DNA from: a virus
Taxonomy: Duplodnaviria > Heunggongvirae > Uroviricota > Caudoviricetes
Length of the DNA: 64,000 nucleotides
Virus record (IMG/VR): IMGVR_UViG_3300037461_000469
Coordinates: 93,752 to 157,751 of that record
Reading direction: 5' to 3' (one strand)
Shown: piece after piece, positions 1 through 64,000 of the stretch
Numbering within the stretch: the first letter of the stretch is position 1
How the letters are laid out: each line of letters starts with the position of its first letter
The notes under the pieces: generated by a model
Database searches by the model: none
What the model was told of the DNA's origin: nothing
What the model saw: only the letters and a program-made list of their open reading frames with translations
Position numbers and translations under genes: made by a program

Positions 1-191
1 GTCGATTCTTTTGATGTGTTTGGGAAATATAAGGTGTAGGTTATCTTGGGTGAAAAATTCAGGGGAAACGGGGATTTTTATTTCTTTTTTGTTTCTCCCC
101 AACTTAATGATAACTTCCTTTCCTGTAGCACTTTGATAATAAGGCATGAATTTTTTCTTCCTTCCTTTTGATACTCGAACCATTCTCTACT

Positions 192-752
192 CTATTTAGG
201 AGATTTATCACTTTTCTTCAAATTCTCTTCAGCCCACAAAGGCTGAAGATTTGTGTAGTGGCAGGCTTTTAGGAATTCTTCTCTGTTCGTTAAGTCGAAA
301 GAATCCAAAGGTTGAATGTGGTCAATATGCCACCCATGAATACCCCAATTCTCCCAATTCATTCCTTCTTGAAACTTCAATTCTAAATAAAGTTTAAATT
401 CGGAGATAGAACACCCAAGGTCTCTAACTGCGGAACCTGATTTTTGGTTGTTTTTAACAGCATGATACATTCTAGTTCTTAAATTACTAATAAGTTTATA
501 ATTAATATCTGTTTTTTTCCGTTTGTAAAAATATTGATTTGTTATTTCTTTATTATTTTGTCGATATTTTTTACATTGTAACAATCTTTTTTCTTTATTT
601 TGTTGATACCAAATTTTTGAGTATAATTTTTTCTTTTCCCTATTATTTTCGTCATATATTTTTTGTCGAATTAAAATTTGTTCTCTATTATCAATGTATC
701 TCTTTTTGATTGCTTCTTTCCTTTCTTCTTCTGTAAAATATTTTTTCCTCAT
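192..752 (-). CDS. HNH endonuclease (free-standing, paralog 1 of 3)
   Basis: GWHIDHIQPL...HYTNLQPLWAEENLKK HNH core after a Lys-rich helical N-terminus; AT-rich; GGAGG RBS. Confidence 0.85.
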   Translation of the reverse strand: MRKKYFTEEERKEAIKKRYIDNREQILIRQKIYDENNREKKKLYSKIWYQQNKEKRLLQCKKYRQNNKEITNQYFYKRKKTDINYKLISNLRTRMYHAVKNNQKSGSAVRDLGCSISEFKLYLELKFQEGMNWENWGIHGWHIDHIQPLDSFDLTNREEFLKACHYTNLQPLWAEENLKKSDKSPK

Positions 753-757
753 CTCAA

Positions 758-850
758 ACCTCCGACTAAGTTTAATTTATTGTAGGTAATTTGAAAAGAG
801 TCGGCTTTTCAAAAAGGGTTGCATCCCCTGTCCCTACACTATTATTTATT
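758..850 (-). ncRNA. Structured cis leader RNA of endonuclease gene, copy A
   Basis: Outer arms 781-786/833-838; inner hairpin 791-798/805-812; loop CCGACT (minus) complementary to AGTCGG overlapping the RBS (762-767); ATAAATA at 843-849. Confidence 0.7.
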
Positions 851-873
851 GTTTTTCGTCATTTTTTGTGTTT

Positions 874-912
874 AAAAAAATGGCCCCTAATTATTAGTTA
901 AGGGCCATTTTT
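874..912. terminator. Intrinsic terminator
   Basis: aatggccc...gggccatt inverted repeat with A/T runs on both sides, downstream of 923..1654. Confidence 0.75.
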
Positions 913-922
913 ATTATCGTAG

Positions 923-1654
923 TTACACGAGTTCTACTTTTTCCTTTGCAATCTTGAAGGTCTTGCCCGTGCCAAGTTCCTTTAGGAAGAAATGAGTCTT
1001 CTCTTCACGGTAAACGGAGAATCTGCGTTTCTTGTCGCCCTCTGCCGCCTCCAAAAGAGTACCAACCCGAACTTCCTTCTTTTCCTTGACAGGTTCCTTA
1101 ACCTCTTCCTTTACCTCTTTCTTCTCTTCCACTTTCACAGCACCCTCAGCCTTGGCCTTGCGTTCTGCGATTTTCTTCAGGATATCCTGACGTTTCCGTT
1201 CAGCGATTTTTTTGAGGATTGCCTGCTTGGATTCAGGAAGTTTTTCTACTGCTTCTTCCTCGTCTTCAACTTCTTCCTCTTCAGCGTCCTCTTCCCCTTC
1301 CTCTTCAACGTCTTCCTCGTCTTCAACTTCTTCCTCTTCAGGGGTTTCCTCGTCTTCTACTTCAACGTCCTCTTCTCCCTCAATTTCCCACTTTTCCTCA
1401 TCACCATCTGCTTCCTTCAAGGTCTTTTTAACCTTTTCGTCCACTTCGGTTTTCTCTTTCATCAGTTTGCGCTTCTCCATGATTTTCTTCTTCATCTCTT
1501 CAATTCTTTCCTTGCGGGAAATTGCCTTTGAACGAGACTCAGCAATCCTTTTGATGTTGTCGTTTTTCTTTTGGATAAGTGTTTCCTCTTCTAGCAACTG
1601 AGCATCATAGGCACTAATGATTTCTTCAGTTGACATACTCATATTTTTTTCCAT
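923..1654 (-). CDS. Glu/Lys-rich protein, possible internal head or core protein
   Basis: 243 aa ORF with long acidic tract and KQxILKKIAERK repeat; structural gene neighbourhood. Confidence 0.55.
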   Translation of the reverse strand: MEKNMSMSTEEIISAYDAQLLEEETLIQKKNDNIKRIAESRSKAISRKERIEEMKKKIMEKRKLMKEKTEVDEKVKKTLKEADGDEEKWEIEGEEDVEVEDEETPEEEEVEDEEDVEEEGEEDAEEEEVEDEEEAVEKLPESKQAILKKIAERKRQDILKKIAERKAKAEGAVKVEEKKEVKEEVKEPVKEKKEVRVGTLLEAAEGDKKRRFSVYREEKTHFFLKELGTGKTFKIAKEKVELV

Positions 1655-1668
1655 TGTGTGCCTCCTTT

Positions 1669-2349
1669 TTACCTGTACTCAGAGATGTTAACGTTTCCGC
1701 CAGCCGCTGAGTACATCCAAACGTTCTGAAGTGGTTCCAACCAAACTCCCCAAGTTCCGTCATCTGCTAGAGTGATTGCATTGGTCGGGGTGTTGTTGAC
1801 TGTTCCATCGTAGCCGATATATAGGGTTCCCCCTGTGCGGTTCCAAAAGAAGAAATACTCACGGACAGGAACACCTGTTATGAATGTGCAAGTTGCGGCT
1901 GCTGTAAATGCCAATGGGACTGCGCCTCTCTTAATGTTGTTGAGAGTTCCCGTGGATGCAGGAAGCGGGCCTGGGGCAGGAGTCCATGTTACTGACCCGT
2001 AGTAAATGGTTTCAGTACCAATACCACCTTCGGTGATTACAACGCTACCTGCATTTGGAAGCGAAGCCAAAGGTAGAGGCGGCTCAGTTGTGCGGGGATT
2101 GGTGTTGGTGAACTTGGAATAACTCGACCACGGAATATTTCCCCAAAGGTTGTCGAATGAAAGTTGTGTTGCTGTGGCAGAAAATCCTGCTGAAAGTCCG
2201 AACGATACTTGTGAAATGTTCGTAACTTGTTGAGCGGCTGCTGGTCCTAGCGTAACGGTGTAAACAATGGCTTCCTCGAAAGTTGCCTTGTTGTACTCAT
2301 TTCTGTGATAACTTGCTGGAATGATTTTCTTCATGGTAATTACCTCCAC
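1669..2349 (-). CDS. Putative virion structural/decoration protein (paralog of 2340..3170)
   Basis: Thr/Gly/Ala-rich; one copy of the (G)xxxxxTExIxYGxxTW...RG repeat; C-terminus resembles that of the neighbour. Confidence 0.55.
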   Translation of the reverse strand: MEVITMKKIIPASYHRNEYNKATFEEAIVYTVTLGPAAAQQVTNISQVSFGLSAGFSATATQLSFDNLWGNIPWSSYSKFTNTNPRTTEPPLPLASLPNAGSVVITEGGIGTETIYYGSVTWTPAPGPLPASTGTLNNIKRGAVPLAFTAAATCTFITGVPVREYFFFWNRTGGTLYIGYDGTVNNTPTNAITLADDGTWGVWLEPLQNVWMYSAAGGNVNISEYR

Positions 2350-3170
2350 TCAGCAATTGCGACTGGGCCAGTTACTCGACCTGTGCTGTCATCGATTGCC
2401 ACGTAAATTCTGTTTCTGCAAGACAATGGTAATGTAACGTTATCACCAAATGTAAGCGGGAGTGCATTGTCTCCATCAAAGGTAATTGCTGGGTTGAATC
2501 CGTAATACAAATAGACCCCTTCACTACCTGTTGCGTAATTGTGAAGTGATACGTATTCTCTTTCTTTGAAAATGTGTTCGAAACGAATTGGGATATTGGT
2601 TACGCTACCATTATGTGCGGCAGCGGTTGTACCATTATACCCTCTGAAGCAATACAACAGATTGCCTGCTGTCTTGTTCACATCGGTGTAAGTTAATCCA
2701 CCGTAGTAAATCCATTCCGTGTCCACAAAGATAACTCCTGTTTCCGGAATCTGTCCAGGTCTGTCTAGGGTAACGAATGGAATCGTTGTTGCTCCAATCA
2801 ACACGCTTGTGTTAATCCATGCAAACGCATCACCGAAATAAATATGTGCATTTGCTGCATGAATAGCCGCCGTTGTGCTTTCCCAACCTCTTTTACAAAG
2901 GTTGAATGTGCCTGTCGTTGAATTTGTCCAAGTAATCGAGCCGTACTGAATCTTTTCAGTTCCAACAAGGAATTCTCCTGCTGGCGGCAAAGTTCCCACC
3001 AAGGTATCAAAACCAAGTGTGGTTGCGGTAGCCGTCCAATCCCCTGCTAAAACATCAGGAGCGGTTGGCTGTCGAAGTACTCGGAGTTCATTAACGGCTG
3101 TACTAGAAGCGGTGTAGGTCTGAATGTACAATTCCTGGATTGTATCATTCACATACTCAAATCTTGCCAT
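2340..3170 (-). CDS. Putative virion structural/fibre-like protein with two internal repeats
   Basis: Repeats GEFLVGTEKIQYG...KRGWESTTAAIH and GVIFVDTEWIYYG...FRGYNGTTAAAH; late motif at 3225-3231. Confidence 0.6.
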   Translation of the reverse strand: MARFEYVNDTIQELYIQTYTASSTAVNELRVLRQPTAPDVLAGDWTATATTLGFDTLVGTLPPAGEFLVGTEKIQYGSITWTNSTTGTFNLCKRGWESTTAAIHAANAHIYFGDAFAWINTSVLIGATTIPFVTLDRPGQIPETGVIFVDTEWIYYGGLTYTDVNKTAGNLLYCFRGYNGTTAAAHNGSVTNIPIRFEHIFKEREYVSLHNYATGSEGVYLYYGFNPAITFDGDNALPLTFGDNVTLPLSCRNRIYVAIDDSTGRVTGPVAIAEWR

Positions 3171-3227
3171 GTAATAATCCTCCTGGGCTAAGTTAAAATA
3201 TAAAGTAATGCTTGCCCTAATAACTAT

Positions 3228-3740
3228 TTATTGTTTTTCTTCTTTTTCTGCTTCGTTTTTGTTTTTTTCTTGGTAATAAGTCCAAACATTTTCTTTGTAA
3301 TGATGGATGTAATTCTGATTGATGACCTCTTCAACCAAGAATCCCTCAGCCCCTTTAAACTTGTAAGAGATTTCTCCCTTGCCACCCGAAACGATATCAT
3401 CGATAGTTTTCAGATTTTGTTTAAATTTCGGTTGTGAGATAACGCCTGCGAAGTCTTCGGCTTTTTCAAGGTTCTGAAGAATCTTCTTGGAAATGAAAAC
3501 GTCTCCTTCCTTGTACTTTGCTGAATTTTTACCCCACGTGGTCATCATCTTGTTCAGGTCGATGACTTTGGCCTTTGGGCCAGGCCGAAGATAATTCCGT
3601 GGGTTGATTGGTTCACGTCCTGTCCGCTGTTGGTTTAGCACCCAAGCAGGCACTTGCGGTTGATTTGGTCTTTGTGCAGGACGTTGCATTGGTCTAGGCA
3701 TCGGCCTAGGCATTGGTTTTTGCAGTTTGTCGTCTGGCAT
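3228..3740 (-). CDS. Hypothetical protein with Pro-rich N-terminus
   Basis: 170 aa ORF, PMPRPMPRPMQRP repeat, in operon. Confidence 0.6.
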   Translation of the reverse strand: MPDDKLQKPMPRPMPRPMQRPAQRPNQPQVPAWVLNQQRTGREPINPRNYLRPGPKAKVIDLNKMMTTWGKNSAKYKEGDVFISKKILQNLEKAEDFAGVISQPKFKQNLKTIDDIVSGGKGEISYKFKGAEGFLVEEVINQNYIHHYKENVWTYYQEKNKNEAEKEEKQ

Positions 3741-4185
3741 TTTTGGTTCTCCTTTCGGTTTTTGGTTTAGTAGGATTTTTTGGTGGTGTTACAGGTGGTG
3801 TTACAGGAGTGGTTTTTAAATTTCTTTCTAACCACTCGATGTCAAATCCAAGGACTTTCAGATAGTTGAAAATATCCTCATCCTTATTGTGTTTGTCCCG
3901 TCTCAACATTTCAATCATTCGTTCAGCCGCTTTTTCCCGTGGTACTCTAGTCATTACCACACCACCATCGCTATCCGTGGCTAACAAAGATTTTCTGAGA
4001 CCGTTGACGTACTCTGATAATTTTTCCTCAATGTTTTCTAGTTTTTTGTCTAATTCTGTTTTGGTTTTTTGTTTTCTTTCGTGTAAGTTTAGAATATCTG
4101 ACCAATAACTCATCTCAATCATTCTTTTCAGAAACTTTGGTTTGTGGTGGAAAGAGTCCAACCACAATAAAAATCGCCTTTTCAT
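3706..4185 (-). CDS. Hypothetical protein
   Basis: 159 aa ORF with AGGAGG RBS. Confidence 0.6.
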   Translation of the reverse strand: MKRRFLLWLDSFHHKPKFLKRMIEMSYWSDILNLHERKQKTKTELDKKLENIEEKLSEYVNGLRKSLLATDSDGGVVMTRVPREKAAERMIEMLRRDKHNKDEDIFNYLKVLGFDIEWLERNLKTTPVTPPVTPPKNPTKPKTERRTKNARRQTAKTNA

Positions 4186-4197
4186 ATCGCCTCCTTT

Positions 4198-4938
4198 TTA
4201 ATCTACGCTACGAAAAACAGGGAATGGCGGGGCTGACCACTTGAAATGGATGGTCAAATCGTCCTCCAATTTTTCCTTTTCCGTTTGGCCTTCTGTCTTC
4301 AATGTTTCCCCGTTAAGAGAAACTGAGTTGTTGAACCCTGGCAAACTTTGGAACTTACTCCTGATTTCGCCTAGTTCAATCTTACAAAGAGCGAGAGTGT
4401 ACTCACGAACAAATCGTTCGTTCAGTAATTCGTCAGTAGTCCCTTGGTGGAACACTTCGATAAAGAGTTTGGTGTATTCATCGTCAGGCTTTGGAACAAC
4501 GTGGAGCATCTTCGTATTCGTGTTGAAAAATAGACGGAACTTGGAAATGGTGATGTACTTCAAATAGTGAATCCATTGTTGGAGCATATAAAATGAAACC
4601 ATGTCAAATGATTTCAGGCTGAGGACATCGCTAGCCGCATAGCCTGACAATTGCGCTAAGACCCATGCTGAAACTGATTGACTAGTCTTATCGTATCCCA
4701 ACTGCATGACGTAATCGGGAAGTTGATAATCTTGAACCCCTATTTGTAAATCCAAGGCCATGAAAGACCTTGTATTGCCCCTACCTGTCGAGTATTCTCT
4801 GAACAATTGAATGGCATCGTAGAGGTTTGTGTCGATTTGAGAATCAGCCAATTCTACCCTGACTTTGGGTTCACCTAGTTTTCTGCGGATGTAATCTCTG
4901 AACTCTATTACTGTTTTGATTTGTTCGGAAACAGCCAC
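4198..4938 (-). CDS. Neck protein, T4 gp13-like
   Basis: DYIRRKLGEPKVRVEL.DSQI...A N-terminus and YTLALCKIELGEIRSKF...NGE C-terminus typical of gp13. Confidence 0.8.
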   Translation of the reverse strand: MAVSEQIKTVIEFRDYIRRKLGEPKVRVELADSQIDTNLYDAIQLFREYSTGRGNTRSFMALDLQIGVQDYQLPDYVMQLGYDKTSQSVSAWVLAQLSGYAASDVLSLKSFDMVSFYMLQQWIHYLKYITISKFRLFFNTNTKMLHVVPKPDDEYTKLFIEVFHQGTTDELLNERFVREYTLALCKIELGEIRSKFQSLPGFNNSVSLNGETLKTEGQTEKEKLEDDLTIHFKWSAPPFPVFRSVD

Positions 4939-5321
4939 TATTCCTTCCCTTGCCTACCTGTGCTGGCAATCGTGTATTCTCCTGCAATCGGGGAGTAGCC
5001 TTCGTTCAATTTGGTGTCCTCTTTGACAACCTTTCTACCTCTTTTTGCAGATTCTTCCACAGGCTCTTTCGTCAATTCTTTGTCCTTTGCGGGTTGCTTG
5101 ACTTCGTTAATCAACCCTTTTTCGTTCTTTTTCTTTGCACCTTCCTTCCCTTCCTTCACGACTGAGTTGGGGTCAGGAATGAGGCGAAGGTAACTTGCGT
5201 ACTGTTTTTCCAATCCTTCCTGAACGAGCCGCTTGTGTTCTCCAGGAAAAAACTTCACGGGTACGGCGTTGGCTAGGAAAATTGTTACCTCTCTGTTTCG
5301 ATAGTTCTGATAAATTGGCAT
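4938..5321 (-). CDS. Hypothetical protein
   Basis: 127 aa ORF coupled to neck gene. Confidence 0.55.
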   Translation of the reverse strand: MPIYQNYRNREVTIFLANAVPVKFFPGEHKRLVQEGLEKQYASYLRLIPDPNSVVKEGKEGAKKKNEKGLINEVKQPAKDKELTKEPVEESAKRGRKVVKEDTKLNEGYSPIAGEYTIASTGRQGKE

Positions 5322-5337
5322 TTTTGCCCTCCTTTCT

Positions 5338-5784
5338 TCATTTTTCGCTACTTAAAATGTCCCGAATCATTCCTAAAAATTCATTCAAGTCGGGGTCATT
5401 TGTGTAGTTCATACTATTATTTATGATTTCTAGTATTTTTTCGTGATTTTTTGGATTTATTGAAACTTCTTTTATTGGGGCTAGAGATATTTCAGAGAGG
5501 GAATTTATGACAATCGGAGTTAAATCGGGGGATTGCACGGGAGCAATCGCTAGTGTAATCGGAGTTAATTTCGGAGTATCGATAGACTTGATGTTGACAG
5601 GCAGAAGCCGCCTTTCTATCTCACGAATGATTTCGTTGAGTTCGACTTTTCGGACGTGCTTGGGAAACGTATCTGCCAAATCGTCCGCGCTAGTTTCGTA
5701 GTACCCGCCTGCGGGTACGGTTATTTCTGTCCCTTTGAATCTTAAAACAACATCACGACCTGTACGAGAGGTATATCTTGGCAT
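5338..5784 (-). CDS. Hypothetical protein
   Basis: 148 aa ORF; N-terminus weakly like that of 4938..5321. Confidence 0.55.
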   Translation of the reverse strand: MPRYTSRTGRDVVLRFKGTEITVPAGGYYETSADDLADTFPKHVRKVELNEIIREIERRLLPVNIKSIDTPKLTPITLAIAPVQSPDLTPIVINSLSEISLAPIKEVSINPKNHEKILEIINNSMNYTNDPDLNEFLGMIRDILSSEK

Positions 5785-5801
5785 CCATTCAGTTCCCCAA
5801 A

Positions 5802-6740
5802 TTATTTAGGGGTATTCTGTTCTTTCTGCTTCTGTTCTTTCCAAGTGTTGAAGAATTTCCGCATCAGATTTTTGAAACCATCAAGAGTGTCAGGCATTTT
5901 TTCCACCGTTATCGTCTTTGGTTTCAGCCGCTTCTCTTCATCCCGTTCGGCCTTGATAAGCGTGTTGGTCGAGAGCCAAAGCACAACGGCGAGAGGGTCG
6001 AAAACAAAAACGAGAATCAGGATAAGGATGGTAACGATGGAATCCATGCTACTAGACAACAACTTGGTCAAGTAGCGCAACGGGCCAACGTCAATCTTTC
6101 TGTCCTCTTCACGAATCTTGAAATTGTCGGCTTTCAGCGTACTGAGTTTGTCGTTTTCTTTGGCGATGTTGTCGTAGCCGCTGTCTATCCTTTCTGTTAG
6201 GGTTTTGATTTCGGCATCAGACTTGGTAATATCCTGACGGGCTTGGTCTTGCATCCTGCGATTGAGTGCCACCTGCGCCTGATTGAGTCGGGTTTCTTGT
6301 GCGTTACGTTGGGAGTTAAGAGTGTCGAGACGTGTCGTGTCTCTAGAGATTTGTTGGCGAAGGTTGTTGATGCGTTCGCCAATTAAGTTCTGTTGCTCCG
6401 TGTTGTAACTTTGGCTAGTCGTTGTTGCCGCCACCCTGTCGGACGATTTTTGATAAGCGTTAGCCAAGTACCCGTATGCGCCTAGGCTCGTAATGAACAT
6501 CAGGACAACGATGGCTGTTATCAGGTATCGCTGTATCAACTTAGGTAGTTTCTTGGCGTAGTTGTATACCATCGAAACCGACAAAATCTTGCCTAGTTCC
6601 AACGCCGAAGTCATAATGATAACAGGTAGCCGTGAGCCTGCGAACAGGGTGGATAAACCGTAAACTGAAAAGACAGCACTACAAGCCGCAATTACAAGTG
6701 CGCCTGCGCCGCTAATATGGTAGAATTTTATTTTTCTCAT
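5802..6740 (-). CDS. Multi-pass membrane protein with long coiled coil
   Basis: Three N-terminal hydrophobic helices, about 130 aa coiled coil, C-terminal helix LILVFVFDPLAV; late motif at 6750-6756. Confidence 0.7.
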   Translation of the reverse strand: MRKIKFYHISGAGALVIAACSAVFSVYGLSTLFAGSRLPVIIMTSALELGKILSVSMVYNYAKKLPKLIQRYLITAIVVLMFITSLGAYGYLANAYQKSSDRVAATTTSQSYNTEQQNLIGERINNLRQQISRDTTRLDTLNSQRNAQETRLNQAQVALNRRMQDQARQDITKSDAEIKTLTERIDSGYDNIAKENDKLSTLKADNFKIREEDRKIDVGPLRYLTKLLSSSMDSIVTILILILVFVFDPLAVVLWLSTNTLIKAERDEEKRLKPKTITVEKMPDTLDGFKNLMRKFFNTWKEQKQKEQNTPK

Positions 6741-6759
6741 GGATACCTTTATTTATTGA

Positions 6760-6942
6760 TTAGAACCGTGGTGTACACTTCGGACAAGGGCAAGAAATCC
6801 AATGAATACAGGTGGAGCCATCTTTCTTTTTCCCCTTGCCGTGGCACTCAGGACAACTATCGTGCAGACAGGGTTCTTCCTTCTCGTCTTCGTCTTCCAC
6901 GTCCTTCATCCAATCGCTGTCAACCCAAACTGCTTCGTTCAT
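6760..6942 (-). CDS. Small Cys-rich (Zn-binding) protein
   Basis: CLHDSCPECHG...CIHWISCPCPKC. Confidence 0.6.
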   Translation of the reverse strand: MNEAVWVDSDWMKDVEDEDEKEEPCLHDSCPECHGKGKKKDGSTCIHWISCPCPKCTPRF

Positions 6943-6948
6943 TTTATA

Positions 6949-7140
6949 CTACTCCTTCGGAATCGTTTTCCCCGTCAGGGGACGAAGAAATCCATCCAAG
7001 ATAAAAAATTGTTCTTGTAGATACTCGATAATCATATCCACTTGCTTGTTGTGTTCTTCATAATTTCGAACACTATCGGGGTCTAGTTTCAACTTCTTAA
7101 TCTCTCTGATTACGTTCATCGTTTCCCCCATTAGTCCCAC
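6949..7140 (-). CDS. Hypothetical protein
   Basis: Short ORF in operon; start may be the internal Met at 7119. Confidence 0.45.
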   Translation of the reverse strand: MGLMGETMNVIREIKKLKLDPDSVRNYEEHNKQVDMIIEYLQEQFFILDGFLRPLTGKTIPKE

Positions 7141-7682
7141 CAGCCTTGACCACGCTTTTCCAAGATGTGATAAATCAGGTGGTTAATTTTCTTCTCCCGA
7201 ATCATCCTTCGTCTTTCAACTGCCCAATATTTTTCTTTGGCTTCGGGGGAAGACCAAGATGAAATCATTTCGACTGTTCCCTTTTCATCGGGTTCACCCC
7301 AAGATATTTCCCCGTGTTCTATAGACTTCCACAAATCATCTTCCAAGTCTTCCATCTTCTTTTTTTCGTCCATCAACTTGATGCAGAGGTTGATGTACCT
7401 TTCCATCCACCAACCGTCTTCGAAGACTTTATCGTAGGGTCTTTTTTGAAGGTTCTTCAGTTTGCGGTAGATGAACCTTTCGGTAAAGGCTTCGTACTCC
7501 CAATCCCTGTCCTTCCACACAATCGGCAGCCACGCAAAAATATTGCTGATGCCAATGGTGATGTTGTAGTACTTGGTTTCTAACCAATCAAACACTCTGC
7601 TCTTTTTTGCCAAATCGTGCAGAGCCTCTTTAGTAAACATAACTTTCCATTTATCCATTTTGTTTCTCCTGTAATCTTTCAC
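7131..7682 (-). CDS. Hypothetical phage protein
   Basis: 183 aa ORF with WLPIVWKDRDWEY motif. Confidence 0.6.
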   Translation of the reverse strand: MKDYRRNKMDKWKVMFTKEALHDLAKKSRVFDWLETKYYNITIGISNIFAWLPIVWKDRDWEYEAFTERFIYRKLKNLQKRPYDKVFEDGWWMERYINLCIKLMDEKKKMEDLEDDLWKSIEHGEISWGEPDEKGTVEMISSWSSPEAKEKYWAVERRRMIREKKINHLIYHILEKRGQGWWD

Positions 7683-7772
7683 CTATATAATAACATATTG
7701 CAAACATAAAAGCATCAAAGTCTAAACCCAATACAATACTCCAAATTAATATTTCTATTGCCCACGGTTCAT

Positions 7773-8054
7773 TCATTTATTCACTACCTCGTAACTAGAA
7801 CAATCGCCGTGGTCTTTGATAAAACTCAGGCAAGTCCAACACACGAAAATCTTCTCCTTTGTTGGTTTAAAAAATACGGGAAACCTTTTGAAACTGTCGT
7901 TACCCGTGTTCTTTCCGCAAATTTGGCAGTCGTAGTCGAAAATAATTGCGGGGTCATTTATCTTCCGTACCAAGTTTTCCCCTCTATCCAAAAGTCGTTC
8001 AATTTCGGGTATATGTCGTGCATTTCCCATAACTTGTGTTGGTCGGAACTGCAT
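7773..8054 (-). CDS. Zn-ribbon protein
   Basis: CQIC...CWTC; overlaps upstream gene by 97 nt so the start is uncertain. Confidence 0.45.
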   Translation of the reverse strand: MQFRPTQVMGNARHIPEIERLLDRGENLVRKINDPAIIFDYDCQICGKNTGNDSFKRFPVFFKPTKEKIFVCWTCLSFIKDHGDCSSYEVVNK

Positions 8055-8737
8055 AATTTGTAAGTCTCATTGAGTTGTAATTTTAGTCGCTTGATATCAA
8101 AATTTGTGAGTTCTTCCCGATATGTGGATTCATCTTGTTTGATAGAAGGCTTGTCCTTCAAATTTTTTGCCAAAATAATCATCTGTTCGTTGTTCAAATC
8201 CTTTATCAGAAGGATGGTTTGTTTGAGTTGGACTGCGATTTTGACGGCAACGTTAATCAAGTCGCCGCTTCCCAAGTCCAAAATCTCCAACGTATCCGAT
8301 TCGGAGTTGAACGTAGTATTTCTAGGTTCGTTGTGGTAGACTCCCCTGTAACGGCTTCCAAAATTCCACAGGACACCGTTGGAGTACTTTTTGAAAATCT
8401 TTTTGACTGCTCTATTTTTGAAGACCGTTAAAGGCTCGTGAAGATATCGTAGAATCACAGATGTACTGTTCGGAAAGATAATGATGCCGCCTTTCCCACC
8501 CTTTTCCATTTTGTGCTTTTTCACTACCTCTGCATCGGCCTCTTTTCCCTCTAGGTCAAAATATGCCTTCTGTGAATCATCGAAGAGTTTCTTTTTCAAT
8601 GCCGCCATCAGCCAATACCTGACATCGTATTTGAGAGGAATCTTGATGTAGTAGTCGTACTTTTGAAGAAACTTGTTCTTCTCGTTGATAACATCCAAGT
8701 ACTTTTCAAAGTAAGAAATCTTGCGGTACTTTATCAT
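7958..8737 (-). CDS. Hypothetical protein
   Basis: 259 aa ORF, ATGA-coupled. Confidence 0.6.
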   Translation of the reverse strand: MIKYRKISYFEKYLDVINEKNKFLQKYDYYIKIPLKYDVRYWLMAALKKKLFDDSQKAYFDLEGKEADAEVVKKHKMEKGGKGGIIIFPNSTSVILRYLHEPLTVFKNRAVKKIFKKYSNGVLWNFGSRYRGVYHNEPRNTTFNSESDTLEILDLGSGDLINVAVKIAVQLKQTILLIKDLNNEQMIILAKNLKDKPSIKQDESTYREELTNFDIKRLKLQLNETYKLCSSDQHKLWEMHDIYPKLNDFWIEGKTWYGR

Positions 8738-9336
8738 TTCAGTCTCTTTTTTATCCTGTCGATTTTATTTATAAAGTCGATATACTTTTGTTCCGTAGCG
8801 GCTGTCGTTTCCTTCATTACGTTGTCAAAGTTGCGAAGCAGTTGATTCTCCGACACGTCCCAATCCCACAACAGGTTCTTGTTGACTGTGGAAAGCGACA
8901 GGTTCAAAGCCTTCGTCTGAATCAGGTCTTGGCGTAAATTCTCGTTAATCACGAGTACTTTGGAAAGACTCAGTTTGAGTTCTTGAAACTCCCCACGGGT
9001 CTTTTCTTTATACTTTTGAAAAGTGTAATCCCGCAGGCTTAGTTCTTCTTTGTGCTTTTCCTTTTCGTCCAATCTCTCTTTGACTGCACGTTCTAGCAAT
9101 TTGGACTTGGTTCTAGCATCTTCTTCAAATTGCAGAGTGATGAGGGTGATTTTATCAGCGGCTTCTTGTTGAACTTGCGCACGACCTACATTGATGTAAA
9201 GGTCTTTTAAATCCTTTAGCATAAAAACAACAAGGCCTGCGGCAATAAACCACAGAAAATTTTTGCTTAAAAATTTCTTCATTTGACTCGTTCTTGTCTC
9301 TTGATGTAACACTTGTTGCACAAAGTCGATTTCCAA
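8734..9336 (-). CDS. Membrane-anchored coiled-coil protein
   Basis: N-terminal TM helix FLWFIAAGLVVFML then heptad-rich region. Confidence 0.6.
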   Translation of the reverse strand: MEIDFVQQVLHQETRTSQMKKFLSKNFLWFIAAGLVVFMLKDLKDLYINVGRAQVQQEAADKITLITLQFEEDARTKSKLLERAVKERLDEKEKHKEELSLRDYTFQKYKEKTRGEFQELKLSLSKVLVINENLRQDLIQTKALNLSLSTVNKNLLWDWDVSENQLLRNFDNVMKETTAATEQKYIDFINKIDRIKKRLK

Positions 9337-9701
9337 CCGTGGATGGTTCTCATTCCTACATCGACTTTTTCAGTCTTCATCTTTCCACAGTCTTCGCACA
9401 CAAGACTTGAAACACCTTCCATCGCCCCGATAGTGCTGTGCAGTTCGTGGAATAGCCTGTTATCATCTTTCTTAACGGCATTAAACTGAACGTCAAAGTA
9501 AATTCGGAGCAGACCGAATTTTTCCTTGATTTGGGCAAACTGAATGGCTTCTACTTCCTGATTGCGTACTTTGCCTTCGAAGTAGTGGCACACTAGGTCA
9601 ATCAGTTCAAGCCAACCACTACCACACTCAATTCCTACCCCTTTTGGGAATAGTTTTTGGTGGCTTTTAATCAGTTTTTCGGCTCTTGTCGATTTTTTCA
9701 T
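9279..9701 (-). CDS. Conserved phage protein with C-terminal Zn ribbon
   Basis: CGSGW...QIKEKFGLLRIY...CEDCG...GWKSTLC pattern. Confidence 0.65.
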   Translation of the reverse strand: MKKSTRAEKLIKSHQKLFPKGVGIECGSGWLELIDLVCHYFEGKVRNQEVEAIQFAQIKEKFGLLRIYFDVQFNAVKKDDNRLFHELHSTIGAMEGVSSLVCEDCGKMKTEKVDVGMRTIHGWKSTLCNKCYIKRQERVK

Positions 9702-9852
9702 GGTTCACATCGTATCCGCACCAAGTGCAAATCCCTGATGCGACATTCGGCGCATAGTTTTCCATTCCACATTTCGGGCAACGCACCATATAGAGTTTGC
9801 CCTCTTTTTCTACCCAAAAGGTTCCTTTGGGTACAGTCGTAGGTTTTTCCAT
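9667..9852 (-). CDS. Small Zn-ribbon protein
   Basis: CPKCG...CTWCG; promoter motif at 9859-9869. Confidence 0.6.
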   Translation of the reverse strand: MEKPTTVPKGTFWVEKEGKLYMVRCPKCGMENYAPNVASGICTWCGYDVNHEKIDKSRKTD

Positions 9853-9896
9853 ACTTATATTATACCACAGTTTGTAACGAAAAATGATAAATAAAT

Positions 9897-10376
9897 GTGA
9901 TGAGATTTAAACATATTGATATTCAAGCCAACGACCGCATACACATGACAGATGAGCCTCAATTGACCTTTAAGAACAGGAGCATTGACGATAATTCGAT
10001 GAGCGGAGTCGGCAAACCCGCTGGCCTTTGGTATGCGATGGGTCGGGCATGGTTGGAGTGGATGGAAAGTGAAGGAATGAATTGGTGGAAGAAGTACCTT
10101 TATAAAATTGAGATAAATCCAGAAAAAGTTCTACTTTTGGATACCCGATTTGATGTGGAACTGTTCTCTCATAACTATACTCATGTCCCCAAACAATCTT
10201 TTTTGAATCAGATAAATTGGGGGGCTGTTGCCAAAGAATATTCAGGAATTGAATTTAATCCTTATTTTTATGATTTGAGATTGAAGGCTGGCTTTAGTTT
10301 CTATTACGGTATCGATATTCCGTCAGGTTGTATTTGGGATAAATCAGGTATCAAGAATATCACTAGATTGAACTAG
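9897..10376 (+). CDS. Conserved phage protein (KPxGLW family); only credible plus-strand gene
   Basis: GKPAGLWY...INWGAVAKEYSGIE; ATAAATA at 9887-9893 on plus strand; stop abuts 10377..10811 tail to tail. Confidence 0.7.
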   Translation: MMRFKHIDIQANDRIHMTDEPQLTFKNRSIDDNSMSGVGKPAGLWYAMGRAWLEWMESEGMNWWKKYLYKIEINPEKVLLLDTRFDVELFSHNYTHVPKQSFLNQINWGAVAKEYSGIEFNPYFYDLRLKAGFSFYYGIDIPSGCIWDKSGIKNITRLN

Positions 10377-10811
10377 TTACATCTTTTGCCAACGCCGCAA
10401 GAGCGACTTGTTGAACAGGTACATCCTTGTGTTGCTACCTTCATCGCCGCCCTTGACAGTCGTGAAGTACTGCTTCTCAGCAATTATCTGTTTCAGCACC
10501 TTGACGGGTGTGATGTAGTAATCACCGTACATCTTGTGAACCCAATACTTTGCAGTCGTGGTTGTGATGCCTGACGGCTTGCCCCAACTTTCGTACTCAA
10601 TTCCGAAGTTCCCCGTCTGTTCGGAGAGCATATCGTTCTTGACTTCGAAGGTAACAGGTAAGTCCTTAAAGGTTCCGCTGATGTCGTATTCCTTGATTTT
10701 GTGGGTTTTGAGGTCTGTGATTCCGACAAACATCTTCTTAATCTTATCAAGGACTTCGGGAGCCGCAGCCTCAGAGACGGCTAAATCCTGTTTAAAATTG
10801 TAGTTGCCCAT
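10377..10811 (-). CDS. PD-(D/E)xK-like nuclease-fold protein
   Basis: YDI...FEVKND...TGNFGIEYESWGKPSGI.TT.AKYW. Confidence 0.6.
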   Translation of the reverse strand: MGNYNFKQDLAVSEAAAPEVLDKIKKMFVGITDLKTHKIKEYDISGTFKDLPVTFEVKNDMLSEQTGNFGIEYESWGKPSGITTTTAKYWVHKMYGDYYITPVKVLKQIIAEKQYFTTVKGGDEGSNTRMYLFNKSLLRRWQKM

Positions 10812-11049
10812 CTTTTAATGTGTAGTGAAAGTTTTTCGGAGTGATAACCAAATCCACGTATTTGAATGATATCAACATTGCAAGAATATCAGAAACAGTC
10901 TGATTCCAATATCCCGTTTTATCGTCTTTGACAAAGTGTATTTCTTTTCCCACTTTGCGGTGTAGATAAGTCAAGAGTTGTTTATCCGATACATTTGGGT
11001 GTTTCTTGATGTAGTCAATAATGATGTTTGTAAGTTTTTTGTTGCCCAA
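10792..11049 (-). CDS. Small hypothetical protein (possible winged helix)
   Basis: 85 aa ORF in operon. Confidence 0.5.
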   Translation of the reverse strand: MGNKKLTNIIIDYIKKHPNVSDKQLLTYLHRKVGKEIHFVKDDKTGYWNQTVSDILAMLISFKYVDLVITPKNFHYTLKDGQLQF

Positions 11050-11376
11050 TTATTCCTCTTCCTCTATTTCTCGGACACGGTACTCGGACATATCCGACTT
11101 AGGCCAATATTTATGATAACCCTCTTGTTGGTTGATTCGTTGCCGATGGGCTTTCCGTGCGCTAGGCAAGTCCGAATATTTTCTCTCTTCCACCCATTCA
11201 TTCTTTCGGATTCTTTCTATTTGCTCTTGATGATATTTTATATCTTTGGCCTGAGTTTTTGCTGACATTCTCCGCTCCAAAAGATATCGTTTTTTCTTTT
11301 TTCTATGGGAAGTCAGCGGCGCAATTTCAGGTGCGGGAAGAAATTTCTTATCCTTGTACTGTTTGCCTTTTGCCAT
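11050..11376 (-). CDS. Basic hypothetical protein
   Basis: 108 aa ORF with GGAG RBS. Confidence 0.55.
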   Translation of the reverse strand: MAKGKQYKDKKFLPAPEIAPLTSHRKKKKRYLLERRMSAKTQAKDIKYHQEQIERIRKNEWVEERKYSDLPSARKAHRQRINQQEGYHKYWPKSDMSEYRVREIEEEE

Positions 11377-11388
11377 TTTTCACTACTC

Positions 11389-11934
11389 CTATTTTGGTAT
11401 TCCGTGCAGGGTCTCCCATAATTGAACCTTGTCTTTGAGTTCGGGATACCTTCTTTTGATGTATTTTGGGATATCGGGCATTGTTTTCAGAACATCCCCA
11501 AAGGCTTTCAAAATATAATTGATGCCTTCTTTTTTGAGAATATTATCGACTCCTGCCTGTGTTTCGATAAGTATGCTTTGCGGGGGGGCGGCATAGCGGA
11601 TGTAGAAAAAAGTTTCCATCGAATCAACTGAAATCTTCTTATGGAAGTCGTACAAATAAAAGGCAGGGGCATCTTGGAGACAATCTTGTTTTATTTCGTG
11701 TACGATATCGGGTAGTTTATCTACAAATTTTTCCAAAGGGTCAATAGTTGTTTTCAATCTTTGGGTAACACAACTTAATGCGGCCTTCTTCATCATAAAT
11801 TTACCTGTTTCCTCTAGGGAAATATAAAAATGTAAAAGAGTTGGTCCAGATGCCTTTTTAATTCTTTTGTCGTTAATGGCAGTTATCAATAAATCAACTA
11901 CGTTTACAGGAAATTCGTGAAGAAGTTTTGTCAT
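11389..11934 (-). CDS. Hypothetical protein
   Basis: 181 aa ORF, ATGA-coupled. Confidence 0.55.
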   Translation of the reverse strand: MTKLLHEFPVNVVDLLITAINDKRIKKASGPTLLHFYISLEETGKFMMKKAALSCVTQRLKTTIDPLEKFVDKLPDIVHEIKQDCLQDAPAFYLYDFHKKISVDSMETFFYIRYAAPPQSILIETQAGVDNILKKEGINYILKAFGDVLKTMPDIPKYIKRRYPELKDKVQLWETLHGIPK

Positions 11935-12281
11935 TCAATCGTGATTTTTTCCAACACCGCTTGGTATGATTTTCCAATTGGGGTCGGTTGATAGGCCTTC
12001 ACCAACTTAATAGGCTTGTCTAAGACAAAGGCCATTCCAAAGTCGAAGTGAGAACCCGAACTTGATGCATCGAAAAAGACGTGGACTTCATCACACTCCA
12101 GCATCGCCTTGCGGTGATGGGCGCAGATATTCACGCCGCCTGTGGGGTCAACTTGGTTCACGTTCTTGTAAGAGTGAACAGAAAATCCCTCTTCTTCTTT
12201 CTGCTTGATGTAATCATCAATTTCCTTGCGTTGCGTTTCACTAATGATTCTAACGGGGCAGATGATAAATATTTTTTTCAT
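11931..12281 (-). CDS. Nucleoside 2-deoxyribosyltransferase-like protein
   Basis: KIFIICPVR...AMLECDEVHVFFD..SSGSHFDFGMAFVLDKPI. Confidence 0.6.
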   Translation of the reverse strand: MKKIFIICPVRIISETQRKEIDDYIKQKEEEGFSVHSYKNVNQVDPTGGVNICAHHRKAMLECDEVHVFFDASSSGSHFDFGMAFVLDKPIKLVKAYQPTPIGKSYQAVLEKITIE

Positions 12282-12565
12282 TCTTTTCCCCTCACCATTT
12301 TCGTCATTTGTGCTTGGCCGGGGATAACCTTTCTGAAATTACCGTCCATTAAATCTTCGTAAGTCAATTCATCCCAACCATCGATGATGATTTCATTTTC
12401 ACAATCGTTACAACGAAATCGGGTAACATTTTTTCTTGGGCCAGCATTAGCAAACAAAACCTTGCAATGAGGACATTGATAGCCCGTGTAGGTGATTGTG
12501 GTCTGTAGATTGGCAAATTTCATTTTTGCTCTTTTTGCTATTTTGACTTTCTTTTTAGAAACCAT
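12278..12565 (-). CDS. Zn-ribbon protein
   Basis: CPHC...CNDC; promoter motif at 12583-12593. Confidence 0.6.
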   Translation of the reverse strand: MVSKKKVKIAKRAKMKFANLQTTITYTGYQCPHCKVLFANAGPRKNVTRFRCNDCENEIIIDGWDELTYEDLMDGNFRKVIPGQAQMTKMVRGKE

Positions 12566-12588
12566 TCTTTGCTCCTACTTTAATTATA

Positions 12589-13146
12589 TCACACCTTGCT
12601 ATTCTTTTCGGCGTTGCAAGTTCTGCAAAGCAGTTGCGTGTTGCCGTAGGTCAGGCCTGGGTCGCCAGGTTTGGACTTTGCGACAGGTACAATGTGGTCG
12701 AGTTCGAAACGTCTTTCGTCTGTGAAAGGTTTGTTACAAATTTTACACTTACGGTTTTGGTTTTCCAAAATTTGAATCACTTGGTCAGGGGTGATATCGT
12801 TAATTAAGTCTCTTTCACGCTTGCGCCTACGAGCAGTTTTTAGATTGAGAACAATTCTACCTCGTTCGGTGTGAGCGTATTTTCGTTGGTAAGATTTGTT
12901 TTGTTCTTTGTAGTCAGGACGTTGGCGGTAATCTTTGTTGTAGTCTTTGACGTACTCTTTGTGTTCAGGGTGGGAAGCCATCCATTTGTCGTGGGTGGCT
13001 TTAACCTTTTTCCAATTTCGTTTTTGAGTTTCTACCGACCTTTTATTATTACATTTTTTACAGTCGTAAGTATATCCTCTAGATTGATAATCACTTTTGT
13101 AAAATTCTGTTTCGGGTAAATCTTGTCCACAAATATAACATTTCAT
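12589..13146 (-). CDS. HNH endonuclease with N-terminal Zn finger
   Basis: CYICG...CKKC N-terminus; CKIC...ELDHIVP...NTQLLCRTCNAEK. Confidence 0.85.
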   Translation of the reverse strand: MKCYICGQDLPETEFYKSDYQSRGYTYDCKKCNNKRSVETQKRNWKKVKATHDKWMASHPEHKEYVKDYNKDYRQRPDYKEQNKSYQRKYAHTERGRIVLNLKTARRRKRERDLINDITPDQVIQILENQNRKCKICNKPFTDERRFELDHIVPVAKSKPGDPGLTYGNTQLLCRTCNAEKNSKV

Positions 13147-13204
13147 TTTATCTCTCCTTTAATTATATCACACTTTGAAAGAAAAGTACTACTGTGTTAG
13201 GGGT

Positions 13205-13237
13205 AAAAAAAGAAGGGGTCTTGCGACCCCTTCCCTC
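13205..13237 (-). terminator. Intrinsic terminator after major capsid gene
   Basis: Minus strand GAAGGGGTC-GCAA-GACCCCTTC followed by T run. Confidence 0.9.
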
Positions 13238-13251
13238 TTATCTTACTCTAA

Positions 13252-14616
13252 TTACAGAGCAGAGTTGCGAACGCTTACCACCGCGTAATATTTTTCTGTG
13301 TCCAAAAGTTGCGTTACGATGGCGTAACGGCTACCCAACGAGAGTAGTGGGTGGAAGTCATGTGGCGAGATGGTCTTCATCATCATCACTGGGATGTATG
13401 GGCAATAGAGGATACCTGAGTCGAAACTCTTCTTTCCCTTGTAACCCATCAAGATGTAACCAACCTCTTTGTCTACGTTGTTTGCAGGTGCTTCCCAATA
13501 CAGGTCAAGGTAAACCTTAACCTTACCGGATTCGATTGTACCCAAGTACACAACGCCTTCACCGCCCTCGTAAGGCTCGAAGCCATCGACAGGCTGAACT
13601 GCGCTGTAGTCAAAGGCCTTGATTGCTGACAAGATTGAAGCAACTTCCGAAGACACAACCATCCAATTTGCACGTCCTCTACGAGTCTGATGACCGATGT
13701 AGTTCAATGCTTTGACGATTGCGTGATAGAGAGTCTTGTACTTTTCTTCCTGCCAACGACCATCCGTTGAAGCCAAGTCCCAAGTGAACAAGCCATTGGT
13801 TGTACCAAGATTGTATGCGGCCAAAATCAACTCACGGTCAATCTCTGCCTGAATCTGGTACGAGAGGAAGTCAACAATTTCCTGTTCAAGATTCAACGAG
13901 TGAACCTTCTTGATGTCGTCAACTGCTTCCTGCGACCAATTTGCTTTCAACTTACGAGTGCGAGCCTCGATAAGTCTGTTGATAATTTTGAGCGAACCTT
14001 CCGAATAAGGATACACACCGCCTGTACCATCAGGTGCGTTACCGTAGGTAGCACCAGGGGTCTGCAAGATATCCGAAAGCAATTCACCGCGGTCATTTCT
14101 CAAACCGAAACCGCCTGTGTTGGCAGTTGCATCGTCTACGGCACTCTCGTAGGTTGCGTTGTTCCAATCACCCGAATAGACAGGGTTCAAATTGGTCGAA
14201 CCTGGGATGTATGCCTGAGAGTCAGCGGTTGTGGTGTACACACGCCCTGTTACGGGGTCTGTCCACGTTACGGTTGTGTCATAAACCCAACGAAGGGTAA
14301 ATGCCATACCGACTGGGCCTTCCATCGCCTGAACGCCAAAGATTTCATTGGCAATCAGTTGTGGCATGATACGGCGAACCATAGGAATCATCAACTTTGG
14401 GAACTTGTCGATGTCGCTTCCCGGTGTAGGCGAAGTGCCTGGTCCGAAGCCGTAGCCTGAAATGGTGCTTTCACGAAGGGAAGTTCGCATCTCGCCTTCT
14501 TGGTTTTCAAGAACGATTGCGGTCATGTCTCTGGTTTCGTCATTTTTAATTCCCTTCAATAGACGAGACCATTTTTCACGAAGTCTCTTTAACTTCTGTT
14601 CTCCTGTTCCGTACAT
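13252..14616 (-). CDS. Major capsid protein, T4 gp23-like
   Basis: IPMVRRIMPQLIANEIFGVQAMEGPVG, ARTRKLKANWSQE, EIDRE, RRGRAN, GYKG, YCPYIP, SRY motifs; strong terminator. Confidence 0.97.
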   Translation of the reverse strand: MYGTGEQKLKRLREKWSRLLKGIKNDETRDMTAIVLENQEGEMRTSLRESTISGYGFGPGTSPTPGSDIDKFPKLMIPMVRRIMPQLIANEIFGVQAMEGPVGMAFTLRWVYDTTVTWTDPVTGRVYTTTADSQAYIPGSTNLNPVYSGDWNNATYESAVDDATANTGGFGLRNDRGELLSDILQTPGATYGNAPDGTGGVYPYSEGSLKIINRLIEARTRKLKANWSQEAVDDIKKVHSLNLEQEIVDFLSYQIQAEIDRELILAAYNLGTTNGLFTWDLASTDGRWQEEKYKTLYHAIVKALNYIGHQTRRGRANWMVVSSEVASILSAIKAFDYSAVQPVDGFEPYEGGEGVVYLGTIESGKVKVYLDLYWEAPANNVDKEVGYILMGYKGKKSFDSGILYCPYIPVMMMKTISPHDFHPLLSLGSRYAIVTQLLDTEKYYAVVSVRNSAL

Positions 14617-14634
14617 ATGTTAGCCTCCTTTAGA

Positions 14635-15549
14635 CTAAACGCCCGCTTTTTCGGCCCATTCTTCTAACTCACGGGAGAAGGACGTTGATTCCCCCATTAG
14701 CCGTGTACCCTTTCGTAAAATTCCCGTCTCGTTCATGGGTTTCACGCCGCCGACATTTTCTCGGACAAAGGAGCGTTGTACGGGTTTCTCTCTTTCTTTT
14801 GTTTCTTTCATAGAGATAAACTTTTCTATTTCGTTCTTTCCTTCTTCATATCCTACTTTTTCGTAGTATTTATAAAAGTGTTCTTTCTCTTGTGCATCTA
14901 ATGTGGAGTTTTCTAAGAGTAATGTAATATCAGTACCCTGTCTCTCTTTAATGATTTCTTCTTCCAAACGCTTTTTATTTTTTACATTTTCAGTTAATTC
15001 TTTTTCTAATAATGAAACTCGTTCTTTAAGTTTCTTGATTTCTGTAGATTCAATCTCCACCAAGGCCTTTGCCAACAGGTCTTTGTAATTACCGAAGACG
15101 TTGCCGATATCGCTAATCTTCTTGATGTCAGCCCCCATGTCTAGCGGGAGGATTTTCTCGTTAATTTTGTTCACAGCCTCGTCCAACTTGGTAATCTTCT
15201 TTTCGAACAGATTGAGTTTCTCCGTCAAAGGCTTCGTGATGGCTTCCTCAATATTCGGAAGGTTGGGAACCTTGATGGCTTCAATCTGTTTCGTCTTTTC
15301 GTCAATCGTCTTTTCGAAGTGGTCTTTGAACTGCTTTGCTTCTTCTAGTGCGCCGACCAATTCGTAATTGCGCTTGGAATATTCATCCAATTTCGCCTGA
15401 ATAGGAGCAACGGCTTCTGCAATTGCCTCTGATTTCTGAAGTTCGAAGGTAGTAACAAAAAGTTGTACTTGGTCATCGCTGATTTCAATTCCGGCTTTCT
15501 CAAATAGAGATTTTATCTTTTCGAGTTTCTCGGTTGATTTCTTCTTCAT
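14635..15549 (-). CDS. Prohead core scaffold protein, gp22-like
   Basis: Coiled-coil, Glu/Lys-rich, directly upstream of MCP; late motif at 15570-15576. Confidence 0.7.
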   Translation of the reverse strand: MKKKSTEKLEKIKSLFEKAGIEISDDQVQLFVTTFELQKSEAIAEAVAPIQAKLDEYSKRNYELVGALEEAKQFKDHFEKTIDEKTKQIEAIKVPNLPNIEEAITKPLTEKLNLFEKKITKLDEAVNKINEKILPLDMGADIKKISDIGNVFGNYKDLLAKALVEIESTEIKKLKERVSLLEKELTENVKNKKRLEEEIIKERQGTDITLLLENSTLDAQEKEHFYKYYEKVGYEEGKNEIEKFISMKETKEREKPVQRSFVRENVGGVKPMNETGILRKGTRLMGESTSFSRELEEWAEKAGV

Positions 15550-15640
15550 TTAGTATGCTCCTCAATCATTATTTATGATTTTTTCCATTTTCGAATAGAA
15601 AAATGTTGTTAAAGTGCAAATTTGTATTTTACTCCTAAGT

Positions 15641-16180
15641 TTATGAACCCATATCAAGTTTAAAAACGCCAGGGTGTGCTTCGGATTCTCTAGCCCCTTC
15701 TAAATATAAATCACCTATATCGTGGCCCCAAGTGGGATATTTTTCAGGGTCGGCATAAATTTCTTTGTACTTTTCCCTGACGGCATCCAAGAATTGCTGT
15801 TTGGTAAACCCACCAAAATTTCTGAGAACGAACGGAACAGGGGATTCAAGGGGGTAGTCAAAATAGACAACCATATAATCATAGTTCACCATCTGCTCAT
15901 CCTTTGGACTATATTCCTTGTTTAGTTTGGCATTACTAGCAATCTTATCGTTGAAATCCCAAGTGCGTTTTTTAAACCCCTTGCGTGTATCGTCTATAGT
16001 CTGATACTCCTTCAAGAATTGTTTCTCTTCAGGAGTTGCGTATTTTTCAACGTCCTCGGCATGAACCCCCTTGATTTTTCCTTTGTTCGCAGAGGCGTAG
16101 AAGACTTCTTCGCCTTTTTCTTTGCCGTAAGTCTTCCGCATTTTTTTTAAAATTTTAGTCCCTTTTTTAGTTAACGGCAT
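15641..16180 (-). CDS. Mosaic hypothetical protein with KYAT motif
   Basis: N-terminal MPLTKKG..ILKKMRKTYG.EKGEEVFYAS module, then EDVEKYATPEEKQFLKE. Confidence 0.6.
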   Translation of the reverse strand: MPLTKKGTKILKKMRKTYGKEKGEEVFYASANKGKIKGVHAEDVEKYATPEEKQFLKEYQTIDDTRKGFKKRTWDFNDKIASNAKLNKEYSPKDEQMVNYDYMVVYFDYPLESPVPFVLRNFGGFTKQQFLDAVREKYKEIYADPEKYPTWGHDIGDLYLEGARESEAHPGVFKLDMGS

Positions 16181-16542
16181 TTGACTTTTCCCTCCAATTT
16201 CTGTCCACGCTTGATTTCGGCTGCCGAATACTTCATGGCTCCGAATTTACGCAACAGGTAGGCGATGGCCTTGTCGCTGTTAAGTTTCTCGTTGCAGGCG
16301 AAAAGGTCTAGACCAACGTACTTCTGTTCAGGCCAAGTGCGAATCCCGTAGTAACTGTCGGTGATAATGACAGCCCCCGCAACCCCCATTTCCCCGAACT
16401 TGTGAAAGAGGGACGTTATGATTTCCGCTCCCGCTTCGATTGCGGCTTCCTTCATCACGTTCTCGACAAATACGACATCGCTAATACGGTCTATCTCACA
16501 GCCGTACAGTTCGACAAGAAAGTGTTTGCCTAGGTAGTCCAT
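16171..16542 (-). CDS. speD: S-adenosylmethionine decarboxylase-like proenzyme with divergent active site
   Basis: LGKHFLVELYGC...FHKF...GV.G.VII.DS...TWPE...LDLFAC matches the pyruvoyl AdoMetDC pattern. Confidence 0.8.
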   Translation of the reverse strand: MDYLGKHFLVELYGCEIDRISDVVFVENVMKEAAIEAGAEIITSLFHKFGEMGVAGAVIITDSYYGIRTWPEQKYVGLDLFACNEKLNSDKAIAYLLRKFGAMKYSAAEIKRGQKLEGKVKCR

Positions 16543-17042
16543 TATTTCCTTTTTGCTCTATTTCTAAGTGCTAAAATTTTACTATCTATAACATCCTTAT
16601 CATTGTTTAATTTTTCTATTTTTTTATTTAAAATCCTTCGTTCCTTTTCTAATTCTTTTAATTTAATTGCAGCATCGGCACCACTCATCGAATGAATTTT
16701 TAATTTATCTTTTGGAATATTATAGGTGATTATTACTTGGGTAGTGCCTTCTTTTCCTGGTTTAATAGAAACAAAATTAGGATTTCCTTCATCATTAAGC
16801 ATATCTAATATCTCATCCTGCTCAGTACTCCAACCAGCATATGCAGTAATTACAACTTGGTTTCCAACTTGTTTAACACTTTTTAAATAATACTGACCAG
16901 AACCATAAGAATCATCAAAGTCCCCACGTTGTTTCCCAATTGCAATTAATAATTCTCTTTCTGTTGGGCCGATTGACTTTTCTAATAATTTCTTCTCATT
17001 TCCCGTCCCGTACTTCTGAATATCTTCCCGTGTTAGTTTCAT
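16542..17042 (-). CDS. Hypothetical protein with N-terminal KYGT motif
   Basis: MKLTREDIQKYGTGNEKKLLE; AT-rich body. Confidence 0.6.
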   Translation of the reverse strand: MKLTREDIQKYGTGNEKKLLEKSIGPTERELLIAIGKQRGDFDDSYGSGQYYLKSVKQVGNQVVITAYAGWSTEQDEILDMLNDEGNPNFVSIKPGKEGTTQVIITYNIPKDKLKIHSMSGADAAIKLKELEKERRILNKKIEKLNNDKDVIDSKILALRNRAKRK

Positions 17043-17045
17043 GTT

Positions 17046-17687
17046 TTACTCCTTAAACAAAATCTCGCTCAACGAAACCAAATCGCCTGAGTTGAGAGTG
17101 GGTTCGATTTTCTCGGCAATTTTTTTCTCTTCAGGCTTGTGGATGGCCTCAGCCTGTTTCGATTGGGATACGAACATCCCGATGGACGGTTCGGAAACTA
17201 GGTCGAATGAAGCAATCGAAAAATCCGAAACCTCGTTTACCATCTCCTTCTCCCCCGTCTCTTCGTTCACGATTTCCTTTTCGGCAATCTCGCCTAGGCC
17301 TCTAGAAGAAAGGCCGATAACCACACCTTCCCTCATCAGGTCAGCCGCAATCTTTCCCATTGGGGTACTCTCTAGGATTCTTGCCTTGCCGATGACTTCA
17401 CCTTTCTCGTTGATTTTCAGGGGTTGCTCTACGATAAAGGCGGCGTTTCGGAGATTAACAGAGGCATCTTCTGGGTGGTCAAGTTCGCCCAAAGCCCTGC
17501 GCTTTTCGATGAAATTCGAATTGTAATCTTTAACCGCTTTCTCCATGACGGCAAGTGGATAAAGTCTTCCGTTAAGATTCTTCTTGCCGGCCAAACCGAA
17601 AATACCTTCAAAGCAAACAGAGTTGTTTTTCTTGTCAACAACGGGCTTAATCTCGGATACCGTTTCCATCAAAACTTGTTTAGACAT
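17046..17687 (-). CDS. Prohead protease, T4 gp21-like
   Basis: NLNGRLYP...ALGELDHP...GLSSRGLG...FDLVSEPS; late motif at 17708-17714. Confidence 0.95.
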   Translation of the reverse strand: MSKQVLMETVSEIKPVVDKKNNSVCFEGIFGLAGKKNLNGRLYPLAVMEKAVKDYNSNFIEKRRALGELDHPEDASVNLRNAAFIVEQPLKINEKGEVIGKARILESTPMGKIAADLMREGVVIGLSSRGLGEIAEKEIVNEETGEKEMVNEVSDFSIASFDLVSEPSIGMFVSQSKQAEAIHKPEEKKIAEKIEPTLNSGDLVSLSEILFKE

Positions 17688-17707
17688 CTGCTAATCTCCT
17701 CCACGCC

Positions 17708-17714
17708 TATTTAT
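17708..17714 (-). promoter_or_regulatory. T4-type late promoter motif ATAAATA (representative site)
   Basis: Same heptamer just upstream of genes at 843, 3225, 6750, 15570, 19477, 23530, 25479, 26017, 29611, 32505, 38075, 39535, 40460, 41101, 43984, 57346, 58394, 63417 (minus) and 9887 (plus); close to T4 TATAAATA. Confidence 0.8.
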
Positions 17715-17717
17715 TGT

Positions 17718-19457
17718 TTAAGCGGGTGCGACTGGTGCGGCAGGAGCCGCAGGAGCCGCCTCGCCCCCTGCTACCTCTGTACCCGTTGTTTCAGCGGCTT
17801 CTTCAGGTGGAGTTTCCGTCAAAGTTTCATCGCCGCCGCCACCTGGAATTTCTCCTGCGCCCGCGCCGCCCATCAAGCCACCACCACCGCCTGCGCCTTC
17901 AGCCCCCGCTCCACCGCCGAAACTTGCAAGTAGTTTCTGTTCCTTTTCCAACCACTTGAAGTTTTCGCGCAAGTCTTCGTCCGTCCACTTCAAGTACCTC
18001 TTGGAAAGGTAGATGAAAGAGAATAACGGGTTCTGACCGTTCAAAGCGGCAAACGAATTGGAACGCCACTCTTCCACTTCCGCTGACTTCAATTCCGAAT
18101 ACGGATTGACGTGGCTGAAGCGGACTTCGACCTGATGTTTCTTCAACTGAAGCCTATCAACCAACCCACGGAAAAATAGATGGCGGTAGAACAATTCCTG
18201 AATGAACTGCTCCATGAATCGACCTTGAAGCCTCTTGATGAAGTTAGCAAACTTGACTTCATCCCGCATGATTTCACCCATTCTGCTTCCCGTGGTCGCA
18301 GTCGAGTACTCACCCGCTTCGTTAGGAAGGTTCATTCTGCCGACAGGAATCTTCATCGCACGATAAACCTTGCCCAAGAAGTAACGGATTTCATCCATCG
18401 ATTCCCACTTGGTATCCTTTTCCGAAACGGTATCAACGGTGCAGATTTCTTGACCGCCTTCCATCACGGGGAAGAAGTAGTCATCAAGCATCGTGATGGG
18501 GTTGAATCCTATGATTTCCCCTTTCTCGGAATCGTACTGAATATCTTCACGTAGCCTCTGACGGAAATCGTAGAGGTAGTGTTCGATGTCCTTTGGAGCC
18601 ATCTTGCCTACGTAGACCTTGAATACTCTGCGAAGAGGACTGCGGCTCAATTTGTAGATAACTGTTGCGTCTTCGATGAGGTTAAGCCTGCGCCAATCCT
18701 TCTTGGCAAATTCAAGCATCGAAAAGAATTCGCCGTCATATGTGTATCCGCAGTCGAAGCGAAGGATTTCTTCTTCACGATACTTGTATCCTTCTTCCGC
18801 ACCTTCATTGTCCTTCACCACGTAGTAGTGCTTCTCCATCTCCTGTTTGCTTTCGTCTTTTTCCACGGTCTTCTCAGCCATGAACTTCGTAACGAGCCAA
18901 GGCTGAAGTTCTTCTAGGCTCTCCACCCCTGTCGCTTCCTTGTCGGAGAAGTTAATTTTGAACAGGATGATGCCCTGAACCAACCACTTGTAGACCCATT
19001 CCCAAACAGCATTGTAGTCCCCCAATCGCAAACGGTTGACAATCAAATCACGGAACTCGGCAATCAGGATTTCCCGTGTAGGAGTCTTAACGTCCTCGTC
19101 AAATTTGAGCATGAAGAGTTTCTTATTTTCATCCTCTTGTACGATTTCATCTGCAACTTCCGTCAAGGCATAATTGATTTCAGGGTCAGCTGCCATTCGA
19201 TAGTACTCACGGATTCTTTCTTTGGAAGCGTGTTTTACGAGATAAGACCCGTAAACGTAATCCGTGTACTGCTTCGATAGGGTGCTATCCCCCTTTCCGA
19301 ACAAGCCGTCTGCCGTATAAGGTGTAACGGCCTCCTCTTTTTTGATAAGTTCTCCGGCTTTTGGTTGCCGTCCGAACATCGAAAAGATTCTTTTTATAGC
19401 GGCCTTGCGGTCAGCAAGTTGTTGTATCTTGCGCTCTTCTTTGGTCATACGCGCCAT
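17718..19457 (-). CDS. Portal protein, T4 gp20-like
   Basis: YRMAADPEI..AL.E..DE; IEDATVIYKLSRSP.RRVFKVYVGKM; DDYFFP; RDEVKF; late motif at 19477-19483. Confidence 0.95.
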   Translation of the reverse strand: MARMTKEERKIQQLADRKAAIKRIFSMFGRQPKAGELIKKEEAVTPYTADGLFGKGDSTLSKQYTDYVYGSYLVKHASKERIREYYRMAADPEINYALTEVADEIVQEDENKKLFMLKFDEDVKTPTREILIAEFRDLIVNRLRLGDYNAVWEWVYKWLVQGIILFKINFSDKEATGVESLEELQPWLVTKFMAEKTVEKDESKQEMEKHYYVVKDNEGAEEGYKYREEEILRFDCGYTYDGEFFSMLEFAKKDWRRLNLIEDATVIYKLSRSPLRRVFKVYVGKMAPKDIEHYLYDFRQRLREDIQYDSEKGEIIGFNPITMLDDYFFPVMEGGQEICTVDTVSEKDTKWESMDEIRYFLGKVYRAMKIPVGRMNLPNEAGEYSTATTGSRMGEIMRDEVKFANFIKRLQGRFMEQFIQELFYRHLFFRGLVDRLQLKKHQVEVRFSHVNPYSELKSAEVEEWRSNSFAALNGQNPLFSFIYLSKRYLKWTDEDLRENFKWLEKEQKLLASFGGGAGAEGAGGGGGLMGGAGAGEIPGGGGDETLTETPPEEAAETTGTEVAGGEAAPAAPAAPVAPA

Positions 19458-19496
19458 ATTAATTGACTCCTAATGTTATTTATTCAAAATCTATTT

Positions 19497-20246
19497 TTAG
19501 TGCCTGTATTGTGAAAGTTGATTGATGACTCTTCCGAAATTCTTCTTGGCTTCTTCTATCTTCAGCGGGGCGATAGGCTTGACAGGAGTTATCACTTCCA
19601 AAGCCCGTTCAAGGGCTTCAATCGGCACTACGTAGATACGGGAGTTGATTTTGCTGAACTTGTATCTGCGGTAAAAGAGTACTTTATCCGACATCTTTTT
19701 GCGGATGTAGTCGTAGATGGAATCTGAAGTGTAGGACTTGCGGAAGATGTGGCGTTCCTCTCCCAAAAGGTTCTTGACCTTCATCGACCCTCTCATCATC
19801 TTCTCGGAGTGGATTTCGGTCTTGCGGAAAAATTCAAACAGTCGCTTGCGCTCACCTGTTGAAAGGTATTGCAGAGAGATACCTTCTAAGGTGTTGTATC
19901 GTGGGTCAGTCCCCACGTAGAAAACTATCGGGGTGGGAACGTGGTCGTAGGATGAGTAGGCAAAGACGTAACAATTGCCTGGGACGATTTGGGTTCGGCT
20001 GACGGGAATCAGCAGTTCGGTATTGTAGTAGCGGAGAAGAGGTCGGATTTTCTTCTCTCGTTTGAGTTTCTTAGCCTCTTCCAATCTAATTGCTTTTTTC
20101 TGTTTTTCTAATTCCGCTTTTTCAATTGGTTTTTGAGGAAGTTCTTTTTGTTGTTTTCTTGCTGCTAAGGTTTTAAGGTCTTGTTCAGTTAAAGGAGTTG
20201 AGGGGGCTACAGGATATGGATATTGATTTTGGTTTGTATCGGCCAT
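19497..20246 (-). CDS. DNA end protector, T4 gp2-like
   Basis: PGNCYVFAYSSYD..P.P...EGISLQYLS resembles gp2 PG..Y.F.YD...GINLHYL. Confidence 0.6.
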   Translation of the reverse strand: MADTNQNQYPYPVAPSTPLTEQDLKTLAARKQQKELPQKPIEKAELEKQKKAIRLEEAKKLKREKKIRPLLRYYNTELLIPVSRTQIVPGNCYVFAYSSYDHVPTPIVFYVGTDPRYNTLEGISLQYLSTGERKRLFEFFRKTEIHSEKMMRGSMKVKNLLGEERHIFRKSYTSDSIYDYIRKKMSDKVLFYRRYKFSKINSRIYVVPIEALERALEVITPVKPIAPLKIEEAKKNFGRVINQLSQYRH

Positions 20247-20253
20247 TCTACTA

Positions 20254-20874
20254 TTATTTAGTACCTTTCTTTGTATTCTCTTCAGCCCAAAGTGGTTGAA
20301 GGTTTGAATAATGATTGGCTTTCAAAAATTGAATTCTATCTTGAAGGTTGAAAGATGCTAGGGGTTTAATGTGGTCAATATGCCACTCACCCCAATTATC
20401 CCAATTCATTCCTTCCTGAAATTTGGATTCTAAGTGTGTTTTGAGTTCAGGAACAGAACAACCTAAGTCTTTGACTGCGGAACCTGATTTTTGGTTAGAG
20501 TGTATGGCTTTTCGTAGTCTGTCTCGTAAACTAACAGCAATTTTATAATTAATGTCAGTTTTTAATCTATTACTTTGGTATTTTTTATCATAGATTGCTT
20601 TTTCTTTTTTATGATTTTTATTATATTTTCTTTGTTTCAATAAATATTTTTCTTTATTTGTTTGATAACGAATTTTATTTTTTCTTAATATCTCATTTTT
20701 ATTTTTTTCATAATTTTTTCTTTTTCTTAATTTTATTTTTTCTTTATTTTCTTTTTCGTATATTTTTCTTTTTTTTAATATTTCATCTTTATTTTCTTTA
20801 TAATATTCTATAGATGTATTTTTTATTTTTTCTTTATTCTCTATATAATATCTTATATTCTTTTCATCTGCCAT
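20254..20874 (-). CDS. HNH endonuclease (paralog 2 of 3)
   Basis: KTDINYKI..LR.R...QKSGSAVKDLGCS...WHIDHIKPL...HYSNLQPLWAEEN; very AT-rich. Confidence 0.85.
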   Translation of the reverse strand: MADEKNIRYYIENKEKIKNTSIEYYKENKDEILKKRKIYEKENKEKIKLRKRKNYEKNKNEILRKNKIRYQTNKEKYLLKQRKYNKNHKKEKAIYDKKYQSNRLKTDINYKIAVSLRDRLRKAIHSNQKSGSAVKDLGCSVPELKTHLESKFQEGMNWDNWGEWHIDHIKPLASFNLQDRIQFLKANHYSNLQPLWAEENTKKGTK

Positions 20875-20893
20875 TTCATTTTTATTCTATCGT

Positions 20894-21310
20894 TTAATAT
20901 TTTTGCCAAGGCTTTTGAGTACGGCTTTCATCAGGTTCTTCTTCGTCAATCGCTCCATCTCCTAAAAGATGTTCCAATTCCATCATCAATTCTTCACGTT
21001 CATCTGGTTCACTTTCATCATCTGTAATGTAAACGTATAACCGTTCCATCAGGTCTTCTGGAACCGTAATTGTTCCGATACCGTATTCGCTCTCGTAATC
21101 TTCTGAAGGTTTTTCTCCCGCTTCCTGTTCGTCTTCCAAGGAGATTTCTTCTTCGGGTAGGGATTGGTCTTGTTCGTCCCCGACAGGGATTTCAAATGGG
21201 TCAGAACCTTCAAGCAGTTTTATTTCTTCCGGAGTTCCGTACTTCGTGATATCTTCTTTCTTTAATTTCTTCTTCAATCTCTTCAACATTGTAGGTGTTT
21301 TCTTTGCCAT
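20894..21310 (-). CDS. Acidic hypothetical protein with KYGT motif
   Basis: KKEDITKYGTPEEIKLLE near N-terminus. Confidence 0.6.
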   Translation of the reverse strand: MAKKTPTMLKRLKKKLKKEDITKYGTPEEIKLLEGSDPFEIPVGDEQDQSLPEEEISLEDEQEAGEKPSEDYESEYGIGTITVPEDLMERLYVYITDDESEPDEREELMMELEHLLGDGAIDEEEPDESRTQKPWQKY

Positions 21311-21311
21311 T

Positions 21312-21749
21312 TTATGCTCCTAGTTCTATCAGCATATCCTGATAATCAGATGTTGATAGTAATGTATACAGTTTGCCTGGAATTCGTTTCGGTGGTTTGG
21401 AATCATCCACGACTACGACACGGATGAAATTGTTGCTCTGCTGCCAAATTTGGTCGGCTAGTTTCAGGAAGTCAGGAAATTCCTTTTGAAAGAAATTGGG
21501 AATCTGCTGAGAGCCTTGGAATTTCTTGCCGATGAGACGGTACATCGAATAGGATTTGCCTGATTCATTTTTCTGCTCTGCATTTTCTGCGCCGAAAGCG
21601 GATAGCCGTTGTTCCAACTGTGCTACGTATTGGTCGGCTTCGGGTGCGGAGCGGTCCGGAGTGTAGATATGAAACTCAATCATCAGGTTGGAGTTTTGCT
21701 CTACCGTTTGTACATCCTGAGCCACATCTTCTACAATTCTGAATTCCAT
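21312..21749 (-). CDS. Hypothetical protein
   Basis: 145 aa ORF in head operon. Confidence 0.6.
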   Translation of the reverse strand: MEFRIVEDVAQDVQTVEQNSNLMIEFHIYTPDRSAPEADQYVAQLEQRLSAFGAENAEQKNESGKSYSMYRLIGKKFQGSQQIPNFFQKEFPDFLKLADQIWQQSNNFIRVVVVDDSKPPKRIPGKLYTLLSTSDYQDMLIELGA

Positions 21750-21931
21750 TATTCCTTGTCTCTTCCCTTATCGATATCCTCGGCACACATATCGCACACC
21801 TTGCCTGTATCACCTTTCTTTAAAGGCTTGCCGCAACGAGCGCAGACTTTCTTTTTCTTCTTTGTCGCTTCAAGAAAAAGAATTTCCTCTTTGGTTCCGT
21901 ATTTGAAAACGTCTTCCTTGGTGAGTTTCAT
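21749..21931 (-). CDS. Small protein: KYGT motif plus Zn finger
   Basis: MKLTKEDVFKYGTKEEILFLE then CARCG...CDMC. Confidence 0.6.
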   Translation of the reverse strand: MKLTKEDVFKYGTKEEILFLEATKKKKKVCARCGKPLKKGDTGKVCDMCAEDIDKGRDKE

Positions 21932-22558
21932 TTACTTTTCCTCCTTCTCTTTCTCTTTCTTTTGGCTCTTGTCTACTCCCTCTGAATCTTCGACCTTCTG
22001 CGGGTCTACTGACAATTCAGCCTGATTCTTTGGGGTATTGATAGTAGGAACGGAGTCGCTCTGTGCTTCCACGCCGAAGGATTCCTCAGCAGGGTTCGAC
22101 ATAATCGAAATCTTGTTCTTGATTACGAAATCGATGTAGTCTGCCGGCTGAAGTTCGGTCTCTTCCGTGGTGTAAATGGTTTCGATTTGGTCAGAGAATT
22201 TCTTCATCGCTTCCTCGTCATCCATGATAGATGCGAGAAATGCAGTCAGTTCGGCGCGATTGACGGAGAAGAAAGGCATCACCTTGTCGGATGTCTTGCC
22301 CTTCAGGATGAGTACGTCCTTGCCACGCTTGCGAAATTCCTTCACGTACTTGAACAAAGCACAACGCTTTACTTCACCACGCAACGGGTTCACCAAAGTG
22401 AAAAACTGTTGAAGTGATTTAATGTTTTCAGGAATCTTCAGAGACTCTTCGGGCTTGACCATCGATTCGGGGTCTTTGTTGACCTTATCGGGTTCGTTCG
22501 GTTTCGTTTCTTCTTCTTTCTCTTCTAGAAATTTTTTCAGCCTTTCGTTAAAATCCAT
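21932..22558 (-). CDS. Hypothetical protein
   Basis: 208 aa ORF with GGAGG RBS. Confidence 0.6.
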   Translation of the reverse strand: MDFNERLKKFLEEKEEETKPNEPDKVNKDPESMVKPEESLKIPENIKSLQQFFTLVNPLRGEVKRCALFKYVKEFRKRGKDVLILKGKTSDKVMPFFSVNRAELTAFLASIMDDEEAMKKFSDQIETIYTTEETELQPADYIDFVIKNKISIMSNPAEESFGVEAQSDSVPTINTPKNQAELSVDPQKVEDSEGVDKSQKKEKEKEEK

Positions 22559-22575
22559 ATCACGCCTCCTACTAA

Positions 22576-23511
22576 TTACTGAATGTTGACTTCTTCTAAA
22601 TCACCTTCGCCGCCCATTGGAACTTCGGTTGGTGCTTCTGTTGGTTCAGGCTCAGGCATAACTTCTTCAGGGGTCATGCTGTCAGGTGCATTAACGCTAG
22701 TCATTGAATCAAGCGAAGATTTTACCTTATCATATACTTGCTTGAACGGACCTGATGGGCCGAACGTCTCACCATCAATGTATTCCTTCGGCATTTCTAG
22801 CAACGCTTGTGAAGCCAAAAACAGGTTATCGTAAATCGTCTTGTAAAGACGAAGTGCGGTCTTTTTTGCTTCCCTCTGAATTTTAAGTGCTGTATCATTA
22901 TTTTGTGCCATTTGCGCCTCCTGCAAATCTAATTTACCTTTAATTTTATTTTTTGATTCGTAAGGATTTCCCTCACCATGAACTTCTTCAAGGTCATCTA
23001 CGTCAAACGGAATACCTTCGCCGTGAACATCTTCGAAGTCTTTGTCGTGCATAGTACCTTTACCTAAGACTCGTTCCAACTCCACCCAACCTTTTTCCAT
23101 ATTTTTTAAATCCATAACCGTCCAAGAATTGCTCGTGGGTGCGGGGTCGAATAAGTATGCGTACACGGCATCTAAATTTTCTGCTTTATCGGCATAAGAT
23201 TCTTCATGTCTAGATACTTGGGCATCAGCATCTTTTTCTCCTCGGTCTCTTTTGTAAAAAAGAGTCCAATTTTGAGCAGGAGTTCCTTGCTCTTCATTAT
23301 GCCACCATTTATCATAACTGTGTTGCTTCCCTGTTTCATCACCCAAAACGCTGATATCACCACCATCAATCAACTCTTTAACTTTTTCCCAAGTGTTATA
23401 ATGTTGCAACAAAGTTGCGCCAACTCCTTCGGGATAACCGTCAGAATGACAATAAATGTGTCTAATCATTCCATTTTTCATCCAATACCCGATACTACAT
23501 CTTGTTGACAT
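22576..23511 (-). CDS. YCHxDGY-family domain fused to acidic C-terminal region
   Basis: MSTR..I...IYCHSDGYP.GVG..L..HY...KV.ELI..GDIS.L; late motif at 23530-23536. Confidence 0.65.
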   Translation of the reverse strand: MSTRCSIGYWMKNGMIRHIYCHSDGYPEGVGATLLQHYNTWEKVKELIDGGDISVLGDETGKQHSYDKWWHNEEQGTPAQNWTLFYKRDRGEKDADAQVSRHEESYADKAENLDAVYAYLFDPAPTSNSWTVMDLKNMEKGWVELERVLGKGTMHDKDFEDVHGEGIPFDVDDLEEVHGEGNPYESKNKIKGKLDLQEAQMAQNNDTALKIQREAKKTALRLYKTIYDNLFLASQALLEMPKEYIDGETFGPSGPFKQVYDKVKSSLDSMTSVNAPDSMTPEEVMPEPEPTEAPTEVPMGGEGDLEEVNIQ

Positions 23512-23552
23512 AGATTGCTCCTCTGTTGTTATTTATTATTTTCGCAAATAAA

Positions 23553-24017
23553 CTATATTGAAACGGGTCTACGGTTCTTAATGTCCCACGTGTAGAAGCG
23601 AAAGGTGTGTTCCCCTTTGCTTGCGATAAAAAATTTCCATCCGATTCTGCGGCAGAATAGTTCCACGGTCTCAAATTTACCCAAGTTTTTTAAGTAATTG
23701 CTCGTGTGGATTCGCTTGAAGCGCATCGAATGGGTTTCGACCCGGGGCTGTAGAGATTTCAGAGGTTTGACTTCTACGAGCATGGTACTTCCGTCAACCA
23801 TCTCGATTTTAAAATCCACAAAATAAGTTTTAATTTTTTGGGAGTTGTACTTATCCTGATATTTTATCGGATAGTCGTTTCGCCACGATTTAACGTTAGT
23901 ATTACTGTCAAGAAAAGACGAAAATTTTATCTCCCATCCACTTCTAAAACAAAGTTTTCGTTGTGTGGTGTTTTTTTTGTAGTGATTTTCTATAATTATT
24001 TTTTTAAATGTTGCCAT
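23553..24017 (-). CDS. Head completion nuclease, T4 gp4 / TnsA-like
   Basis: RSGWE..F..FLD.N...YFVDF...LVEVKP...K...C...GWKF. Confidence 0.85.
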   Translation of the reverse strand: MATFKKIIIENHYKKNTTQRKLCFRSGWEIKFSSFLDSNTNVKSWRNDYPIKYQDKYNSQKIKTYFVDFKIEMVDGSTMLVEVKPLKSLQPRVETHSMRFKRIHTSNYLKNLGKFETVELFCRRIGWKFFIASKGEHTFRFYTWDIKNRRPVSI

Positions 24018-24092
24018 TTTATCCTATAAATAGTGTATATAGTTACCCCATATTACGCATCGTTGAGAGGCGCGGCGGGTATTCTAATCAGA

Positions 24093-25460
24093 CTACAGTT
24101 TAACCGTGATGTCGGCTTTGGCTTCCAAGATGCCTACGAGTTTCTTGACATCGGCTTCCTTCAACATCAGTTCGATGGCTTCCTTCTCTTTGGCTTCCTT
24201 GATGTTCACCTGATTGTCCAATTCGAAAACGTCCTTGTCGATAATCAGTTTGTTGGAAGTCAGTTTCAGGTCGATGCGTCCGTAGAGTTTGTTCTCTGTA
24301 AGATGCCCGATGTAGATGCCGTCAGGAAGATTTTTCTTCCCTTTCATATTGAAGATGGAGAATGATTCTTGCTGAACTTGTGGAGTTGCGGGGTTTGCCT
24401 GTGGGGTGTTCGTCATGTCGAGCGTCTCACCCTGGTCGTTCACCATCACATTTTGGTCTTCAGTTGCGGCTTCATCAGTTGCCTCTTCCTGTCCCGCCGT
24501 GAACTCGTCCAACTTGGTCTTGAACTCTTCTAGGTCTCCCTGAATTGCCACGAACACTTCGGTGTCAGGATAGAGTTTTAGGTAATCAACTGCCTCGTCC
24601 AAAGTGAATTCGGTCTCTTCATCGATGCTGAACTTGATTTCGATTTCGGAGCCTTCGATGAAGGACTTCAAATCTTCTTCGCTTAGTTCGACAGGTGCGA
24701 CTTCATCTAACTCAGGTTCTTCTTCAGGAAGCGGTTGCTCTTCAGGTAGTGGTGCGGCATCAGGCGGTGCTGGAGGTGGCGGGGTATTTTCGCCGCCTGC
24801 TGGTCCCATCACGCCTTCCTGCTCGGTAATCGGTTCTAGGTCAGTCAACACCGATTCAGGAAGTGGAGCGGCTTCAGGAGCAACGGATGGCTGAGGTGCT
24901 TGCGCGCCTTCAATTCCTGCGCTTGTATCTTCGATGGACTCTAGTTCATCTTCCATCTCTTCCCCTTCCTCTTCTTTCGGAGTCAAGATAAAAGTGAAAG
25001 ATGGTTCAAGATTTTCTTCCCCTTCTTCGTCTCCCTGTTTGACAGTCAAAGTGTATTGATAATCCTTGCCGCCTTCGCCCTCGGCTCCCTCTTCCCCTGC
25101 AACTTCCTCCAAATCAAGGTCATCAATTGGTAACTCTGGGGTCGGAGGTGTGTCTTCCACGGGTTGTAAATCTTCAGAAATATTTTTGTTTTCATTTACG
25201 GGTTTATTTTCCATATTTACCTCTTTGTAATAATTTTTATTTAAATAATGACAAGCCACTTGTGCATTTGTAAATCCTCTACCTTTCTGTTTTTTTCCTT
25301 TTATAGCCTTACCATATACAATTTCATCATTATTTAAAGTATCAACAACCCACCATCTCTTTCCACTTAAATCACTTTTTAATTGAAATCTGCGTTGAGA
25401 TGTATCTGGCATGGAAACATCACCTTTAAATAAATTAATATCTTCTTTGATTTTACCCAT
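24093..25460 (-). CDS. Large acidic, Pro-rich protein, possible head-core/internal protein
   Basis: Glu/Pro-rich low complexity; late motif at 25479-25485; start taken at MGKIKED. Confidence 0.6.
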   Translation of the reverse strand: MGKIKEDINLFKGDVSMPDTSQRRFQLKSDLSGKRWWVVDTLNNDEIVYGKAIKGKKQKGRGFTNAQVACHYLNKNYYKEVNMENKPVNENKNISEDLQPVEDTPPTPELPIDDLDLEEVAGEEGAEGEGGKDYQYTLTVKQGDEEGEENLEPSFTFILTPKEEEGEEMEDELESIEDTSAGIEGAQAPQPSVAPEAAPLPESVLTDLEPITEQEGVMGPAGGENTPPPPAPPDAAPLPEEQPLPEEEPELDEVAPVELSEEDLKSFIEGSEIEIKFSIDEETEFTLDEAVDYLKLYPDTEVFVAIQGDLEEFKTKLDEFTAGQEEATDEAATEDQNVMVNDQGETLDMTNTPQANPATPQVQQESFSIFNMKGKKNLPDGIYIGHLTENKLYGRIDLKLTSNKLIIDKDVFELDNQVNIKEAKEKEAIELMLKEADVKKLVGILEAKADITVKL

Positions 25461-25501
25461 GAGATTCCTCCACAAAACTATTTATTATTTCTAGAATAGT
25501 C

Positions 25502-25789
25502 TTACTTATTTTTCTTCGTAGGTATTGTCATCTGAGGAATTTCAATTCGGCGGTGTGCTTGCTTCTCCCTCTCCATCGCTTCTACCTGTTGGAAATAAAG
25601 GTTCATTTTCATTTCAAACAAGGCACTATCTAGAACCTGAATGATAGCCGGCAGAGGATATCCTTCCGATAAAATATCGTTCAACTTGCCTGCGAAATCC
25701 CGTAGGTATTCTTCGTGAGTCTTTTTTGGTTTTTCCTGCTGAGGTCCTTCGTTTTTCCCGTTCCCACCATCGTTGTTCATCACTTCCAT
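25502..25789 (-). CDS. Hypothetical protein
   Basis: 95 aa ORF coupled to upstream gene. Confidence 0.55.
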   Translation of the reverse strand: MEVMNNDGGNGKNEGPQQEKPKKTHEEYLRDFAGKLNDILSEGYPLPAIIQVLDSALFEMKMNLYFQQVEAMEREKQAHRRIEIPQMTIPTKKNK

Positions 25790-25986
25790 TAGTTTTTCTC
25801 CTTTTTCATCGATTTTGCTACTTGTACTGACAGACTACGAAATTCCTTAAACTGCTTCTGTAAGGTAATCGTTGTCTTTCTTGCTCGTTGCCACGCTGAC
25901 TTGGGTGCAACTTGCTTTTTTGCGTCTGCAAGAAATGAGTTAATATTGTCCTCAATTTCTCCGACCAATGCTGTTAGTTCGTCCAT
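25789..25986 (-). CDS. Small basic helical protein, histone H1-like (Hc1-like) family
   Basis: KSAWQRARKTTITLQKQFKEFR resembles the A..RARK....L....KE.R family; late motif at 26017-26023. Confidence 0.55.
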   Translation of the reverse strand: MDELTALVGEIEDNINSFLADAKKQVAPKSAWQRARKTTITLQKQFKEFRSLSVQVAKSMKKEKN

Positions 25987-25987
25987 T

Positions 25988-26036
25988 TTGGTCTCCTTTT
26001 TTGTAGAATCTACTTCTATTTATGGTAGGAGGCCAA
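25988..26036 (-). promoter_or_regulatory. RBS-sequestering hairpin enclosing a late promoter
   Basis: Minus TTGGCCTCCT pairs 9/10 with AGGAGACCAA (RBS); ATAAATA lies in the loop. Confidence 0.65.
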
Positions 26037-26054
26037 TTTTTTACTTTTGAAGGG

Positions 26055-26330
26055 TTATTCGTTGTGGAGTTTTTCCCATAAATTAATCTTATCGGAGTAC
26101 TGCGGGAAATACTCGGCCACGTACTTGCGGAACTCTTTCAGGCGCATACAGGAGTTAACAAACTCGTCCTTGGTGGCTTGCGGAAGGTTGGAGCCTAGCA
26201 TATATGTTATCAGTTTTTCAAACGGCTCTTTGTATCCATCTTCTTCTGTGATGGTTGTACTTTTCCAAGTTGGTCCAGAAGGAACCGCACTTCCGACATA
26301 ATCTGCAAAATCCCAATCACCTGCTGCCAT
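26055..26330 (-). CDS. Hypothetical protein
   Basis: 91 aa ORF immediately after the polymerase. Confidence 0.55.
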   Translation of the reverse strand: MAAGDWDFADYVGSAVPSGPTWKSTTITEEDGYKEPFEKLITYMLGSNLPQATKDEFVNSCMRLKEFRKYVAEYFPQYSDKINLWEKLHNE

Positions 26331-26331
26331 C

Positions 26332-28947
26332 TTACACTCCTAGTTTTTGCGTTACCGCTTTTTTCTTTTTGATTCGATTGACGATGTTCAACTTGCTCTT
26401 GTCAACCAACTGCGTCTTCGCTAGGAAGAGTTTGTAGTGCAAGTCCTCGTCAATCAGTTGGATTTTCTTCACCAAAAAATCCTGAAAATATTTGTCGTAA
26501 TCGATTTCGAATTTCAGGTTCAGTTCGGGGTCGTAGTGAATGATTTCTCGGTGGTCTTTGACGAACAGGATGTTCACCGTCTCGCCCCGCTTGATTGTCG
26601 TGTTGGAATTGCGGATGGCTCGGACGTGTTGAACCCCTGTGTCGTACTCTTCCATCCTCTTGCTCATCTTTTTGCGGATAACAAGGTCGATTGCCGACTG
26701 ACTCTTCAGGTCAACCTTGACCTTTTTGCAGAACGCCCTGAGTGTCTCCACGTCCCCGTAGTGGGTCAGGATGGTACTGTACAGGTTCATCAGCACCTTC
26801 TTGAAGAAAGTTGGTGTATCGTCCTTGACGGCTTCGAAGCCCTTGATGTACAGTCGCTCTTCCTTCAAGACCTTGCCTTTGAAGTACTTCAAAAATCCGA
26901 CTTGCTTTTTCTTTGCGGGAGCAAGCAGAAGTTTGGAAAACGACTTTTCGAACACGGTCTTCATAATGTGCGAGTCGAGAACCTTCCTGTTCTTGGTGAA
27001 TTTTTCCAAGAACTCAGGTAGTCCTTTGTTGAACAAATCCTGCAAGGCTTTCGACTTGTCGATGGTCTGCTCAAAACTGTCGGCTTCGATTTTGATAAAG
27101 ATGGAGTCCGTGTCTCCCGTCAAAATCCTGTAGCCCTGTTCTTCTGCGGCGTTCTTGACGTAGCGCAACGTTTCACGGGCAACGTAGGTAACGCAAGCCG
27201 CAACCCGTTGGTCGTAAAGGATAAATCCTCTGTAGCCTAGAACGCCGTACAGGGCGTTGCAAGTTGCCTTGAAGCACGATTCCATGTCGTTGACGATTTT
27301 AAACTCTTGCGAGTTCCCATCGAACTGCATTTTGCGCTGAGTAAGTTTGTCCCGTTCGTTAATCAGCAGTTGCGACAGTTGCGGAACCACACCACGCTTT
27401 TTCGTGGTGAACATGATTTTGCCGATTTTGATGTCGGTCTGCGGGTCGTAGTCCTTCAACTCTTCGATGATGGTCTCCTTCGAAAGATTGAGCGAGACCA
27501 TGATGGTCGGGTACAGGCGTGAGAAGTCGTACACCGAAACGTTTTCGAACAGCCCTGGCACGGTGTCCAACACCAACGCCCCTTCGAACGTGCTGTCCAA
27601 GTTCTGCTTGTGTTTCGAAGGGAACTTGAACTGCTTGAAGCGTTGGTGAATCAGCGTTTCCAAGAAGCGGCTGTTGAAGTAGACGTTTTCGTAGGCTTGC
27701 GGAGCAATCTTCTGATACAGCATCGGGAACTCGATAATTTTCTGCATCTGTGCGATTTTCTCGGTAAGGTAAACGTCCTGAACGTTGTACTTAATCAACT
27801 TGGTCAGGTCGTTCTCTTCCCACAACACGTCCACGCCTTCGTGTTCGATTTTCTTTTCGTTAAACAAGTGCTTGGCTACGGCATCCAACGTCCACGCAAT
27901 CGGCTTGTTCTCCACGATAATCCACTTGGCGTAACGAAGGTAGTCCCACAGGATTACTTCGTGGCAGTAGTAGGATTTTTCGCCGTCCTTGCCGATGCTC
28001 TCGTAGACTTCGGAAAGAAACGGCGTGAAGTCCACCTCCAACTTTTTGCTTCGGTGCAAGAGGTAGGGGACATCGAAGAAGTCGGCGTTCCAACCGCCTA
28101 GCAAGTCCACTTCCAACTTCGCCATCGCCGCAAAGAAGTGGGTGAGCATCTTGGCTTCGTCTTCGAACTCAAAGATTTTCTCCGTCTTGAACTGCGACTT
28201 GTCGTAGGTTTGGTCGTGTCGCTTCTTCAAAATCCACACGAAATTCTTGTCGTAGGTGTTGACGTAGGCCACGATGGAAACGATTGGCTCAGGCGTGTTG
28301 ATTGTGTCGAGCGACAGGTTCGTTTCGATGTCGAACGTGGCGTAGGTTAGCAGTCTCGTGTGGGCGATGTTCGGGTAGTTGTCGAAGTAGAACAAGTCCT
28401 TGGAGCGCAAGTGGTCTTCGTAGGTCTGCTCAAAGGTCTGATACTCTTTCGGCACTTTCTTCAACCGCTTGCCATCGTAAGAGAGGAACTCGCCGTCAGG
28501 GTCGGCAACGTACTTGATGTTCGCCTTGTGCGTGTTCCTAGCCTTGATTTTCTTGAAGTCGAGATTCCGATAAAAGTATGCCTTGTCCGTAACTCGGACG
28601 AGTGCGAAACGGGAGAAGTAGTTGTTCAACTTCTCCCGCAACTCCTTGATTTTGGTTGTGGCTTCCTTTTTCTCGGTCTTGTCGTAATCCTTGTAGTTTT
28701 TCAGAGAGACGAACATCTGCCCGTCTTGGTCTTTGAAAAACTTTCCAAAATCCTTGTCGGGGAATTTGCGGTAAAGCAAATTCGCTCCAAACAGAACAAC
28801 TAGGTTTGCGTCCAACCCTTTCGCATCAGCCTCAAAAACGTGGCTGTAGACTTGCGGGTTGAATTTTTTCAACAACTTCGTTTTGATGAAGTCATCGTTC
28901 TTCCCAAATTGTTCCTTCTCTGAAACGAAAATAATATGTTTAGACAT
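26332..28947 (-). CDS. Family B DNA polymerase with 3'-5' exonuclease (gp43 role)
   Basis: Exo DIETN, GWNADFFD, YNVQDV; Pol YDFSRLYP, KATCNALYG, GDTDS; no intein-sized insert. Confidence 0.95.
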   Translation of the reverse strand: MSKHIIFVSEKEQFGKNDDFIKTKLLKKFNPQVYSHVFEADAKGLDANLVVLFGANLLYRKFPDKDFGKFFKDQDGQMFVSLKNYKDYDKTEKKEATTKIKELREKLNNYFSRFALVRVTDKAYFYRNLDFKKIKARNTHKANIKYVADPDGEFLSYDGKRLKKVPKEYQTFEQTYEDHLRSKDLFYFDNYPNIAHTRLLTYATFDIETNLSLDTINTPEPIVSIVAYVNTYDKNFVWILKKRHDQTYDKSQFKTEKIFEFEDEAKMLTHFFAAMAKLEVDLLGGWNADFFDVPYLLHRSKKLEVDFTPFLSEVYESIGKDGEKSYYCHEVILWDYLRYAKWIIVENKPIAWTLDAVAKHLFNEKKIEHEGVDVLWEENDLTKLIKYNVQDVYLTEKIAQMQKIIEFPMLYQKIAPQAYENVYFNSRFLETLIHQRFKQFKFPSKHKQNLDSTFEGALVLDTVPGLFENVSVYDFSRLYPTIMVSLNLSKETIIEELKDYDPQTDIKIGKIMFTTKKRGVVPQLSQLLINERDKLTQRKMQFDGNSQEFKIVNDMESCFKATCNALYGVLGYRGFILYDQRVAACVTYVARETLRYVKNAAEEQGYRILTGDTDSIFIKIEADSFEQTIDKSKALQDLFNKGLPEFLEKFTKNRKVLDSHIMKTVFEKSFSKLLLAPAKKKQVGFLKYFKGKVLKEERLYIKGFEAVKDDTPTFFKKVLMNLYSTILTHYGDVETLRAFCKKVKVDLKSQSAIDLVIRKKMSKRMEEYDTGVQHVRAIRNSNTTIKRGETVNILFVKDHREIIHYDPELNLKFEIDYDKYFQDFLVKKIQLIDEDLHYKLFLAKTQLVDKSKLNIVNRIKKKKAVTQKLGV

Positions 28948-29521
28948 TTTCTAAATTTTTTCTTCTTGATGCGTAAGATGATATTGCTCGTTGTTTGGCC
29001 TTTTCAGGATGAGTTTGCCAAAATATTTGATTTTTCTCATTACGTTGTTTTAGTTTTTCAGGGTGATTTTTCCAAAATATTTTTTGTTTTTCCCCTCTAC
29101 TTTCTACTTCAATCGGATGAGTTTTATCGTAATATTTTTTTCTTTTACTTTGTTTAATTCGTTCTTCTAAATTTTTATAAAATATTTTTTTAGTTTTACT
29201 TATTTGTTGTTTCGTTATTTCGTGATGATGTTTGTTTTTTTGTCCCCCACTATCAAGATTATAACCATTGGGTGTGATTGTATTTAATTCTTTTATTAAA
29301 AAACTTTCTGTCCAATCTAAATCTTTTTCGGGACAAGAGAAGAAAATCCATTTGAAATTTTCAGTTCCATATTTTTTAATAGCACTATCAATCAAAGGAC
29401 AATATTTGTAAGTTTCGTGTTCATAAATTCTTTGTTTTAAATTTCTACTTGTTTGCCCAATATATTGTTTTCCGTTTTGTAAATTAATAACGATATAAAT
29501 AATTCCGCAATTCTTATCCAT
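28940..29521 (-). CDS. GIY-YIG homing endonuclease
   Basis: GIIYIVINLQNGKQYIGQT...R..EH...AIKKYG...GYNL; start set at the ATG after the GGGAGG RBS. Confidence 0.88.
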   Translation of the reverse strand: MDKNCGIIYIVINLQNGKQYIGQTSRNLKQRIYEHETYKYCPLIDSAIKKYGTENFKWIFFSCPEKDLDWTESFLIKELNTITPNGYNLDSGGQKNKHHHEITKQQISKTKKIFYKNLEERIKQSKRKKYYDKTHPIEVESRGEKQKIFWKNHPEKLKQRNEKNQIFWQTHPEKAKQRAISSYASRRKNLENV

Positions 29522-29525
29522 TCCA

Positions 29526-29617
29526 ACCCTCCCGTAGTCGAAAATAGTGTAGGTAATCTTGGGAAACGGGAGTTCCCAAGAAAAGGTGCTACCTTTCGTC
29601 CCTACACTATTATTTAT
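29526..29617 (-). ncRNA. Structured cis leader RNA, copy B
   Basis: Outer arms 29544-53/29601-10 (10 bp perfect); hairpin 29558-65/29573-80; loop CTCCCGT (minus) complementary to ACGGGAG at 29529-35; ATAAATA at 29611-17. Confidence 0.75.
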
Positions 29618-29843
29618 TGTCTTCAAACTGTTCTGTAGTAAAATAAAATCTGCGACAAGTGTAAGATTTAGGTAAAATTTCTTTAAAATATGAACAAGTG
29701 GAACAACAGGTACTTTTTAATTCTGGAAAATGGATTAATACAAATTCCATACCGTTGAGTTTAAAAAGACCCTTCTGCTTGGAGTCCATCTTGTCCACGA
29801 GTGGGCAAGGGTCATAAAGGCTTTCGTTTTTATTTTTAGCCAT
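29610..29843 (-). CDS. Small Cys-rich protein, possible divergent member of the adjacent paralog array
   Basis: CPLVDK...H...CCSTCSYF; own promoter motif at 29863-29873. Confidence 0.6.
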   Translation of the reverse strand: MAKNKNESLYDPCPLVDKMDSKQKGLFKLNGMEFVLIHFPELKSTCCSTCSYFKEILPKSYTCRRFYFTTEQFEDNK

Positions 29844-29863
29844 CGTTTTTCTCCTTACTTTAA

Positions 29864-30256
29864 TTATACCACAAACGGTTGCAAAACAGCGGAACCTGCG
29901 GAAGTTCCCGATACAAGGGTGGAATATTTATAACTTGTTGGGGTGTAATAGACGGTGTAGTTATCGGTGGTAATGTCTCCCCAATACGGCCCACCGCTTG
30001 TGTTCGGCGTAGTCGTGGTGATGATGTACGGATTGGAAGGTTGATGGGGTTGGGGTTGAGGTGGCGGCGTGTACGGAATATACGTCCACGGCGTAAGCAC
30101 GGATTGGTCGAAAAATCGGCAACTCTTGCAACACCCACACAACTCATAAGCCTCGTTATTATTCTTTTCCTGATGGCCTCGGCAGATGCCGTTGCGACCA
30201 TGCAGAATGAGTTTCAGTTTTTGCTTGTCAGAAAAGGGACATCCTTTTGGAATCAT
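29864..30256 (-). CDS. Array member 6: Cys/His module plus weak MCP-like tail
   Basis: MIPKGCPFSDKQKL...LH...C...CKSC; FDQSVL..TYIPYTP weakly like MCP FDSGILYCPYIP; AGGAGG RBS. Confidence 0.75.
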   Translation of the reverse strand: MIPKGCPFSDKQKLKLILHGRNGICRGHQEKNNNEAYELCGCCKSCRFFDQSVLTPWTYIPYTPPPQPQPHQPSNPYIITTTTPNTSGGPYWGDITTDNYTVYYTPTSYKYSTLVSGTSAGSAVLQPFVV

Positions 30257-30270
30257 TTCATGGTTCCTCC

Positions 30271-30480
30271 TTATTCTATTTTTATTGGATTACTCTCACT
30301 CGTTAAGAATTTTACCCAAGACTGCATCGCTTCATCCATCATTCTGTACTCGGCTGTCCAAGCACTAGAGTATGGGCAAGTTTTACAACGCAAAGGGTCA
30401 GCACCAAGAATGTTACATTTCCCCTTCAGGGTTGCTTCTAATTTTCCTTTGTTGTTCAGCAGACAAGTTTTAGGTATCAT
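30271..30480 (-). CDS. Array member 5: Cys module plus weak MCP-like tail
   Basis: MIPKTCLLNNKGKL...C...CKTC; SAWTAE...WVKFLTSE weakly like MCP ANWSQE...IVDFLSYQ; ATGA-coupled. Confidence 0.75.
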   Translation of the reverse strand: MIPKTCLLNNKGKLEATLKGKCNILGADPLRCKTCPYSSAWTAEYRMMDEAMQSWVKFLTSESNPIKIE

Positions 30481-30914
30481 ATTTTAAATATATCCCAAAT
30501 CCTTTTCCAAATGCTCGGCTTGGGTTTAACAACAGGCTTGGTTTCTTCAAGGTCATCTACTATCATCCAAGTAGGTGATATGCCGTTGTAGGCATTACTG
30601 TTAAGATTTAAAGAATGGGTGTGCATGGGCATCGATGTTTGACCTGACCAATAAGGAGAGGCGGCACTTGCTCCAGGTAATCCTAGTTGCGACCCACGCA
30701 TCGGTATATTCGGATTTGCTTGAATTGCTGCCATTAAATTCCCATACAACAGGTCGTGTTTCCTCTGCCGTTCTTCAAGAATCTGACAACCCGCACAATC
30801 ACAATCAAGGGCTGAATTTTGTGCTTCTTCTCTCATCAGAAATACGAAACAGTCGTGATGAAGGGTAGCCCACAACTTGTATTTATCACTTAGCGGACAT
30901 TTTTTTCCTAACAT
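30477..30914 (-). CDS. Array member 4: Cys/His module plus weak MCP-like segment
   Basis: MLGKKCPLSDKYKL...LHHDC...CAGC; RKHDLLYGNLMAA weakly like MCP EKYKTLYHAIVKA. Confidence 0.75.
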   Translation of the reverse strand: MLGKKCPLSDKYKLWATLHHDCFVFLMREEAQNSALDCDCAGCQILEERQRKHDLLYGNLMAAIQANPNIPMRGSQLGLPGASAASPYWSGQTSMPMHTHSLNLNSNAYNGISPTWMIVDDLEETKPVVKPKPSIWKRIWDIFKI

Positions 30915-31170
30915 TTTTCTTCCCTTTATAAACCCATTTCATTTTAAATATCGTTCCTACTGGACCCGCCATTGGCTGAACGTTGAAAATATCGTTGGCT
31001 ATCAGTTTCGGAATGGCTCTTCGTACAGCGGGGATTTTGAATTTGAGAGAGTAAGGACACTTCGCACAACATTCTTTCTCTCCGAAATGCTCTGCGGAGT
31101 ATTTGCAATCTCCGTGCATCGTTACGTAAAACTTGTCTCTGTCGCTGAGTGGGCATCCTTTGTTTATCAT
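30886..31170 (-). CDS. Array member 3: Cys/His module plus MCP residues 77-112 (Gol region)
   Basis: MINKGCPLSDRDKF...MHGDC...CAKC; IPAVRRAIPKLIANDIFNVQPMAGPVGTIFKMKWVY is 23/36 identical to this phage's MCP. Confidence 0.85.
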   Translation of the reverse strand: MINKGCPLSDRDKFYVTMHGDCKYSAEHFGEKECCAKCPYSLKFKIPAVRRAIPKLIANDIFNVQPMAGPVGTIFKMKWVYKGKKNVRKKMSAK

Positions 31171-31361
31171 TCTACTGCCCTTCTTATAAATTCGTTATCA
31201 ATTTCCTTTGCCAACTCTTCGCTCATTATTTTAACAAGTTCATCTTCTAGATTAAGGCTACATCCCTTTAAACAATTAGGATGGGTATGAAGGGTACACT
31301 CGTGGTGAAGGATTACGTAGAGTTTGTCTTTGTCGCTGAGAGGACAGTCTTTGCGAATCAT
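31167..31361 (-). CDS. Array member 2: Cys/His module plus MCP residues 240-267
   Basis: Start at MIRKDCPLSDKDKL (ATGA overlap at 31358-31361); SLNLEDELVKIMSEELAKEIDNEFIRRA is 14/28 identical to MCP. Confidence 0.82.
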   Translation of the reverse strand: MIRKDCPLSDKDKLYVILHHECTLHTHPNCLKGCSLNLEDELVKIMSEELAKEIDNEFIRRAVE

Positions 31362-31576
31362 TTTTTTGCCTTCATAATTTGAATCGGGATGTATGGAGTA
31401 TAAAATACTCCCGCATCCATAATATTTGCGAGAAAAGAACATCCATCACAACGGTGTCCTTTAGGCCAAACTGAAGAGTCAAGGCTATCCCATCCTTTTG
31501 TATAACCCCGACAACTATTGTGTAGGATTGACCATAGTTTTTCTTTATTACCAAAGGGACACGTCTTGGGTATCAT
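31358..31576 (-). CDS. Array member 1: Cys/His module plus MCP residues 399-414
   Basis: MIPKTCPFGNKEKL...LHNSC...CDGC; DAGVFYTPYIPIQIMK is 9/16 identical to MCP; ATGA-coupled to gp62-like gene. Confidence 0.82.
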   Translation of the reverse strand: MIPKTCPFGNKEKLWSILHNSCRGYTKGWDSLDSSVWPKGHRCDGCSFLANIMDAGVFYTPYIPIQIMKAKK

Positions 31577-31947
31577 TCATACCTCTGTTTAATCTCCTTC
31601 TTCTCTTCCTTCGTCAGCAACTCGGCGTAATCTTTCGCAACCTTCGTAGAAACTTTATAAACTTTCTTCAAATATTCAACCTCTATCAAGTTTACTTCCT
31701 TCGTCTTGGTTGACTTTATCCACCCTTTCGGATAGACCCCTTTGTAGAGGATGCAGAACAATTTGTACTGCGCTTCCTTCGGCAAACTCCAAAGCACATT
31801 CAGCAGATTGGCATACTTCTCGTACCCTGCGTAGTAGTAGAGCCGATTGAGTAAGTACGGCTGGAACTCCTTCATTTCGTCAGGGTTCAACGGTTCGCCC
31901 TGTTGAATCTGCTTTGTGAACCGAAAAGGGCTATTCGTGTTTTCCAT
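31573..31947 (-). CDS. Clamp loader small subunit, T4 gp62-like
   Basis: FQPYLLNR...AN.LN...QY...W.K...Y.VS.K.A..Y..LLT.E pattern; lies downstream of gp44-like. Confidence 0.75.
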   Translation of the reverse strand: MENTNSPFRFTKQIQQGEPLNPDEMKEFQPYLLNRLYYYAGYEKYANLLNVLWSLPKEAQYKLFCILYKGVYPKGWIKSTKTKEVNLIEVEYLKKVYKVSTKVAKDYAELLTKEEKKEIKQRYE

Positions 31948-32185
31948 TCCTACCTAATTTTATCACACGCACTTTGTAATCCTCAATCGTGCGCTCCCTG
32001 TTCTCAGGGGCGTAATAAAATTCAACGAAAGCCTGACAACCTGGGCAGATGCCGTGAAAATTGTTGACTTCGTTAAAGTTTACGATGTCGAAAGAACCTT
32101 CGCCGTCCTTCGTCTGAAATTGTGAGATTAACTGATTACAGGTAGGGCAGTTGATTTGAAAATTGACGTAATTATAAACACCCAT
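31931..32185 (-). CDS. Small Zn-finger phage protein
   Basis: MGVYNYV...CPTC...FQTKD...CPGC. Confidence 0.6.
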   Translation of the reverse strand: MGVYNYVNFQINCPTCNQLISQFQTKDGEGSFDIVNFNEVNNFHGICPGCQAFVEFYYAPENRERTIEDYKVRVIKLGRNGKHE

Positions 32186-32214
32186 TCTTACTCCTTCATT
32201 CCTACTTTATCGAA

Positions 32215-32499
32215 CTAAACAGTTGGTAGGACTCTCTTGATTATCCGTTTTTTCTTCTTTTTTGCCCCTAAAGGCATCTTGTCGATGGCTTGTTTTCCGT
32301 CTGCGGTTGCCGTGGGGAATCCTGCGCCTGCTAGGGTTTGTTCTTTTACATCCTTTTTCTCTTTCTCGGCTTTTTCTTTCTCGTCCGCTACCTTTTTCTT
32401 GTAGTCTTCCCATTCCTTATTTTTTTGGAAATGCTTTTGTAAAGCCCCTGCGCCGTATGACCCTTTTCGTTTGCGTTCGATTACTCTAAACTTTGCCAT
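32215..32499 (-). CDS. Small basic late protein
   Basis: 94 aa ORF; late motif at 32505-32511. Confidence 0.55.
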   Translation of the reverse strand: MAKFRVIERKRKGSYGAGALQKHFQKNKEWEDYKKKVADEKEKAEKEKKDVKEQTLAGAGFPTATADGKQAIDKMPLGAKKKKKRIIKRVLPTV

Positions 32500-32507
32500 A
32501 CTATTAT

Positions 32508-33368
32508 TTATTGTTTGAGGCGGTGCAGTTCGGCAACAAATCCCACGAAGTTAATTTCCTTGTCCACGCACAGAGCGTCCTGATAAGCGTACTTCGCCAA
32601 CAGGATTGCCTTCTGCGGGTCTTCCGTCCTTTCGAACAGGAAGCGATACAGGCCATCGTAATCCGTGCTGTGTCCCGCAAAGTACCGTTTCAATTCTACG
32701 ATGTTCCCACCCTTGATGATTTTCCAAATCTCTCCGAACGTCTCTTCGGGCAGTTCCAACTTCCCCGACATCGAATACCGCTGAAGGTAATTCAACGCCC
32801 TGCGCAAGTCTCCCCCGCACAGGCGGTAAACCGTATCTAGGGCTTCGGGTTCGTACTTAACCTTCTCCTTTTCAAGCACTCCTTTGAGGTACTTTAGCGT
32901 TTCCTCCTTGGTTGGCTTGGTGAAGTTAAACAGCGTACAGCGGCTTCGGATGGCTTCGCTAAATTTATAAAGATGATTGGTCGCAAAAATAAAACTTACT
33001 ACTTTGTGATACCTCTCAGTTATTTCTTTAAGGGCTTTCATCGCATCTGGAGATAAATTTTCACTTTCATCCATAAAAACTATTTTTCTCTTAGAATTAA
33101 ATGCCTTGACTTGGATGAAATCTTTTATTTGTCCACGAACAACATCAATTGACCTATCATCACTACCATTTAATCTTAAATATTCAGCGTCTAATTCTCG
33201 AATAAATATTAAGGCTGTAGTTGTTTTTCCGACACCTGGTGGACCGTAAAAAATTAGATTTGGAATAAACTTGGATTGTAAATATTGCTTAAAAGTATTT
33301 CGTTGTTCTTCCGAAAGTATCATTTCATCTAAATTTTTAGGTCTGTAAAATTCATTCCAAATTTTCAT
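32508..33368 (-). CDS. Clamp loader large subunit, T4 gp44 / RFC-like AAA+
   Basis: WNEFYRPK, GPPGVGKTT, NGSDDR.ID, DE, SRC motifs; start at ATGA overlap with endonuclease stop. Confidence 0.93.
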   Translation of the reverse strand: MKIWNEFYRPKNLDEMILSEEQRNTFKQYLQSKFIPNLIFYGPPGVGKTTTALIFIRELDAEYLRLNGSDDRSIDVVRGQIKDFIQVKAFNSKRKIVFMDESENLSPDAMKALKEITERYHKVVSFIFATNHLYKFSEAIRSRCTLFNFTKPTKEETLKYLKGVLEKEKVKYEPEALDTVYRLCGGDLRRALNYLQRYSMSGKLELPEETFGEIWKIIKGGNIVELKRYFAGHSTDYDGLYRFLFERTEDPQKAILLAKYAYQDALCVDKEINFVGFVAELHRLKQ

Positions 33369-34021
33369 TTTTCTAAATATTCTCCTATCCAACCTTTGTG
33401 ATGTGGTCGTTTATTTTTAAGTACATCACAAATATGACCTCTATTTAAGTCGTGTTCTTTACAAAAAAGAGAATAAGATTTTATTTCATATTTTTTCCCT
33501 TCAGGAGAAATTAATCTGATTAATTTGGCTCGTGGGTGTAATTCCCCTCTGAAATCTGCGTGGTTATCTTTCATATGTTTTTTGTGTAATTCTGACTTAG
33601 GGCCTTTCATTTTTTCAATTGCTTTTAAAGGTCTGCGGATTCCTGTGTATTTTTCTTTCAATCTTTCTTTAATCTCTTCTTTACATTTTCTACCCAAACA
33701 ACCATTACCACCCTTTGTTAAATTCCACCCTGTTCTTTGTTCGGGGTCGTAGGTCTTTAATTCATCAATCCAAAACATTTCTCTTTCGTCTAAAATAAAT
33801 TTGAGATTTTTTGGGACTTCGTGATGAACCTCAATAACACGAAAACATTTTGGTTGAAAATATTTTCTCAAAGAGTTATGGAAATGGAAATTTGAATTTT
33901 TCGTTGTGAAATGTTCTTTTATTCTTCTTTTTAAATTTACGGCTTGGCCTACATAACCTTTACCACTAATCGTAAAAAGGTAAATGAATCCCCAAATCTT
34001 TTTATTTTCGTCTTGGTTCAT
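33365..34021 (-). CDS. GIY-YIG homing endonuclease with NUMOD-type C-terminus
   Basis: GFIYLFTISGKGYVGQA..L.RR.KEH...GWNLTKGG; C-terminal NRGHICDVLKNKRPHHKGW. Confidence 0.85.
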   Translation of the reverse strand: MNQDENKKIWGFIYLFTISGKGYVGQAVNLKRRIKEHFTTKNSNFHFHNSLRKYFQPKCFRVIEVHHEVPKNLKFILDEREMFWIDELKTYDPEQRTGWNLTKGGNGCLGRKCKEEIKERLKEKYTGIRRPLKAIEKMKGPKSELHKKHMKDNHADFRGELHPRAKLIRLISPEGKKYEIKSYSLFCKEHDLNRGHICDVLKNKRPHHKGWIGEYLEK

Positions 34022-34025
34022 TTGG

Positions 34026-34117
34026 CCCTCCACTTGGTCAAAATATAGTGTAGGTAATTCAAAATGAGTGGACATTTTGAAAGGGTAGCAACTCCTTGTC
34101 CCTACACTATTATTTAG
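34026..34117 (-). ncRNA. Structured cis leader RNA, copy C
   Basis: Outer arms 34045-54/34101-10; hairpin 34058-66/34073-81; loop TCCACT (minus) complementary to AGTGGA at 34029-34 in the RBS; CTAAATA variant at 34111-17. Confidence 0.75.
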
Positions 34118-34134
34118 TGTTTTCACATTAAACC

Positions 34135-34968
34135 TTACTCGTTGTCCTCTTCCAATTCCCCTTCACCGATAATAGCATCCACCTTCTCTTCGTCCTCTGC
34201 GTCAACAGCGGGAGCGATGATGGTCTTGGTGTGCGTAGTGCTTCCCTTCTCGACAAAAATCAGCGGACTGCCTGCCTTCAGGAACAGCGTGGTCTTGGAG
34301 CCTTCGTCCACGAGCGTGAACAGGCGGGATAGGTACGCCAACTTGGTGAGGAACTTGATTTCACTCTTGTCCTTTGCGTCCTTGCGGGTAACTTCCTTGA
34401 CCTCTTGCTCGTAGATGTTGTCGAACGACAACTCACCGATTTTCAGCGTCAGTTTGTTGTCTGCGCCAACGATAAGCGAAGCAAAATCGCTCAGGTCGTT
34501 CTTCAACCCGTCCTGAATCTCCTTGATTTCCTCTTGGGTCAGGCTGACGGAAACGTAGCCTGCCGTGTCGATTGCGGGAAGGGACACTTGTTGAATCGTG
34601 GTCTCGTCCAATTTCTTGTACGTGATTCGCTTCTTGTCGGACGTGAACAACAGATATCCGAAGTTCTCGCCGTGTTCTTCCATCTCTCCGTAAGTCGTAA
34701 CGGCCTTCAGGAATCCCTTGATGTTCTTCATTCCGAAACTCGTTCCCTTGAAGACGGGGGCTAGTTGCGTGGCTTGAACCATGTACGACATCGCATCGTC
34801 CACGACAAGCACAGTCGTAACTTCCTTCTCTTCCTTCTTCCCCTTCTCCTGCATCTTGATTCTCTTGATGAGGATATCGTCCTTCAGATTTTGAACCTTT
34901 TTTAAAAAGTTGAAATCTTTTTCTGTTACTTTCACCTTTTCAGGGGTGTTTTCTTTCTTCTCTTTCAT
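34135..34968 (-). CDS. Sliding clamp, T4 gp45-like
   Basis: Size and position upstream of gp44/gp62; FGMKNIKGFL and YKKLDETTI resemble gp45 motifs; acidic C-terminus. Confidence 0.7.
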   Translation of the reverse strand: MKEKKENTPEKVKVTEKDFNFLKKVQNLKDDILIKRIKMQEKGKKEEKEVTTVLVVDDAMSYMVQATQLAPVFKGTSFGMKNIKGFLKAVTTYGEMEEHGENFGYLLFTSDKKRITYKKLDETTIQQVSLPAIDTAGYVSVSLTQEEIKEIQDGLKNDLSDFASLIVGADNKLTLKIGELSFDNIYEQEVKEVTRKDAKDKSEIKFLTKLAYLSRLFTLVDEGSKTTLFLKAGSPLIFVEKGSTTHTKTIIAPAVDAEDEEKVDAIIGEGELEEDNE

Positions 34969-35435
34969 TTTTTCTCCTTTTTGTTTTTCCAAATATTTTT
35001 TAATTTTTCGCTTTGGTTATCTTTTTGTTCTTGTGTCCATTTATTTCCGAAATTGGGATTATTTTCTCCGAATCTACGAAGTCCAAATGTAGGACTTTTA
35101 CACCCAACTTTTCCAAACATCGGGTGTTTTTCTCCTTTTCTATCGGCATTACGACCTTTCTGGGTTCTATCAGTATTATTTTCTTTGATAGTTCCCACCC
35201 AAAGATGGTTAGGGTTGACACACTTGGGATTATCACAGGAATGACAAACACACAAACCTTTTGGAATTTCCCCTTTGAAAAGTTCGTAAGATATTCGGTG
35301 GGCGCGAAACCTCTTTTTATTCCATTTAACTATTCCATAATTTTCTATATCTGTAGAACCAATCCACTCCCAACATTCATCAGGTGTTCCTTGTTTGAAC
35401 TTACTTAGGAATCGTTGTCTATTTTTTTCTGTCAA
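34965..35435 (-). CDS. HNH endonuclease (HNH_3 type)
   Basis: CWEWIG...YG...RAHRISY...VCHSCDNPKCVNPNHLWVGT..EN. Confidence 0.9.
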   Translation of the reverse strand: MTEKNRQRFLSKFKQGTPDECWEWIGSTDIENYGIVKWNKKRFRAHRISYELFKGEIPKGLCVCHSCDNPKCVNPNHLWVGTIKENNTDRTQKGRNADRKGEKHPMFGKVGCKSPTFGLRRFGENNPNFGNKWTQEQKDNQSEKLKNIWKNKKEKK

Positions 35436-35439
35436 CGTT

Positions 35440-35631
35440 TTACTCCTTTTTTGTTAGTTGGTATATCCCCAATTCTGTTTTGTTTTTCTTCAATTCTCCG
35501 ACATCGTTGCAGATTTGTTTGAGAATCTCAACGTATTCTTGGTTCAATTTTATTAACCCGTCAATTTGCTCTTGTTGGTTTTTCAAAGTAGAACCAATCA
35601 TATCTATCCACTTTTGCAACTCTTCCATCAT
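35440..35631 (-). CDS. Small coiled-coil protein
   Basis: 63 aa ORF in operon. Confidence 0.5.
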   Translation of the reverse strand: MMEELQKWIDMIGSTLKNQQEQIDGLIKLNQEYVEILKQICNDVGELKKNKTELGIYQLTKKE

Positions 35632-35939
35632 TATTCCTTTACTTCCTCGTAGGTCTTTTCAAAGATGTCGGGCTTGCACGAATACAGTTCGCCGTTCACG
35701 CCTTGGATAATGAAGTCGTTCCACTCCACGGTCATTTTCCCTTCAAGCGTGTGAATCATCAGCCTGTCCTCGCCAGTGCCGTGAGGCCAATTTTCTGAAT
35801 TTACCGCACCGACTTCGTGCCACGGCTTGTTCCACGCAAGATTCAACCACTCAGGCCAATCTGAATTATCGTTCCTTCTTTCCTTCGTCATTTGGAAGGC
35901 TTCGATTACAACGGGCTTTTTTCTGAATTTGTAATTCAT
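35631..35939 (-). CDS. Conserved phage protein (KKPVVIEA family)
   Basis: MNYKFRKKPVVIEAFQ...IHTLEG...DFIIQGVNGELYSCKPDIFEKTYE. Confidence 0.8.
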   Translation of the reverse strand: MNYKFRKKPVVIEAFQMTKERRNDNSDWPEWLNLAWNKPWHEVGAVNSENWPHGTGEDRLMIHTLEGKMTVEWNDFIIQGVNGELYSCKPDIFEKTYEEVKE

Positions 35940-36172
35940 CTTTTGATTCTCCTTTTTGCAGTCAGCAGTTTCAGTAGGCCGTAAATTCCGAAACCGATTG
36001 CTCCGATTCCCACCACTAGACCCAACGGAATCCACAGGGGGGATGTTACCCACCACCATGACCAATTGATGTTCCCTGTCAGTTTCAGTACAAGAAACAC
36101 GATGAACAGGACGGCAGAAAGACCCACCCCGCCCGAACTACCTGAATTGTTATTTGTTGACATTTTATTCAC
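35936..36172 (-). CDS. Small membrane protein (WSWWWV family)
   Basis: LFIVFLVLKLTGNINWSWWWVTSPLWIP. Confidence 0.75.
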   Translation of the reverse strand: MNKMSTNNNSGSSGGVGLSAVLFIVFLVLKLTGNINWSWWWVTSPLWIPLGLVVGIGAIGFGIYGLLKLLTAKRRIKR

Positions 36173-36183
36173 TCCTTACTTAA

Positions 36184-36215
36184 ATTATACCACAATTAGT
36201 AGTCATTATACCACA
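36184..36215 (-). promoter_or_regulatory. Extended -10 promoter motif TGTG(G/A)TATAAT, tandem pair
   Basis: Copies at 36184-94 and 36205-15; same motif at 9859, 12583, 13162, 29863, 37518, 41708 and 55187, each just upstream of a minus-strand start. Confidence 0.75.
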
Positions 36216-36216
36216 A

Positions 36217-36843
36217 TTAGCAACAAACCGTTTCCTCGTTAAAAATAGCGGGCAAACGTTTGTTAAATATTCTGTACACCTGACCCATCAATTCCTTCAT
36301 CTGCGGGTGTACTCCCTTTGCTTGTCTCAGGTTCAGGATGTAGAGCCATTCTCTTAGGTTGCACGTCATTACGATATCCGTAGCCAATGACATCGGCAAA
36401 ACGCTTCTAGCGATTTGGGGCTTCAGCGTTTGAAGCAGTTCGTGATAGGATTCTTCGGCATTGAGCATCGCTTTTTGCCACGGAGACATTTCGAAGTTAT
36501 TTTCCTTTACTCTGCCGTCTTCATCGTAGAAAGGCCAAATGAAATTCACACTATCCCCGTACTTGATGTACCGTGTCGATTCCACAGAGTAACTTACAAG
36601 GCGGTGGCGTGTGATTTCAGCCAACATCCCCCTGTCGGTAATCAGTCTTACGGTCAAGTTGATGTGTTCCAAGACGGACATATGCTTCCGCTGTAGGAGC
36701 ATCTTGATGAAGCCAAGATAGGAATGTGCTGAAATTTTGTGTTCAGACTTGTAGCAGTTCCTTCCGTAGAGTTCTAGCCGCTGTAGAATCTCTGTTTGAT
36801 TAACGTCTGTTAGTAATTCTGCTGTTTGGTGAATTATTTTCAT
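36217..36843 (-). CDS. thyX: Flavin-dependent thymidylate synthase
   Basis: HMSVLEH; EITRHRLVSYSVESTRY (RHRx7S motif); ARSVLP; NLREW. Confidence 0.93.
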   Translation of the reverse strand: MKIIHQTAELLTDVNQTEILQRLELYGRNCYKSEHKISAHSYLGFIKMLLQRKHMSVLEHINLTVRLITDRGMLAEITRHRLVSYSVESTRYIKYGDSVNFIWPFYDEDGRVKENNFEMSPWQKAMLNAEESYHELLQTLKPQIARSVLPMSLATDIVMTCNLREWLYILNLRQAKGVHPQMKELMGQVYRIFNKRLPAIFNEETVCC

Positions 36844-37075
36844 ATGTTTTTACCTCTTTTATTCTACGGGGATAATATCCTGACCGCCACAAAATCCAAA
36901 CCCGCAATCTGTACCACACGCTTCTTTCTATTGGGCAGCGGCTTTTTTTCCCGCCACCCGCCAAGAACCAAACACAATGGTCTCGGTCAACTTTCGTGGG
37001 GTCGAACGGCAATAAATCTCCTGAAGAGTTTGCTAGGTCGTACCATTCAAAGTCTTTGCACTTTTTACAGTTCAT
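36800..37075 (-). CDS. Cys-rich hypothetical protein
   Basis: Start at MNCKKC; CVW...CP. Confidence 0.5.
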   Translation of the reverse strand: MNCKKCKDFEWYDLANSSGDLLPFDPTKVDRDHCVWFLAGGGKKSRCPIERSVWYRLRVWILWRSGYYPRRIKEVKTYENNSPNSRITNRR

Positions 37076-37077
37076 TC

Positions 37078-37500
37078 TTACCGAAACTCTTTCTTCAGGG
37101 CGGCTAGTACCTGTTTCCTGAACTCCTTCTCGTCCTTGTCGTAGTAAGAGTTCATGTCCAAGTACGTAGACATAATGGCGTGGTCTTCCTTTTCGAACCA
37201 TCTCAGCGTTTCGTTCCTGAGCATTTCATTCACCTTGGGGTCGATATCGACAAAGGCCGCAAGTTTCCGATGGACTTCGTTCTCCCCTGCGCTGAGAATG
37301 TTGTGAAGGTTATTCATGCATCGGCTGAACTCTTCCTGATTCTGACCGTACATCCCCATCTCTTGACGCAATTCTCCTGTAGCGACCCTGCTGATGAAAA
37401 AGAGCAGTTCGTTCATCAATTTGATGTGGGTCAGTTTCTTTTTCTGAATTTGTACGACTTCAGCGATATAGTCTTTAGGTTCATCCTTTTTCTTTTTCAT
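37078..37500 (-). CDS. Hypothetical protein
   Basis: 140 aa ORF; promoter motif at 37518. Confidence 0.6.
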   Translation of the reverse strand: MKKKKDEPKDYIAEVVQIQKKKLTHIKLMNELLFFISRVATGELRQEMGMYGQNQEEFSRCMNNLHNILSAGENEVHRKLAAFVDIDPKVNEMLRNETLRWFEKEDHAIMSTYLDMNSYYDKDEKEFRKQVLAALKKEFR

Positions 37501-37556
37501 TCTTCACTCCTACCTTAATTATACCACAGTTTGTAGTAGGGTTGGGGAACAGACCC

Positions 37557-38009
37557 TTACTTAATCTCGATTTTCTTGGCTGACTTCTTGTTGATTTTTC
37601 TACCGATGGTTAGGGTCAGCACTCCGTTCTCCATCTTGGTATCGACTTTTTCCAAGTCCACATCTTCGGGAAGCCTGAAGGTTCTGCTGAACCTACGATA
37701 ACTTCTCTCGGAGACGATATATTCGATACCATCTTTCTTTTCTTTTGGTTTCCTCTCCGCTGATATCGTCATTACTCCTTCCTCGACATCAACGTGAACA
37801 TCATCTTTCGTCAGACCTGGGACATCTACCGAAATGGTGTAGTCCTTCTCGGTCTTTTCAAAATCCATCGAACCCATTCTTTCATCCCACGGTATCAGTT
37901 TACTGAAGAATGAATCTTCATTGTCATCAAAAAACTGTTGAAACCACGGCTCAAAAATTGAACGTGGGCGTAGCATTGGACTGAATTTTTTTGTTGGTAG
38001 CATTGTCAT
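37557..38009 (-). CDS. Small heat-shock protein (Hsp20/alpha-crystallin)
   Basis: VDVPGLTKDDV.V...ER....FSRTFRLPEDVD...NGVLTLTI; AGGAGG RBS; late motif at 38075-38081. Confidence 0.93.
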   Translation of the reverse strand: MTMLPTKKFSPMLRPRSIFEPWFQQFFDDNEDSFFSKLIPWDERMGSMDFEKTEKDYTISVDVPGLTKDDVHVDVEEGVMTISAERKPKEKKDGIEYIVSERSYRRFSRTFRLPEDVDLEKVDTKMENGVLTLTIGRKINKKSAKKIEIK

Positions 38010-38077
38010 AGTTTTTCCTCCTATTTCTGACTGCTGTGGCTTATCCCGCCACGGGTTGTTCCCCAACCCATCATTAT

Positions 38078-38368
38078 TTATTGTTTTTCTATCCAAGAGT
38101 ATCCACAAGTTTCTAAAAGTTCATCCCCAAATGGATATAAAATACACCGAAATGGTTTGTTGAGCCACGGAATGTCGTGGTTCCTGTATTTTACTAGTCC
38201 TTTTTCGAACTCGCAAGCGTAGACTGCTTGACCATTATCGGATTCCAAGATAAGATGTTTGCAATCTATATGCTTGCAACATTCTCCGCACCTACGACAA
38301 TGGCCTGTTCTTACTTTGTTACCGTGGGCCAAATAATCCCTGTTATTACCATCTAATTCTATTTTCAT
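38078..38368 (-). CDS. YkgJ-like Cys cluster protein
   Basis: CRRCGECC...C..L...C...C.LYPF. Confidence 0.65.
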   Translation of the reverse strand: MKIELDGNNRDYLAHGNKVRTGHCRRCGECCKHIDCKHLILESDNGQAVYACEFEKGLVKYRNHDIPWLNKPFRCILYPFGDELLETCGYSWIEKQ

Positions 38369-38372
38369 CTTT

Positions 38373-38945
38373 CTAAAATTGATACAACAAAATCACATCG
38401 TTCCAAAGGTTATTTTTCAGCCTTCTGTCTATCACAGTAGGGATTTTTTTCGTGGAAAAGTACGGAAGGTCGTTATTAATATCGTCCACGTCCTCAATCA
38501 GATACATCCCGCCATCTACCACCCGCTTGCTGAAAATATTGAACACCCGCATTTGGGATTCCTTGTCGTGTGCCGCATCATCTAGAATGATATCGAAGCG
38601 CAAATCCTTCAAGGCGGCATCGGCTGCGGGCTCGTTTGTCGCATCTAAAATAAACGTCTTGATATCATCCTTGGGTTTGAAATCATCAAACTGTTTGAAA
38701 ATATCAATCCCGTAGATGTAGGCCTTCGGGAAGTACTCACGCCACATCAGCAGGCTCCCGCCTTTGCTAATTCCGATTTCCAAGAAATTTATCGGTTGGT
38801 CAACGTACTTGTCGAGCAATAGGTCGTAGATTTCGCAGAAGGTGTGGCCTAGGGGAGTCCCTGGTCGCAACGTTCCGATTCCCTTATCCGTGTAGCGGTT
38901 CGGATGATTTGTGATGATGTCGTTGTAGATTTCTTGCAGTCGCAT
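38373..38945 (-). CDS. Class I SAM-dependent methyltransferase
   Basis: NFLEIGISKGGSLLMWREYFP...GIDI...DIILDDAAH...GGMYLIED. Confidence 0.85.
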   Translation of the reverse strand: MRLQEIYNDIITNHPNRYTDKGIGTLRPGTPLGHTFCEIYDLLLDKYVDQPINFLEIGISKGGSLLMWREYFPKAYIYGIDIFKQFDDFKPKDDIKTFILDATNEPAADAALKDLRFDIILDDAAHDKESQMRVFNIFSKRVVDGGMYLIEDVDDINNDLPYFSTKKIPTVIDRRLKNNLWNDVILLYQF

Positions 38946-39295
38946 TACACTTTCCCGACAGGTAACAACCGCTTCCTTTCCTGAAGCCCCCGAACCTTAA
39001 TTTTCCTTCGTCTGCCTGTGGCCTCTTTCTTTCTCTTGTAGAGTAGTTTTTGGTCAGGGCGTTGGTCTTGGAGTTCAATTTTTTTGACCCCAGGAACAGT
39101 CGTAGGGTCGATTGAAGCGTTGAAGTTCGTTGTCTGCCACCCCTCTCCCTTGAAGGTGATTGCGGGGGCAGTCGGCTGTTTGTCGAATCCTTCCGTGCTT
39201 CCGCATTTCGGACAGGCGGGTTTGGAACTCGCCTTTAGTTTGTAAAAATCAAAATTCGTTTTACACTTTTGGCACTTCAGAATATATACGGGCAT
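38945..39295 (-). CDS. FmdB-family Zn-ribbon protein
   Basis: MPVY..KC.KC...CPKCG...F.GEGW. Confidence 0.8.
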   Translation of the reverse strand: MPVYILKCQKCKTNFDFYKLKASSKPACPKCGSTEGFDKQPTAPAITFKGEGWQTTNFNASIDPTTVPGVKKIELQDQRPDQKLLYKRKKEATGRRRKIKVRGLQERKRLLPVGKV

Positions 39296-39518
39296 ATTCG
39301 CTCTTCTCCTTAAACATTTCAATATTGCTGAACACCAAATCCTTCAAGAAGGTTTCTAGAGTTGGTGCTGTTGTCAAATTCTTTATTTTGTAGGCTTGGT
39401 AGAGTTTCGTTATCAGGTCTAACTCGTCCTCGGAAATCTTATAATTGACCTTTAAATCCTCTGTAGTAACCTTTTTGCTTATCCTAGAATTGAACACTAC
39501 CCCTTGTCTCATTTTCAT
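39261..39518 (-). CDS. Hypothetical protein (possible ribbon-helix-helix)
   Basis: 85 aa ORF; late motif at 39535-39541. Confidence 0.5.
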   Translation of the reverse strand: MKMRQGVVFNSRISKKVTTEDLKVNYKISEDELDLITKLYQAYKIKNLTTAPTLETFLKDLVFSNIEMFKEKSEYARIYSEVPKV

Positions 39519-39537
39519 TCCTGCTCCTCTACTCTAT

Positions 39538-40377
39538 TTATTGAGAGATGCCTTTTGACGTATTTCCGTGGTCGATGTAGGAAGCGGTGGTAGTGGGTTC
39601 GTAATTCATAGCCATCTTCATAAACTTGGATTTCATAACTGTAGGTGCGTAGGAATAGTTGGGTTTTTCAGGGTCAGTTCCGTTGTTGTAGTAGAACAAG
39701 GCCAATTTCTTCTGTTCATTCGGGTCTGACACGATGCGAGATGCTATGCCAAGGTAATAGTTGTAGATTTCCAATCCTACTCTGATATTTGTTTTCTTAT
39801 CAAAGATATTGGACATAGTTAAACCCTTCTCTTCTTCCCAATACTTTTTGTTAATTTGCATCAGACCGTAGGCGCAAGGAACCTGTTTTAGTTGCCCATC
39901 TTCTTTATCAACTTTCCAAATTAGACTTACGGCTGTTTGCTGAAACCCCGATTCAGCCCACATAATGCTCAGGGTGTCCCAAGGACTAGTGTTCTGCTTG
40001 ACTGACTCTTCGTAAGCAATCGTGATGGTCTCAAAGAAATCAGGGTCTTTGTGTTCGTAAATCGTCTTCACGAACTTGTAGTAGTCGTAATCCTTCGTCA
40101 ACTTGGAGTAAAAGTCTCTTTCGTTCCGCACCTTCTGATGTTCGAAGGCAAGCCAACTCAGGCTTCCCGTCCGCTGTTTGAGTTGCTGTTCCGTCTTGGT
40201 CAGGGTATCGATAGTCCCTAAAAGACAGAGCGTAAGAATCCCGATAATCCCCAAAAGGAACTTAGATTTGTTCCTTTTAAGCCAATGTTCTTTTGTACTT
40301 CCCGGGTCGATAATCTCCGTCTCGACCTCGGTTGGTTCCTGAACTTCCGAAGCCTCACTTATTAAAATATTTTCCAT
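39538..40377 (-). CDS. Membrane-anchored lytic transglycosylase (SLT domain)
   Basis: AESGF..AVS...AYGLMQI...NI..G...AL..YNNG; TM helix near residues 40-57; late motif at 40460-66. Confidence 0.85.
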   Translation of the reverse strand: MENILISEASEVQEPTEVETEIIDPGSTKEHWLKRNKSKFLLGIIGILTLCLLGTIDTLTKTEQQLKQRTGSLSWLAFEHQKVRNERDFYSKLTKDYDYYKFVKTIYEHKDPDFFETITIAYEESVKQNTSPWDTLSIMWAESGFQQTAVSLIWKVDKEDGQLKQVPCAYGLMQINKKYWEEEKGLTMSNIFDKKTNIRVGLEIYNYYLGIASRIVSDPNEQKKLALFYYNNGTDPEKPNYSYAPTVMKSKFMKMAMNYEPTTTASYIDHGNTSKGISQ

Positions 40378-40465
40378 CCAATTACCTCCTTTGATGGTGT
40401 AGTTTGTTTAGAACTGCTTATCGTGGGGCGGTAAGGCCTCGGATAGAAGTATTCATTTGTATTTA

Positions 40466-41095
40466 TCACTTTACCCTCTTTCCTTTTTCTAAATTCTCTC
40501 CAGCCCACATCGGTTGAAGATTTGTGTAGTGGTTGGCTTTCAAAAATTCTTCTCTGTTTTGAAGGTTAAAGGATACTAGGGGGATAATATGGTCAATGTG
40601 CCAACCTTTAAAGCCGTAATTTTTCCAACTCATTCCATCTTGAAATTTGGATTCCAAGTAGAGTTTAAATTCAGGAATAGAACACCCTAAATCTCTAACT
40701 GCGGAACCTGATTTTTGACTATGTTTTATTGCTATTCTTAATCTATTGCGTAAATAATGGGCCAATTTAAAATTAATATCCGTTTTTAATTTACGATTAG
40801 TGTTGTTTTTTGTGGATATTGCTATTTCTTTTTTATGTGTTTTTCTCCATTCCTGCATCCTAGATTTTATTGTTTTTTTATTTTTTTCATAATATTCATG
40901 TTTTTTTCTACTTATTTCTTCTTTATGAATATCACGATATTTTTTAGATTTTTCTATTTGTTCTTTTTTATTTTTTTCGTAATATTCATGTTTTTTTTCA
41001 TTTATTTCTTTTTTATGAAGTTTGCGATATTTTCTAGATTTTTCTATTTGTTCTTTCCTATGTGCTTGATAATATTCTTTGTATGTTTTATTCAT
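40466..41095 (-). CDS. HNH endonuclease (paralog 3 of 3)
   Basis: Same C-terminal core as 192 and 20254 ORFs; 30-aa tandem duplication KKEQIEKS.KYR..HK.EI..KKHEYYEKN. Confidence 0.85.
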   Translation of the reverse strand: MNKTYKEYYQAHRKEQIEKSRKYRKLHKKEINEKKHEYYEKNKKEQIEKSKKYRDIHKEEISRKKHEYYEKNKKTIKSRMQEWRKTHKKEIAISTKNNTNRKLKTDINFKLAHYLRNRLRIAIKHSQKSGSAVRDLGCSIPEFKLYLESKFQDGMSWKNYGFKGWHIDHIIPLVSFNLQNREEFLKANHYTNLQPMWAGENLEKGKRVK

Positions 41096-41103
41096 ACTAC
41101 TAT

Positions 41104-41520
41104 TTATTGTTTTGCGTTTTCATTATCGTCCCAAAGCAAGAAAAGGATACAACAGAGTGCATGGGCTAGGTGGTTTCTCCCTGATTCGGGGTCGAGCCGT
41201 TCACCCATGAACCACTTCGTCAAATGTCGCATCGATGCGGCAAAGTAACGGGTTCTCCGATTCGGGACGTGTTGCCAATTGTTGTCAGCGTACTTCTTTG
41301 CCCCGAAGGTCAGGATATCGACAATCTCCGATACCTCTTCCCACGGGAGCAAGTCCCACCGTAATTTTTCTCCGTCAAATTTAATTCCTAATTCTCCGTT
41401 CTTTGCTTTCCTTCGCAGTTCTTCCTCTTCCTCAGTAAAAGTCAGCCTTTCTGTAGGAGGATTCCCCGAAGGCTCAGGTCGAGAGTGTGTTATTGACTTT
41501 TCTAAATCTTCAACTTTCAT
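41104..41520 (-). CDS. dATP/dGTP diphosphohydrolase domain (DUF5664-like)
   Basis: K.D..KLRWDLLP...L.FGAKKY..NNW...RH...GE..DPESG..HLAHA. Confidence 0.85.
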   Translation of the reverse strand: MKVEDLEKSITHSRPEPSGNPPTERLTFTEEEEELRRKAKNGELGIKFDGEKLRWDLLPWEEVSEIVDILTFGAKKYADNNWQHVPNRRTRYFAASMRHLTKWFMGERLDPESGRNHLAHALCCILFLLWDDNENAKQ

Positions 41521-41690
41521 TTTTCTTTTTCCACAAAATCGACCACTTTCTGAAGGTCTCGGATGAATCTCCTGATACCCGCTTCGTCCCCTATAACTGG
41601 GCCGTGTTTTGCCATAAATTCTTCGATGGGGTCGAGTTTTTCCTCACGCATAGCCTTTTTAAAAACATTCTTATAAGTAGGTACTTTCAT
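41517..41690 (-). CDS. Small hypothetical protein (57 aa, not in ORF track)
   Basis: Read manually: MKVPTYKNVF...; ATGA overlap with next gene; promoter motif at 41708. Confidence 0.5.
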   Translation of the reverse strand: MKVPTYKNVFKKAMREEKLDPIEEFMAKHGPVIGDEAGIRRFIRDLQKVVDFVEKEK

Positions 41691-41727
41691 TCTTTACTCC
41701 TACATTAATTATACCACAAACTGTAAC

Positions 41728-41763
41728 AAAAAGAAGGGCTAGAACTTGCGTCCTAGCCCCTCC
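41728..41763 (-). terminator. Intrinsic terminator
   Basis: Minus GGGCTAG-GACGCAAGTT-CTAGCCC then TTCTTTTT. Confidence 0.75.
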
Positions 41764-41784
41764 GAACTCTGAAAATAGTCTTAA

Positions 41785-43755
41785 TTATTTCTTACAAGTG
41801 AAATAAGAAATGTGTGAAATACCTTTCCCATCGTAACTGCAAAGTTGTTGACCCGCAACCACATTGAGATAATAGATATACTTGGTTCCCGCTTTCACCA
41901 ACACAACAGATGCATCTGTAGATGCGCTTGCGCAGTTGCCGCTAAAACCATCATCCTTTTTGAGAAACACCCACGGCCCCGGCATTACATTAGCGTTGAC
42001 CCAAGCGGTTTCTGTTTCGGGACTACTGTTTGGCAACTCAAACCCCTGTGGTGCGCTACTAATTGCTGTTGGGCAGGGGATTTCTTCCCACTCTACTGAA
42101 ACTGTCTTGTCGATGGAGGTGCAGGCGTTGATGGCTTCCAAAAGCCAACTCATCGGCCCTGTAACGTGAAATAATTTACTACCTACAGCATCAACAATAA
42201 CCCCTGCCAAGAGAACCTTGTCTGCTTTTTGAACCGACCAAGCAACAGTAACATCGCCGCTACCGACAACCTTTGAAGGCGTAACCGTCAGGTAAGCAAT
42301 AATAGGGATATCGCAATTGACTGTATTGATAGTGATGGTCTGTTCCTTACAGAACACTTCGACACCATCTACCAACGTGTAAGCCCTGAGCGTGTAGGGA
42401 AAACTACCTAGTGAGTTGAAAACAATTGGATACTTCCCAACGTTTGCCTCGACTTCTGCGTTTTCAAAGGTTACTCTCGTAGCCCCATCGACATTCCAAC
42501 TGAAATTGACTGTTTCACCAAGTTTTACTGTATTTCTGTCTGCTTCGAAACTCATTTGTACTTTATCACACTTCGGGTCATTATCACCGCAGTCCTTGGC
42601 GATGATTTTGTTTCCACAGGGTTTGGAAGTCTTACCGTTCTTATCCATCCCCGAAACCATAATGATAGGCTCGACTGCGTTCAGGTAGTGGTGGCTTATT
42701 GGAAAATTGCCAGGAACATTGACTGTGTATTGTATGCTCGTGCCATCGCCCCAATCTACGAAGATTTTATAAGGGGGAGTACCGCCTGAAATACAGATAG
42801 AACCTACGAAATCCAAACACTTCGGGTCTCCGATGTTGCAACAATCGACCTTAAACGGGTCGTTAATTCTCTTCGGTTCTCCCTTCTTCACTTCCCAAAT
42901 AACAGGTGAGAAGTACATCGGCTCTGCGATGCGGCCTAATTTTTGGCTGAAGTCCAACACGCCCAAGCCGCCGTAATTGCTGATACCCAACTTGAAGGTG
43001 TATCCCTTCGGGTCGTTTCCAAGCATCCCTGGAAACAGGTTGTGGATGTAGTACCAATTCTCATTTTCAAACTTGGTGTAGAAAACGTTGCCGCCGATAA
43101 TCCACGGCTTGCTCTTAAACAGTTGATACTGAAGCCCTGCGCCAAGTTGATAATTCTCTCCTTCAATCTTAAATCCATCAAGGCTTGCGATGAACTTCTT
43201 GCCGAAGCCAAAGTCCACGTCAAAGCCGTATGAGTTTACCTGTCTTGCCCACTTCTCTGACCCGACTAGGAACACGCCCAAATCGTCTTCAAAAAAGGTG
43301 TCCTCCAAGGGCATCACGAAAACAGGGTCGCTGATAGGCCACGTCCCAAAGACGCTGACCCAAACATTCTTCCAAGGGGTGAGACTCAGGCGCGCTCCAC
43401 CTTCCAAGAAAGGCATCTTGCCTGTCTCAAAATTTTTTACAGCCAAGCCGTTAAGGAACCCGCTCAACCTGATACGGTTCGTTCCCACCCCGACCATTGG
43501 CTCAAATCCCAATTGCCACTCTTCACCGAATTTGAACTTGTACACGTTGTACATCGCTCCAAGTTGCCCGTAAAGAAACCACTTGTTGCTGAGGGTGAAC
43601 CTCTTGGCAATAACTAGTTCGCTGTCAAGTGCTAGTCCTTCTTGATTCCCCGATGCTGAAATCGTAGGAATGACTTCCATTGTCTGCTCATCCGTTTGAG
43701 CAAATGCTCCGAAACACATGAGAGACATTAGTAATGCGATGATTACTTTTTTCAT
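41785..43755 (-). CDS. Secreted/outer-membrane protein: signal peptide, putative beta-barrel, PKD/Ig-like repeats
   Basis: MKKVIIALLMSLMCFGAFA signal; alternating aromatic/Gly beta strands to about aa 270; VDWGDG PKD motif; V..GETVNFSWNV..A..V Ig-like repeats. Confidence 0.65.
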   Translation of the reverse strand: MKKVIIALLMSLMCFGAFAQTDEQTMEVIPTISASGNQEGLALDSELVIAKRFTLSNKWFLYGQLGAMYNVYKFKFGEEWQLGFEPMVGVGTNRIRLSGFLNGLAVKNFETGKMPFLEGGARLSLTPWKNVWVSVFGTWPISDPVFVMPLEDTFFEDDLGVFLVGSEKWARQVNSYGFDVDFGFGKKFIASLDGFKIEGENYQLGAGLQYQLFKSKPWIIGGNVFYTKFENENWYYIHNLFPGMLGNDPKGYTFKLGISNYGGLGVLDFSQKLGRIAEPMYFSPVIWEVKKGEPKRINDPFKVDCCNIGDPKCLDFVGSICISGGTPPYKIFVDWGDGTSIQYTVNVPGNFPISHHYLNAVEPIIMVSGMDKNGKTSKPCGNKIIAKDCGDNDPKCDKVQMSFEADRNTVKLGETVNFSWNVDGATRVTFENAEVEANVGKYPIVFNSLGSFPYTLRAYTLVDGVEVFCKEQTITINTVNCDIPIIAYLTVTPSKVVGSGDVTVAWSVQKADKVLLAGVIVDAVGSKLFHVTGPMSWLLEAINACTSIDKTVSVEWEEIPCPTAISSAPQGFELPNSSPETETAWVNANVMPGPWVFLKKDDGFSGNCASASTDASVVLVKAGTKYIYYLNVVAGQQLCSYDGKGISHISYFTCKK

Positions 43756-43757
43756 AT

Positions 43758-43967
43758 TTACTCTCCTATATTAAATTTGCCCTTGACAAAACCATCTAGT
43801 TTTGCCAGGTAATCCAAATCCATTTGTAACGTGTCCTTGACTATTTCTTTTTTCGAATCGGGGGATTCACAATATTTGAGCAGTTTAATACAATCTGCCA
43901 AATTGAAAATTAGGGTTCGAAAAGTTCTTGCGATATAATCTTTTTCGTCTTTTGTCAATTCTTCCAT
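43758..43967 (-). CDS. Small hypothetical protein
   Basis: 69 aa ORF; late motif at 43984-90. Confidence 0.5.
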   Translation of the reverse strand: MEELTKDEKDYIARTFRTLIFNLADCIKLLKYCESPDSKKEIVKDTLQMDLDYLAKLDGFVKGKFNIGE

Positions 43968-44065
43968 CTTTGTTTCCTGAATTTATTTATTGTTTTGGTT
44001 TTAATTTAAAACAAAAAAATCCTAGAATTCTACTTCTAGGTATTTTAAAACAAAAATATTTTACT

Positions 44066-44374
44066 TTAAGATTTCTTTGCTCTGAACAACCATTGTATAT
44101 CGTTGAAGTCATCATTTAGACGTTCTACTTCGATATCCCAACCATCTTTCGTGATTTCATCTAAAATATTTTCCCGTTCTATCAATTCCAATTCGTTAGA
44201 CGTAAAGTATTGATTTCTAATTTCGGGCTTCAGGCCAAAAACATCCCCCACTTGGGTAATCATAACATTTTTGACTAGAAGGGTATCGCCGCCGAACCAA
44301 TTATCGTACATCACACTTTCCATACGCATCTTCAGGTCAGCAACTCTTCCTCTCTTAATTTCATGTAGTGTCAT
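44066..44374 (-). CDS. Hypothetical protein
   Basis: 102 aa ORF with RBS. Confidence 0.55.
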   Translation of the reverse strand: MTLHEIKRGRVADLKMRMESVMYDNWFGGDTLLVKNVMITQVGDVFGLKPEIRNQYFTSNELELIERENILDEITKDGWDIEVERLNDDFNDIQWLFRAKKS

Positions 44375-44384
44375 TTTTTTCTCC

Positions 44385-45407
44385 TTATATTTCTGATTTC
44401 CATTGAAATCTTTTGTGTTGATTTCCGAAATAGGCGAGTGCGCCTTCGCTAACTTCTATTCTGCCTGCGGTTGTTTTCTTAATATCCTCATTTTCAAAAG
44501 GGTCAAGCAGGCACTCAGGATTATAGTACTTAACAAAATTAGAAGCCGAATATCTTTCACCGTAAATGGCGAAAAGCATATTTAAGGCTCCACCAATGTA
44601 GACCGACTTCTTATGCATTTCATGCTTGATGAAATATCCAAGCGGCAGGCCATAAGACCCACAACTGAGAAAAGCAATATCGAAATTTAATTTAACAACG
44701 TCTGAAAAAATTCTCTCGCACTCCTCGTGCCAATTGTTTGTTTTCAGCCCCAACTTTTCCTTTGTATCTTCGGGATGTTGCCATGTCAGGTTGGTGTTGT
44801 ATGTCAACAGTTCAAAGTTTGGAAAGGTATATCCTTTGATAATCCTGTCCTTGCGTTTAAATTGATACTGCAACGACTTAGATAGCGGACTGATAATCAA
44901 GATACGCTTATCCTCTCCCCACGTTTTGAATGAGTTTAAAAACGGCATCACCAATTCAATGAAACCGTAGTTGATAAGTGTCTTATTTGACATCGTGTAG
45001 TCTAACAGAAATGTGGCCTTGGCTGGCCATTCAGGTCTGCCAGAAAAATACTCTGAGATATTTTCTTGTTCGATAAGAGTTATCAGACTTTCATTGGCAT
45101 AGGTTGCCACATCTGCATCTCGACAATTTGATATTATTTTTCTCGCATACAAAAGAAAGTTATCTTTTTTATTTTCGAAGTCAAAATATCCTGGACCATT
45201 TTTTGCCAAGTAATTTAAGCGATTGTATAACCATTCTTCTTCAAACCATCTTGGGTTATGTCGTTGAACTGAGGCAATATCAAACTCTATACCACCCAAT
45301 CTGCTAAAATTCAATAATTCAGGAGAATCCATCAGGTCGTTGAAAGTGGTGATTAAGTTTGGGTCGGTAGGATTTGTGTAGATGGGTACTGATGAGTTCT
45401 TATACAT
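44385..45407 (-). CDS. Putative glycosyltransferase-associated protein
   Basis: FSRLGGIE N-terminus; DIAFLSCGSYGLPL...K..VYIGGAL..LF.I.G.R C-terminus; adjacent to GT2. Confidence 0.55.
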   Translation of the reverse strand: MYKNSSVPIYTNPTDPNLITTFNDLMDSPELLNFSRLGGIEFDIASVQRHNPRWFEEEWLYNRLNYLAKNGPGYFDFENKKDNFLLYARKIISNCRDADVATYANESLITLIEQENISEYFSGRPEWPAKATFLLDYTMSNKTLINYGFIELVMPFLNSFKTWGEDKRILIISPLSKSLQYQFKRKDRIIKGYTFPNFELLTYNTNLTWQHPEDTKEKLGLKTNNWHEECERIFSDVVKLNFDIAFLSCGSYGLPLGYFIKHEMHKKSVYIGGALNMLFAIYGERYSASNFVKYYNPECLLDPFENEDIKKTTAGRIEVSEGALAYFGNQHKRFQWKSEI

Positions 45408-46053
45408 TTTTCATCCGTGAATGAAGTTCGGGAACAATTTCGGAAAATTCACGACCATACTTCTCCATAAAAACCTTGTAGTTCGGGTTGTTGTGGCTGA
45501 AGTCGCATCGTGTTCCGTCTTTGTGAATAAAATACTGAAGCACCCTGTCCCCGTTGTAGGGGTACTCTTGACTGCTTCCGTAAATTATCGGGATGTTGTT
45601 CTCTACCATCCTGATGTAGAAGTCGGCATCTTCCCAACCGAAACTCGTGAATTTTTCATCGTACAACCCAACTTCGGAGTACATCGATTTGCGGGAAATG
45701 TTACAGTAGGATTGCCCCACGTAATCGTAGAGGCGAAGCAGGGGAGTAACTGCTTCCACCCATCCTTCCTTGAACACGACATCATCGTTAGAAATCATTA
45801 CGTAATCCGTGATAGTGTCCTTGATGCAATTGTTCCACGTCTTCGACAGACAGGGAAAATTCAGTTTGTTGTAAATGTACGAACAACCATTATCAAATAA
45901 AATATTGGCAGTTCGTTGGCGAATGTCTTTACTACCTTGATTGATGACGGCGAAAGATATCCCGCCTGACGTTTTTCGAAAAGACTTTGCCCACTCGATG
46001 ATGTTCTCATCATTGTTGTAGGCGGTAACCCAAACTTGTAAATTGTTGACCAT
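45400..46053 (-). CDS. Glycosyltransferase family 2
   Basis: VINQGS, WNNCI...DYVMISNDDV, VGLYDEKF..FGWEDADF. Confidence 0.85.
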   Translation of the reverse strand: MVNNLQVWVTAYNNDENIIEWAKSFRKTSGGISFAVINQGSKDIRQRTANILFDNGCSYIYNKLNFPCLSKTWNNCIKDTITDYVMISNDDVVFKEGWVEAVTPLLRLYDYVGQSYCNISRKSMYSEVGLYDEKFTSFGWEDADFYIRMVENNIPIIYGSSQEYPYNGDRVLQYFIHKDGTRCDFSHNNPNYKVFMEKYGREFSEIVPELHSRMKNV

Positions 46054-46057
46054 TTTA

Positions 46058-46561
46058 CTAAACGAGTAATTTATCGTCCCTTGTTATTTTCTCGTAAGCC
46101 GCCCATTGGGTGATTCCTGGGAACTGCGAGATAAAAATATCTTCCTGAATCCCTGCGTAGCGATGTGCTTCTTTGTACTGCAAGCCCACATTCACCATCA
46201 TGTACGATTCGAACAGTTCGTGGAAGATGATGTTGAAGGTGCTGACAGCGTGTGATTTTGTTTTCGCGTCCACGTAAGCCAAATCCACATCGACTTCGAT
46301 GTAAGCGTCAAGTCCGTTCGGAGGCCAATACACGCCGCCCTTTTTCTTTTTAATCTCCAACTTGGTCAGCCGCTCGTCCTCGCACGTCTTCAGGTTCTTT
46401 ATCTCCCCGCTACCTTTTGTTAAGTTTATCCCGTAGGTGAACTTGGACATTTCCAAGAGTTTCATCAGGTGTTCGAACATATTGTATTCGTGTTTTGCCT
46501 GTAGAAATTTTCTGATTTCGTTTGTCTTTTTGCGGGAATAAGGGGTTTGATACTTTATCAT
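46058..46561 (-). CDS. Hypothetical protein with HExxE metal-binding-like motif
   Basis: IIFHELFESY...Y.EAH; ATGA-coupled to RNR stop. Confidence 0.5.
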   Translation of the reverse strand: MIKYQTPYSRKKTNEIRKFLQAKHEYNMFEHLMKLLEMSKFTYGINLTKGSGEIKNLKTCEDERLTKLEIKKKKGGVYWPPNGLDAYIEVDVDLAYVDAKTKSHAVSTFNIIFHELFESYMMVNVGLQYKEAHRYAGIQEDIFISQFPGITQWAAYEKITRDDKLLV

Positions 46562-48774
46562 ATCGCACACTTTCCATATCCACAGTCGGGATTCGCACAC
46601 TCTTCACAACCGCCTTCCTTTTTCAACGTCTTTTTGCCACAACTCGGACAGGTCTGCAAGCCGTCTGATTTTTCTTCTTTGGTAACGTAATTGGTAACAG
46701 CGGTAACAGTTTTAGTCGGTGGCCTGATTCCCATGTGGTCGCTGATGACCTTTGCCAACTTCAGCAACAGTCCCTCTTCGTTCTTGGAAGATTTCTGTAA
46801 TTGGGTGATGACAAATTCGGAGTCGCTCGTTCGTCTGAAAATTGCCGAAAGCAGGCGAGTGATTACATTCAGATACTCGTTGGATTCTTTCGAATTGATG
46901 AAAATTTCAAACGGACGGAATTTCGTCCCTTCCAAAATGTTGTTGATGGTGATGTAAAACGTATCTTCCTTTTCGTCCTTGATTTGATACGTCTTGCCGA
47001 CAAGTTCGTAGGGTCTGGATTTCTTTGAAGTAAGGATATTTTCCCTACACCCGTCCCTGTAAATCGTGATACCTTTCAGCCCTTCCTTCCACGCCGTCAT
47101 GTAAATCTCGTGAACGTTTTCCTGTGTAGAAGTTGATGGTAGGTTGACCGTGTTGGAGATTGCAGTACAAACGTACTGCTGAATTATCCCCTGCATCCTG
47201 ATACGGAATTTCCAATCAATTCCGTGGGCTGTAACCCAAACGGCCTCGTCCATTTCGTACTTTTTGTCCAAAAATCGCTTGTAAAGGGGGTGGTAGAACT
47301 TTAAGGTCTGTCCTTGGCCAGAATCGCCCAAATTAACGGTTCTGTGGTACTCCAGGGAGAAGATTGGCTCGGTACTAGAGGAAACTCCTGCCAAGAGTGC
47401 AATCGACCCTGTAGGGGCTACAGAGAGCAAAGTGAGGTTTCGTAGGCCGCTTTTTGCCTTTTCCTTGATGTAGTCGGGTAAATTTTGCACAAATTTGGCC
47501 TTTGCCCACTTGTCGTAGTCCCACATCTTGAAACTGCCCTTTTCCTTGCCTAGTTCGCACGAGTACTCGTAGGCCGTGTTGCGCATCGTTTCGAACAGTT
47601 TTTTAGAAAAGTCGATGGCCTTTTCCGTGTCGTACTTGATACCAAGCATCACGAACATATCGGCTAGACCCATCACTCCCAATCCGACCCTTCTTGACCT
47701 TGCCGATTCGTCAATCTGTTCCTGAAACGGGAACAATTTGTACTTGATGGAAAGTTCGTTCACGTTATCCAAGAACCTGACTGCCGATTTAACCGTGGTC
47801 TTGAATCCTTCCCAATCGAAGTCGGCTCTGCTCGCAAAAGCCCACTTCACGAACTTAGTTAAGTTAATCGAACCCAAATTGCAGTTCCCCCACGTAGGCA
47901 ACGGTTGTTCGCCGCACGGATTTGTCCCGATTAAGGGGCTTTCGTCAAAGTGTTCGTTCGGTGTCCAATGCTGTATCCTGTCCCAAAATAAAACCCCAGG
48001 CTCTGCCGAACGCCAATTGTTTTCGATGATGTTGGCGAAGATGGCACGTGCCTTGTAAGCCTGTTTGATTTCCTCGCCTGAATCCTTGACCTTGAAGTAG
48101 ACTTCCCAATCGCCGTCTGTTTCAACTGCCTTCATAAAAGCGTCCGATAACTTGATGCTGATATTGGCTGAGTTCATTTTGGTGTGGTCTTTCTTGGCGT
48201 TGATGAAGTTCAGGATGTCGGGGGACTTGTCGGAAATCGAAAGAAGCATCGCCCCACGCCGTCCTGAGATTGCGATGTTGGTGGTAACGGCTGAGTACAG
48301 GTTCATAAAAGGCACAACGCCGTCAGAGTAGATTGCGGAGTTGTTGACCTTTGCGCCTGCGGGACGAATCTTCGACAGGTCGATGCCAACGCCGCCGCCG
48401 TAGGAATAAACCCTTGCGGCCTTCTGCACGATGTCGAAGATGCTTTCCAAATTGTCTTCGGGCTGAGGCAGAACAAAACAGTTGAACGGCGTGATTTTTC
48501 TTCTGCCCGTTTTGTTCTTGATATCTTCCGTCAGGGCGAACAGGATTCTGCCGCCTGGGACAAATTTCCAATCCTTCAAAATGTCGTAGAAATTGCCATC
48601 CCACTCTTTCTGATTTTCTTCCTTCTCCATTTCCGCAACGAGTTTCGCCAACCGTTTCCACACGTCAACAGGGGTCTCCCCGTTGATTCCGTATTTCTTG
48701 AACCAAATCTTAGCGATGTTTATATCACCGCCAAAGTGTTTTTCCGCAATCGACAGCAATTCCATATCATCCAT
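46558..48774 (-). CDS. nrdJ: Class II (adenosylcobalamin-dependent) ribonucleotide reductase
   Basis: PGGRIL, NCF, GGGVG.DLS..RP, RRGA, NPCGE, CNLGSINL, GLGVMG, APTGS, KGITIYRDG; C-terminal CPSCG...C..C..C; no adjacent beta subunit. Confidence 0.92.
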   Translation of the reverse strand: MDDMELLSIAEKHFGGDINIAKIWFKKYGINGETPVDVWKRLAKLVAEMEKEENQKEWDGNFYDILKDWKFVPGGRILFALTEDIKNKTGRRKITPFNCFVLPQPEDNLESIFDIVQKAARVYSYGGGVGIDLSKIRPAGAKVNNSAIYSDGVVPFMNLYSAVTTNIAISGRRGAMLLSISDKSPDILNFINAKKDHTKMNSANISIKLSDAFMKAVETDGDWEVYFKVKDSGEEIKQAYKARAIFANIIENNWRSAEPGVLFWDRIQHWTPNEHFDESPLIGTNPCGEQPLPTWGNCNLGSINLTKFVKWAFASRADFDWEGFKTTVKSAVRFLDNVNELSIKYKLFPFQEQIDESARSRRVGLGVMGLADMFVMLGIKYDTEKAIDFSKKLFETMRNTAYEYSCELGKEKGSFKMWDYDKWAKAKFVQNLPDYIKEKAKSGLRNLTLLSVAPTGSIALLAGVSSSTEPIFSLEYHRTVNLGDSGQGQTLKFYHPLYKRFLDKKYEMDEAVWVTAHGIDWKFRIRMQGIIQQYVCTAISNTVNLPSTSTQENVHEIYMTAWKEGLKGITIYRDGCRENILTSKKSRPYELVGKTYQIKDEKEDTFYITINNILEGTKFRPFEIFINSKESNEYLNVITRLLSAIFRRTSDSEFVITQLQKSSKNEEGLLLKLAKVISDHMGIRPPTKTVTAVTNYVTKEEKSDGLQTCPSCGKKTLKKEGGCEECANPDCGYGKCAI

Positions 48775-48794
48775 AAGAGTCTCCTATATTACGT

Positions 48795-49550
48795 TTACTT
48801 CAACAACAAAATTGCAAGCACGACCCCCGCAACGCCGCCGACCTTACTCCAAAATGCTCTCTTCTTAGCAGTTTTGTATTTCTTGTTTAAAATAACATTA
48901 TCGTCCAACAGAGTTTGTTTGTCTGTAGTGCATTTAACTCCTGCCTTCTCCAAAGCAGTTTTCAAATCGTTTTCACTTTTAGTAAGAAGAGCAACTTGTT
49001 CGTCTGCCTTTTTCTTATCTGCTTCACAGTTGGCTTTATCTTCTGCACACTTTTCTGCGTTAGAAACGAACTTGACTAAATCTTCTCGTTCAGGCGGCAT
49101 AATCTTGATATAATTATCAGCCGCAACGACTTGAACATCAATACCATTTCTCTTTAACAAAGCACCCAATTCTTTATCTTTACCCTCTTGTGATAACTGC
49201 GAGAACGAAGTCATAAAGTTAGTGTATTTGATTTGAATTTTTTCTTTCTCGGCCTTGTATTTATCCCGCTCTATGATGATTGCGGCATTGGCTTCGTCTT
49301 TCTCTTTTACTGAAGCCAACAAATCCTTGATTTGTTTCTGTAATTCCTTAGATATTGCTTCGTTAGCCTTCTTGTCCTTCTCTGCTTGTTCTGCGGCGGC
49401 ATCATTCCGAATCTTTTGCTTGTAGATGGAACAACCCCTGAATCCTGCGACAATAATGAAAAGTATCAACACAGTAATTGCGATATTTTTGATATCACCC
49501 GTTTTGATACTTGTTAAAAACGCCTTAATTTTTTCCCAAATCTTGTTCAT
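48795..49550 (-). CDS. Membrane-anchored coiled-coil protein (spanin-like architecture)
   Basis: N-terminal TM helix, long coiled coil, hydrophobic C-terminus. Confidence 0.5.
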   Translation of the reverse strand: MNKIWEKIKAFLTSIKTGDIKNIAITVLILFIIVAGFRGCSIYKQKIRNDAAAEQAEKDKKANEAISKELQKQIKDLLASVKEKDEANAAIIIERDKYKAEKEKIQIKYTNFMTSFSQLSQEGKDKELGALLKRNGIDVQVVAADNYIKIMPPEREDLVKFVSNAEKCAEDKANCEADKKKADEQVALLTKSENDLKTALEKAGVKCTTDKQTLLDDNVILNKKYKTAKKRAFWSKVGGVAGVVLAILLLK

Positions 49551-49561
49551 TTTATTTCTCC

Positions 49562-49687
49562 TTAGATAATTTTATCAATCAAAAAATCTGTTGCTTTTTC
49601 CACAGCCTTCTTGACTTTCTTGTTGTTCACAAGAACCACGACTGTTGCGATGGCAACAGCCCACCAGAATATTTTCTTTTTAGTCAT
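49562..49687 (-). CDS. Small membrane protein (41 aa, not in ORF track)
   Basis: Read manually: MTKRKIFWWAVAIATVVVLVNNKK...; GGAG RBS. Confidence 0.5.
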   Translation of the reverse strand: MTKKKIFWWAVAIATVVVLVNNKKVKKAVEKATDFLIDKII

Positions 49688-49892
49688 TTTTTATCTCCTT
49701 TATTTTCCTAGGATGGGGACATTCTTTTAATTCACTCAAAGCCAACGGATAAGCAAATGGAGAAGAATCGGAATCATCTTTTACCCATTTGGAACAAGTT
49801 TTCAGGTCGTGAACTCCGAATGGGCCTATATAAGTGTAAGCCAATTTACAGAATATTTTCTCTGCGGGACACCAATTTTCCATATTTGTCAT
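49680..49892 (-). CDS. Small hypothetical protein
   Basis: 70 aa ORF with RBS. Confidence 0.45.
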   Translation of the reverse strand: MTNMENWCPAEKIFCKLAYTYIGPFGVHDLKTCSKWVKDDSDSSPFAYPLALSELKECPHPRKIKEIKND

Positions 49893-50144
49893 TTATTTCT
49901 CCGTTTCTTGTTCATACTTTTGCATCATTTCATCATTAGGTGCAGGAAACGTAACCTTCAACACCTGATGGACGGGATAATATTCCATCACGCCTTTGAC
50001 AGCATTTCTCCAACCGTAGTTGATGATTCTGTGTGCATGTTCCCTTGCTTTGACGGAATCTTCAACGTAATACTTGAAAACCCTTCCGTCCTGTAAATAC
50101 ACTTTGATTTGAACCTTGTCAGTTTCGATAATTTCTTTACTCAT
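49893..50144 (-). CDS. Hypothetical protein
   Basis: 83 aa ORF with GGAGG RBS. Confidence 0.6.
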   Translation of the reverse strand: MSKEIIETDKVQIKVYLQDGRVFKYYVEDSVKAREHAHRIINYGWRNAVKGVMEYYPVHQVLKVTFPAPNDEMMQKYEQETEK

Positions 50145-50622
50145 TTTTATCCTCCTTCTCCTGAATATTCCAAGCCGTTGCTACTGCCAATGCCGCCCAC
50201 ATATCGGCCTTCATTCCGTAAGTCTTGCCAGGGTTTTTCTTCGTACCCTGTTCGCCGTAAATGTCGATAAGCCTCTGACGGATATTTTTGTCCTTGGCTC
50301 TGCTCGACCCGCAGAGAATGTGCTTGATAGGCATACGCTTGATGCGTTCGACTTTAAATCCTAACGAATCTAACATCTGCCAAAACCGTCCACTCCAAAC
50401 TGCGGTCTCAAATACTGTCTCTCCCACCGCCATGCCCATCCCTGCGACTTGTTCAATCACGCAGACATCGGGGGCGGGTTTGATTTGTTCGAAAGCCAAG
50501 AAGCATTGTTGGTTTGGTAGAATTGCTTTGTATAAAATTTCCTGTGTCTCTGTGTCCAAAAGCACTAATGCGCTTTGAATGTTGCCTGGGTCGATTCCTA
50601 GCACGATTCTCATTTTTGCCAA
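50137..50622 (-). CDS. RuvC-like Holliday junction resolvase
   Basis: VLGIDPG...VIEQ...G..RAKDK...D...ALAVA. Confidence 0.8.
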   Translation of the reverse strand: MAKMRIVLGIDPGNIQSALVLLDTETQEILYKAILPNQQCFLAFEQIKPAPDVCVIEQVAGMGMAVGETVFETAVWSGRFWQMLDSLGFKVERIKRMPIKHILCGSSRAKDKNIRQRLIDIYGEQGTKKNPGKTYGMKADMWAALAVATAWNIQEKEDKNE

Positions 50623-51833
50623 TTCCTTAAATCCTTGATGACGAATAGTTCGCCTTTCTTTTCACTTATATTTAGGTAGTTTGCCTTTAATTGCTCGGAG
50701 TCAATCTCCACGGGGTTTTCCTCTACATCCTTTATCGTTTGGAGCAAAGTAGCCACCAAAGGAACAACTACGGCATTTCCTAAAGCCTTCAGTCTTTCGA
50801 CGCGGTGTTGGGATTTGGAGAGTTCAAGTCCGTCCAATTTTGCGGAAACCCCATCATCCATTCGACAAAATTCGGTTGCAACTTCAAACCAATCCCTGTT
50901 CCATCCTTCAAAGCCTGTTGGACTTGTTCGCCCATGTTGTGCTTGCCCCTGTCCGACAAGGCCGCTCGGCTGTCCTGTTCCTTCGGGGTTCCTAACATCG
51001 GAACGCTCTTCATCACATCGTGCAGTTGCGCCCCGTGAGACTTGCCCGACTTGCTCACCCTCTTGAATCCTGTCGGCGTTTGTGTCGCTTGAACTGCCCC
51101 GCCCGAAACATCCTTTGTGCTTGGGGTCGGAATCATTGACAATTGTTCTTGTAAGCATCCCGCCACCCATTGTCTGCCTACTGAGGCTCGGTACTCCACT
51201 CTTTTTTGATAGCGGTCTTCGTTCGGTTCGATTTGAACTGTCGATGGAGTGAGCAACAAACCAAAACCGGTAGCGTTTGTGGGGAGCGTTTTTGCCGACT
51301 GCACCAATAAGAAACGGTTGGACTTCGTAACCAAGGGCTTCCATCTTAGAGAGCAACGATTCGAAGACCACTCCGTTTTTGAGAGTAAGTAAGCCGTAAA
51401 CGTTTTCAATGATGCACCATGTCGGTTTAAAATCCTGTACAACTTTAAACATTTCTTCCCAGAGCCAACGGTCATCATCTTCTCCCTCTCGCTTCCCTGC
51501 TTGACTTGCGGGTTGACAAGGCGGGCCGGCTGTGAGGAGGTCAACTTTAAAAGATTGTCCACTCCCATCTGCTTGCTCCCCTTGCCCCTGCTTTTGTAGT
51601 CCGTGCCTGTTGGCGTTGGAATTATAGTCTTCAAGGAAACGTTCCTTGCTGACCTTTTCGATTTCATCATAAATTACAATCTCCTTTCCGAAATTCTTCC
51701 TGAGTACGGCTTGACAGTACTTGTTGTTGTCGCAGAAAAACAGGTTGTGGTAATCGTCTCCCCACACTTGTCTTGCCGCTAACGAAAATCCCCCAATTCC
51801 CGAAAACAAATCAATATGGGTAAATTTTTTCAT
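50610..51833 (-). CDS. C5 cytosine DNA methyltransferase, large (alpha) chain
   Basis: Motif I DLFSGIGG, IV GPPCQ, VI ENV, VIII HKRYR, X RLKALGNAVV; no clear motif IX. Confidence 0.9.
   Translation of the reverse strand: MKKFTHIDLFSGIGGFSLAARQVWGDDYHNLFFCDNNKYCQAVLRKNFGKEIVIYDEIEKVSKERFLEDYNSNANRHGLQKQGQGEQADGSGQSFKVDLLTAGPPCQPASQAGKREGEDDDRWLWEEMFKVVQDFKPTWCIIENVYGLLTLKNGVVFESLLSKMEALGYEVQPFLIGAVGKNAPHKRYRFWFVAHSIDSSNRTERRPLSKKSGVPSLSRQTMGGGMLTRTIVNDSDPKHKGCFGRGSSSDTNADRIQEGEQVGQVSRGATARCDEERSDVRNPEGTGQPSGLVGQGQAQHGRTSPTGFEGWNRDWFEVATEFCRMDDGVSAKLDGLELSKSQHRVERLKALGNAVVVPLVATLLQTIKDVEENPVEIDSEQLKANYLNISEKKGELFVIKDLRNWQK
50789..51670 (-). CDS. Nested alternative-frame ORF: putative methyltransferase beta chain with motif IX
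   Basis: 293 aa wholly inside the MTase gene; repeated (P/L)TP units; ends LQPNFVEWMMGFPQNWT. Confidence 0.7.
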   Translation of the reverse strand: MMKSKRSARNVSLKTIIPTPTGTDYKSRGKGSKQMGVDNLLKLTSSQPARLVNPQVKQGSEREKMMTVGSGKKCLKLYRILNRHGASLKTFTAYLLSKTEWSSNRCSLRWKPLVTKSNRFLLVQSAKTLPTNATGFGLLLTPSTVQIEPNEDRYQKRVEYRASVGRQWVAGCLQEQLSMIPTPSTKDVSGGAVQATQTPTGFKRVSKSGKSHGAQLHDVMKSVPMLGTPKEQDSRAALSDRGKHNMGEQVQQALKDGTGIGLKLQPNFVEWMMGFPQNWTDLNSPNPNTASKD

Positions 51834-52945
51834 GCCGTCTTACCGTACCAAGCATCCCAATCCTCTTTGGTCAGGACGTATTTGTTTTGGCTCTTCACCC
51901 ACGTAACAAAATCGTACTTACAGTAGTAGCCTGCCATCAGCCAAAAGAAACGGAACGCCCTCACCAAGTTCTTCGTCCAATGCTTGCCGATGAAGGTCTG
52001 TTTCTTGTCGAGTTGCTTCAAAGGCCTGTACTGTGTCGGATAAGGCCGAATCTTCAACTTGACGCACTCGCTCATTCGGTAGTTGGCCTCTTGGGGAGTA
52101 TCCGTAAAGTTAAACAACAGGTAAACCATTATCGAGGACGCAGGCACTCCGTGTTTAATGAGCCTCTTAACTGCCTCTTGGAATACGCCGTCCTCTTCAA
52201 TCCTATCGAACGCCAATCGACAACCTGTTCGTGCGTACTTGATTCCACTCACAAGTTCGGCAAAGTTCTCATCGATGTGCTTGCAGTCGAAGCCGTTGTC
52301 GAACACGACCTTCTTCTTTTTCTCTTTCAAAAATTCCGTAACAGCCACGATGTGTTCCATCGGCTGAGAGGAAAAGTTGTTGTCGCTAATCATCGCAAAT
52401 GGCTTGTCCTCTAGGATGTGGTCTCGCCAATTTTCGGTGATTTCGTACCTAGGCTCCAACCGCCACACGGCGCAGTAGGCGCATCGGTTCGGACAGCCCC
52501 TAGACGTGAACGTGAAAGAGTACTCGTCCCACGGCTTTTCGATTTGGTAGTCGTAGGAGTAGTCGGGTACGCACAGGTCGAGCGTGCGCGAAGTGCCTGG
52601 GAACACCTTGACGTTTTCCTGTTCGGCAAACTCTTTGGTAACGAGAGAGGCCGCAATCCCGCCAAGCAGAATGTCTGCCTGTGGGTTCAGGAATCGAATC
52701 TTGCGAATCGTCTCTTTCACTTCCTTGGTGTTGTAGGTGAACAGGGACGAAACGCAGTAGAGGTTAGTGTCCTGTGGAATCTGTTGGTTGTCCATCACGA
52801 ATCGGGCTTTGCCGCCGTTGCGCTTGACGTAGGTTGAGATTTTCGCCAATCCCAAGGGCGGGTACTTGCGCCTATAATTCGGCTCGACTAGAACAACGTT
52901 CTTCGTGTCGAGCAGGCCTAGCATCTCAGTTTCGTTGACAATCAT
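51830..52945 (-). CDS. Radical SAM protein with cobalamin-binding-type N-terminus
   Basis: YPPLGLAKIS; FTSRGCPNRCAYC (CxxxCxxC); DNNF; FDNG. Confidence 0.88.
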   Translation of the reverse strand: MIVNETEMLGLLDTKNVVLVEPNYRRKYPPLGLAKISTYVKRNGGKARFVMDNQQIPQDTNLYCVSSLFTYNTKEVKETIRKIRFLNPQADILLGGIAASLVTKEFAEQENVKVFPGTSRTLDLCVPDYSYDYQIEKPWDEYSFTFTSRGCPNRCAYCAVWRLEPRYEITENWRDHILEDKPFAMISDNNFSSQPMEHIVAVTEFLKEKKKKVVFDNGFDCKHIDENFAELVSGIKYARTGCRLAFDRIEEDGVFQEAVKRLIKHGVPASSIMVYLLFNFTDTPQEANYRMSECVKLKIRPYPTQYRPLKQLDKKQTFIGKHWTKNLVRAFRFFWLMAGYYCKYDFVTWVKSQNKYVLTKEDWDAWYGKTA

Positions 52946-52947
52946 TC

Positions 52948-53691
52948 TTAATCCGTTTCGAAGCGGTCTTGGAACAGGAAATCCTTTATCTCGGTCAATC
53001 TCTTTTGCGTCTTGTTGTATTCTCTCACCAAAACGGGATTGAGCAAGAGAGCCGCCACCTTGCTAGGCTTCAGCAAGTCTCCTTCTCCAAACTCGTACAG
53101 CGACCTTTTGAAAGTGTAAAACTCCTTGTCTGCCATCGCCTTCGCAATTGCCGTAATCATCCTAGCGTCTTCCATCCCGTTGTGCGCACCCTCTTCGTTG
53201 AAGGGGAGTTCGAAAAATTTAGAAGCCGCCTTGACCCCTGTTCCCAAGGCAACTTCTTCGTTCTTGAAAATCGCCTTGTAGTAATCCTTCAGGTTGACGT
53301 GGTACTTGAACGGGAACGGCAGGCTATAGTGGTAGCAATTCCTTTTCAGCAACGTCCAATCGTACTTGCCCCAACTTGCAAAGAACTCAAAGTAGGGTGC
53401 GGAAAACACCAAGAACTTGTTCCACACTTCGGGGAACGTCTCTGCGGAATTCACTTGTTCCTGAGTAATCTTCGTCAACTCCTTGATGAAGTCCGTCAGT
53501 TTCGTGCCGACTTCGGGATGCTCCACGATGTCCTGTGTCTTGATGTAGTGGTTGAACGTGTCGTAGTTGCAGTACTCACCGTTGGTGATTCTTGTTGCGC
53601 CGATTTGAATTACGTGGAAGTGCTTCTCTATCGGCGTGTCCTTCTGGACGTTCGTCTCGATATCCAAAATTACAAAATTGTCCTTGTTCAT
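52948..53691 (-). CDS. DEDDh 3'-5' exonuclease
   Basis: LDIET...IQIGA...SWGKYD...HNGMEDA. Confidence 0.85.
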   Translation of the reverse strand: MNKDNFVILDIETNVQKDTPIEKHFHVIQIGATRITNGEYCNYDTFNHYIKTQDIVEHPEVGTKLTDFIKELTKITQEQVNSAETFPEVWNKFLVFSAPYFEFFASWGKYDWTLLKRNCYHYSLPFPFKYHVNLKDYYKAIFKNEEVALGTGVKAASKFFELPFNEEGAHNGMEDARMITAIAKAMADKEFYTFKRSLYEFGEGDLLKPSKVAALLLNPVLVREYNKTQKRLTEIKDFLFQDRFETD

Positions 53692-53867
53692 TTTTTCTCC
53701 TTTAAATGCTCGTCAATATCTATCTTGACGTGGTTTCTTTTTTTGGCTAGGTTGTAGATGTTCACGATGTGCCAAAACGCCGACCACAGCGAAATGTTCT
53801 TGTAGTAGCCGATGGCTTGGCTTCTGCCGAAGTTATCTTTAACCTGAATCCGCAAATCTCTTTTCAC
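53688..53867 (-). CDS. Small hypothetical protein (59 aa, not in ORF track)
   Basis: GTG start after GGAGG; ATGA overlap with exonuclease start. Confidence 0.45.
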   Translation of the reverse strand: MKRDLRIQVKDNFGRSQAIGYYKNISLWSAFWHIVNIYNLAKKRNHVKIDIDEHLKEKK

Positions 53868-54263
53868 TTACCCTCCGATACCTGTCTCTGCCTTGAATAT
53901 CAGTCTCTCGCTAGCCTCTCGCTGACGGTAGATATCGACTAGGTTCTCTAGCATCTGTGAGAGGTTCTCCCAATCCTTCAAGTCGTTCTTCATCTTGGCG
54001 TACTCTTCGTTCGTGTCGATTTGCGCTTCGATATCCTGCTTGTTCTTCAAGAGCAAGTGGTTGTCGAACTTCGCACTCTTGTACAGTTCGGAGTACTTCT
54101 TGTCCACCGCAATCTTCTGCCTGTTCTTCTGCCGATTAACCCGAAACAGCAGTTCCGAATAACGGAGTGCCTTATCGGAGTTCGATTTAAGTCGGTCAAC
54201 AGGATTGGCGTACTTGTGAGTGAAGTCCTCTCTGACTTCTTTTAAAATTTCTGCTACGTTCAT
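53868..54263 (-). CDS. Recombination mediator, UvsY-like
   Basis: Helical; KY...Y...K.DIE..I.T..EY; size and context fit UvsY. Confidence 0.65.
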   Translation of the reverse strand: MNVAEILKEVREDFTHKYANPVDRLKSNSDKALRYSELLFRVNRQKNRQKIAVDKKYSELYKSAKFDNHLLLKNKQDIEAQIDTNEEYAKMKNDLKDWENLSQMLENLVDIYRQREASERLIFKAETGIGG

Positions 54264-55177
54264 TGGGGTATCAGTTCGGCCTTCTCTTGCATGATGTCGA
54301 TGTGGTACTTTTGCGACACCTTCAGGTACTCTTGGAAATTGAACTTGATGCGGTTCTTACCCAAGGCCTTGCGAATCTGCTCCCGAATGTCATCGGGAAT
54401 GTCCCTCATGTCTATCAGCCGTTTGTTCCTGATGAAACGTTTTTGGACTTCCTTTGGCTGAGAAGTGAGAAACACTTTGAAATCGTTCTTATCATCGTAC
54501 CAATTCTTGACACGTGTGGTGAAGATTGGCTTTTGCCGTTGCGTGATGGAGTCTGCGTAAATATTCGGAATACCATCGCTCTTGTCTCCTCTGATTATTT
54601 TTTCGAACAGGTCGAACTCAGGGTCTTTCGATTCCACGAACCGCCTCGTCTTCGGGTTGTACAGTTCCACCTTGTCGTGGCGAAGCAGTTGCATAAAGTC
54701 GCCATCTGTCGAGTAGATTTGGAAACTGTCGTACTCATTCAACTCGGAGATAATAGTCTCGTAGATGATATCGTCCGTTTCGATGTGTTCGATGTTGATG
54801 AAGCGGAAAGGAAGGATACCCTTCAGTTCTTCCCAAATCCTGTCGAACACGTTGAAGACCAAGTTGAAATCGACAGGGGAAGCGTCCCTTATACCCTTGC
54901 GGTGAGCCTTGTACTCTTTGAACAGCCTGTCCTTGCGCCACAGCCTGTAGCCGTCCTTGGCGAACAGGATGTCGGTCTGAGTGGTTTGATTCCACTCTAG
55001 GATGTTCATTATCTTTTGAAAGGTCAGTTTCAGACTGTCCCTGACCAACTCTTCAAACTTCTCGCCTTCAAGTTTCTTCGTGGTGTGGCCTTTGTACTTC
55101 TCCATCAGCCACTTGCTGAAAACGACCTGATAGCAGACGTTATTAAAATCGACTAGTATTAGTTTCTTTGGTTTCAT
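54260..55177 (-). CDS. RNase H / 5'-3' exonuclease (T4 rnh-like)
   Basis: LVDFNN, WRK...YKAHR, ETDDII, STDGDF.QL, GDKSDGIPN. Confidence 0.92.
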   Translation of the reverse strand: MKPKKLILVDFNNVCYQVVFSKWLMEKYKGHTTKKLEGEKFEELVRDSLKLTFQKIMNILEWNQTTQTDILFAKDGYRLWRKDRLFKEYKAHRKGIRDASPVDFNLVFNVFDRIWEELKGILPFRFINIEHIETDDIIYETIISELNEYDSFQIYSTDGDFMQLLRHDKVELYNPKTRRFVESKDPEFDLFEKIIRGDKSDGIPNIYADSITQRQKPIFTTRVKNWYDDKNDFKVFLTSQPKEVQKRFIRNKRLIDMRDIPDDIREQIRKALGKNRIKFNFQEYLKVSQKYHIDIMQEKAELIPQ

Positions 55178-55206
55178 TCTATCTTAATTATACCACAGTT
55201 CGTTTG

Positions 55207-57327
55207 TTATTTGTATTGGTCTAGTTTATCTAGGATTTCGGTGATTTTATTAGATGGGGGTAAGAAGGATTCCCTGAAAGTGTAAACTAATTTCCTTTCA
55301 TTAAAATCCACACCTTCCAATGTTTTAAAGGCCGCAAGTATATCGTGATATCTGTCGTTGGCATCTTCTCTAGTTTCTGAACCTGTGTCAATATTATCCA
55401 ATTCTGCTTTGATATCTTTTTTAATTCTTACCGCGCCCTTTGCGGAACCATCATCTATTTTCTTTAACATCCAATCATAAACCAATTTTCTATATTTTCT
55501 GAACCAAGTCTTTGACATTTCCCCTAACCATAATTTATTCAATTCCGAAAATTCCTTTTCTCCATAACCCATCCCCGTTAACATTTTTCCTGACCTTTTC
55601 TTTTCGATACTAGCCAAATCCTTAAAGTCAACTTTTTCAGCATTTTCTATTCTCTGAACCATTGGTTCAAACCCTTGTCCTTTAACAAGGAATGGTAATT
55701 CGATTTTATATCTTTCTTTGCGTTCTTTCTGTTTACCCATATCGATGTGAAAAATGATGGGAATATAAAGAATTACGTATCTGCCTTTTTCTTCAAATAT
55801 AATTTTCACTTGTTCATTCTCATTCAATTGTACTTCCATTTGTTCGGGATTCATAGTGGTGAGGTCTCCACCAACCAATTTGTAATAACAGGGGTTCAAC
55901 TCTTTCTTCATCGAGATGGAAAATTTAACTAATTCTATAAAAAATTCTTTTTCAACAATCTTTGTTGTATCTCCCTCTGTACAGAGATTGTAAAGGCTTT
56001 TGATAATTTTATATTTAGATACTAAATTTCCAACTGGGGAAATAAACTTTTTATAACTTTTTGTTTTATCATCAATAATTACAAAATCTTTTACAGGGTT
56101 TAAAACATTTATTAACTCTTGTGTTGCGATTTTCAATTTTTGTTCTATTACTTTTTGAGATTGTCCTTTTAAATCTTCTACTGGACCAAAGACAGAAGCC
56201 TTTACAAGACTAAAGTATTCTCCTGCCCGACCACCACGAGATTCTTGTCCTTTCTTTTGGGATACTCCTATGTAAATAAACTTAGGTCTTACGGAATTTA
56301 CTTTTTCTCCATCCACTAAATCGTTAGCGAATCGATGATTGTACGTAGTTAGGTTTGTTGCTTCTTTATCGTTTTTCCCTTTTCTGATAAGGAAAAAATC
56401 TGAAGGGTTATAATTATCTGGACTTAATGCTTCTCCATGTTGTTTAGTTACATATAACTGTATCCCTGTTCTTTTTACATCTTGAAAAGTACTATTTTTA
56501 CCTCTGTAAAGTTTGTATCCTTTGTTTGCCGTTAAGATTTCTTTGATTTTTTGACCTTGATAATATGCCAAGGCTTTTGTCTTGTCATCTGAACTTTCGT
56601 ATTCCTTCATAATGGCATCACATTGTTTTTTATCCAAGCCTATATTATCATAATTTGGGGTTTTCTTCATTTCCTTGTAGGCTAACAAAATGGGTATGGT
56701 TTCTAAAACATCAATCGTGATTTGACCACCTGGACGTTTAAAATTAATACCCCCTTCATGTCGGGTCGTAAAGTTGTACGCAGTTGAAAGATAGGGAGAA
56801 CTGATAATCAATTTACTTGCGTGGCCAGCGGTTTCTCCTATTTTATCTGGATTGAAAAAATTCTCCAAAGTATACGCATATAAATTGGTGAAAATAGCAT
56901 CATTCTCATACGCTTGTAAACCTAGTGATTTCAAAGTTTTTCTAACAATCAATTCACAATATTTTTTATATTCATCCAATAGATGTTCTTTAATTTCAAT
57001 TACCAATTGGGAATCTGGTCCAAAGAAATCAAGAAATGATTTTTTTCTATCAACATCTACAGAATGATAAATTCCTAATTCACTTGTCAATTGTACATAG
57101 GGATTTCCGTCTTCTGACATTTCACTCTTATAGCCCATATTCTTTTTCTTATTTCTAACGAAATCTTTCACAACCGATTCTAAATTTCCAGTGCCGTCTG
57201 GTTGGGTAATAGCATACTTAAATTTCTTTTTTAATTGTTTTTCCAATTGTTTTTTAGCGTTTTGTAAATCACTAGCCAGCCCTGCCGATTCCTTTTTATT
57301 GATTTCTACTACTTTGAATAGTCCCAC
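55207..57327 (-). CDS. Large late protein of unknown function; possible PD-(D/E)xK segment
   Basis: 706 aa, AT-rich; NPSDFFL...IGVSQKK; late motif at 57346-52. Confidence 0.6.
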   Translation of the reverse strand: MGLFKVVEINKKESAGLASDLQNAKKQLEKQLKKKFKYAITQPDGTGNLESVVKDFVRNKKKNMGYKSEMSEDGNPYVQLTSELGIYHSVDVDRKKSFLDFFGPDSQLVIEIKEHLLDEYKKYCELIVRKTLKSLGLQAYENDAIFTNLYAYTLENFFNPDKIGETAGHASKLIISSPYLSTAYNFTTRHEGGINFKRPGGQITIDVLETIPILLAYKEMKKTPNYDNIGLDKKQCDAIMKEYESSDDKTKALAYYQGQKIKEILTANKGYKLYRGKNSTFQDVKRTGIQLYVTKQHGEALSPDNYNPSDFFLIRKGKNDKEATNLTTYNHRFANDLVDGEKVNSVRPKFIYIGVSQKKGQESRGGRAGEYFSLVKASVFGPVEDLKGQSQKVIEQKLKIATQELINVLNPVKDFVIIDDKTKSYKKFISPVGNLVSKYKIIKSLYNLCTEGDTTKIVEKEFFIELVKFSISMKKELNPCYYKLVGGDLTTMNPEQMEVQLNENEQVKIIFEEKGRYVILYIPIIFHIDMGKQKERKERYKIELPFLVKGQGFEPMVQRIENAEKVDFKDLASIEKKRSGKMLTGMGYGEKEFSELNKLWLGEMSKTWFRKYRKLVYDWMLKKIDDGSAKGAVRIKKDIKAELDNIDTGSETREDANDRYHDILAAFKTLEGVDFNERKLVYTFRESFLPPSNKITEILDKLDQYK

Positions 57328-57344
57328 GGTTTGTTCTCCTATTC

Positions 57345-57920
57345 CTATTTATCGATAATCTTCAAAGTCTTCTCTCGCAATTTGTCGAATCCCTTCATCC
57401 GCTTCAGGACGAAGTTGCCACGAATCACCCGCTTGATGAAATCCATCATCCTGATGTAGTCTGTCAGGTGGAACTTGACCCAATCATCGTCCAAGGACAG
57501 GAGCAGTTCCAAATCTTCAGGATACAGCACCGACCACAGCAAGTAGTCGGTAAAAGGGAGCAACTCTAGGAACTTGTCCCTGTCGTTCAAGTCCAATTTC
57601 AGTCCTTTCTTCAAATCGACAATCACTCTCCTGAAGTACTCATCCCTTTTCTTTACTAGGAACTCGTCCCAACTGTAGTACAAAGTCATGCACCTGTCGG
57701 GGTTGAATTTGTAGTAGTCAATCCAAAAATCCTTGTTCAGAGTGCAGTTGGCTAGGAAGAATTTTTCCACGTCCACGCCTGTGTCTATCAAATCTTGATA
57801 GATTTGGAGTTTGCGTGGGTCTGTTAATTTGTAGTTTAAGTAGTCCTGTGGTGGAATTTCACACGCTTGGATTTCATCGTCAATTCGTTTGTAAATTACA
57901 AATGCGTCATTCGGGGTCAT
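57345..57920 (-). CDS. Possible helicase loader, gp59-like
   Basis: MTP.DAF.IY and FFLAN...WI resemble gp59 patterns; near rnh as in T4. Confidence 0.45.
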   Translation of the reverse strand: MTPNDAFVIYKRIDDEIQACEIPPQDYLNYKLTDPRKLQIYQDLIDTGVDVEKFFLANCTLNKDFWIDYYKFNPDRCMTLYYSWDEFLVKKRDEYFRRVIVDLKKGLKLDLNDRDKFLELLPFTDYLLWSVLYPEDLELLLSLDDDWVKFHLTDYIRMMDFIKRVIRGNFVLKRMKGFDKLREKTLKIIDK

Positions 57921-57948
57921 TCATTCTTTCCTTCGTTCTTAAAATAAA

Positions 57949-58377
57949 TTAAACTTCTTCAACTTCACTCGTAACAATGCTCTGTTCAGAACTCTCCATC
58001 CCTGGGATGCCTTCTTCTCCTGCGACCAAACCTGACATATCCAAGGTCGTATCCACTCCCTTGCCGCTGAAGAAGTCTTCGAACTGCGCAAAGGCCTCCT
58101 GTAACTCTTCCTCTCCAAAAGTCTGCACGAAATTCGCTTTGAACTCGGCAAACTGTACGGCAATTTCGACAGCGTTGGGGTCTAAGTCGGCTTTGGGGAT
58201 ATTATCTCCCTCTTCGCCTAGTTCTTCCAAGGAATCTACAAAGGAAGCGATATCTTCCTTCTCTTCCTCTTCCGTGAGGACTTCTTGGTTAGAGTGCTTG
58301 TACGATTCTCGCTTTACAGCGTCTATAGATTTATCTGTTCTATTGATTACCTTGCCATTCTCATCTAGGATTAACAT
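57949..58377 (-). CDS. Acidic hypothetical protein
   Basis: 142 aa ORF; GGAGG RBS; late motif at 58394-400. Confidence 0.55.
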   Translation of the reverse strand: MLILDENGKVINRTDKSIDAVKRESYKHSNQEVLTEEEEKEDIASFVDSLEELGEEGDNIPKADLDPNAVEIAVQFAEFKANFVQTFGEEELQEAFAQFEDFFSGKGVDTTLDMSGLVAGEEGIPGMESSEQSIVTSEVEEV

Positions 58378-58404
58378 TGTCGGCCTCCTACTGTATTTAT
58401 TGTA

Positions 58405-59025
58405 TCACAGTTTGTTTCTTTTCTTTTTACTCTCTATCATTCTCAATTTTGCTTCTTTTTCCATTGGTTTTCCTTTGTTCCAAGGTGTTTGTCCTTTGTG
58501 TGCTATGGACATATTTTTCCTATGCTCTTCTGATAAAGTTTTCCCGAACCAATATTTTGGACTATGTAAAGATTGTAAGTTTTTTGTTTCTTCGGAATGT
58601 CTTTTGCCACAAAAACCACCAGATGTTCCAAACATAGGATTGTTAGAATTTGAAACATTGGCATGGTTTTTTGACATATTTATTTTTGCTTTTAAAGATG
58701 GTTCCCATCCCAAATTTCCATCGCCGCCGTTTGTCAAATTTAAACATTCCCAATCAACAAATTCTTCTTTTTGTTTTTTCAACCAATCTATTTCAGCCTG
58801 CGGCAATTCTTCTTTTGTAGAATAAACAGCAAGTACTTCCCAAGTAAAACTATCCCAACCATATTTCCTAATAAATCTATATAATTTATGTTTTAATTTT
58901 CTTTTAAAAGCATCACTTTTGTGAGAACGTTTTCTGTTGGATAAGCCCCTAATAGAATATCCAATATAAAAACACTTTCTTACTTCGTTCTTTGCTTTGT
59001 AGATGATATTTCTTACTTTATCCAT
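58405..59025 (-). CDS. GIY-YIG homing endonuclease with NUMOD3 repeats
   Basis: IIYKA...YIGYS...RK.SH...IRKYG...LNLTNGG; HSEETK and LSEEHRKNMS NUMOD3. Confidence 0.88.
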   Translation of the reverse strand: MDKVRNIIYKAKNEVRKCFYIGYSIRGLSNRKRSHKSDAFKRKLKHKLYRFIRKYGWDSFTWEVLAVYSTKEELPQAEIDWLKKQKEEFVDWECLNLTNGGDGNLGWEPSLKAKINMSKNHANVSNSNNPMFGTSGGFCGKRHSEETKNLQSLHSPKYWFGKTLSEEHRKNMSIAHKGQTPWNKGKPMEKEAKLRMIESKKKRNKL

Positions 59026-59029
59026 TTCT

Positions 59030-59120
59030 TCCTCCGTGTAAAGAAAATATAGTGTAGGTAATTCAAAACCCACGGAGGTCTTGAATGGGTAATTACTCCT
59101 TGTCCCTACACTATTATTTA
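59030..59120 (-). ncRNA. Structured cis leader RNA, copy D
   Basis: Outer arms 59049-58/59105-14; hairpin 59062-70/59077-85; loop TCCGTG (minus) complementary to CACGGA at 59033-38 in the RBS; CTAAATA variant. Confidence 0.75.
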
Positions 59121-60613
59121 GTGTTTTGAAGAAAAATTTGTTCTATACTTTCAACCTTTAAACCATATCTCTGAAATACTTCTATGCGTTTTTTTAGATG
59201 TTTTTTACCAAAATTCTTTTTTACTTCTGTTCCGTCGTCTTTTGTTTTCACCACAATTAAATCATCACACAAATCTATTATTAATGCTTTGTTTTTATTA
59301 GGGGCAATTCGTAATAATCTACCTACTTGTTGGATTGCTTCTATTTCTGATTTTCTTGCTTGGACTAATATTAACCAATAAAGATTAGGAACATTTTCCC
59401 CTATCGAAAATGTGCCAGTCGTAGCAACTAGGATTTGGTTTTCCCCTTTCTTGATAGTGTCCTTAATATCTATTCTATCGTTAACCTTGACTGAACCCTC
59501 TATCAAATGGACATCATCATTAAAATATTCTTTCAACATTTCTGTCATTTCTTTAGCAAAATCCACATTACGAATAAGAAGAAGCCCATTAGACTTTGGT
59601 ATTCTATTTCTAATCTCTTTGACTAATTCTATAATATATTCTCGGCGTTTTGGAGAATAACGCACAAAATCTTGATATTCATTATAAGTTCTAATTTCAG
59701 GTTGAATTGGATATCTTAATAATTTTATTCGGATTTCGGCATCGGAGATACGGTCAGCCGCCTGAAGTTTCTTGATTGTGTTTGAAGCCGTGATAGGCCC
59801 GAATAGGCTGACGCTGTTGAAGTACTCCAACTTGTCCGATTCCCTGCTGATGACTGTGGCTGAAAATCCGTACTTGAACTTGGGTCGGAAGGACGTTACG
59901 ATTTTCTGTACTTCCTTGGCTGCGGACGAGGCCACGTGAACTTCGTCCTGAATCAGCAGTTCGAAGCGCAGGCCGTAGTCTTTATCCAACTCCAAAAGAG
60001 TTTTAAGCGACTGCCACGTAGCCACGATTACAGGCCTGTCCCACTCTTTTCGGTCTCCGTAGAGCCTGCCGCACTCTTCGGGCTTGATGAAAGGGGATTT
60101 TAACACTAAGTCCTCGTAGATTTGCTCGACTAGCGAAGCACGCGGAACCACTAAAATCATGTTTTTGATGCCCTTCAAGCGGAACAAGTTAAGCATCGCC
60201 ACTTCGATGTAACTCTTGCCTGCGCTCGTGGGAAGTTTGCTGAGGCCGTAACTGTACTTTAAAATCTTCTCCAAGGCTTCGATTTGGTCTTCGAACAGGG
60301 TCGTGTCCTTCAGACTGAGTTCGATTTCAGGCCGTTGAAACTTGAAAGGATTGAGAATCAACTCCTTGTCGAACTTCACTTGCCACTTGTTGATTTTGGA
60401 GATACGGAGTATCTCTACGAGCAAACCCGAAAGAATCAGTCCGTCTGCGTGTAGGAAGCGGATTTTCCCGTCCCACTTCTTCGCACGGTAAAGCGGAGAC
60501 CAAAAAGCGTTCTTGTCCTTGACGGCAAAGTGGAGTTGTAGGAACGAAAAGATGCTTTTCTCGGCTGAGATTTTTAAGTAGTTAGGGTTATCTGTTCGTT
60601 CTACGGTTATCAT
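59114..60613 (-). CDS. uvsW: SF2 DNA helicase, UvsW-like
   Basis: WDGKIRF, LPTSAGKS, QDEVH, GFSAT, QQVGRLLR. Confidence 0.9.
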   Translation of the reverse strand: MITVERTDNPNYLKISAEKSIFSFLQLHFAVKDKNAFWSPLYRAKKWDGKIRFLHADGLILSGLLVEILRISKINKWQVKFDKELILNPFKFQRPEIELSLKDTTLFEDQIEALEKILKYSYGLSKLPTSAGKSYIEVAMLNLFRLKGIKNMILVVPRASLVEQIYEDLVLKSPFIKPEECGRLYGDRKEWDRPVIVATWQSLKTLLELDKDYGLRFELLIQDEVHVASSAAKEVQKIVTSFRPKFKYGFSATVISRESDKLEYFNSVSLFGPITASNTIKKLQAADRISDAEIRIKLLRYPIQPEIRTYNEYQDFVRYSPKRREYIIELVKEIRNRIPKSNGLLLIRNVDFAKEMTEMLKEYFNDDVHLIEGSVKVNDRIDIKDTIKKGENQILVATTGTFSIGENVPNLYWLILVQARKSEIEAIQQVGRLLRIAPNKNKALIIDLCDDLIVVKTKDDGTEVKKNFGKKHLKKRIEVFQRYGLKVESIEQIFLQNTK

Positions 60614-62576
60614 TCTTGTTCATTTTTCTCCTCTTTTTCTCTTCTTTCCACGCTTTTTCTCTTTCTAAATATGCTTTCAGTCTTTTTCTTCCTTCTTTTG
60701 CTCTTTCTTCCCAATCAATTTTTATTGAATCGACTCCTGCTTCGTCAGACGTAGACGAAAAAGGACTCCAAGGAATACCAGCAATCTCATTTAAAAATTC
60801 TTTCTCCTCTTCCGTTGCGTACTTGTCGATATCTTCCTTGGTCAACTTGTTGATGACCCTATTTTCAGGAACACCGTAATCTTTCCGCATCTTGGCAAAA
60901 GGCACTTCTAATTTGTGTTTCTTTATCTTATCTTCCCACTTCTTGACTTTTTTCTTCCAGTCTTCCAAATCGCTCATTTCGGGGTCGAATATCTTGTAGT
61001 ACTGCTCTAGTGTTTCCTTGGCTGTTTTCTCTTTCTCGGTTTTGGAGAGTTTGGAAAACTCTTTTTGTTTCCTGAGTTTCTCCACACGACCTTCGTATTC
61101 CTTCTCCATTTCCTGAGACCACTTTATAGGCTTGCCCTTCTCATCTTTCTCGTAAGGGTCAAATCCCTGATGAACTCTGTACCCTTTGGCTCCGACCTGT
61201 TCGACATCGTGCCATTCCCCTGCAATCCTTTGATACGCTCTGTGGATTTTGACGGCGATGTTCTTAAACTTATCCATCTTGCAGGCGGGGCAAGAATTGC
61301 AGTCGCCTGGGCAGGGATACCAACCCGAAGGATTTATTTTTGAGTACTTGTCGTATTTTGGATTCGGTTGACCTTCAGGGGTCAACTTTTCGAAAATATC
61401 TTCGTAATAAAGCCCTTTATATTTTGGGTCTCTCTCTTGAAGTTTGTGTTTCTTGTTAAACAGGCTAGGAAACGCTCTGAAGGTCTTGCCAATTGATTTC
61501 TTACCACGGTCCCCACCAACTGCTTTATTGATGCCTGTGATGGCTGAAAATCCTGAGCCTTGAACGTGGACGTATTGAAATTTGTGTTGGGCTAGAACGT
61601 CTTTACGGGCAGTATAGGTGTAGGATATAAGGCCAAGATTCTTTTCTGCCAATTCAGCGATTTTATCCATCTTAATAGCATCGTCCCTATCCTTCAAATC
61701 ACCAGATTGATTGAACCTGATATATTTCAGTTTCACACTCTTGAAGCCTGCGTGTCTAGCCGGAACTGCCGGCTTTCCGTGTTTGGCATCTCTTTTTGCC
61801 CTAGTGAGTGCATAGGTCAATGACTTACCACGAATCTTCTTGTCGTAGTAATATTCTTCTAATTTTTTATAAATTTCCTCGGCGCTATGCGTGTCCCAAA
61901 ACCGCATCTGTCTTAAACGAAGTTGCAGGGCAACGTCATACTGCCTTTCGTCCTGATAGGCGTAACAGGCAATTTTAAATTCTCCTGTTTTTTCATCGGC
62001 TTGTACGATTTGACACATTCCGTTTGCCAAAGACGGGCAGAACCTTGCGGGTTGTAAGTTAAAAATAATGGTATCTAAGGCTACCTTGCTGTTTCCAGAC
62101 GTGAATAGGAGTTTGGGGTCTCCTTCTATTTTGTCCCAATCAACATCCTCGTTCAAAAGAACGTATTCATCCCTGAACCATCGCGGGTCTGTTTGTTCTT
62201 CGAAAGTTGTATTTTGTGAACGAGTTATAAGGTTATTATCATAACCATATCCTACGTCATCGTGAACTTCTGGTTCTGGGTCTCCCCAATTCATATTATC
62301 TTCTATTCTAGATAGACGTTGATGAATGGATTCATCAAAATCTTCTACTTCTTCCAACTCAGGCTCTTCATCTGATTCTTCATCGTGGACGGCATTACCT
62401 TGGCGTTGCTTTTCCAATGTGTCTTCCATCAAGTCAATCATTTCTTCATCGGTTACTTTTTTGCCCGATGCTGTAATGTTTTGGCTTTCCTTGGAATCTA
62501 CACCAACACCATCTAAAAACTGACCGCACATACCATTATCGAATAAGGGCTTTTCAGAACTGTTATGTTGTGCCAT
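60588..62576 (-). CDS. Large protein with GP88-like Cys domain
   Basis: GNSKV..IFNL.P..FCP..C...CYA...RF..SGD...YTYT; CPGDCNSCPAC; acidic N-terminus; KYAT motif near C-terminus. Confidence 0.6.
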   Translation of the reverse strand: MAQHNSSEKPLFDNGMCGQFLDGVGVDSKESQNITASGKKVTDEEMIDLMEDTLEKQRQGNAVHDEESDEEPELEEVEDFDESIHQRLSRIEDNMNWGDPEPEVHDDVGYGYDNNLITRSQNTTFEEQTDPRWFRDEYVLLNEDVDWDKIEGDPKLLFTSGNSKVALDTIIFNLQPARFCPSLANGMCQIVQADEKTGEFKIACYAYQDERQYDVALQLRLRQMRFWDTHSAEEIYKKLEEYYYDKKIRGKSLTYALTRAKRDAKHGKPAVPARHAGFKSVKLKYIRFNQSGDLKDRDDAIKMDKIAELAEKNLGLISYTYTARKDVLAQHKFQYVHVQGSGFSAITGINKAVGGDRGKKSIGKTFRAFPSLFNKKHKLQERDPKYKGLYYEDIFEKLTPEGQPNPKYDKYSKINPSGWYPCPGDCNSCPACKMDKFKNIAVKIHRAYQRIAGEWHDVEQVGAKGYRVHQGFDPYEKDEKGKPIKWSQEMEKEYEGRVEKLRKQKEFSKLSKTEKEKTAKETLEQYYKIFDPEMSDLEDWKKKVKKWEDKIKKHKLEVPFAKMRKDYGVPENRVINKLTKEDIDKYATEEEKEFLNEIAGIPWSPFSSTSDEAGVDSIKIDWEERAKEGRKRLKAYLEREKAWKEEKKRRKMNKNDNRRTNR

Positions 62577-63225
62577 TTACTTTCTCCATTATCGAGTCGA
62601 TTTTTTGGTCAACCGCTTCCTTCTGCAATCCTGCAAGAACGGCGGTCTTGATTTCCTCGTAAAATTCCTCGTCCGTAATCCCCATCATCGTCTTCGCCAA
62701 TTCGTCCTGACCTGTCCTGATGGCTTCCCGAACCTTGGTGGCTGAGTAACTTGCTTCATCGTCAGCCGATTCGTCCCGTTCCACTCCCTCAACCTTGATG
62801 GTGATGTTGTAATCAGGTCTGCCTAGTTCGTCCTTGATTTTTTGGATGTACACAGGATTCTTTGCCTGAACGTTGTACATTTCGGCTTGGTCGGAGCCTG
62901 CGTACACGGTGAACAGGAAGTCTGTCTCGTTGGTGTGGATGTCTTCCAAGAGTTCAACAATCATCCCTGGCACGTCAGAGCGGGGCGGTCTAGAACTACC
63001 CTCAGCGGGGAACTGTCTCACTTCCACCTGTGGCTCAATCACGCTGATGATTTTCTTCTTCTGTTGGAAGGTGAGAGGGTTCCTGACCTTGTTCAGAGCG
63101 GTTTTCTTGCCTTGGATGATTTCAACGACAGTCAAATCGTTCTCGGTTAGGGATTTCCTGTAGAGTTTGCGGTGTCCCCGATGCGGGGGATTCATTCTGC
63201 CAGGAATCAGTCCAATCTTAGTCAT
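62563..63225 (-). CDS. Cytidyltransferase-like nucleotidyltransferase
   Basis: PGRMNPPHRGH (HxGH), NPL, GSD, SATKVRE. Confidence 0.85.
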   Translation of the reverse strand: MTKIGLIPGRMNPPHRGHRKLYRKSLTENDLTVVEIIQGKKTALNKVRNPLTFQQKKKIISVIEPQVEVRQFPAEGSSRPPRSDVPGMIVELLEDIHTNETDFLFTVYAGSDQAEMYNVQAKNPVYIQKIKDELGRPDYNITIKVEGVERDESADDEASYSATKVREAIRTGQDELAKTMMGITDEEFYEEIKTAVLAGLQKEAVDQKIDSIMEKVNGTT

Positions 63226-63398
63226 TATTCTACATCAAACTCCCCAACCCTGTTTCCGTTGCTGTCCATTATACCCCCGTTCATTCTACCATGGGCAATC
63301 TTTGCCATCACTCTTGTTAAACAATATTCGATTTCTTCTGAAAGGTCTCCTTCAGTAAAAGCCGCATTATCGAGTTCCATTTCGATTGTTAGTTTCAT
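63225..63398 (-). CDS. Small conserved phage protein (57 aa, not in ORF track)
   Basis: Read manually: MKLTIEMELDNAAF...IMDSNGNRVGEF; late motif at 63417-23. Confidence 0.6.
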   Translation of the reverse strand: MKLTIEMELDNAAFTEGDLSEEIEYCLTRVMAKIAHGRMNGGIMDSNGNRVGEFDVE

Positions 63399-63415
63399 TG
63401 GGGTTCACCTCAAAT

Positions 63416-64000
63416 CTATTTATTGTATTTCGCAGTCCATCCCTTGTGATGTTTTCTTTTTCCTTGAAGTACCCCACAAATAGCACTTTGTGTTAAATTG
63501 TGTTCTTTACAAAAAGGAATATAACACGAAAGTTCAAATTTTTCTCCTTTTGGTGATATTAAAATAACAGGTCTTGCTGCGGGGTTATTTTTTCCTGCTA
63601 ATTTATGATTTCCGTAGTTGGGGTTCTTTTCACCAACAAACTTACCTTTCATCCTTTTACTTTGTTTTTTTTTCCATTCTTCGGTATGTTTGTGTCCGTA
63701 ATGAGGAGAATCTTTACCATACCGATGAAGTCCAAAGGTAGGATGATTTTCTTTAATTTTAAATCTTTCTTTTGCTTTTAATCCTATTTTTTGTTTTGTC
63801 ATTTCGTGTCTGTGTTTTTGTTTGTTTCCACCGTTATCCAAATTGTATCCATTTGGAACCAAGGTGTTTAACTCTTTTATCAAAAAGGTTTCCGTCCAAT
63901 CTAAATCTTCTTCAGGACAAGAAAAAGAAACCCATTTGAAATTTTTAATACCGTATTTTTTAATTGCTTTATGAAGTATTGACGTAGGATTACTTCCATT
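63416..64000 (-). CDS. GIY-YIG endonuclease, 5' end beyond window
   Basis: Frame open to the window edge: AIKKYGIKNFKWVSFSCPEEDLDWTETFLIKELN, close to 28940..29521. Confidence 0.8.
   Translation of the reverse strand, partial: NGSNPTSILHKAIKKYGIKNFKWVSFSCPEEDLDWTETFLIKELNTLVPNGYNLDNGGNKQKHRHEMTKQKIGLKAKERFKIKENHPTFGLHRYGKDSPHYGHKHTEEWKKKQSKRMKGKFVGEKNPNYGNHKLAGKNNPAARPVILISPKGEKFELSCYIPFCKEHNLTQSAICGVLQGKRKHHKGWTAKYNK

Follow-up and report, generated by a model that had tools for sequence, protein, structure and literature searches.

Why do several nuclease genes of one phage carry nearly the same leader RNA of roughly 100 bases, in which a single loop differs from copy to copy and always matches the ribosome-binding site (RBS) of the gene that follows? 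We examined this question in a window of 64,000 nucleotides (the whole stretch of DNA analyzed), which belongs to an IMG/VR record of 168,828 bases. The DNA polymerase of the source phage is about 22% identical to those of T4-like cyanophages. Our analysis suggests that the leader is probably a cis-acting mRNA element that keeps free-standing homing-endonuclease genes poorly translated. The arguments for this reading, and for the others that we weighed, are given below.

Four copies of the leader had been described in an earlier note made from the window alone, and all of the parts that it listed were found where it had placed them: TAAATA, the strands UAGUGUAGG and CCUACACUA, GAC, a small hairpin, an 8- to 9-bp hairpin, and (A)UUA. 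That note had put the fourth copy on the minus strand, which is correct; the first three, which it had not marked as minus, are on the same strand, as is every gene of the window. Each copy reads in the order of an A-rich stretch, the TAAATA box, ATAGUGUAGG, the GAC junction, and the small hairpin P2, followed by the hairpin P3, whose stem and loop are both copy specific, then (A)UUA and CCUACACUA. About 10 bases later come a GGAGG-type Shine-Dalgarno (SD) sequence and the AUG. P2 was found in every copy with a varying sequence, and single-sequence folds recovered a three-way junction in all four window copies. A fifth, more divergent copy lies beyond the window; its P1 helix is GUGAAG/CUUCAC, its loop is CCUAACU, and a GIY-YIG gene stands downstream. 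The coordinates are collected in Table 1.

Table 1. Leader copies, their parts, and associated genes in the window and, for the fifth copy, elsewhere in the source genome (G000)
Feature	Position	Strand	Basis or detail
Start codons of the genes of copies 1, 2, 3, and 4	752, 29521, 34021, 59025	-	
Copy 1 leader	750..848	-	L3 CCGACU 799-804; target AGUCGG 762-767 in P4 loop
Copy 1 P4 arms	768-775 and 754-761	-	fold
Copy 1 gene, HNH/endonuclease VII-like nuclease (P0001)	192..752	-	phrog_1035, E = 1.1e-9; HNH-type C-terminus
Copy 2 leader, TAAATA box to start codon	29519..29616	-	covariance model score 100.6 bits
Copy 2 putative late-type promoter core TAAATA	29611..29616	-	upstream context AAGACAA
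Copy 2 predicted transcript start G	29605	-	from three window genes with ATG 0-3 nt after TAAATA-N-TAGT
Copy 2 P1 5' strand UAGUGUAGG	29601..29609	-	partner 29545-29553; inner pairs covary in divergent copies
Copy 2 P1 3' strand CCUACACUA	29545..29553	-	partner 29601-29609; covariation count
Copy 2 P2 hairpin AAAGGU/ACCUUU	29582..29596	-	fold and covariation count
Copy 2 P3 hairpin	29558..29580	-	loop L3 CUCCCGU 29566-29572; both-side changes in 8/9 P3 pairs
Copy 2 P4 hairpin	29521..29543	-	5' arm 29536-29543; loop L4 29529-29535; 3' arm 29521-29528
Copy 2 kissing target ACGGGAG	29529-29535	-	identical with L4
Copy 2 SD GGGAGGG	29527-29533	-	divided: part in P4 loop, part in P4 3' arm
Copy 2 gene, GIY-YIG homing endonuclease	28940..29521	-	Pfam PF01541, E = 1.5e-8
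Copy 3 leader	34019..34116	-	L3 UCCACU 34067-34072; target AGUGGA 34029-34034 in P4 loop
Copy 3 P4 arms	34036-34042 and 34021-34027	-	fold
Copy 3 gene, GIY-YIG endonuclease with NUMOD-like domain	33365..34021	-	domain match
Copy 4 leader	59023..59120	-	L3 UCCGUG 59071-59076; target CACGGA 59033-59038 in P4 loop
Copy 4 P4 arms	59040-59046 and 59025-59031	-	fold
Copy 4 gene, GIY-YIG endonuclease with NUMOD3	58405..59025	-	domain match
Fifth leader copy, beyond the window	G000:C1:161704-161815	-	covariance model
TAAATA-N-TAGT-started genes without SD	32499-32510, 41095-41106, 20246-20260	-	ORF 32215-32499; HNH gene 40466-41095; ORF 19497-20246

The leader recurs in related uncultured phages. An exact 14-mer scan of viral contigs yielded about 35 further copies, and a covariance model was built from 28 copies. 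With this model, 5 copies were found in the source genome, and the strong matches (E below 1e-3) in three related records, among them a complete 223-kb genome, numbered 11, 9 (including a truncated one), and 7. The search of phage genomes with such a model, which the earlier note had proposed, returned 84 matches, 56 of them distinct, across the collected loci and related uncultured-phage contigs. A metagenome scan gave 30 stretches. When the 14-mer of the 3' strand was used against viral contigs, the matches listed comprised only chance matches and one known copy. The leader had no blastn match in 50,697 cultured-phage records, the locus had no megablast match in cultured phages, and a scan of bacterial genomes gave no motif matches. 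The earlier note could name no family for the leader, and we found none either: a search of the window against Rfam release 15 gave no match when gathering thresholds were applied, and when E values up to 10 were allowed, the four loci returned noise, with nothing on the element above 19 bits and no support for a link to int-alpA. Hammerhead, pistol, and tRNA-like folds were ruled out by eye on their junction lengths and by the lack of Rfam matches, and full-text literature searches found no description of the leader.

P1, P2, and P3 form a three-way junction in which 97.8% of the cells of the model alignment are in standard pairs, compared with 42 to 52% paired in controls with slid partners. 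Both sides had changed in 15 of the 20 pairs of these helices (8 of 9 in P3), a count that none of 500 shuffles reached. These values bear out the three-way junction of the earlier note and answer its concern that a larger alignment might lack significant covariation. The outer part of P1, UAGU/ACUA, is almost invariant, and the inner part covaries in divergent copies (UAGG/CCUA, AGA/UCU, AAG/CUU, AGG/CCU, and AAA/UUU). G-U pairs are abundant in all three helices. Because these would be A-C mismatches on the opposite strand, the fold is that of the sense RNA.

The model alignment sets the target of the P3 loop in three registers, and the contact was hence scored by a script that compared the whole loop with the stretch preceding the start codon, for the 54 copies that are intact and distinct. 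The P3 loop, 5 to 7 nt in length, was fully Watson-Crick complementary to bases at the 5' edge of GGAGG in 53 copies, and the 54th differed by one G-U pair. These copies held 40 different loop sequences, and with the loop partners permuted, full matches averaged 1.8 and never exceeded 8. For the window copies, the complementarity of the loops CCGACU, CUCCCGU, UCCACU, and UCCGUG to AGUCGG, ACGGGAG, AGUGGA, and CACGGA at the 5' edge of the SD sequence, as the earlier note had reported, was confirmed in every case. The sole complete copy in which the match failed (L077/L265) has lost its RBS and gene, and another failure is a copy cut by the end of its contig.

In the best downstream fold with the target kept unpaired, a fourth hairpin, P4, encloses the target in 52 of the 54 copies. 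Its 5' arm is the linker after P1, and its 3' arm is the remaining SD sequence with the spacer, often up to the A of the AUG. The stems of P4 vary widely across copies with pairing retained, and a contiguous stem of at least 5 bp was present in 70% of copies, against 15% after shuffling. When pairs in the kiss and in P4 are counted together, 38 of 49 copies had all five SD bases paired, and another 10 had four of them paired. The fold, its covariation, and an occluded SD sequence are what computation has shown. By nearest-neighbor folding, which cannot score kissing complexes, P4 alone had a mean energy of -3.2 kcal/mol and the loop-loop duplex a mean of -7.7 kcal/mol. Because P4 encloses the target and the SD sequence is paired in the kiss or in P4, we interpret the arrangement as an intramolecular kissing complex that would lock a weak RBS hairpin. 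The earlier note had proposed a junction with a pseudoknot. Its long-range covarying contact on the RBS stands, but the pseudoknot with a free strand does not, since the target is predicted to lie within the loop of P4, as in a kissing-loop lock and not a plain pseudoknot. In the GIY-YIG class (34036-34042/34021-34027; relatives L229 and L276), P4 carries an internal purine-purine mismatch, which changes from A/G to G/A among relatives and is not repaired.

The four 3' bases of the P3 loop showed an entropy of 1.7 to 1.9 bits, as high as that of random flanking DNA. The corresponding values were 0.05 to 0.5 bits for P1 and the junction strands GAC and UUA and about 0.85 for the P2 and P3 regions. 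Between copies with identical P3 stems, the loops differed in 26 of 28 pairs. Within each genome the loops are all different, although the absence of identical pairs, against an estimate of about 2 expected, is not significant. Diversifying selection on the loop was considered and is not established, as age together with the freedom to covary can explain saturated loops. The cores of paralogous leaders differ at 4 to 8 of 63 positions, and because such near-identical cores carry proteins that are only 52 to 69% identical, the paralogs must be old. Given this age, what calls for an explanation is not a rapid change of the loop but why the core is so extremely conserved, whether by sequence-level constraint or by gene conversion. 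Conservation of the core beyond the identity of the proteins points to strong selection on the leader. The P2 and P3 stems of old paralogs are also more conserved in sequence than structure alone would need, which could reflect a bound factor or gene conversion.

The same loop code was found with unrelated genes (L031 and L068). Because one code occurs with unrelated nuclease families, recognition of the loop by the cognate nuclease is disfavored. The conserved unpaired bases of the junction are only GAC(A) and UUA, about 7 in total, and where a second "parking" site for the P3 loop was sought, only scattered chance matches at inconsistent positions turned up. The suggestion of the earlier note that the leader is a switch responsive to a protein or ligand found no support: there are few conserved unpaired bases in the junction, no alternative partner of the loop was found, and the code is common to unrelated nucleases.

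The earlier note also placed the leader after a late-promoter motif, and the genome agrees with this. The same box, TAAATA, usually after AAAACA[A/C], lies 15 to 30 nt upstream of the portal gene and of several open reading frames (ORFs) in the portal/capsid-gene region, and it would fit a T4-type late promoter. The sequence TATAAATA showed no enrichment in the source genome. TAAATA-N-TAGT occurs at 14 sites in the genome, namely, the 5 leaders and 9 others. At these nine sites an ATG follows immediately in five and within 1 to 3 nt in two more, and it is the first start codon of the window ORFs at 32499, 41095, and 20246 (with three bases between in the last). Two further sites of this kind lie beyond the window (G000 70353, plus strand, and 84683, minus strand). 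The three window genes lack an SD sequence and appear to be transcribed into late mRNAs that are leaderless or nearly so; in a T4-like phage this would be unusual. One of them, the HNH gene at 40466-41095 (minus strand), is a paralog (P0002) of the copy 1 gene; its promoter box is fused directly to the ATG, and the three-way junction, P4, and SD sequence are missing, as if the leader had been cleanly deleted.

Because the ATGs sit 0 to 3 nt past TAAATA-N-TAGT, transcripts are expected to start six bases after TAAATA. This is the usual geometry in T4. The transcript of the leader would then start at the G of GUAGG (about G27), and transcripts from its own promoter would keep only the 4 or 5 inner, covarying pairs of P1; the full P1 would form only in read-through transcripts. 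In about 38 of 48 copies, the end of the upstream ORF is no more than 30 nt from P1, often within the box, so read-through transcription is expected. About 25 nt upstream of the promoter box of copy 1, a GC-rich hairpin with a U-run (873-909, minus strand) looks like an intrinsic terminator; most other copies have no such terminator, and the upstream ORF directly abuts them. Counted from the TAAATA box, the P3 loop is about 40 nt downstream and P4 about 70 nt downstream. An internal promoter was also considered, as some linkers of the HNH class resemble the box (AATAAATT), but the resemblance is inconsistent across copies, and no consistent second box was found between P3 and P4. Because the late-type promoter stands upstream of the entire inhibitory structure, the choice of promoter cannot remove the lock.

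The genes behind the leader were assigned to GIY-YIG, HNH/endonuclease VII-like, phrog_3339/DUF7487, and phrog_1271 families. As a shared module, the leader core is found before nucleases of no fewer than four families (GIY-YIG, two HNH types, and DUF7487). Chimeric leaders also occur, in which the same loop code is joined to another P2 or another ORF family. The decay-stage loci (L077:8839-8951; G002:C1:123933-124033 [L257]; L231, L235, L239, L243, and L253) include an orphan leader without RBS or gene, a leader that is truncated after P3 and fused mid-frame into an HNH reading frame, and several intact leaders before nuclease ORFs reduced to 15 to 50 codons. In the related complete genome, the same leader as that of copy 2 stands at a nuclease ORF shortened to 50 codons. 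The copy 2 gene itself shares 8 nt (28940-28947) with the start of the DNA polymerase gene. Promoter-like boxes were seen on the minus strand right after the stop codons of the copy 1 nuclease (183-196, CUAAAUAGAGUAGAG) and the copy 4 nuclease (58384-58404, ACAAUAAAUACAGUAGGAGG), the latter serving the next gene. The nuclease cassettes seem to be bracketed by late-promoter boxes, with copies 2 and 3 having no downstream box.

We propose that the leader would work as follows. A late-type box, AAAACA[A/C]TAAATA, would be followed by P1, GAC, P2, P3, and UUA, with the weak P4 downstream. The P3 loop would pair base for base with the loop of P4 and form the intramolecular kissing complex, with the four variable loop bases serving as a private code of each copy. 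The 5' half of the SD sequence would then lie in the kissing helix and its 3' half, with the spacer to the AUG, in the 3' arm of P4, and because both halves are so placed, the 30S subunit would find no free SD sequence. P4 alone is probably too weak to block ribosomes, and the kiss would be the lock. A strong promoter and a consensus SD sequence under a permanent brake would be wasteful, which hints at an unseen mechanism of relief.

Such relief is the core of a different reading, in which the leader is a regulated switch and the lock opens under a defined condition. Read-through transcripts with the full P1 of 9 to 10 bp might behave differently from own-promoter transcripts (from about G27) with 4 to 5 bp, ribosomes terminating on the upstream gene might disturb the structure, or a phage or host factor might act on the conserved junction. 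P1 is indeed predicted to pair less often in the short form (mean probability, 0.61) than in the long form (0.89), the nearness of the upstream ORF means that read-through and terminating ribosomes at P1 are expected, the core is far more conserved than the proteins, and T4 times I-TevI translation by transcript form. However, unlike in T4, the P3 loop, P4, and the SD sequence all lie downstream of the predicted start, and both transcript forms would hold the complete lock. The lack of a conserved alternative partner for the loop and of a second promoter between P3 and P4, the few conserved junction bases, and the absence of an Rfam riboswitch match also speak against a switch, which we regard as possible but rather unlikely. 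A bolder version, in which the leaders are orthogonal, re-programmable riboregulators whose three-way junction senses an input as a "reader" and, in response, switches the 4-base kissing code private to each nuclease mRNA open or shut, is doubtful. If it were true, the junction could be reading the form of the transcript, translation upstream, or a factor from phage or host, and the code might diversify under selection, for example, to escape cross-repression during coinfection or to penalize recombinant leaders.

The remaining readings are less probable still. Control could act on mRNA cleavage or lifetime, with the stacked P3-kiss-P4 helix (about 22 to 25 bp) as a site for a double-strand RNase or with a 5'-terminal P1 protecting the mRNA. 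P1 would indeed stand at the extreme 5' end of own-promoter transcripts, and RNase E processing has been reported near T4 segB, T4 segG, and Aeh1 mobE; but a pure nuclease site would not require a covarying contact exactly on the SD sequence in every copy, and we consider this unlikely. We give very little weight to the idea that the P3 hairpin, from a processed or orphan leader, acts in trans to repress nuclease mRNAs that match it, in its own phage or in one that coinfects, with its variable loop acting like the incompatibility codes of plasmid antisense RNAs. Fully complementary loops of 5 to 7 nt are the classical geometry of antisense kissing, the loops within a genome all differ, and orphan leaders exist. 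Nevertheless, a partner for every loop lies in the same RNA at a distance of about 35 nt, so that the cis contact will dominate, the lack of identical loops within genomes does not reach significance, and the G-U pairs place the fold on the sense strand. The least probable reading, to which we assign almost no credence, is a DNA-level module without any RNA role, that is, a conserved promoter cassette at which nuclease cassettes recombine or insert, in the manner of PeSL elements. It accounts for a leader common to unrelated genes, for the chimeric leaders, and for the promoter-like boxes after some nuclease genes, but recombination homology cannot account for 40 compensated loop-target pairs, compensatory changes in P1 to P4, and strand-specific G-U pairs. 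A role in recombination may well exist in addition to the role of the RNA.

Homing endonucleases are harmful if overproduced, and those of T4 are the textbook case of a hidden ribosome site. The leader would reach the same end by a different, more elaborate design, a junction-scaffolded intramolecular kissing lock that behaves as a portable module before unrelated nuclease families. With 40 loop codes, each compensated in nature, the comparative proof of a tertiary RNA contact is unusually clean, and the codes offer a ready-made library of translation locks, possibly orthogonal, for synthetic biology.

Several known systems resemble the leader in part. In T4-type phages, PeSL cassettes consist of an early promoter and a terminator stem-loop (PMC2839356, PMC4122927). 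Like them, the leader is a short conserved regulatory cassette that is repeated in the genome before unrelated variable genes and is likely a site of modular shuffling. PeSLs, with their early, sigma-70-type promoter and terminator, are not tied to nucleases, whereas the leader has a late-type box, no U-tract after P1, four helices, and a covarying contact with the SD sequence. In the Guanidine-II (mini-ykkC) riboswitch, invariant ACGR loops bind the ligand and the kiss turns translation on (PMC9300104). There, as in the leader, two neighboring leader hairpins kiss through their loops and the kiss governs access to the SD sequence. In place of two hairpins with conserved ACGR tetraloops, however, the leader has hypervariable, fully complementary loops of 5 to 7 nt in 40 sequences, and its kiss covers the SD sequence itself.

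Loops of 6 to 7 nt that pair over their full length are known from plasmid antisense systems (ColE1 RNA I/RNA II and R1 CopA/CopT) and from HIV TAR-TAR*, where they join two molecules. As in the plasmid systems, the loop letters of our leader form a code for specificity and vary over retained stems; unlike in these systems, one mRNA carries both loops, separated by about 35 nt. The primary transcripts of type I toxin genes (hok, tisB, and aapA1) are translationally inert; they hide the SD sequence by long-range pairing in the leader, are activated by RNA processing, and have an antitoxin RNA as partner. The SD sequence of a harmful protein is likewise hidden by long-range leader pairing in our case, in which neither a defined activating processing step nor an antitoxin RNA was seen.

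The closest likeness is with the RBS hairpins of T-even phages. The earlier note had given it as established that T4 homing endonucleases are damped in this way, and reviews document an RBS in a stable hairpin for T4 I-TevI, I-TevII, I-TevIII, and segB and for Aeh1 mobE, with a late promoter so placed that late transcripts miss part of the hairpin (PMC2988022, PMC3014915). Both systems are found in T4-like phages at nuclease genes, with a consensus SD sequence buried in RNA structure, a late-type promoter just upstream, and the gene within read-through transcription units. T4 uses a single stable hairpin with the late promoter in its 5' arm, from which late transcripts escape. In contrast, the leader combines a weak RBS hairpin with a kissing lock from a three-way junction, its promoter lies upstream of the whole lock and not within an inhibitory 5' arm, and one conserved family is common to many unrelated nuclease genes. 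Altogether, the leader most likely acts like the known brakes on T4 homing endonucleases but is built differently, so that it would hold whichever promoter the transcript came from.

Follow-up and report, generated by a model that had tools for sequence, protein, structure and literature searches.

Organization of the Gene Array

In this study, we analyzed a window of 64,000 nucleotides (positions 93,752 to 157,751 of IMG/VR record IMGVR_UViG_3300037461_000469) from an uncultured T4-like phage of a wetland metagenome. Seven small genes, o1 to o7, were found at 29610-31576 between the genes for clamp-loader gp62 and DNA polymerase gp43; these, and all genes and tails given with coordinates below, are encoded on the minus strand. 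The gp62-like clamp-loader subunit gene (31573..31947) forms the upstream flank, and its stop codon overlaps the start codon of o1 (31358..31576; 72 aa). Then come o2 (31167..31361, ATG at 31361; 64 aa), o3 (30886..31170; 94 aa), o4 (30477..30914; 145 aa), o5 (30271..30480; 69 aa), o6 (29864..30256; 130 aa) and o7 (29610..29843; 77 aa), and the gp43-like DNA polymerase gene (26332..28947) is the downstream flank of the locus, with homing endonuclease genes also among the neighbours. A preliminary description of this DNA had listed six ORFs, o1 to o6, as mostly coupled through ATGA overlaps, and both points held: all six are present, and such overlaps occur at four junctions (gp62/o1, o1/o2, o2/o3 and o4/o5), with o3 and o4 overlapping by 29 nt and o5 and o6 separated by a 14-nt gap containing a GGAGG ribosome-binding site. 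The array lies within a replication-gene operon.

The timing picture given by the recurrent motifs of this genome is ambiguous. Within the replication cluster, where o1 is ATGA-coupled to gp62, a sigma-70-like extended -10 motif, TGGTATAA(T) (29864..29871, minus strand), lies shortly before o7 and ahead of an AAGGAG ribosome-binding site, and it recurs upstream of many genes in the genome; a late-like AATAAATA motif is also present upstream of the array, at 32513. A generic promoter scan detected nothing above shuffles, and TATAAATA was not enriched.

The Putative Zinc-Knuckle Module and Its Family

The seven proteins share an N-terminal module, about 45 residues long, in which four cysteines are invariant. 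The consensus proposed for it earlier, M-I-x-K-x-C-P-L-S-D-K-x-K-L-x3-L-H-x2-C followed by C-x2-C, was borne out by the module alignment, which gave the pattern C-x15-C-x(8-20)-C-x2-C with an N-terminal 'DKxKLWxxLH' helix; o2 carries a C-x3-C variant, the module of o6 is extended, and o7 is a diverged member (CPLVDK ... CCSTC) recognized by the module HMM (E 1.6e-10). Across 82 family members the invariant residues were the four cysteines C6, C22, C35 and C38 (o3 numbering), and conserved lysines occupy positions 4, 11 and 13. With four invariant putative metal ligands in a small domain, modeled at pLDDT 74-87, the module fits the general description of a Cys4 zinc knuckle and presumably binds zinc. 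A Pfam search of o1-o7 and the family gave no consistent match for it, and PHROGs held no family for it. Searches with the o3 model found nothing in the PDB by Foldseek (best E 1.7) or in VIA-align wide (best Z 2.3), and no RNA- or DNA-binding fold was among the results. The zinc knuckles of DnaJ CR and Anti-TRAP are built on CxxCxGxG repeats, whereas this motif is missing from our module alignment, and neither PF00684 nor PF15777 matched o1-o7 or appeared among the matches of the 82 members. The module would therefore be either different from these knuckles or diverged from them beyond recognition.

A profile search with the module retrieved approximately 90 clusters of small metagenomic proteins. 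The phage itself encodes at least 16 members at four loci, and its close relative G001 encodes 11-12; o1-o7 are thus part of a large paralogous family of small proteins in which a four-cysteine knuckle carries a short C-terminal tail. Gp23 pieces, representing four distinct segments, were present in 16 of the 82 scanned members, the C-terminal domain of the tail sheath was present in 8-9, and one paralog in the phage's own genome bears a fibre-type collagen-like (G-x-S) repeat, while about 70% of the family tails match nothing recognizable. [quoted passage not shown] The preliminary description had viewed the array as a Cys-rich scaffold displaying capsid pieces. This architecture stands and extends to sheath and collagen-like tails, and homologous modules in other phage contigs do bear MCP pieces, but half of its six genes show no demonstrable capsid similarity. 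It had also named unrelated tails on homologous modules as evidence against its view; Gp23 and sheath pieces were found there, yet the large unrecognizable fraction comes close to that outcome. Outside the metagenomic clusters, cultured phages yielded neither a DNA match to the array nor a tblastn hit to the module, an IMG/VR scan with o3 found no relative, and our literature searches found no published description of such proteins.

The location of the array and the composition of its module bear on one alternative, that the proteins are feedback regulators whose Lys-rich knuckle binds nucleic acid while the tail monitors how much free structural protein is available. In the T4 gene order regA stands between genes 62 and 43, the position that the array occupies here; a search of the record, which is 74% complete, detected no regA homologue, and the conserved module lysines would suit such a role. 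However, the lack of any RNA- or DNA-binding fold among the results above, the placement of the other family loci away from regA-like positions, and a rapid gain and loss that would be unusual for regulators of essential late genes make this explanation very improbable.

Capsid-Like and Unassigned Tails

The MCP of the phage (gp23 family; 13252..14616, 454 aa) is the source protein of the copied segments. First, the tail of o3 matches the most conserved gp23 block (30928..31044; o3 aa 43-81 against MCP 74-112, 24/39 identical, E 1e-14) and ends in a Lys-rich stretch. Second, the o2 tail copies the spine-helix region, segment 2 (31176..31259; o2 aa 35-62 against MCP 240-267, 14/28 identical, E 4e-6). 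Third, the o1 tail copies the 'YCPYIP' strand, segment 3 (31370..31417; o1 aa 54-69 against MCP 399-414, 9/16 identical, E 1e-5). None of 1000 shuffles per tail reached the observed Smith-Waterman score, with z values of about 26 (o3), 10 (o2) and 11 (o1). The Pfam family PF07068 (Gp23) matched o3 at 43.2 bits against a gathering cut-off of 24.4 (E 4e-11), and o2 and o1 below the cut-off (E 0.003 and 0.014), each at a different profile position. For o2, an orthologue in the relative L001 exceeded the gathering score (27.0 bits), its MCP match reaching back to about MCP 220, and the class HMM matched MCP 222-265 at E 2e-9; the o1 class HMM matched MCP 397-419 at E 1.4e-5. The alignment of three tails to separate parts of the MCP, noted at first by eye, is thereby established. 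Of the 376 positions in the Gp23 profile, the individual tails span just 20-49 (9-48, 146-194 and 311-330), by which measure they are gp23 fragments and not capsid proteins with a whole HK97-type fold. Co-folding of the MCP with the o3 tail (aa 40-94) scored 0.00 in a run made without controls, a result that weighs neither way.

The remaining tails behaved differently in the same profile searches with shuffled controls, so that the original claim of six ORFs with MCP-derived tails stands for o1-o3 and fails for the other three. The 'weaker echoes' of the MCP reported in o4, o5 and o6 are at chance level, since 73, 833 and 752 of 1000 shuffles, respectively, reached the observed score, and the Gp23 profile did not match these proteins. 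The o4 tail has no significant similarity to any protein of its own phage, and the o5 tail, 'W-x-K-x-L ... IKIE', has no recognized origin; a resemblance of o5-type tails to the C-terminus of the scaffold protein (…SFSRELEEWAEKAGV) was considered and rejected, the class HMM giving a non-significant E of about 1. The o6 tail is rich in Pro, Thr and Tyr and predicted to be disordered (pLDDT <50 from residue 77); hhalign of o6-class tails against the MCP family profile gave a probability of 0.2%, and an ESM Atlas search with o6 returned no usable match. No resemblance to virion proteins was seen in the tails of o4 to o7.

That the tails resemble virion proteins could also mean that they serve as address tags, co-assembling with capsid, sheath or fibre so that an effector knuckle rides the particle into the next host, as T4 internal proteins do. 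C-terminal peptides are known to load cargo into the HK97-fold shells of encapsulins, and the internal-protein loci of T4 are likewise hypervariable. Nevertheless, polymorphic delivery systems combine a constant address with a variable effector, the reverse of the arrangement here; the genes lie in replication or early-looking regions instead of head or tail operons; and on its head-operon proteins the phage bears another motif, KLTKEDI.KYGT..E, that is already a candidate for targeting. We consider this explanation unlikely.

Selection and Gene Turnover

At third codon positions the tails and the MCP gene share only 29-38% identity; the tail DNA thus diverged from that gene long ago, and a recent duplication is excluded, as had been argued from the sequence at the outset. 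Synonymous sites are saturated, and the tails have kept residues invariant in the gp23 family, e.g., P..LIA.[DE]I..VQPM..P.G and EID.E, and they are therefore held by constraints like those on the real segments. The dN/dS ratio, which the preliminary description had proposed as a check, was well below 1 in module and tails alike (0.16-0.26 for the o3 tail), demonstrating purifying selection.

Such values weigh heavily against the idea that the genes are functionless debris, i.e., capsid and sheath remnants captured by a duplicating small gene, or ribosomally made peptide precursors with a conserved leader and a variable core. The conserved N-terminus, hypervariable C-terminus and tandem arrangement, together with the adjoining homing endonuclease genes, would suit either variant. 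But debris would hardly retain MCP-family invariant residues at saturated synonymous divergence, a precursor would not be expected to carry its four cysteines in the conserved part instead of the variable 'core', and no peptide-modifying or maturation enzyme is encoded among the neighbours, on which ground a RiPP precursor array was rejected. Taken together, we regard both variants as highly improbable.

The array gains and loses genes rapidly between near-identical phages. The MCP of G001 is 99% identical (452/455) to that of the present phage, yet o3 and o4 are missing from G001, its o2 is a truncated version, and identity is just 53% for o5 and 97% for o7, the latter with a dN/dS of 0.07. 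The gp62-[array]-gp43 layout recurs in the relatives L005 and L009, gene contents differ among the related arrays at this locus, and o6 was found in all of those seen. In L005, a DnaJ-type CxxCxGxG protein is encoded two genes upstream of the array.

In a tree of the segment 1 block, all tails formed one group apart from all MCPs, so the tails do not closely track the MCP of their own phage, and co-evolution with it is not claimed here; the tails of the window score slightly higher against their own MCP clade. The Ala that replaces Pro in the VQPM motif of the phage MCP was considered as an escape change and rejected, as deep members of the clade keep Pro.

Proposed Competitive Mimicry and the Decoy Alternative

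The reading that we tentatively favour, at a probability somewhat short of even, is that the tails act as competitive mimics of assembly contact segments. A tail would fill the site normally taken by the real segment, on subunits of the parent protein or on folding or assembly intermediates, and the compact knuckle would then form a cap that cannot be built upon. As a result, capsid, sheath or fibre subunits might be held unassembled, or polymerization poisoned. The genes are accessory, multi-copy and subject to fast turnover, for which reason a core assembly factor is less likely and the cap may rather serve in conflicts with competitors drawing on the same building blocks, such as co-infecting relatives, resident prophages or satellites. 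In this model we infer four things: a knuckle that binds zinc, tails that attach to virion proteins, the capping step, and the identity of the biological target.

Several observations point to capping. The similarity of tails to virion proteins, their retained invariant residues and their low dN/dS are what competitive mimics would be expected to display, and the copied parts include contact elements, namely the sheath C-terminal domain, the collagen-like repeat and regions of gp23. In contractile sheaths the conserved C-terminal domain joins the subunits, and collagen-like G-x-S repeats trimerize. In T4, gp23 uses its N-terminal region, as far as aa 105, first for contact with the scaffold core and afterwards with neighbouring subunits, and a short acidic P-domain helix beside the spine helix makes inter-capsomer contacts (PMC9546572). 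Other observations argue against capping. Most of the material in segments 2, 3 and 4 comes from the core of the HK97 fold and not from surface contacts, which would limit a free copy to binding MCP that is unfolded or partly folded. The blocks copied are the most conserved ones, and a cap built from them should therefore also poison the capsid of the phage that makes it; no feature conferring self-immunity was found. In addition, about 70% of the tails, those of o4-o7 included, resemble no virion protein, the predicted disorder of the o6 tail fits poorly, and the segment 1 tails form a clade of their own.

The separate clade is better accommodated by a decoy role, which we consider possible but rather doubtful and place behind competitive mimicry. 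The preliminary description had proposed either a decoy for capsid-sensing immunity or a dominant-negative poison of capsid assembly, and our data are compatible with both. Here the tails would imitate conserved, mutation-intolerant virion segments recognized by host factors, and would bind sensors or cofactors before or as the late proteins appear, thereby blocking activation; generic, consensus-like tails would suit a partner that many phages and hosts have in common. In its broad form, freshwater and wetland T4-like phages would carry a diversifying zinc-knuckle 'panel' of their own capsid, sheath and fibre peptides that blinds virion-sensing immunity, including systems of the Gol/EF-Tu/Lit type, a proposal to which we give the same limited credence. 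The o3 tail aligns to residues 99-136 of T2 gp23 with 59% identity and is homologous to the gp23 Gol block, which we take to be residues 93-122; EF-Tu and a Lit-type protease are accordingly the candidate partners of o3. The MCP is also a known trigger of CapRel. Rapid turnover, the location in the replication operon and the sigma-70-like promoter of o7 are consistent with a decoy, and a nascent-chain sensor such as Lit would see just such short, unfolded core peptides. On the other hand, a free Gol-like peptide itself activates Lit, so a decoy would have to bind without activating; no sensor that recognizes the sheath C-terminal domain or fibre repeats of the collagen type is known to us; and most tails are unidentifiable.

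If the tails do act as mimics, they would represent a new principle in phage biology, in which a virus takes the key segments of its own building blocks, encodes short copies of them attached to a stable carrier, and employs these as competitors. Competitive mimicry raises the question of how phages fight over shared assembly lines, while a decoy function raises that of escape from immunity aimed at capsid parts that cannot be mutated, and would, if true, be a general counter-strategy to the sensing of structural proteins. Furthermore, in this family natural selection has singled out those pieces of gp23 and sheath, 20-45 residues long, that are functionally 'addressable', and the o3 class could serve as a natural reagent for the long-standing question of why the Gol block is so conserved and whether it binds EF-Tu generally. 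With about 60% identity between the tails and T-even gp23, T4 and E. coli would be suitable for first experiments.

Comparison With Known Systems

The array has partial counterparts in several known systems. Small anti-defence proteins that act at the trigger site of a sensor, e.g., DSAD1 against DSR2, would likewise compete with a virion protein; to our knowledge none of them is a sequence copy of the trigger, whereas the tails described here are homologous copies. T4 capsid-targeting cargo carries an N-terminal peptide with a prohead-protease site and is encoded beside head genes; the array proteins did not show these features, their virion-like part being C-terminal and their genes lying in the replication region, and the phage's own candidate motif differs from their tails.

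A partial copy of a polymerizing virion protein that controls or redirects the polymer is also seen in the T4 sheath initiator gp25/TssE, in gp24, the vertex paralog of gp23, and in the capsid homologue Ccm of SaPIbov5. These are whole domains or proteins encoded in structural operons and mostly essential. In contrast, most tails of the present family are peptides of 16-45 residues attached to a zinc knuckle unrelated to them; their genes lie outside the structural regions and are dispensable, as comparison of near-identical phages shows.

A further parallel is the T4 Gol peptide, the trigger of the e14-encoded Lit protease through EF-Tu, since it and the o3 tail are homologous and represent one and the same gp23 block. 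The Gol peptide comprises 29 residues, and Gol is the most conserved part of gp23; it binds domains II/III of EF-Tu, which enables cleavage by the activated Lit (review PMC3014915). The experimental Gol peptide and the o3 tail are both short pieces outside the whole capsid protein. Gol itself, however, sits within the capsid protein and its free peptides are laboratory-made only, whereas the present phage has a gene of its own for the corresponding segment, in which it is joined to a Cys4 knuckle.

Gene organization and the common module

The array comprises seven tandem minus-strand genes, o1 (31358-31576, 72 aa), o2 (31167-31361, 64 aa), o3 (30886-31170, 94 aa), o4 (30477-30914, 145 aa), o5 (30271-30480, 69 aa), o6 (29864-30256, 130 aa) and o7 (29610-29843, 77 aa). 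ATGA overlaps join gp62/o1, o1/o2, o2/o3 and o4/o5, good ribosome-binding sites stand before o6 and o7, and ahead of o7 lies TGGTATAAT, which recurs upstream of many genes in the genome. All seven proteins share M-I-x-K-x-C-P-L-S-D-K-x-K-L-x3-L-H-x2-C, followed after 8-20 residues by C-x2-C. The four cysteines of this N-terminal module were invariant in 82 family members. In AlphaFold models the module reached pLDDT 74-87 and formed a helix across DKxKLxxxLH, and structure and profile searches matched it to no known fold or Pfam family. Additionally, Y-x-P-x-[YL]-x-D-K-[IV]-x-L-W-E-x-L-H forms the C-terminal end of three otherwise unrelated proteins (window 11392-11934 and 26055-26330, both minus strand, and 4833-4997 of the related phage sequence L003); resembling the module helix D-K-x-K-L-W-x-x-L-H, it may be a shared short docking motif.

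The source record (168,828 bp, wetland metagenome) is 74% complete according to CheckV. The array sits within the replication cluster, with the minus-strand order gp44 clamp loader, two small genes, gp62 (31573-31947, the upstream flank), array, GIY-YIG homing endonuclease (28940-29626) and gp43 DNA polymerase. The equivalent interval in T4 contains regA, and no regA homologue was found in this incomplete record. A second GIY-YIG-type endonuclease gene (33365-34126, minus) flanks the locus on the other side. The 28940-29626 gene, whose leader contains a late-like AATAAATA motif at 29619, is missing in the close relative G001: in L003 the polymerase gene directly adjoins o7. Upstream of gp62 lies a 94-aa basic protein (32215-32499, minus) in which the stretch 'TLAGAGFPTATADGKQAIDKMPLG' is conserved. 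In another relative, L005, the orthologue (1939-2277), two genes upstream of the array there, also contains a CxxCxGxG double knuckle of DnaJ/Anti-TRAP type (Pfam E 1.7e-6 and 8e-5), absent from the window copy.

Capsid-derived tails

The phage's major capsid protein (MCP; 13252-14616, minus) belongs to the T4 gp23 family as a distant member, with ∼33% identity to cyanophage and T-even gp23. The preliminary description had assigned pieces of it to six genes, and this held for three. Residues 43-81 of o3 correspond to MCP 74-112 (24/39 identical, BLASTP E 1e-14), residues 35-62 of o2 to MCP 240-267 (14/28, E 4e-6) and residues 54-69 of o1 to MCP 399-414 (9/16, E 1e-5). The three tails also matched Pfam Gp23 at profile positions 9-48 (o3, E 4e-11, above the gathering score), 168-194 (o2, E 0.003) and 311-330 (o1, E 0.014), and none of 1000 shuffles reached the observed score for any of them. 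Orthologues in related phages bear these matches out: the match of an o2-like tail (L001) extends back to ∼MCP 220 and passes the Gp23 gathering score, and an o1-like tail (L002) matches the same profile positions as o1. The assignment failed for o4, o5 and o6, which, like o7, scored no better against MCP than shuffles; an o6-class profile did not match the MCP family profile either. Identity to the capsid gene at third codon positions was 29-38%, which bears out the reported DNA divergence and indicates that the similarity is kept at the protein level only.

Selection and turnover

Purifying selection, for which a dN/dS check had been proposed, was indicated by ratios below 1 in every pair compared; the module (0.04-0.3) was tighter than the tails, and the o3 tail gave 0.16-0.26 at dS 0.7-0.9. 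Tails copying the o3-type block (seg1) keep the positions invariant in gp23 proteins and resemble T-even gp23 (59-61% identity) as closely as they do the MCP of their own phage (61.5%). A tree of this block places all tails in one group apart from all MCPs, which fits one old capture with later evolution under gp23-like constraints. At MCP residue 97, most MCPs of the phage's clade read VQAM; VQPM occurs in other gp23 proteins, in all tails but one and in the deepest members of that clade.

Unlike the conserved tail positions, the array is very fluid among relatives. In G001, a complete 223-kb genome whose MCP is identical at 452/455 residues, o3 and o4 are absent, o2 is truncated, o5 has just 53% identity, and 2 kb of other genes separate o6 from o7. 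In further relatives the order gp62-[array]-gp43 is retained, and contents differ again.

A wider family with other virion segments

Searching 1.84 billion representative proteins with a module-only profile yielded 90 proteins at E <0.001, nearly all of 57-153 aa with the module N-terminal; no family member occurred in ∼50,700 GenBank phage records. Homologues of the module also carry MCP pieces: 16 of the 82 members scanned matched Pfam Gp23 (best E 1e-13), and by class profiles these tails fall on four separate conserved MCP blocks, seg1 (78-115, E 4e-16), seg2 (222-265, E 2e-9), seg4 (302-334, E 8e-6) and seg3 (397-419, E 1.4e-5). The tail-sheath C-terminal domain was found in 8-9 of the 82 (Pfam E 6e-8, above cut-off; PHROG 23 E 3e-14). 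No other family recurred among them, and ∼70% of tails matched nothing identifiable.

The phage genome itself holds at least 16 members. Besides the array in the window, these include a second array of six (genome 29332-30645, one with a seg4 tail), a pair at ∼163 kb and single genes at 64.5 kb, with a seg3-like 'SPYMPIYTV', and at 78.2 kb, where the tail WGYSGWSGYSGWSGYSG copies the collagen-like G-x-S repeats found in fibre-like proteins of this phage. Five large plus-strand proteins (genome 209-9516) with long G-Y-S / G-x-S runs, Gly at every third residue, are probably collagen-like tail fibres. A second family of small Cys-rich proteins (genome 16.8-25.2 kb, minus, about ten tandem copies) follows the pattern K-[YF]-[KR]-L-W-x-x-L-H ... 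C-x2-C ... C-x-E-W-[IV]-K-Y-V, and its member at 18971-19435 also bears a WSGVSGFSGVSGFSG collagen-like stretch. Another motif, KLTKEDI-x-KYGT-x-EE-x-x-FLE, recurs in five proteins (window 15641-21931 and 60588-62576), of which the head operon encodes four, and is unrelated to the presumably zinc-binding module.

Possible functions

Proteins of the o1-o7 type are, with strong support, selected, fast-turnover products presenting copies of virion segments, a form of molecular mimicry. We tentatively propose competitive capping, in which tails would bind their parent virion proteins or assembly intermediates and the knuckle would then cap them. Copied parts that support this include the sheath C-terminal domain and the collagen-like repeats, both homotypic joining elements. 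They also include contact regions of T4 gp23 (PMC9546572): its N-terminal region, as far as aa 105, touches the scaffold and, later, neighbouring subunits, and a short acidic helix preceding the spine helix takes part in contacts between capsomers. However, seg2-4 lie mostly in the core, and the phage itself should suffer from a cap aimed at blocks so conserved.

In a somewhat less likely alternative, the tails would serve as decoys for host factors recognising the copied blocks. The tails are generic, consensus-like copies, the genes sit among early and replication genes, and o3 copies the block equivalent to Gol, the most conserved part of gp23, which binds EF-Tu and triggers Lit (PMC3014915). 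On the other hand, free Gol peptide activates Lit instead of blocking it. Nor are we aware of a sensor that recognises sheath or collagen-like pieces, which speaks against decoys as well. Less likely than either reading are roles as address tags or regulators, or that the genes are neutral debris.

We found no description in the literature of small-module proteins with virion-fragment tails; the tails of the present family include copies of capsid and sheath segments and of fibre repeats.

Follow-up and report, generated by a model that had tools for sequence, protein, structure and literature searches.

The gene at positions 30886-31170 of the stretch analysed here, hereafter P0002, is a selected but dispensable small early-region gene of a T4-like phage, and it is best read as encoding a small accessory protein in which a four-cysteine module presents, as a flexible tail, a diverged equivalent of the Gol segment of the major capsid protein (MCP). 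As for what such a protein would do, the reading that we prefer, with a probability of about 40%, is that it acts in trans as an early mimic, competing for a host reader of this capsid segment. The phage is uncultured and comes from a wetland, and the 64,000-nt stretch (the window) corresponds to positions 93,752-157,751 of IMG/VR record IMGVR_UViG_3300037461_000469. An earlier note on this DNA had proposed that the Gol region was excised into a stand-alone gene; this part of the proposal is well founded, as the gene is separate and selected, with orthologues, purifying selection and a conserved position, while the particular closeness to T4 that accompanied it did not survive comparison with the phage's own MCP (see below).

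Architecture of the gene

P0002 consists of a cysteine-containing N-terminal module, a capsid-derived block and a short basic tail, and it is one of several module-bearing genes that lie side by side in the window (Table 1).

Table 1. Positions in the window of P0002 and its parts, of the other array members and their clamp-loader neighbour, and of the MCP gene.
Feature	Position	Strand	Description
Whole gene m3 (P0002)	30886..31170	(-)	ATG start, 94 aa; putative zinc-type module, capsid Gol-equivalent block and basic tail
N-terminal module, residues 1-41	31048..31170	(-)	M-I-x-K-x-C-P-L-S-D-K-x-K-L...C...C-x-x-C; Cys C6, C22, C35 and C38 invariant
Capsid-derived block, residues 43-81	30928..31044	(-)	Equivalent to own MCP 74-112 and T4 gp23 ~93-131 (Gol 94-122 inside)
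Basic C-terminal tail, residues 82-94 and stop	30886..30927	(-)	Final 29 nt overlap the start of m4
m1	31358..31576	(-)	Module and tail like MCP 399-415 (YxPYIP strand); Pfam Gp23 positions 311-330
m2	31167..31361	(-)	Module and tail like MCP 241-268 (EIDRE helix); Pfam Gp23 positions 168-194
m4	30477..30914	(-)	Module and 100-aa tail; orthologue in L002; no family match
m5	30271..30480	(-)	Module and short helical tail, ending IKIE
m6	29864..30256	(-)	Module and Pro/Thr-rich tail
gp62-like small clamp-loader subunit	31573..31947	(-)	PHROG 225 clamp loader, E 1.3e-15; translationally coupled to the array
Own MCP	13252-14616	(-)	454 aa; Pfam Gp23 E 3.6e-81, profile positions 2-353
Donor-type segment, MCP residues 74-112	14281..14397	(-)	Hardly varies among 17 MCPs of the clade (overall identity 63-100%)

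The tail alone matches the Pfam family Gp23 (PF07068; E 4.4e-11, 43 bits with a cut-off of 24.4) at positions 9-48 of the 376 in the profile, and this was the sole family found in a Pfam scan of P0002. With 94 aa and these positions only, the protein does not have the full HK97-type fold that the family represents. When IMG/VR was scanned with P0002 alone as query, no relatives were recovered, and a scan with the alignment of Gol-type proteins returned MCP genes only. Prediction of a complex between P0002 and its own MCP gave a score of 0.01 in a single run, which counts neither for nor against binding.

Relation to the capsid protein and to T4 Gol

The match between the tail and MCP residues 77-112 on which the earlier note was based was borne out (P0002 residues 46-81, 23/36 identical), and BLASTP aligned residues 43-81 with MCP 74-112 without gaps (24/39, E 4e-16). 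The sequence of T4 Gol given in that note also proved correct: in a HMMER alignment to the T4 gp23* chains of the PDB (5vf3/8gmo) it occupies mature residues 29-57, that is, 94-122 of the full-length protein. The P0002 block is homologous to this peptide, with 17 of 29 residues identical in an ungapped alignment to gp23*. The idea that the fragment resembles T4 Gol more than the phage's own MCP does has to be given up, however. The fragment shares 17 residues of the 29-mer with T4 and the MCP 15, but over 42 residues the count is 20 for both; two orthologues of P0002 have 15 and 16 identities to the 29-mer, and the extra likeness of the fragment to T4 is within noise. Scored with the Gp23 profile, the MCP segment reaches 50.6 bits, compared with 42.6 bits for the fragment, and the same order is seen in all four blocks, namely the Gol block and three further capsid blocks that sister genes carry. 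As the MCP scores higher in all of them, we reject the possibility that the fragments keep family-consensus residues lost by the phage's own MCP and would thus be aimed at other phages.

The own MCP is at best ~33% identical to the MCPs of phages in GenBank, those of cyanophages being the nearest. Among 120 MCPs, the fragment was closest to those of its own clade (24-26/39, versus 21/39 for the consensus of the next group). Clade-specific residues (LIAN.IF and K/RWVY) are common to the fragment and the MCPs of this clade, and therefore the donor was the phage's own MCP lineage; T4 or another clade is ruled out as donor by the same residues. At the nucleotide level, the fragment and the MCP segment are 64% identical, with a longest exact match of 9 nt and both on the same strand, which excludes a silent gene-conversion cassette, an antisense function or another role at the DNA level.

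Position in the genome

The array sits in the block of clamp, clamp-loader and polymerase genes. The start of m1 and the end of the gp62-like gene share 4 nt, and m2 overlaps each of its neighbours to the same extent. This gp62-like neighbour is the same in three other contigs (L007, L010, L059) and in the relative G006, with overlaps of 4-8 nt. In L007-L009 the Gol-type gene is the sole member of the module family at the gp62-adjacent site, L010 has three members there, headed by this gene, and a 239-kb contig carries it at the same place. The T4-type late promoter TATAAATA is not enriched, and the array has no clear promoter or terminator; gene order points to early expression of P0002. The tails of m4, m5 and m6, as well as a GLPNG group of tails, gave no significant match to the MCP in profile-profile comparisons.

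The site recalls that of T4 RegA, whose gene lies between genes 62 and 43; the analogy with P0002 is one of position only, as P0002 has no match to PF01818. A search for this family throughout the genome was empty, and its control was likewise silent; a search of the phage for a Lit-type protease had the same outcome, again with a silent control.

Other small genes share this neighbourhood. A 77-aa Cys-rich protein (window 29610-29843, minus strand) is encoded directly upstream of the DNA polymerase in all relatives examined (L007, L010, L059), and it is not detected by the profile of the four-cysteine module. An 84-aa zinc-ribbon protein with CxxC...CxxC (window 31931-32185, minus strand) is encoded just upstream of the gp62-like gene and is conserved in L007, L059 and G006. 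The DNA polymerase of the 239-kb relative (L059:10469-14098) is 1209 aa long and has a faint LAGLIDADG match, which suggests that it carries an intein or an endonuclease insertion.

Selection and turnover

Three metagenomic orthologues with 75, 60 and 68% identity have the same layout as P0002, and two of them sit in syntenic arrays (L001, L002). In comparisons of orthologue pairs, dN/dS was 0.09-0.26 on the capsid-derived codons, with dS of ~1-1.9, and 0.15-0.31 across the whole gene. No synonymous differences between orthologues are found in the stretch where the end of P0002 overlaps m4, because the last 29 nt are also coding for the start of that gene. An alignment of the ten-member Gol-type subfamily keeps a core, P..LIA.D.F.VQPM..P, that lies inside the T4 Gol 29-mer. 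Taken together, these patterns mark P0002 as a real gene.

The gene is nevertheless dispensable. P0002 and m4 are missing from a complete IMG/VR genome of 222,974 bp with terminal repeats (G006, IMGVR_UViG_3300037851_000345), the MCP of which is 99% identical to that of our phage. Window positions 30504-31253 have no counterpart there (cf. G006:C1 92900-93100), the deletion taking m3, m4 and the tail of m2. G006 is also without the GIY-YIG gene of window 28940-29626, and between m6 and m7 it carries other small genes amounting to ~2 kb.

The protein also changes quickly. In phages whose DNA polymerases are 76-79% identical to that of our phage, the Gol-type proteins are only 41-48% identical, while the corresponding segment is nearly invariant among MCPs down to 63% identity. 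That the tails track the MCP of their own phage is not supported, since in relatives at this same level of polymerase identity they end in KYKY, where the clade has RWVY. Turnover and rate together follow the pattern of an accessory gene that would be under diversifying pressure, with its functional core conserved. One Gol-type orthologue (P0005, from Logan SRR13394437) has a 12-residue deletion that removes PAVRRAIPKLIAN and WVY and retains DIFGVQAM..PVG, and is thus a natural minimal variant.

The four-cysteine module family

The module belongs to a family that is undescribed. A search with the module profile, which covered 1.84 billion representatives, yielded at least 95 clusters from metagenomes of wetland and freshwater origin. 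Their members are small proteins of 57-153 aa with the module always at residue 1, and P0002 is the top match of the profile (E 1.5e-13) and a member of the family. The family motif, at the extreme N-terminus, is M-I-P-K-x-C-P-L-S-D-K-x-K-L, and the four cysteines are the only invariant residues, both in an alignment of 23 sequences (A2) and in one of 95 (A3). No Pfam or PHROG family corresponds to the module, and comparisons with Foldseek (PDB) and VIA-align (wide) gave no fold match, because the module is too small. When the 95 sequences were supplied to AF2, residues 1-40 were modelled with a pLDDT of 82-92 and the tail poorly, and with 5 sequences the model of P0002 was poor as a whole (pLDDT 46). 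The four invariant cysteines, together with this confident compact model, suggest that the module binds zinc. The module is absent from five other T4-like genomes of IMG/VR.

The genome under study (168.8 kb, ~74% complete) holds 16 copies of the module in five places. Ten of these paralogues are outside the window, at G000:C1 29332-30642, 64548-64871, 78171-78518 and 162852-163324 (L003-L006). Six of the ten form another tandem array, and two lie together between a primase-like and an Mre11-like gene. Copies of capsid segments close two of these proteins: MCP 312-333 in the member at 29332-29562, and the YxPYIP...SP.D.H stretch in that at 64548-64871.

What varies in the family is the tail. 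Pfam recognises Gp23 in 13 of the 95 tails and the C-terminal domain of the tail sheath (PF17482) in 8 of the 95. With an MCP profile trained on the clade, the Gol-equivalent block is the commonest capsid-derived tail (9 clusters), and the rest of the capsid-derived tails correspond to the region of the EIDRE helix, the YxPYIP strand or the RAN.IV strand/helix. The sheath-type tail of P0154 shares 32% identity (E 5e-10) with the C-terminal part of the sheath protein of the near-identical 223-kb phage; sheath-tailed module proteins of ~130 aa comprise P0154, P0157, P0159, P0162, P0172, P0174, P0187, P0197 and P0203. One module protein (L005:1171-1518, genome 78171-78518) has a tail of GWSGYSG repeats, matched by collagen-like Gly-X-Y repeats in two tail-fibre-like proteins of the same genome (L056, genome 1911-3098 and 4375-5577); as these are low-complexity sequences, this match may be due to chance. 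As the sister tails derive from other capsid blocks and from the sheath C-terminal domain, the logic of the family lies in pieces of virion proteins and not in EF-Tu specifically.

Free-standing capture of the Gol block

Small proteins that carry the Gol block and no module are also recovered by the profile of the Gol-type subfamily (P0226, P0227, P0229, P0230 and P0233-P0239). These module-less proteins, at least ten in number, all match the Gp23 profile at positions ~2-48 only, with the block either N- or C-terminal, and outside the module family it is joined to at least four unrelated partner architectures. The search was seeded with the Gol block, so that outside the module family the frequency of capture refers to this block only. 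The regions concerned are early ones or ones of nucleotide metabolism: one of the genes lies between those for DHFR and thymidylate synthase and near gp32 and UvsX, another adjoins thymidylate synthase, and a third lies among queuosine genes in a 361-kb scaffold. No capsid matches were found among the neighbours of the module-less genes, which are therefore not split MCP genes; a split or intron-interrupted MCP exon is likewise discarded for P0002, as the MCP of the phage is intact.

The block thus recurs in other contexts. P0233-P0238 have a recurring partner domain of ~70 aa, ending LFKL.WG/ALRWM, on either side of the block, and neither Pfam nor PHROG has a family for this domain. The Gol-equivalent block also forms the C-terminal end of a PHROG of 128-aa "major head proteins", and, as a lead only, the ESM Atlas holds three clusters of Gp23-domain proteins of 63-74 aa with 57-76 members. 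Because at least four other architectures captured it independently, the Gol region is special as a free peptide, and the block is an autonomous unit.

Possible functions

Gol is a 29-residue region of gp23, its most conserved one, and as a free peptide it binds domains II-III of EF-Tu and lets the Lit protease cut this factor (PMC3014915). The cut falls between Gly59 and Ile60 of EF-Tu. In the T4 prohead, gp23 is disordered as far as residue 105, and this N-terminal region is turned towards the scaffold, later becoming the N-arm (PMC9546572); being disordered and exposed before maturation, it is an accessible linear epitope. Sensors that are known or proposed to read abundant virion proteins include Avs7, Avs8, Dsr1 and CapRel in addition to Lit (bioRxiv 10.64898/2026.01.04.697583).

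On this background, mimicry in trans could operate as follows. The array would share its transcription with the clamp-loader and polymerase genes and be coupled to them in translation, and by analogy with T4 the protein would be made before the capsid protein. The free block would then occupy the site by which a host factor normally reads the segment in newly made, unassembled capsid protein, the factor being a Lit/EF-Tu-type abortive-infection sensor or another capsid-sensing immune protein, and with the site occupied the response would be blunted or mistimed. Both the identity of the partner and the antagonistic outcome are what we infer from the pattern as a whole. This reading is favoured by the early-region location of the gene, its dispensability and fast evolution, the recurrent capture of the block and the growing list of defences that sense capsids. 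It is further supported by the position of the conserved core inside the T4 29-mer, coupled to purifying selection on the capsid-derived tail, and by the sister tails, as capsid and sheath are abundant virion proteins of the kind that sensors are known or proposed to read.

Other points count against mimicry. In E. coli, Lit is activated by Gol as a free peptide, so that an accurate mimic could set the sensor off instead of blocking it. EF-Tu is present in amounts that no minor protein could titrate, the role of the module is left unexplained, and a role directed at assembly would account no less well for tails derived from the polymerisation domain of the sheath or from collagen-like repeats. 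As far as the paper on the EVADES catalogue shows, which has no mention of capsid, no known anti-defence protein is built like P0002.

Interference with assembly is the main rival to mimicry, although we consider it rather unlikely. The free block would bind the matching virion protein, a scaffold or a chaperone, and would cap, delay or misdirect assembly, either of the phage's own particles, as a timer or holdase, or of those of a co-infecting relative, as a form of interference competition. All identifiable tails come from virion proteins that self-assemble (capsid blocks, the sheath C-terminal domain, collagen-like fibre repeats), and small satellite proteins such as P4 Sid and SaPI CpmB are generally known to redirect capsid assembly. 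Additionally, in T4 the region in question contacts the scaffolding core in the prohead and is afterwards an inter-capsomer N-arm (PMC9546572). A required assembly factor is not compatible, however, with the loss of the gene from a phage with the same capsid protein, and a poison would hit the phage itself, the fragment being closest to the MCP of its own lineage. Moreover, these genes are located among those for replication and nucleotide metabolism and not in the head operon, and the tail evolves fast while its supposed target segment is frozen.

It is improbable that the block acts on translation without any defence system being involved, that is, that by binding EF-Tu it tunes elongation or readies translation and folding for capsid synthesis. 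Gol does bind EF-Tu-GDP and inhibits its GTPase, and it has been suggested that T4-like phages in general share the interaction between gp23 and EF-Tu (PMC3014915); the core kept by the stand-alone subfamily also falls inside the Gol 29-mer. By contrast, a stoichiometric effect of a minor early protein on one of the most abundant proteins of the cell is hard to expect, the sister tails from other capsid blocks or the sheath are left unexplained, and the gene is dispensable and fast-evolving.

Decidedly improbable, too, is a virion-targeting tag, in which the capsid or sheath piece, through co-assembly or by binding the scaffold, would load the module into or onto the particle, to be delivered to, or displayed at, the next host, in the manner of the T4 internal proteins with their capsid-targeting sequence. 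The constancy of the module next to a variable piece of structural protein would agree with such a tag, and so would the orientation of the gp23 N-terminal region, which faces the scaffold inside the T4 prohead. Nevertheless, sheath and fibres stay outside the cell, the pieces are elements of the core fold and not known docking signals, and the genes are in early regions; as the Gol block is also found at either end of other partners, whatever it does can be done without the module.

Finally, a functionless chimera, recombination debris of a shuffling array with a capsid similarity that has no role, is barely credible: array members are gained and lost and tails suffer indels (m2 is truncated in G006, and P0005 has its deletion), but the capsid-derived codons are under purifying selection while synonymous change is near saturation, orthologues with a conserved core occur in at least ten clusters, and the same block boundaries were captured independently.

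Scope and significance

A search of the literature found no paper on stand-alone Gol-like genes or on anti-defence proteins made of capsid fragments, and no description of a phage countermeasure built from copies of the trigger itself. P0002, the 16 module copies, the at least 95 related clusters and the independent fusions of the Gol block are concrete candidates for trigger mimics. The Gol block is singled out as a putative autonomous peptide ligand across very distant gp23 families, and its natural variants make the reason why gp23 binds EF-Tu amenable to experiment. If interference with assembly were the true role, the same proteins would amount to naturally occurring peptides that inhibit the assembly of capsid and sheath.

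It is possible, and we propose it as a tentative and rather doubtful generalisation, that T4-like phages have repeatedly made the Gol block and other capsid or sheath pieces into early "trigger mimics". These would form a general counter-defence class that pre-occupies or desensitises sensors of virion proteins, with the module family serving as a modular platform for display, arrayed and reshuffled in the manner of an antigen library.

Comparison with known systems

Small proteins that affect larger viral or host machineries by imitation or by binding are known from diverse systems. Sid of P4 and CpmB of SaPIs are satellite proteins that change capsid size by binding capsid or scaffold interfaces; they resemble P0002 in being small accessory proteins, but their genes belong to satellites, they do not consist of capsid-protein fragments and they have no sequence relation to P0002. 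K3L of vaccinia mimics eIF2-alpha and is a pseudosubstrate or decoy of a eukaryotic virus. As may hold for P0002, the virus carries a truncated copy of a segment that an immune effector reads, with the difference that K3L mimics a host protein, whereas here the mimicked protein is viral and the presumed trigger.

The T4 proteins Srh and Srd, which Mosig et al. reportedly described in 1998, are said to be small early proteins that resemble segments of sigma-32 and sigma-70 and were proposed to be decoys. They share with P0002 a plan in which a small early-region protein is organised around a short stretch copied from a larger one; unlike them, P0002 would mimic a virion protein of the phage itself, and it belongs to a large modular family.

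The trigger of the DSR2 defence is the tail tube protein. Some phages evade DSR2 by means of the anti-DSR2 protein DSAD1 (PMC10973363). By analogy, P0002 may work in a similar way, although DSAD1 is not derived from the tail tube and has no sequence relation to P0002.

In the system formed by T4 Gol, EF-Tu and the Lit protease of e14, the segment involved is a homologous gp23 block, and the core IP.LIA.DI..VQPM..P.G is common to both. Unlike T4 Gol, the segment is present here as a separate gene, fused to a four-cysteine module and drawn from the MCP of its own lineage.

Follow-up and report, generated by a model that had tools for sequence, protein, structure and literature searches.

A four-cysteine module fused to pieces of the phage's own capsid protein in small genes of an uncultured T4-like phage

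Gene order between the clamp loader and the DNA polymerase

The window, that is, the whole stretch of DNA analysed here (64,000 nucleotides), is part of a 168.8-kb IMG/VR entry from an uncultured T4-like phage (G000). Nearly all genes of the window are carried by the minus strand. In the order of transcription, the gene of the large clamp-loader subunit is followed by that of the small subunit, six small genes (A-F), gene G, a gene for a GIY-YIG homing endonuclease and the DNA polymerase gene (Table 1). Genes A-F share an N-terminal module, M-I-P-K-x-C-P-L-x-D-K-x-K-L...C...C-x-x-C, referred to as the head, to which tails of different kinds are attached.

The small clamp-loader gene and genes A-E are chained by four ATGA stop/start overlaps, and C and D overlap by 29 nt. 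The start of A overlaps the clamp-loader stop in this way, and B does so with both A and C. Since genes A-E are thus translationally coupled to the clamp-loader gene, they are likely to be expressed early or in the middle of infection, together with replication proteins and before the capsid protein. Promoter scans revealed no signal exceeding that of shuffled sequences. A T4-type late-promoter-like sequence, TATAAATA, is found at 29925-29932 (minus strand), within the 3' portion of F and upstream of both gene G and the homing-endonuclease leader; counts of such sequences in the window are not above chance.

There are two further small genes in this interval. Gene G, whose Cys-rich product is of another kind than A-F, is located directly upstream of the DNA polymerase gene at all syntenic loci examined (G003, L016, L017). 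The gene between the two clamp-loader genes is likewise kept at all syntenic loci, and its product has no PHROG or Pfam match.

Table 1. Position and content of the genes discussed in the text, in window coordinates (MCP, major capsid protein; capsid regions I-IV are defined in the text)
Feature	Position	Strand	Content
Large clamp-loader subunit	32508-33392	minus	in the minus-strand run
84-aa protein	31931-32185	minus	two C-x-x-C pairs
Small clamp-loader subunit (gp62-like)	31573..31947	minus	phrog_225; first gene of the translationally coupled run A-E
Gene A (P0001, 72 aa)	31358..31576	minus	4-Cys head and MCP region IV tail
A head, residues 1-49	31430..31576	minus	MIPKxCP..K.KL..L...C (long loop) CxxC
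A tail, residues 54-69	31370..31417	minus	copy of MCP 399-414 (T4 gp23 ~445-460)
Gene B (P0002, 64 aa)	31167..31361	minus	4-Cys head (last pair CxxxC) and MCP region II tail
B tail, residues 35-62	31176..31259	minus	copy of MCP 240-267 (T4 gp23 ~283-310)
Gene C (P0003, 94 aa)	30886..31170, tail 30928-31044	minus	head and copy of MCP 74-112 (T4 gp23 93-131, Gol region)
Gene D (P0004, 145 aa)	30477..30914	minus	head and tail without recognised source
Gene E (P0005, 69 aa)	30271..30480	minus	head and conserved tail ending IKIE, without recognised source
Gene F (P0006, 130 aa)	29864..30256	minus	head, degenerate W-T-Y-I-P-Y motif and Thr/Pro-rich tail
Gene G (77 aa)	29610-29843	minus	Cys-rich protein (C-P-L-V-D-K ... 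C-x-x-C ... C)
DNA polymerase	26332-28947		downstream of A-G and the GIY-YIG homing endonuclease gene
Full-length MCP (P0008, 454 aa)	13252..14616	minus	parent type of the tails

Capsid protein pieces at the ends of genes A-C

Tails of the first three genes are related to the MCP encoded by the same phage, of which both the sequence and the structure model match T4 gp23 structures. Residues 54-69 of A (DAGVFYTPYIPIQIMK) align without gaps with MCP 399-414 (9 of 16 identical, 13 of 16 similar). Residues 35-62 of B correspond to MCP 240-267 (14 of 28 identical) and the tail of C to MCP 74-112 (24 of 39 identical). Significance was estimated from 500 composition-preserving shuffles per tail. Smith-Waterman score is 61 for A (22.8 +/- 3.5 in shuffles, z 11) and 50 for B (24.4 +/- 3.9, z 6.5), while C reaches z 25.8; in all three cases none of the 500 shuffles scored as high. 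Tails of D, E and F gave no significant match to the MCP. Two F-like relatives reach z 4.2-4.7 against MCP 100-167, which is a low-complexity region.

The Pfam Gp23 profile (PF07068, T4-type major capsid or vertex protein) recognises A and B at the same places (A: profile positions 311-330, E 0.014, 15.3 bits; B: positions 168-194, E 0.0033, 17.3 bits). Both scores are under the Gp23 gathering score of 24.4 bits, as expected for 20-27 residues. The threshold is exceeded by gene C (43.2 bits, E 4e-11) and by P0009, an ortholog of B from ENA (54.5 bits). When the protein of gene C was compared with cultured phages, 2,045 places in 2,044 records were matched, and the top-listed matches all fall in annotated major capsid or head protein genes. 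The alignments, shuffles and profile matches together confirm the first-pass annotation, in which the ends of A and B had been assigned to MCP 399-414 and 240-267 and each protein was said to stop within a few residues of its match: A ends 3 residues and B 2 residues past it. Judged by their profile coverage, A and B are capsid fragments and not capsid proteins, and would not comprise the complete HK97-type fold, which consists of P domain, A domain and insertion domain (about 376 profile positions). A second capsid gene that has been split or broken by an intron is ruled out as well, for neighbouring reading frames adjoin each other through ATGA overlaps, and the pieces do not follow the order of the MCP: along the transcript, region IV comes first, then II, then I.

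Using an HMM of the lineage's MCPs, at least 24 small proteins bearing MCP pieces were found; this count includes syntenic proteins from other contigs, and three of the proteins are headless or have a degenerate head. The pieces derive from four discrete regions. Region I (own MCP ~74-112, aligned with T4 gp23 93-131) occurs in 9 proteins, region II (217-267, T4 260-310) in 8 and region III (312-332, T4 369-389) in 2. Region IV (390-414, of which 399-414 aligns with T4 445-460) is found in 4 proteins, and in several weaker cases with only an aromatic-x-P-Y-I/V-P motif. Five of the region II pieces have a nearly identical MCP end point (HMM 274-277).

In T4 gp23, residues 66-105 form a flexible N-terminal region and 132-160 linker 1 of the insertion domain (PMC9546572). 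Region I would accordingly map to the end of the N-terminal arm and the first P-domain strands. It coincides with the Gol region, which binds EF-Tu and has been termed the most conserved part of gp23 (PMC3014915). Region II is likely to comprise two helical elements, namely the short acidic helix and the spine helix over its first two thirds, in addition to a P-domain strand. Gene B retains the spine-helix part only, and the MCP model also predicts a helix there (243-274). Region III probably corresponds to an A-domain strand and helix, whereas region IV, the tail of A, can be placed by HK97-fold topology at the end of the P loop and the next P-domain strand. This mapping is derived from the T4 alignment and the cited papers, as the structure model of the MCP has pLDDT 53 and is unreliable at region IV.

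Ala275 of T4 gp23 is part of the short acidic P-domain helix and contacts the neighbouring capsomer near the quasi-threefold axis; other quasi-threefold contacts in the T4 head are formed by P loops and P-domain strands (PMC9546572, PMC9958956). Mapping on gp23, which the first-pass annotation had suggested and which was made here by sequence alignment, places three of the four regions in one neighbourhood, the P domain near the contacts between capsomers. It is therefore conceivable that the tails take the place of strands or helices where unassembled subunits of capsid or sheath meet, with the outcome that assembly of co-infecting related phages is poisoned or premature polymerisation of the phage's own subunits restrained. 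We consider this role doubtful but rank it second, after mimicry towards host factors (see below). In its favour, the three P-domain regions take part in joining capsomers to each other close to the quasi-threefold axes, and A275 falls within the full B-type piece. However, the phage's own MCP bears the same invariant residues, so that such tails would be expected to poison the phage itself.

Both segments in A and B had also been described as among the most conserved gp23 motifs. This is true for MCP 399-414, which ranks 13th of 439 windows in an alignment of 120 MCP sequences dominated by two clades, but much less so for 240-267, which is above average but only 65th of 427. Of the invariant MCP positions in their own segments, A keeps five of six and B four of eight. 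The pieces do come from conserved structural elements, as had been proposed when they were called conserved core elements. Emphasis on the most conserved ones is partly an ascertainment effect, because after such divergence only pieces under MCP-like constraint are still recognisable.

The head family, age of the tails and homologous arrays

To describe the family, the head profile was compared with the genome of the phage and with protein collections. A and B score 68.5 and 62.9 bits, respectively, and are thus both members. In total, 15 members are found in the G000 genome. Some of them make up a second array (genome 29.3-30.5 kb), in which one protein has a copy of MCP 312-332 at its end (z 10.1). 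There is also a lone member with a tail matching MCP 396-422 (z 7.1). Search of 1.84 billion representative proteins gave 82 matches (about 80 clusters), all but two of which are 57-153 aa long. Nearly all of them have the head at the extreme N-terminus, followed by a variable C-terminal tail. No head match was found in 50,697 cultured phage records. Among 76 family representatives, the Pfam Gp23 profile matches 10 and the tail-sheath C-terminal domain 9, and the sheath-type tails span almost the entire domain (PF17482 positions 12-103 of 104). In many members the source of the tail is not recognisable, and PHROGs matches to tails concern only small families that are unnamed or misnamed.

Cysteines C6, C22, C43 and C46 are invariant across the 82 aligned head sequences. 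The head of about 40 residues is therefore probably a zinc clasp serving as a stable handle, a prediction made from the four invariant cysteines. Its AF2 model is mainly helical with low confidence (pLDDT 63); Foldseek comparison of this model with the PDB gave no match, and Pfam and PHROGs searches gave no match to a zinc-finger family. ESM Atlas search returned clusters of short Gp23-domain proteins with scores of about 0.8, which we treat as a lead only.

A tree of the heads is poorly resolved. Tail types cluster on it (22 label changes as compared to 39.8 in shuffles) but do not form single clades, and on heads 59% identical to each other either a sheath domain or a capsid piece of region II can be found. 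Since related heads bear different tails and tail types are not single clades, heads and tails recombine as modules. Other tail types recur too. One of them, N-x-G-V-T-F-D-A-E-T ..., and the E-type tail ending I-K-I-E are conserved across phages (family representatives P0030, P0046 and P0055; L018 4195-4721). A further member, some 15.3 kb ahead of the window (genome 78168-78500), has a repeated S-G-W-S-G-Y-S-G tail. This tail matches repeat proteins of the tail-fibre region (E down to 5e-17, low complexity) and may be fibre-derived.

Fusion of one conserved module to varied virion-derived pieces would be expected if the pieces were address tags, by which the 4-Cys head is recruited into the prohead or onto the virion and carried or injected as cargo. 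This is quite unlikely. The conserved part looks like a folded N-terminal domain and not like a short cleavable tag, the genes are located in the replication cluster, and capsid and sheath pieces would direct the same head to different places.

Comparison of the tails with gene 23 at nucleotide level revealed that the copies are old. Tails of A, B and C have nucleotide identities of 0.62, 0.49 and 0.64, respectively; at third positions the values are 0.29-0.38 (near random), and the longest exact run is 11 nt. The tails are thus ancient copies; their recent capture from the capsid gene is ruled out by this divergence, and the term "captured" used for them in the first-pass annotation is misleading. 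With regard to a possible foreign origin of the pieces, the tails score about equally against the MCP clade of their own phage and against a clade with 35% identity, C being slightly nearer to its own clade. The same data bear on the idea that the pieces are silent gene-conversion cassettes, a store of variant gene 23 segments for escape from sensors. T4-type phages recombine readily, and the copies span conserved segments that could be sensed. Nevertheless, we rejected this idea as highly improbable because the copies share 49-64% of their nucleotides with gene 23 and exact runs do not exceed 11 nt; moreover, the pieces are kept in frame within translated, coupled reading frames under purifying selection.

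Comparison of G000 with a 223-kb relative (G001) gave dN/dS of 0.41 for A, 0.04 for the B head, 0.29 for E and 0.34 for F, the value for the clamp-loader gene being 0.09. Array genes are thus real coding genes under purifying selection. For the tail of A taken alone, dN/dS between the two phages is not below 1, an estimate based on just 7 changes. Within tail types, conservation of tails is about that of heads. Mean pairwise identity is 0.51 for tails and 0.45 for heads in the C-type, 0.44 and 0.51 in the B-type, and 0.73 and 0.46 in the A-type. In a 239-kb relative, the A-type tail is identical to that of A at 14 of 16 positions, with heads that can barely be aligned. Since synonymous sites are saturated and MCP-like residues are retained nonetheless, resemblance to the MCP has been maintained at the protein level.

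These results make it unlikely that only the head is functional, the tails being leftovers of illegitimate recombination in a hyperplastic region and no mimics of the capsid. Neutral tails would have lost their resemblance to the MCP at the observed saturation. In fact their conservation is close to that of heads, pieces come from the same four MCP regions with recurring end points, and the A tail is almost identical between distant phages. What does fit such an origin is the number of members whose tails have no recognisable source, the exchange of tails between related heads, the removal of tails by deletions in close relatives (see below) and the A-tail dN/dS between G000 and G001, which is not below 1 over its 7 changes.

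Related genes recur at the clamp loader-polymerase site in other phage contigs. Conservation of the pieces among homologous arrays, which the first-pass annotation had named as a test of its inference, is borne out by A-, B- and C-type tails in at least four other phage contigs. At this site, G001 has A, B with a tail reduced to the strand R-x-L-K-A-x-W, and then E and F. The helix of B, together with C and D, is missing as a result of a deletion of about 750 bp (L005 10218-10415 as compared to window 30480-31254), and the A tail has one extra residue within its strand. G001 also carries about 2 kb of additional genes between F and G. In the 239-kb relative, a B-type gene is followed by a C-type gene at the site, and the A-type gene is part of another array. 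The order B then C is thus kept at the clamp loader-polymerase site in distant relatives. The B ortholog P0009 has the full piece (MCP 217-267), from which the B of the window differs by about 24 residues fewer, in frame, namely the P-domain strand and the short acidic helix. The helix of B that the first-pass annotation singled out by its EIDRE motif is indeed MCP-derived, but EID-x-E is not universal, being deleted in G001 and diverged in the 239-kb relative. Metagenome scan with B-type sequences matched one locus.

Arrangement of the pieces differs in further contigs. On a small contig (G003), they occur without heads, one reading frame having region II and another region I fused directly to region IV; an F-like gene and the polymerase gene follow. 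These headless frames (L008 4432-4943) have in common, where the pieces join or at the end, a short peptide P-R-L-D-I-I-R, which may be a scar of recombination or a tag of another sort. On another contig, single C-type and sheath-type genes are dispersed among helicase, exonuclease and primase genes. An ortholog of the region III member is present in a second array of G001 (L006 10678-10929); its first head cysteine is changed from C to R and the capsid-like tail is kept.

Further, the tails were compared with the real capsid proteins of the same phages. MCPs of G000 and G001 are 99.3% identical, yet the content of their arrays differs. The MCP of the 239-kb relative is 90% identical to that of G000 overall and identical in regions I-IV, whereas B and C tails of the two phages have diverged by about 50%. 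The tails thus fail to follow the MCP, their rate of change being far above that of the segments they derive from, and the array is accessory. Strong divergence of B and C tails against a constant MCP would be unexpected if the MCP were their target, and the extra residue in the G001 A tail and the partial dispensability of the array also argue against insertion of the tails at subunit contacts. Such insertion is favoured by sheath-type tails representing the whole sheath C-terminal domain and by the conserved order of B and C.

Possible role of the tails and known systems

Taken together, the tails of the family probably mimic capsid and sheath proteins towards whatever binds those. Competitive mimicry, with each tail occupying the binder of its segment in the unassembled protein, is the simplest mechanism for them. 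As for the partner, we tentatively put first the possibility that A-C are made early and, as mimics of capsid protein not yet assembled, compete for host factors or sensors. In such a mechanism, the 4-Cys head would be the stable handle and the C-terminal tail would present a short and mostly linear segment, an ancient copy from the MCP of its own lineage. In A this segment is the P-loop/P-domain strand, in B the spine helix and in C Gol. Made with replication proteins and ahead of the capsid protein, these mini-proteins would occupy host proteins that engage nascent or unassembled capsid protein. Candidate partners are EF-Tu and chaperones, or else immune sensors comparable to Lit/Gol-EF-Tu or to SecB-like chaperones. 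With the partners occupied, the response to real capsid protein may be blunted or pre-empted.

A host partner is placed first because the tails change while the MCP does not, because the array behaves like an arms-race locus, and because Gol is a stand-alone ligand of a host protein and defences are known that read linear, unfolded stretches of virion proteins. With regions I-IV identical and B and C tails about 50% apart, a changing external partner fits better than an unchanged MCP. Several points speak against this preference. The main one is that in the Lit/Gol and TAC chaperone cases the capsid peptide activates defence, so that a copy would trigger it and not block it. An antagonist role for the head, whose model is of low confidence (pLDDT 63) and without a PDB match, is no more than conjecture. 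Mapping of the pieces to subunit-contact elements fits interference with assembly equally well, and the helix of B, C and D are dispensable in the close relative G001.

A more general proposal is that 4-Cys heads form a peptide display platform, whose interchangeable tails, self-copied from contact elements of capsid and sheath proteins and shown early, neutralise surveillance of nascent virion proteins. In a stronger version, A, B and C would join via their heads into a surrogate capsid P domain. Taken jointly, we hold these two versions to be speculative and rather doubtful. If true, either would represent a new class of counter-defence or assembly control that operates through self-mimicry.

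In the literature, no description was found of phage genes for tagged pieces of capsid or sheath proteins of the same phage, and the family of heads with capsid or sheath pieces is, with respect to the literature found, undescribed. Bacterial immunity is now known to be set off commonly by capsid and tail proteins, and we know of no described phage counter-measure built from pieces of its own virion proteins. The family supplies defined segments of 16-50 residues singled out by evolution. On T4 gp23 these are Gol, the spine helix with the short acidic helix, the A-domain strand-helix and the P-loop strand, to which the sheath C-terminal domain is added; A and B show which capsid segments are retained. 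Capsid and sheath segments can be grafted into T4 and E. coli systems for direct testing. Identity of the partner would reveal which parts of the nascent capsid protein are read by the cell or the assembly line.

Several known systems share individual features with these genes. Mammalian Gag-derived restriction factors such as Fv1 are derivatives of capsid genes kept for capsid-related interactions. They are host-encoded, eukaryotic and consist of full domains in contrast to the pieces of 16-50 residues described here, and thus serve as an analogy only. In T4, internal proteins have a shared short capsid targeting sequence joined to varied cargo; the sequence is N-terminal and is removed by the prohead protease. 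Both cases concern a shared module with a varied partner in T4-type phages, but a tag of about 10 residues differs from a 4-Cys domain of about 40, and here it is the variable part that is a copy of a virion protein. DSAD1 of phage SPbeta, an anti-DSR2 decoy, competes with a virion protein for an immune sensor. It resembles the proposed role of the tails as a phage protein in competition with a virion protein and differs in its origin, since to our knowledge its competitor, the virion protein, is not its source.

SecB-like TAC chaperone sensors are HigC, which acts with lambda gpV, and CmdC, which acts with T4 Gp23. Both read linear, incompletely folded, aromatic-containing strands of virion proteins, and the tails present the same kind of segment, e.g. 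F-Y-x-P-Y-I-P. In contrast to the phage tails, HigC and CmdC belong to host defences, which are activated by their ligands. Another parallel is the Gol-Lit-EF-Tu exclusion system, in which a host protein, EF-Tu, is bound by a short conserved stretch of T4-type capsid protein on its own (PMC3014915). Gol is part of gp23 and was separated from it only experimentally, whereas here stand-alone genes encode the segment fused to a 4-Cys head. Exactly the Gol segment is borne by gene C (own MCP 74-112, equivalent to T4 93-131), while A and B carry other segments of the same protein, the P-loop strand and the spine helix.
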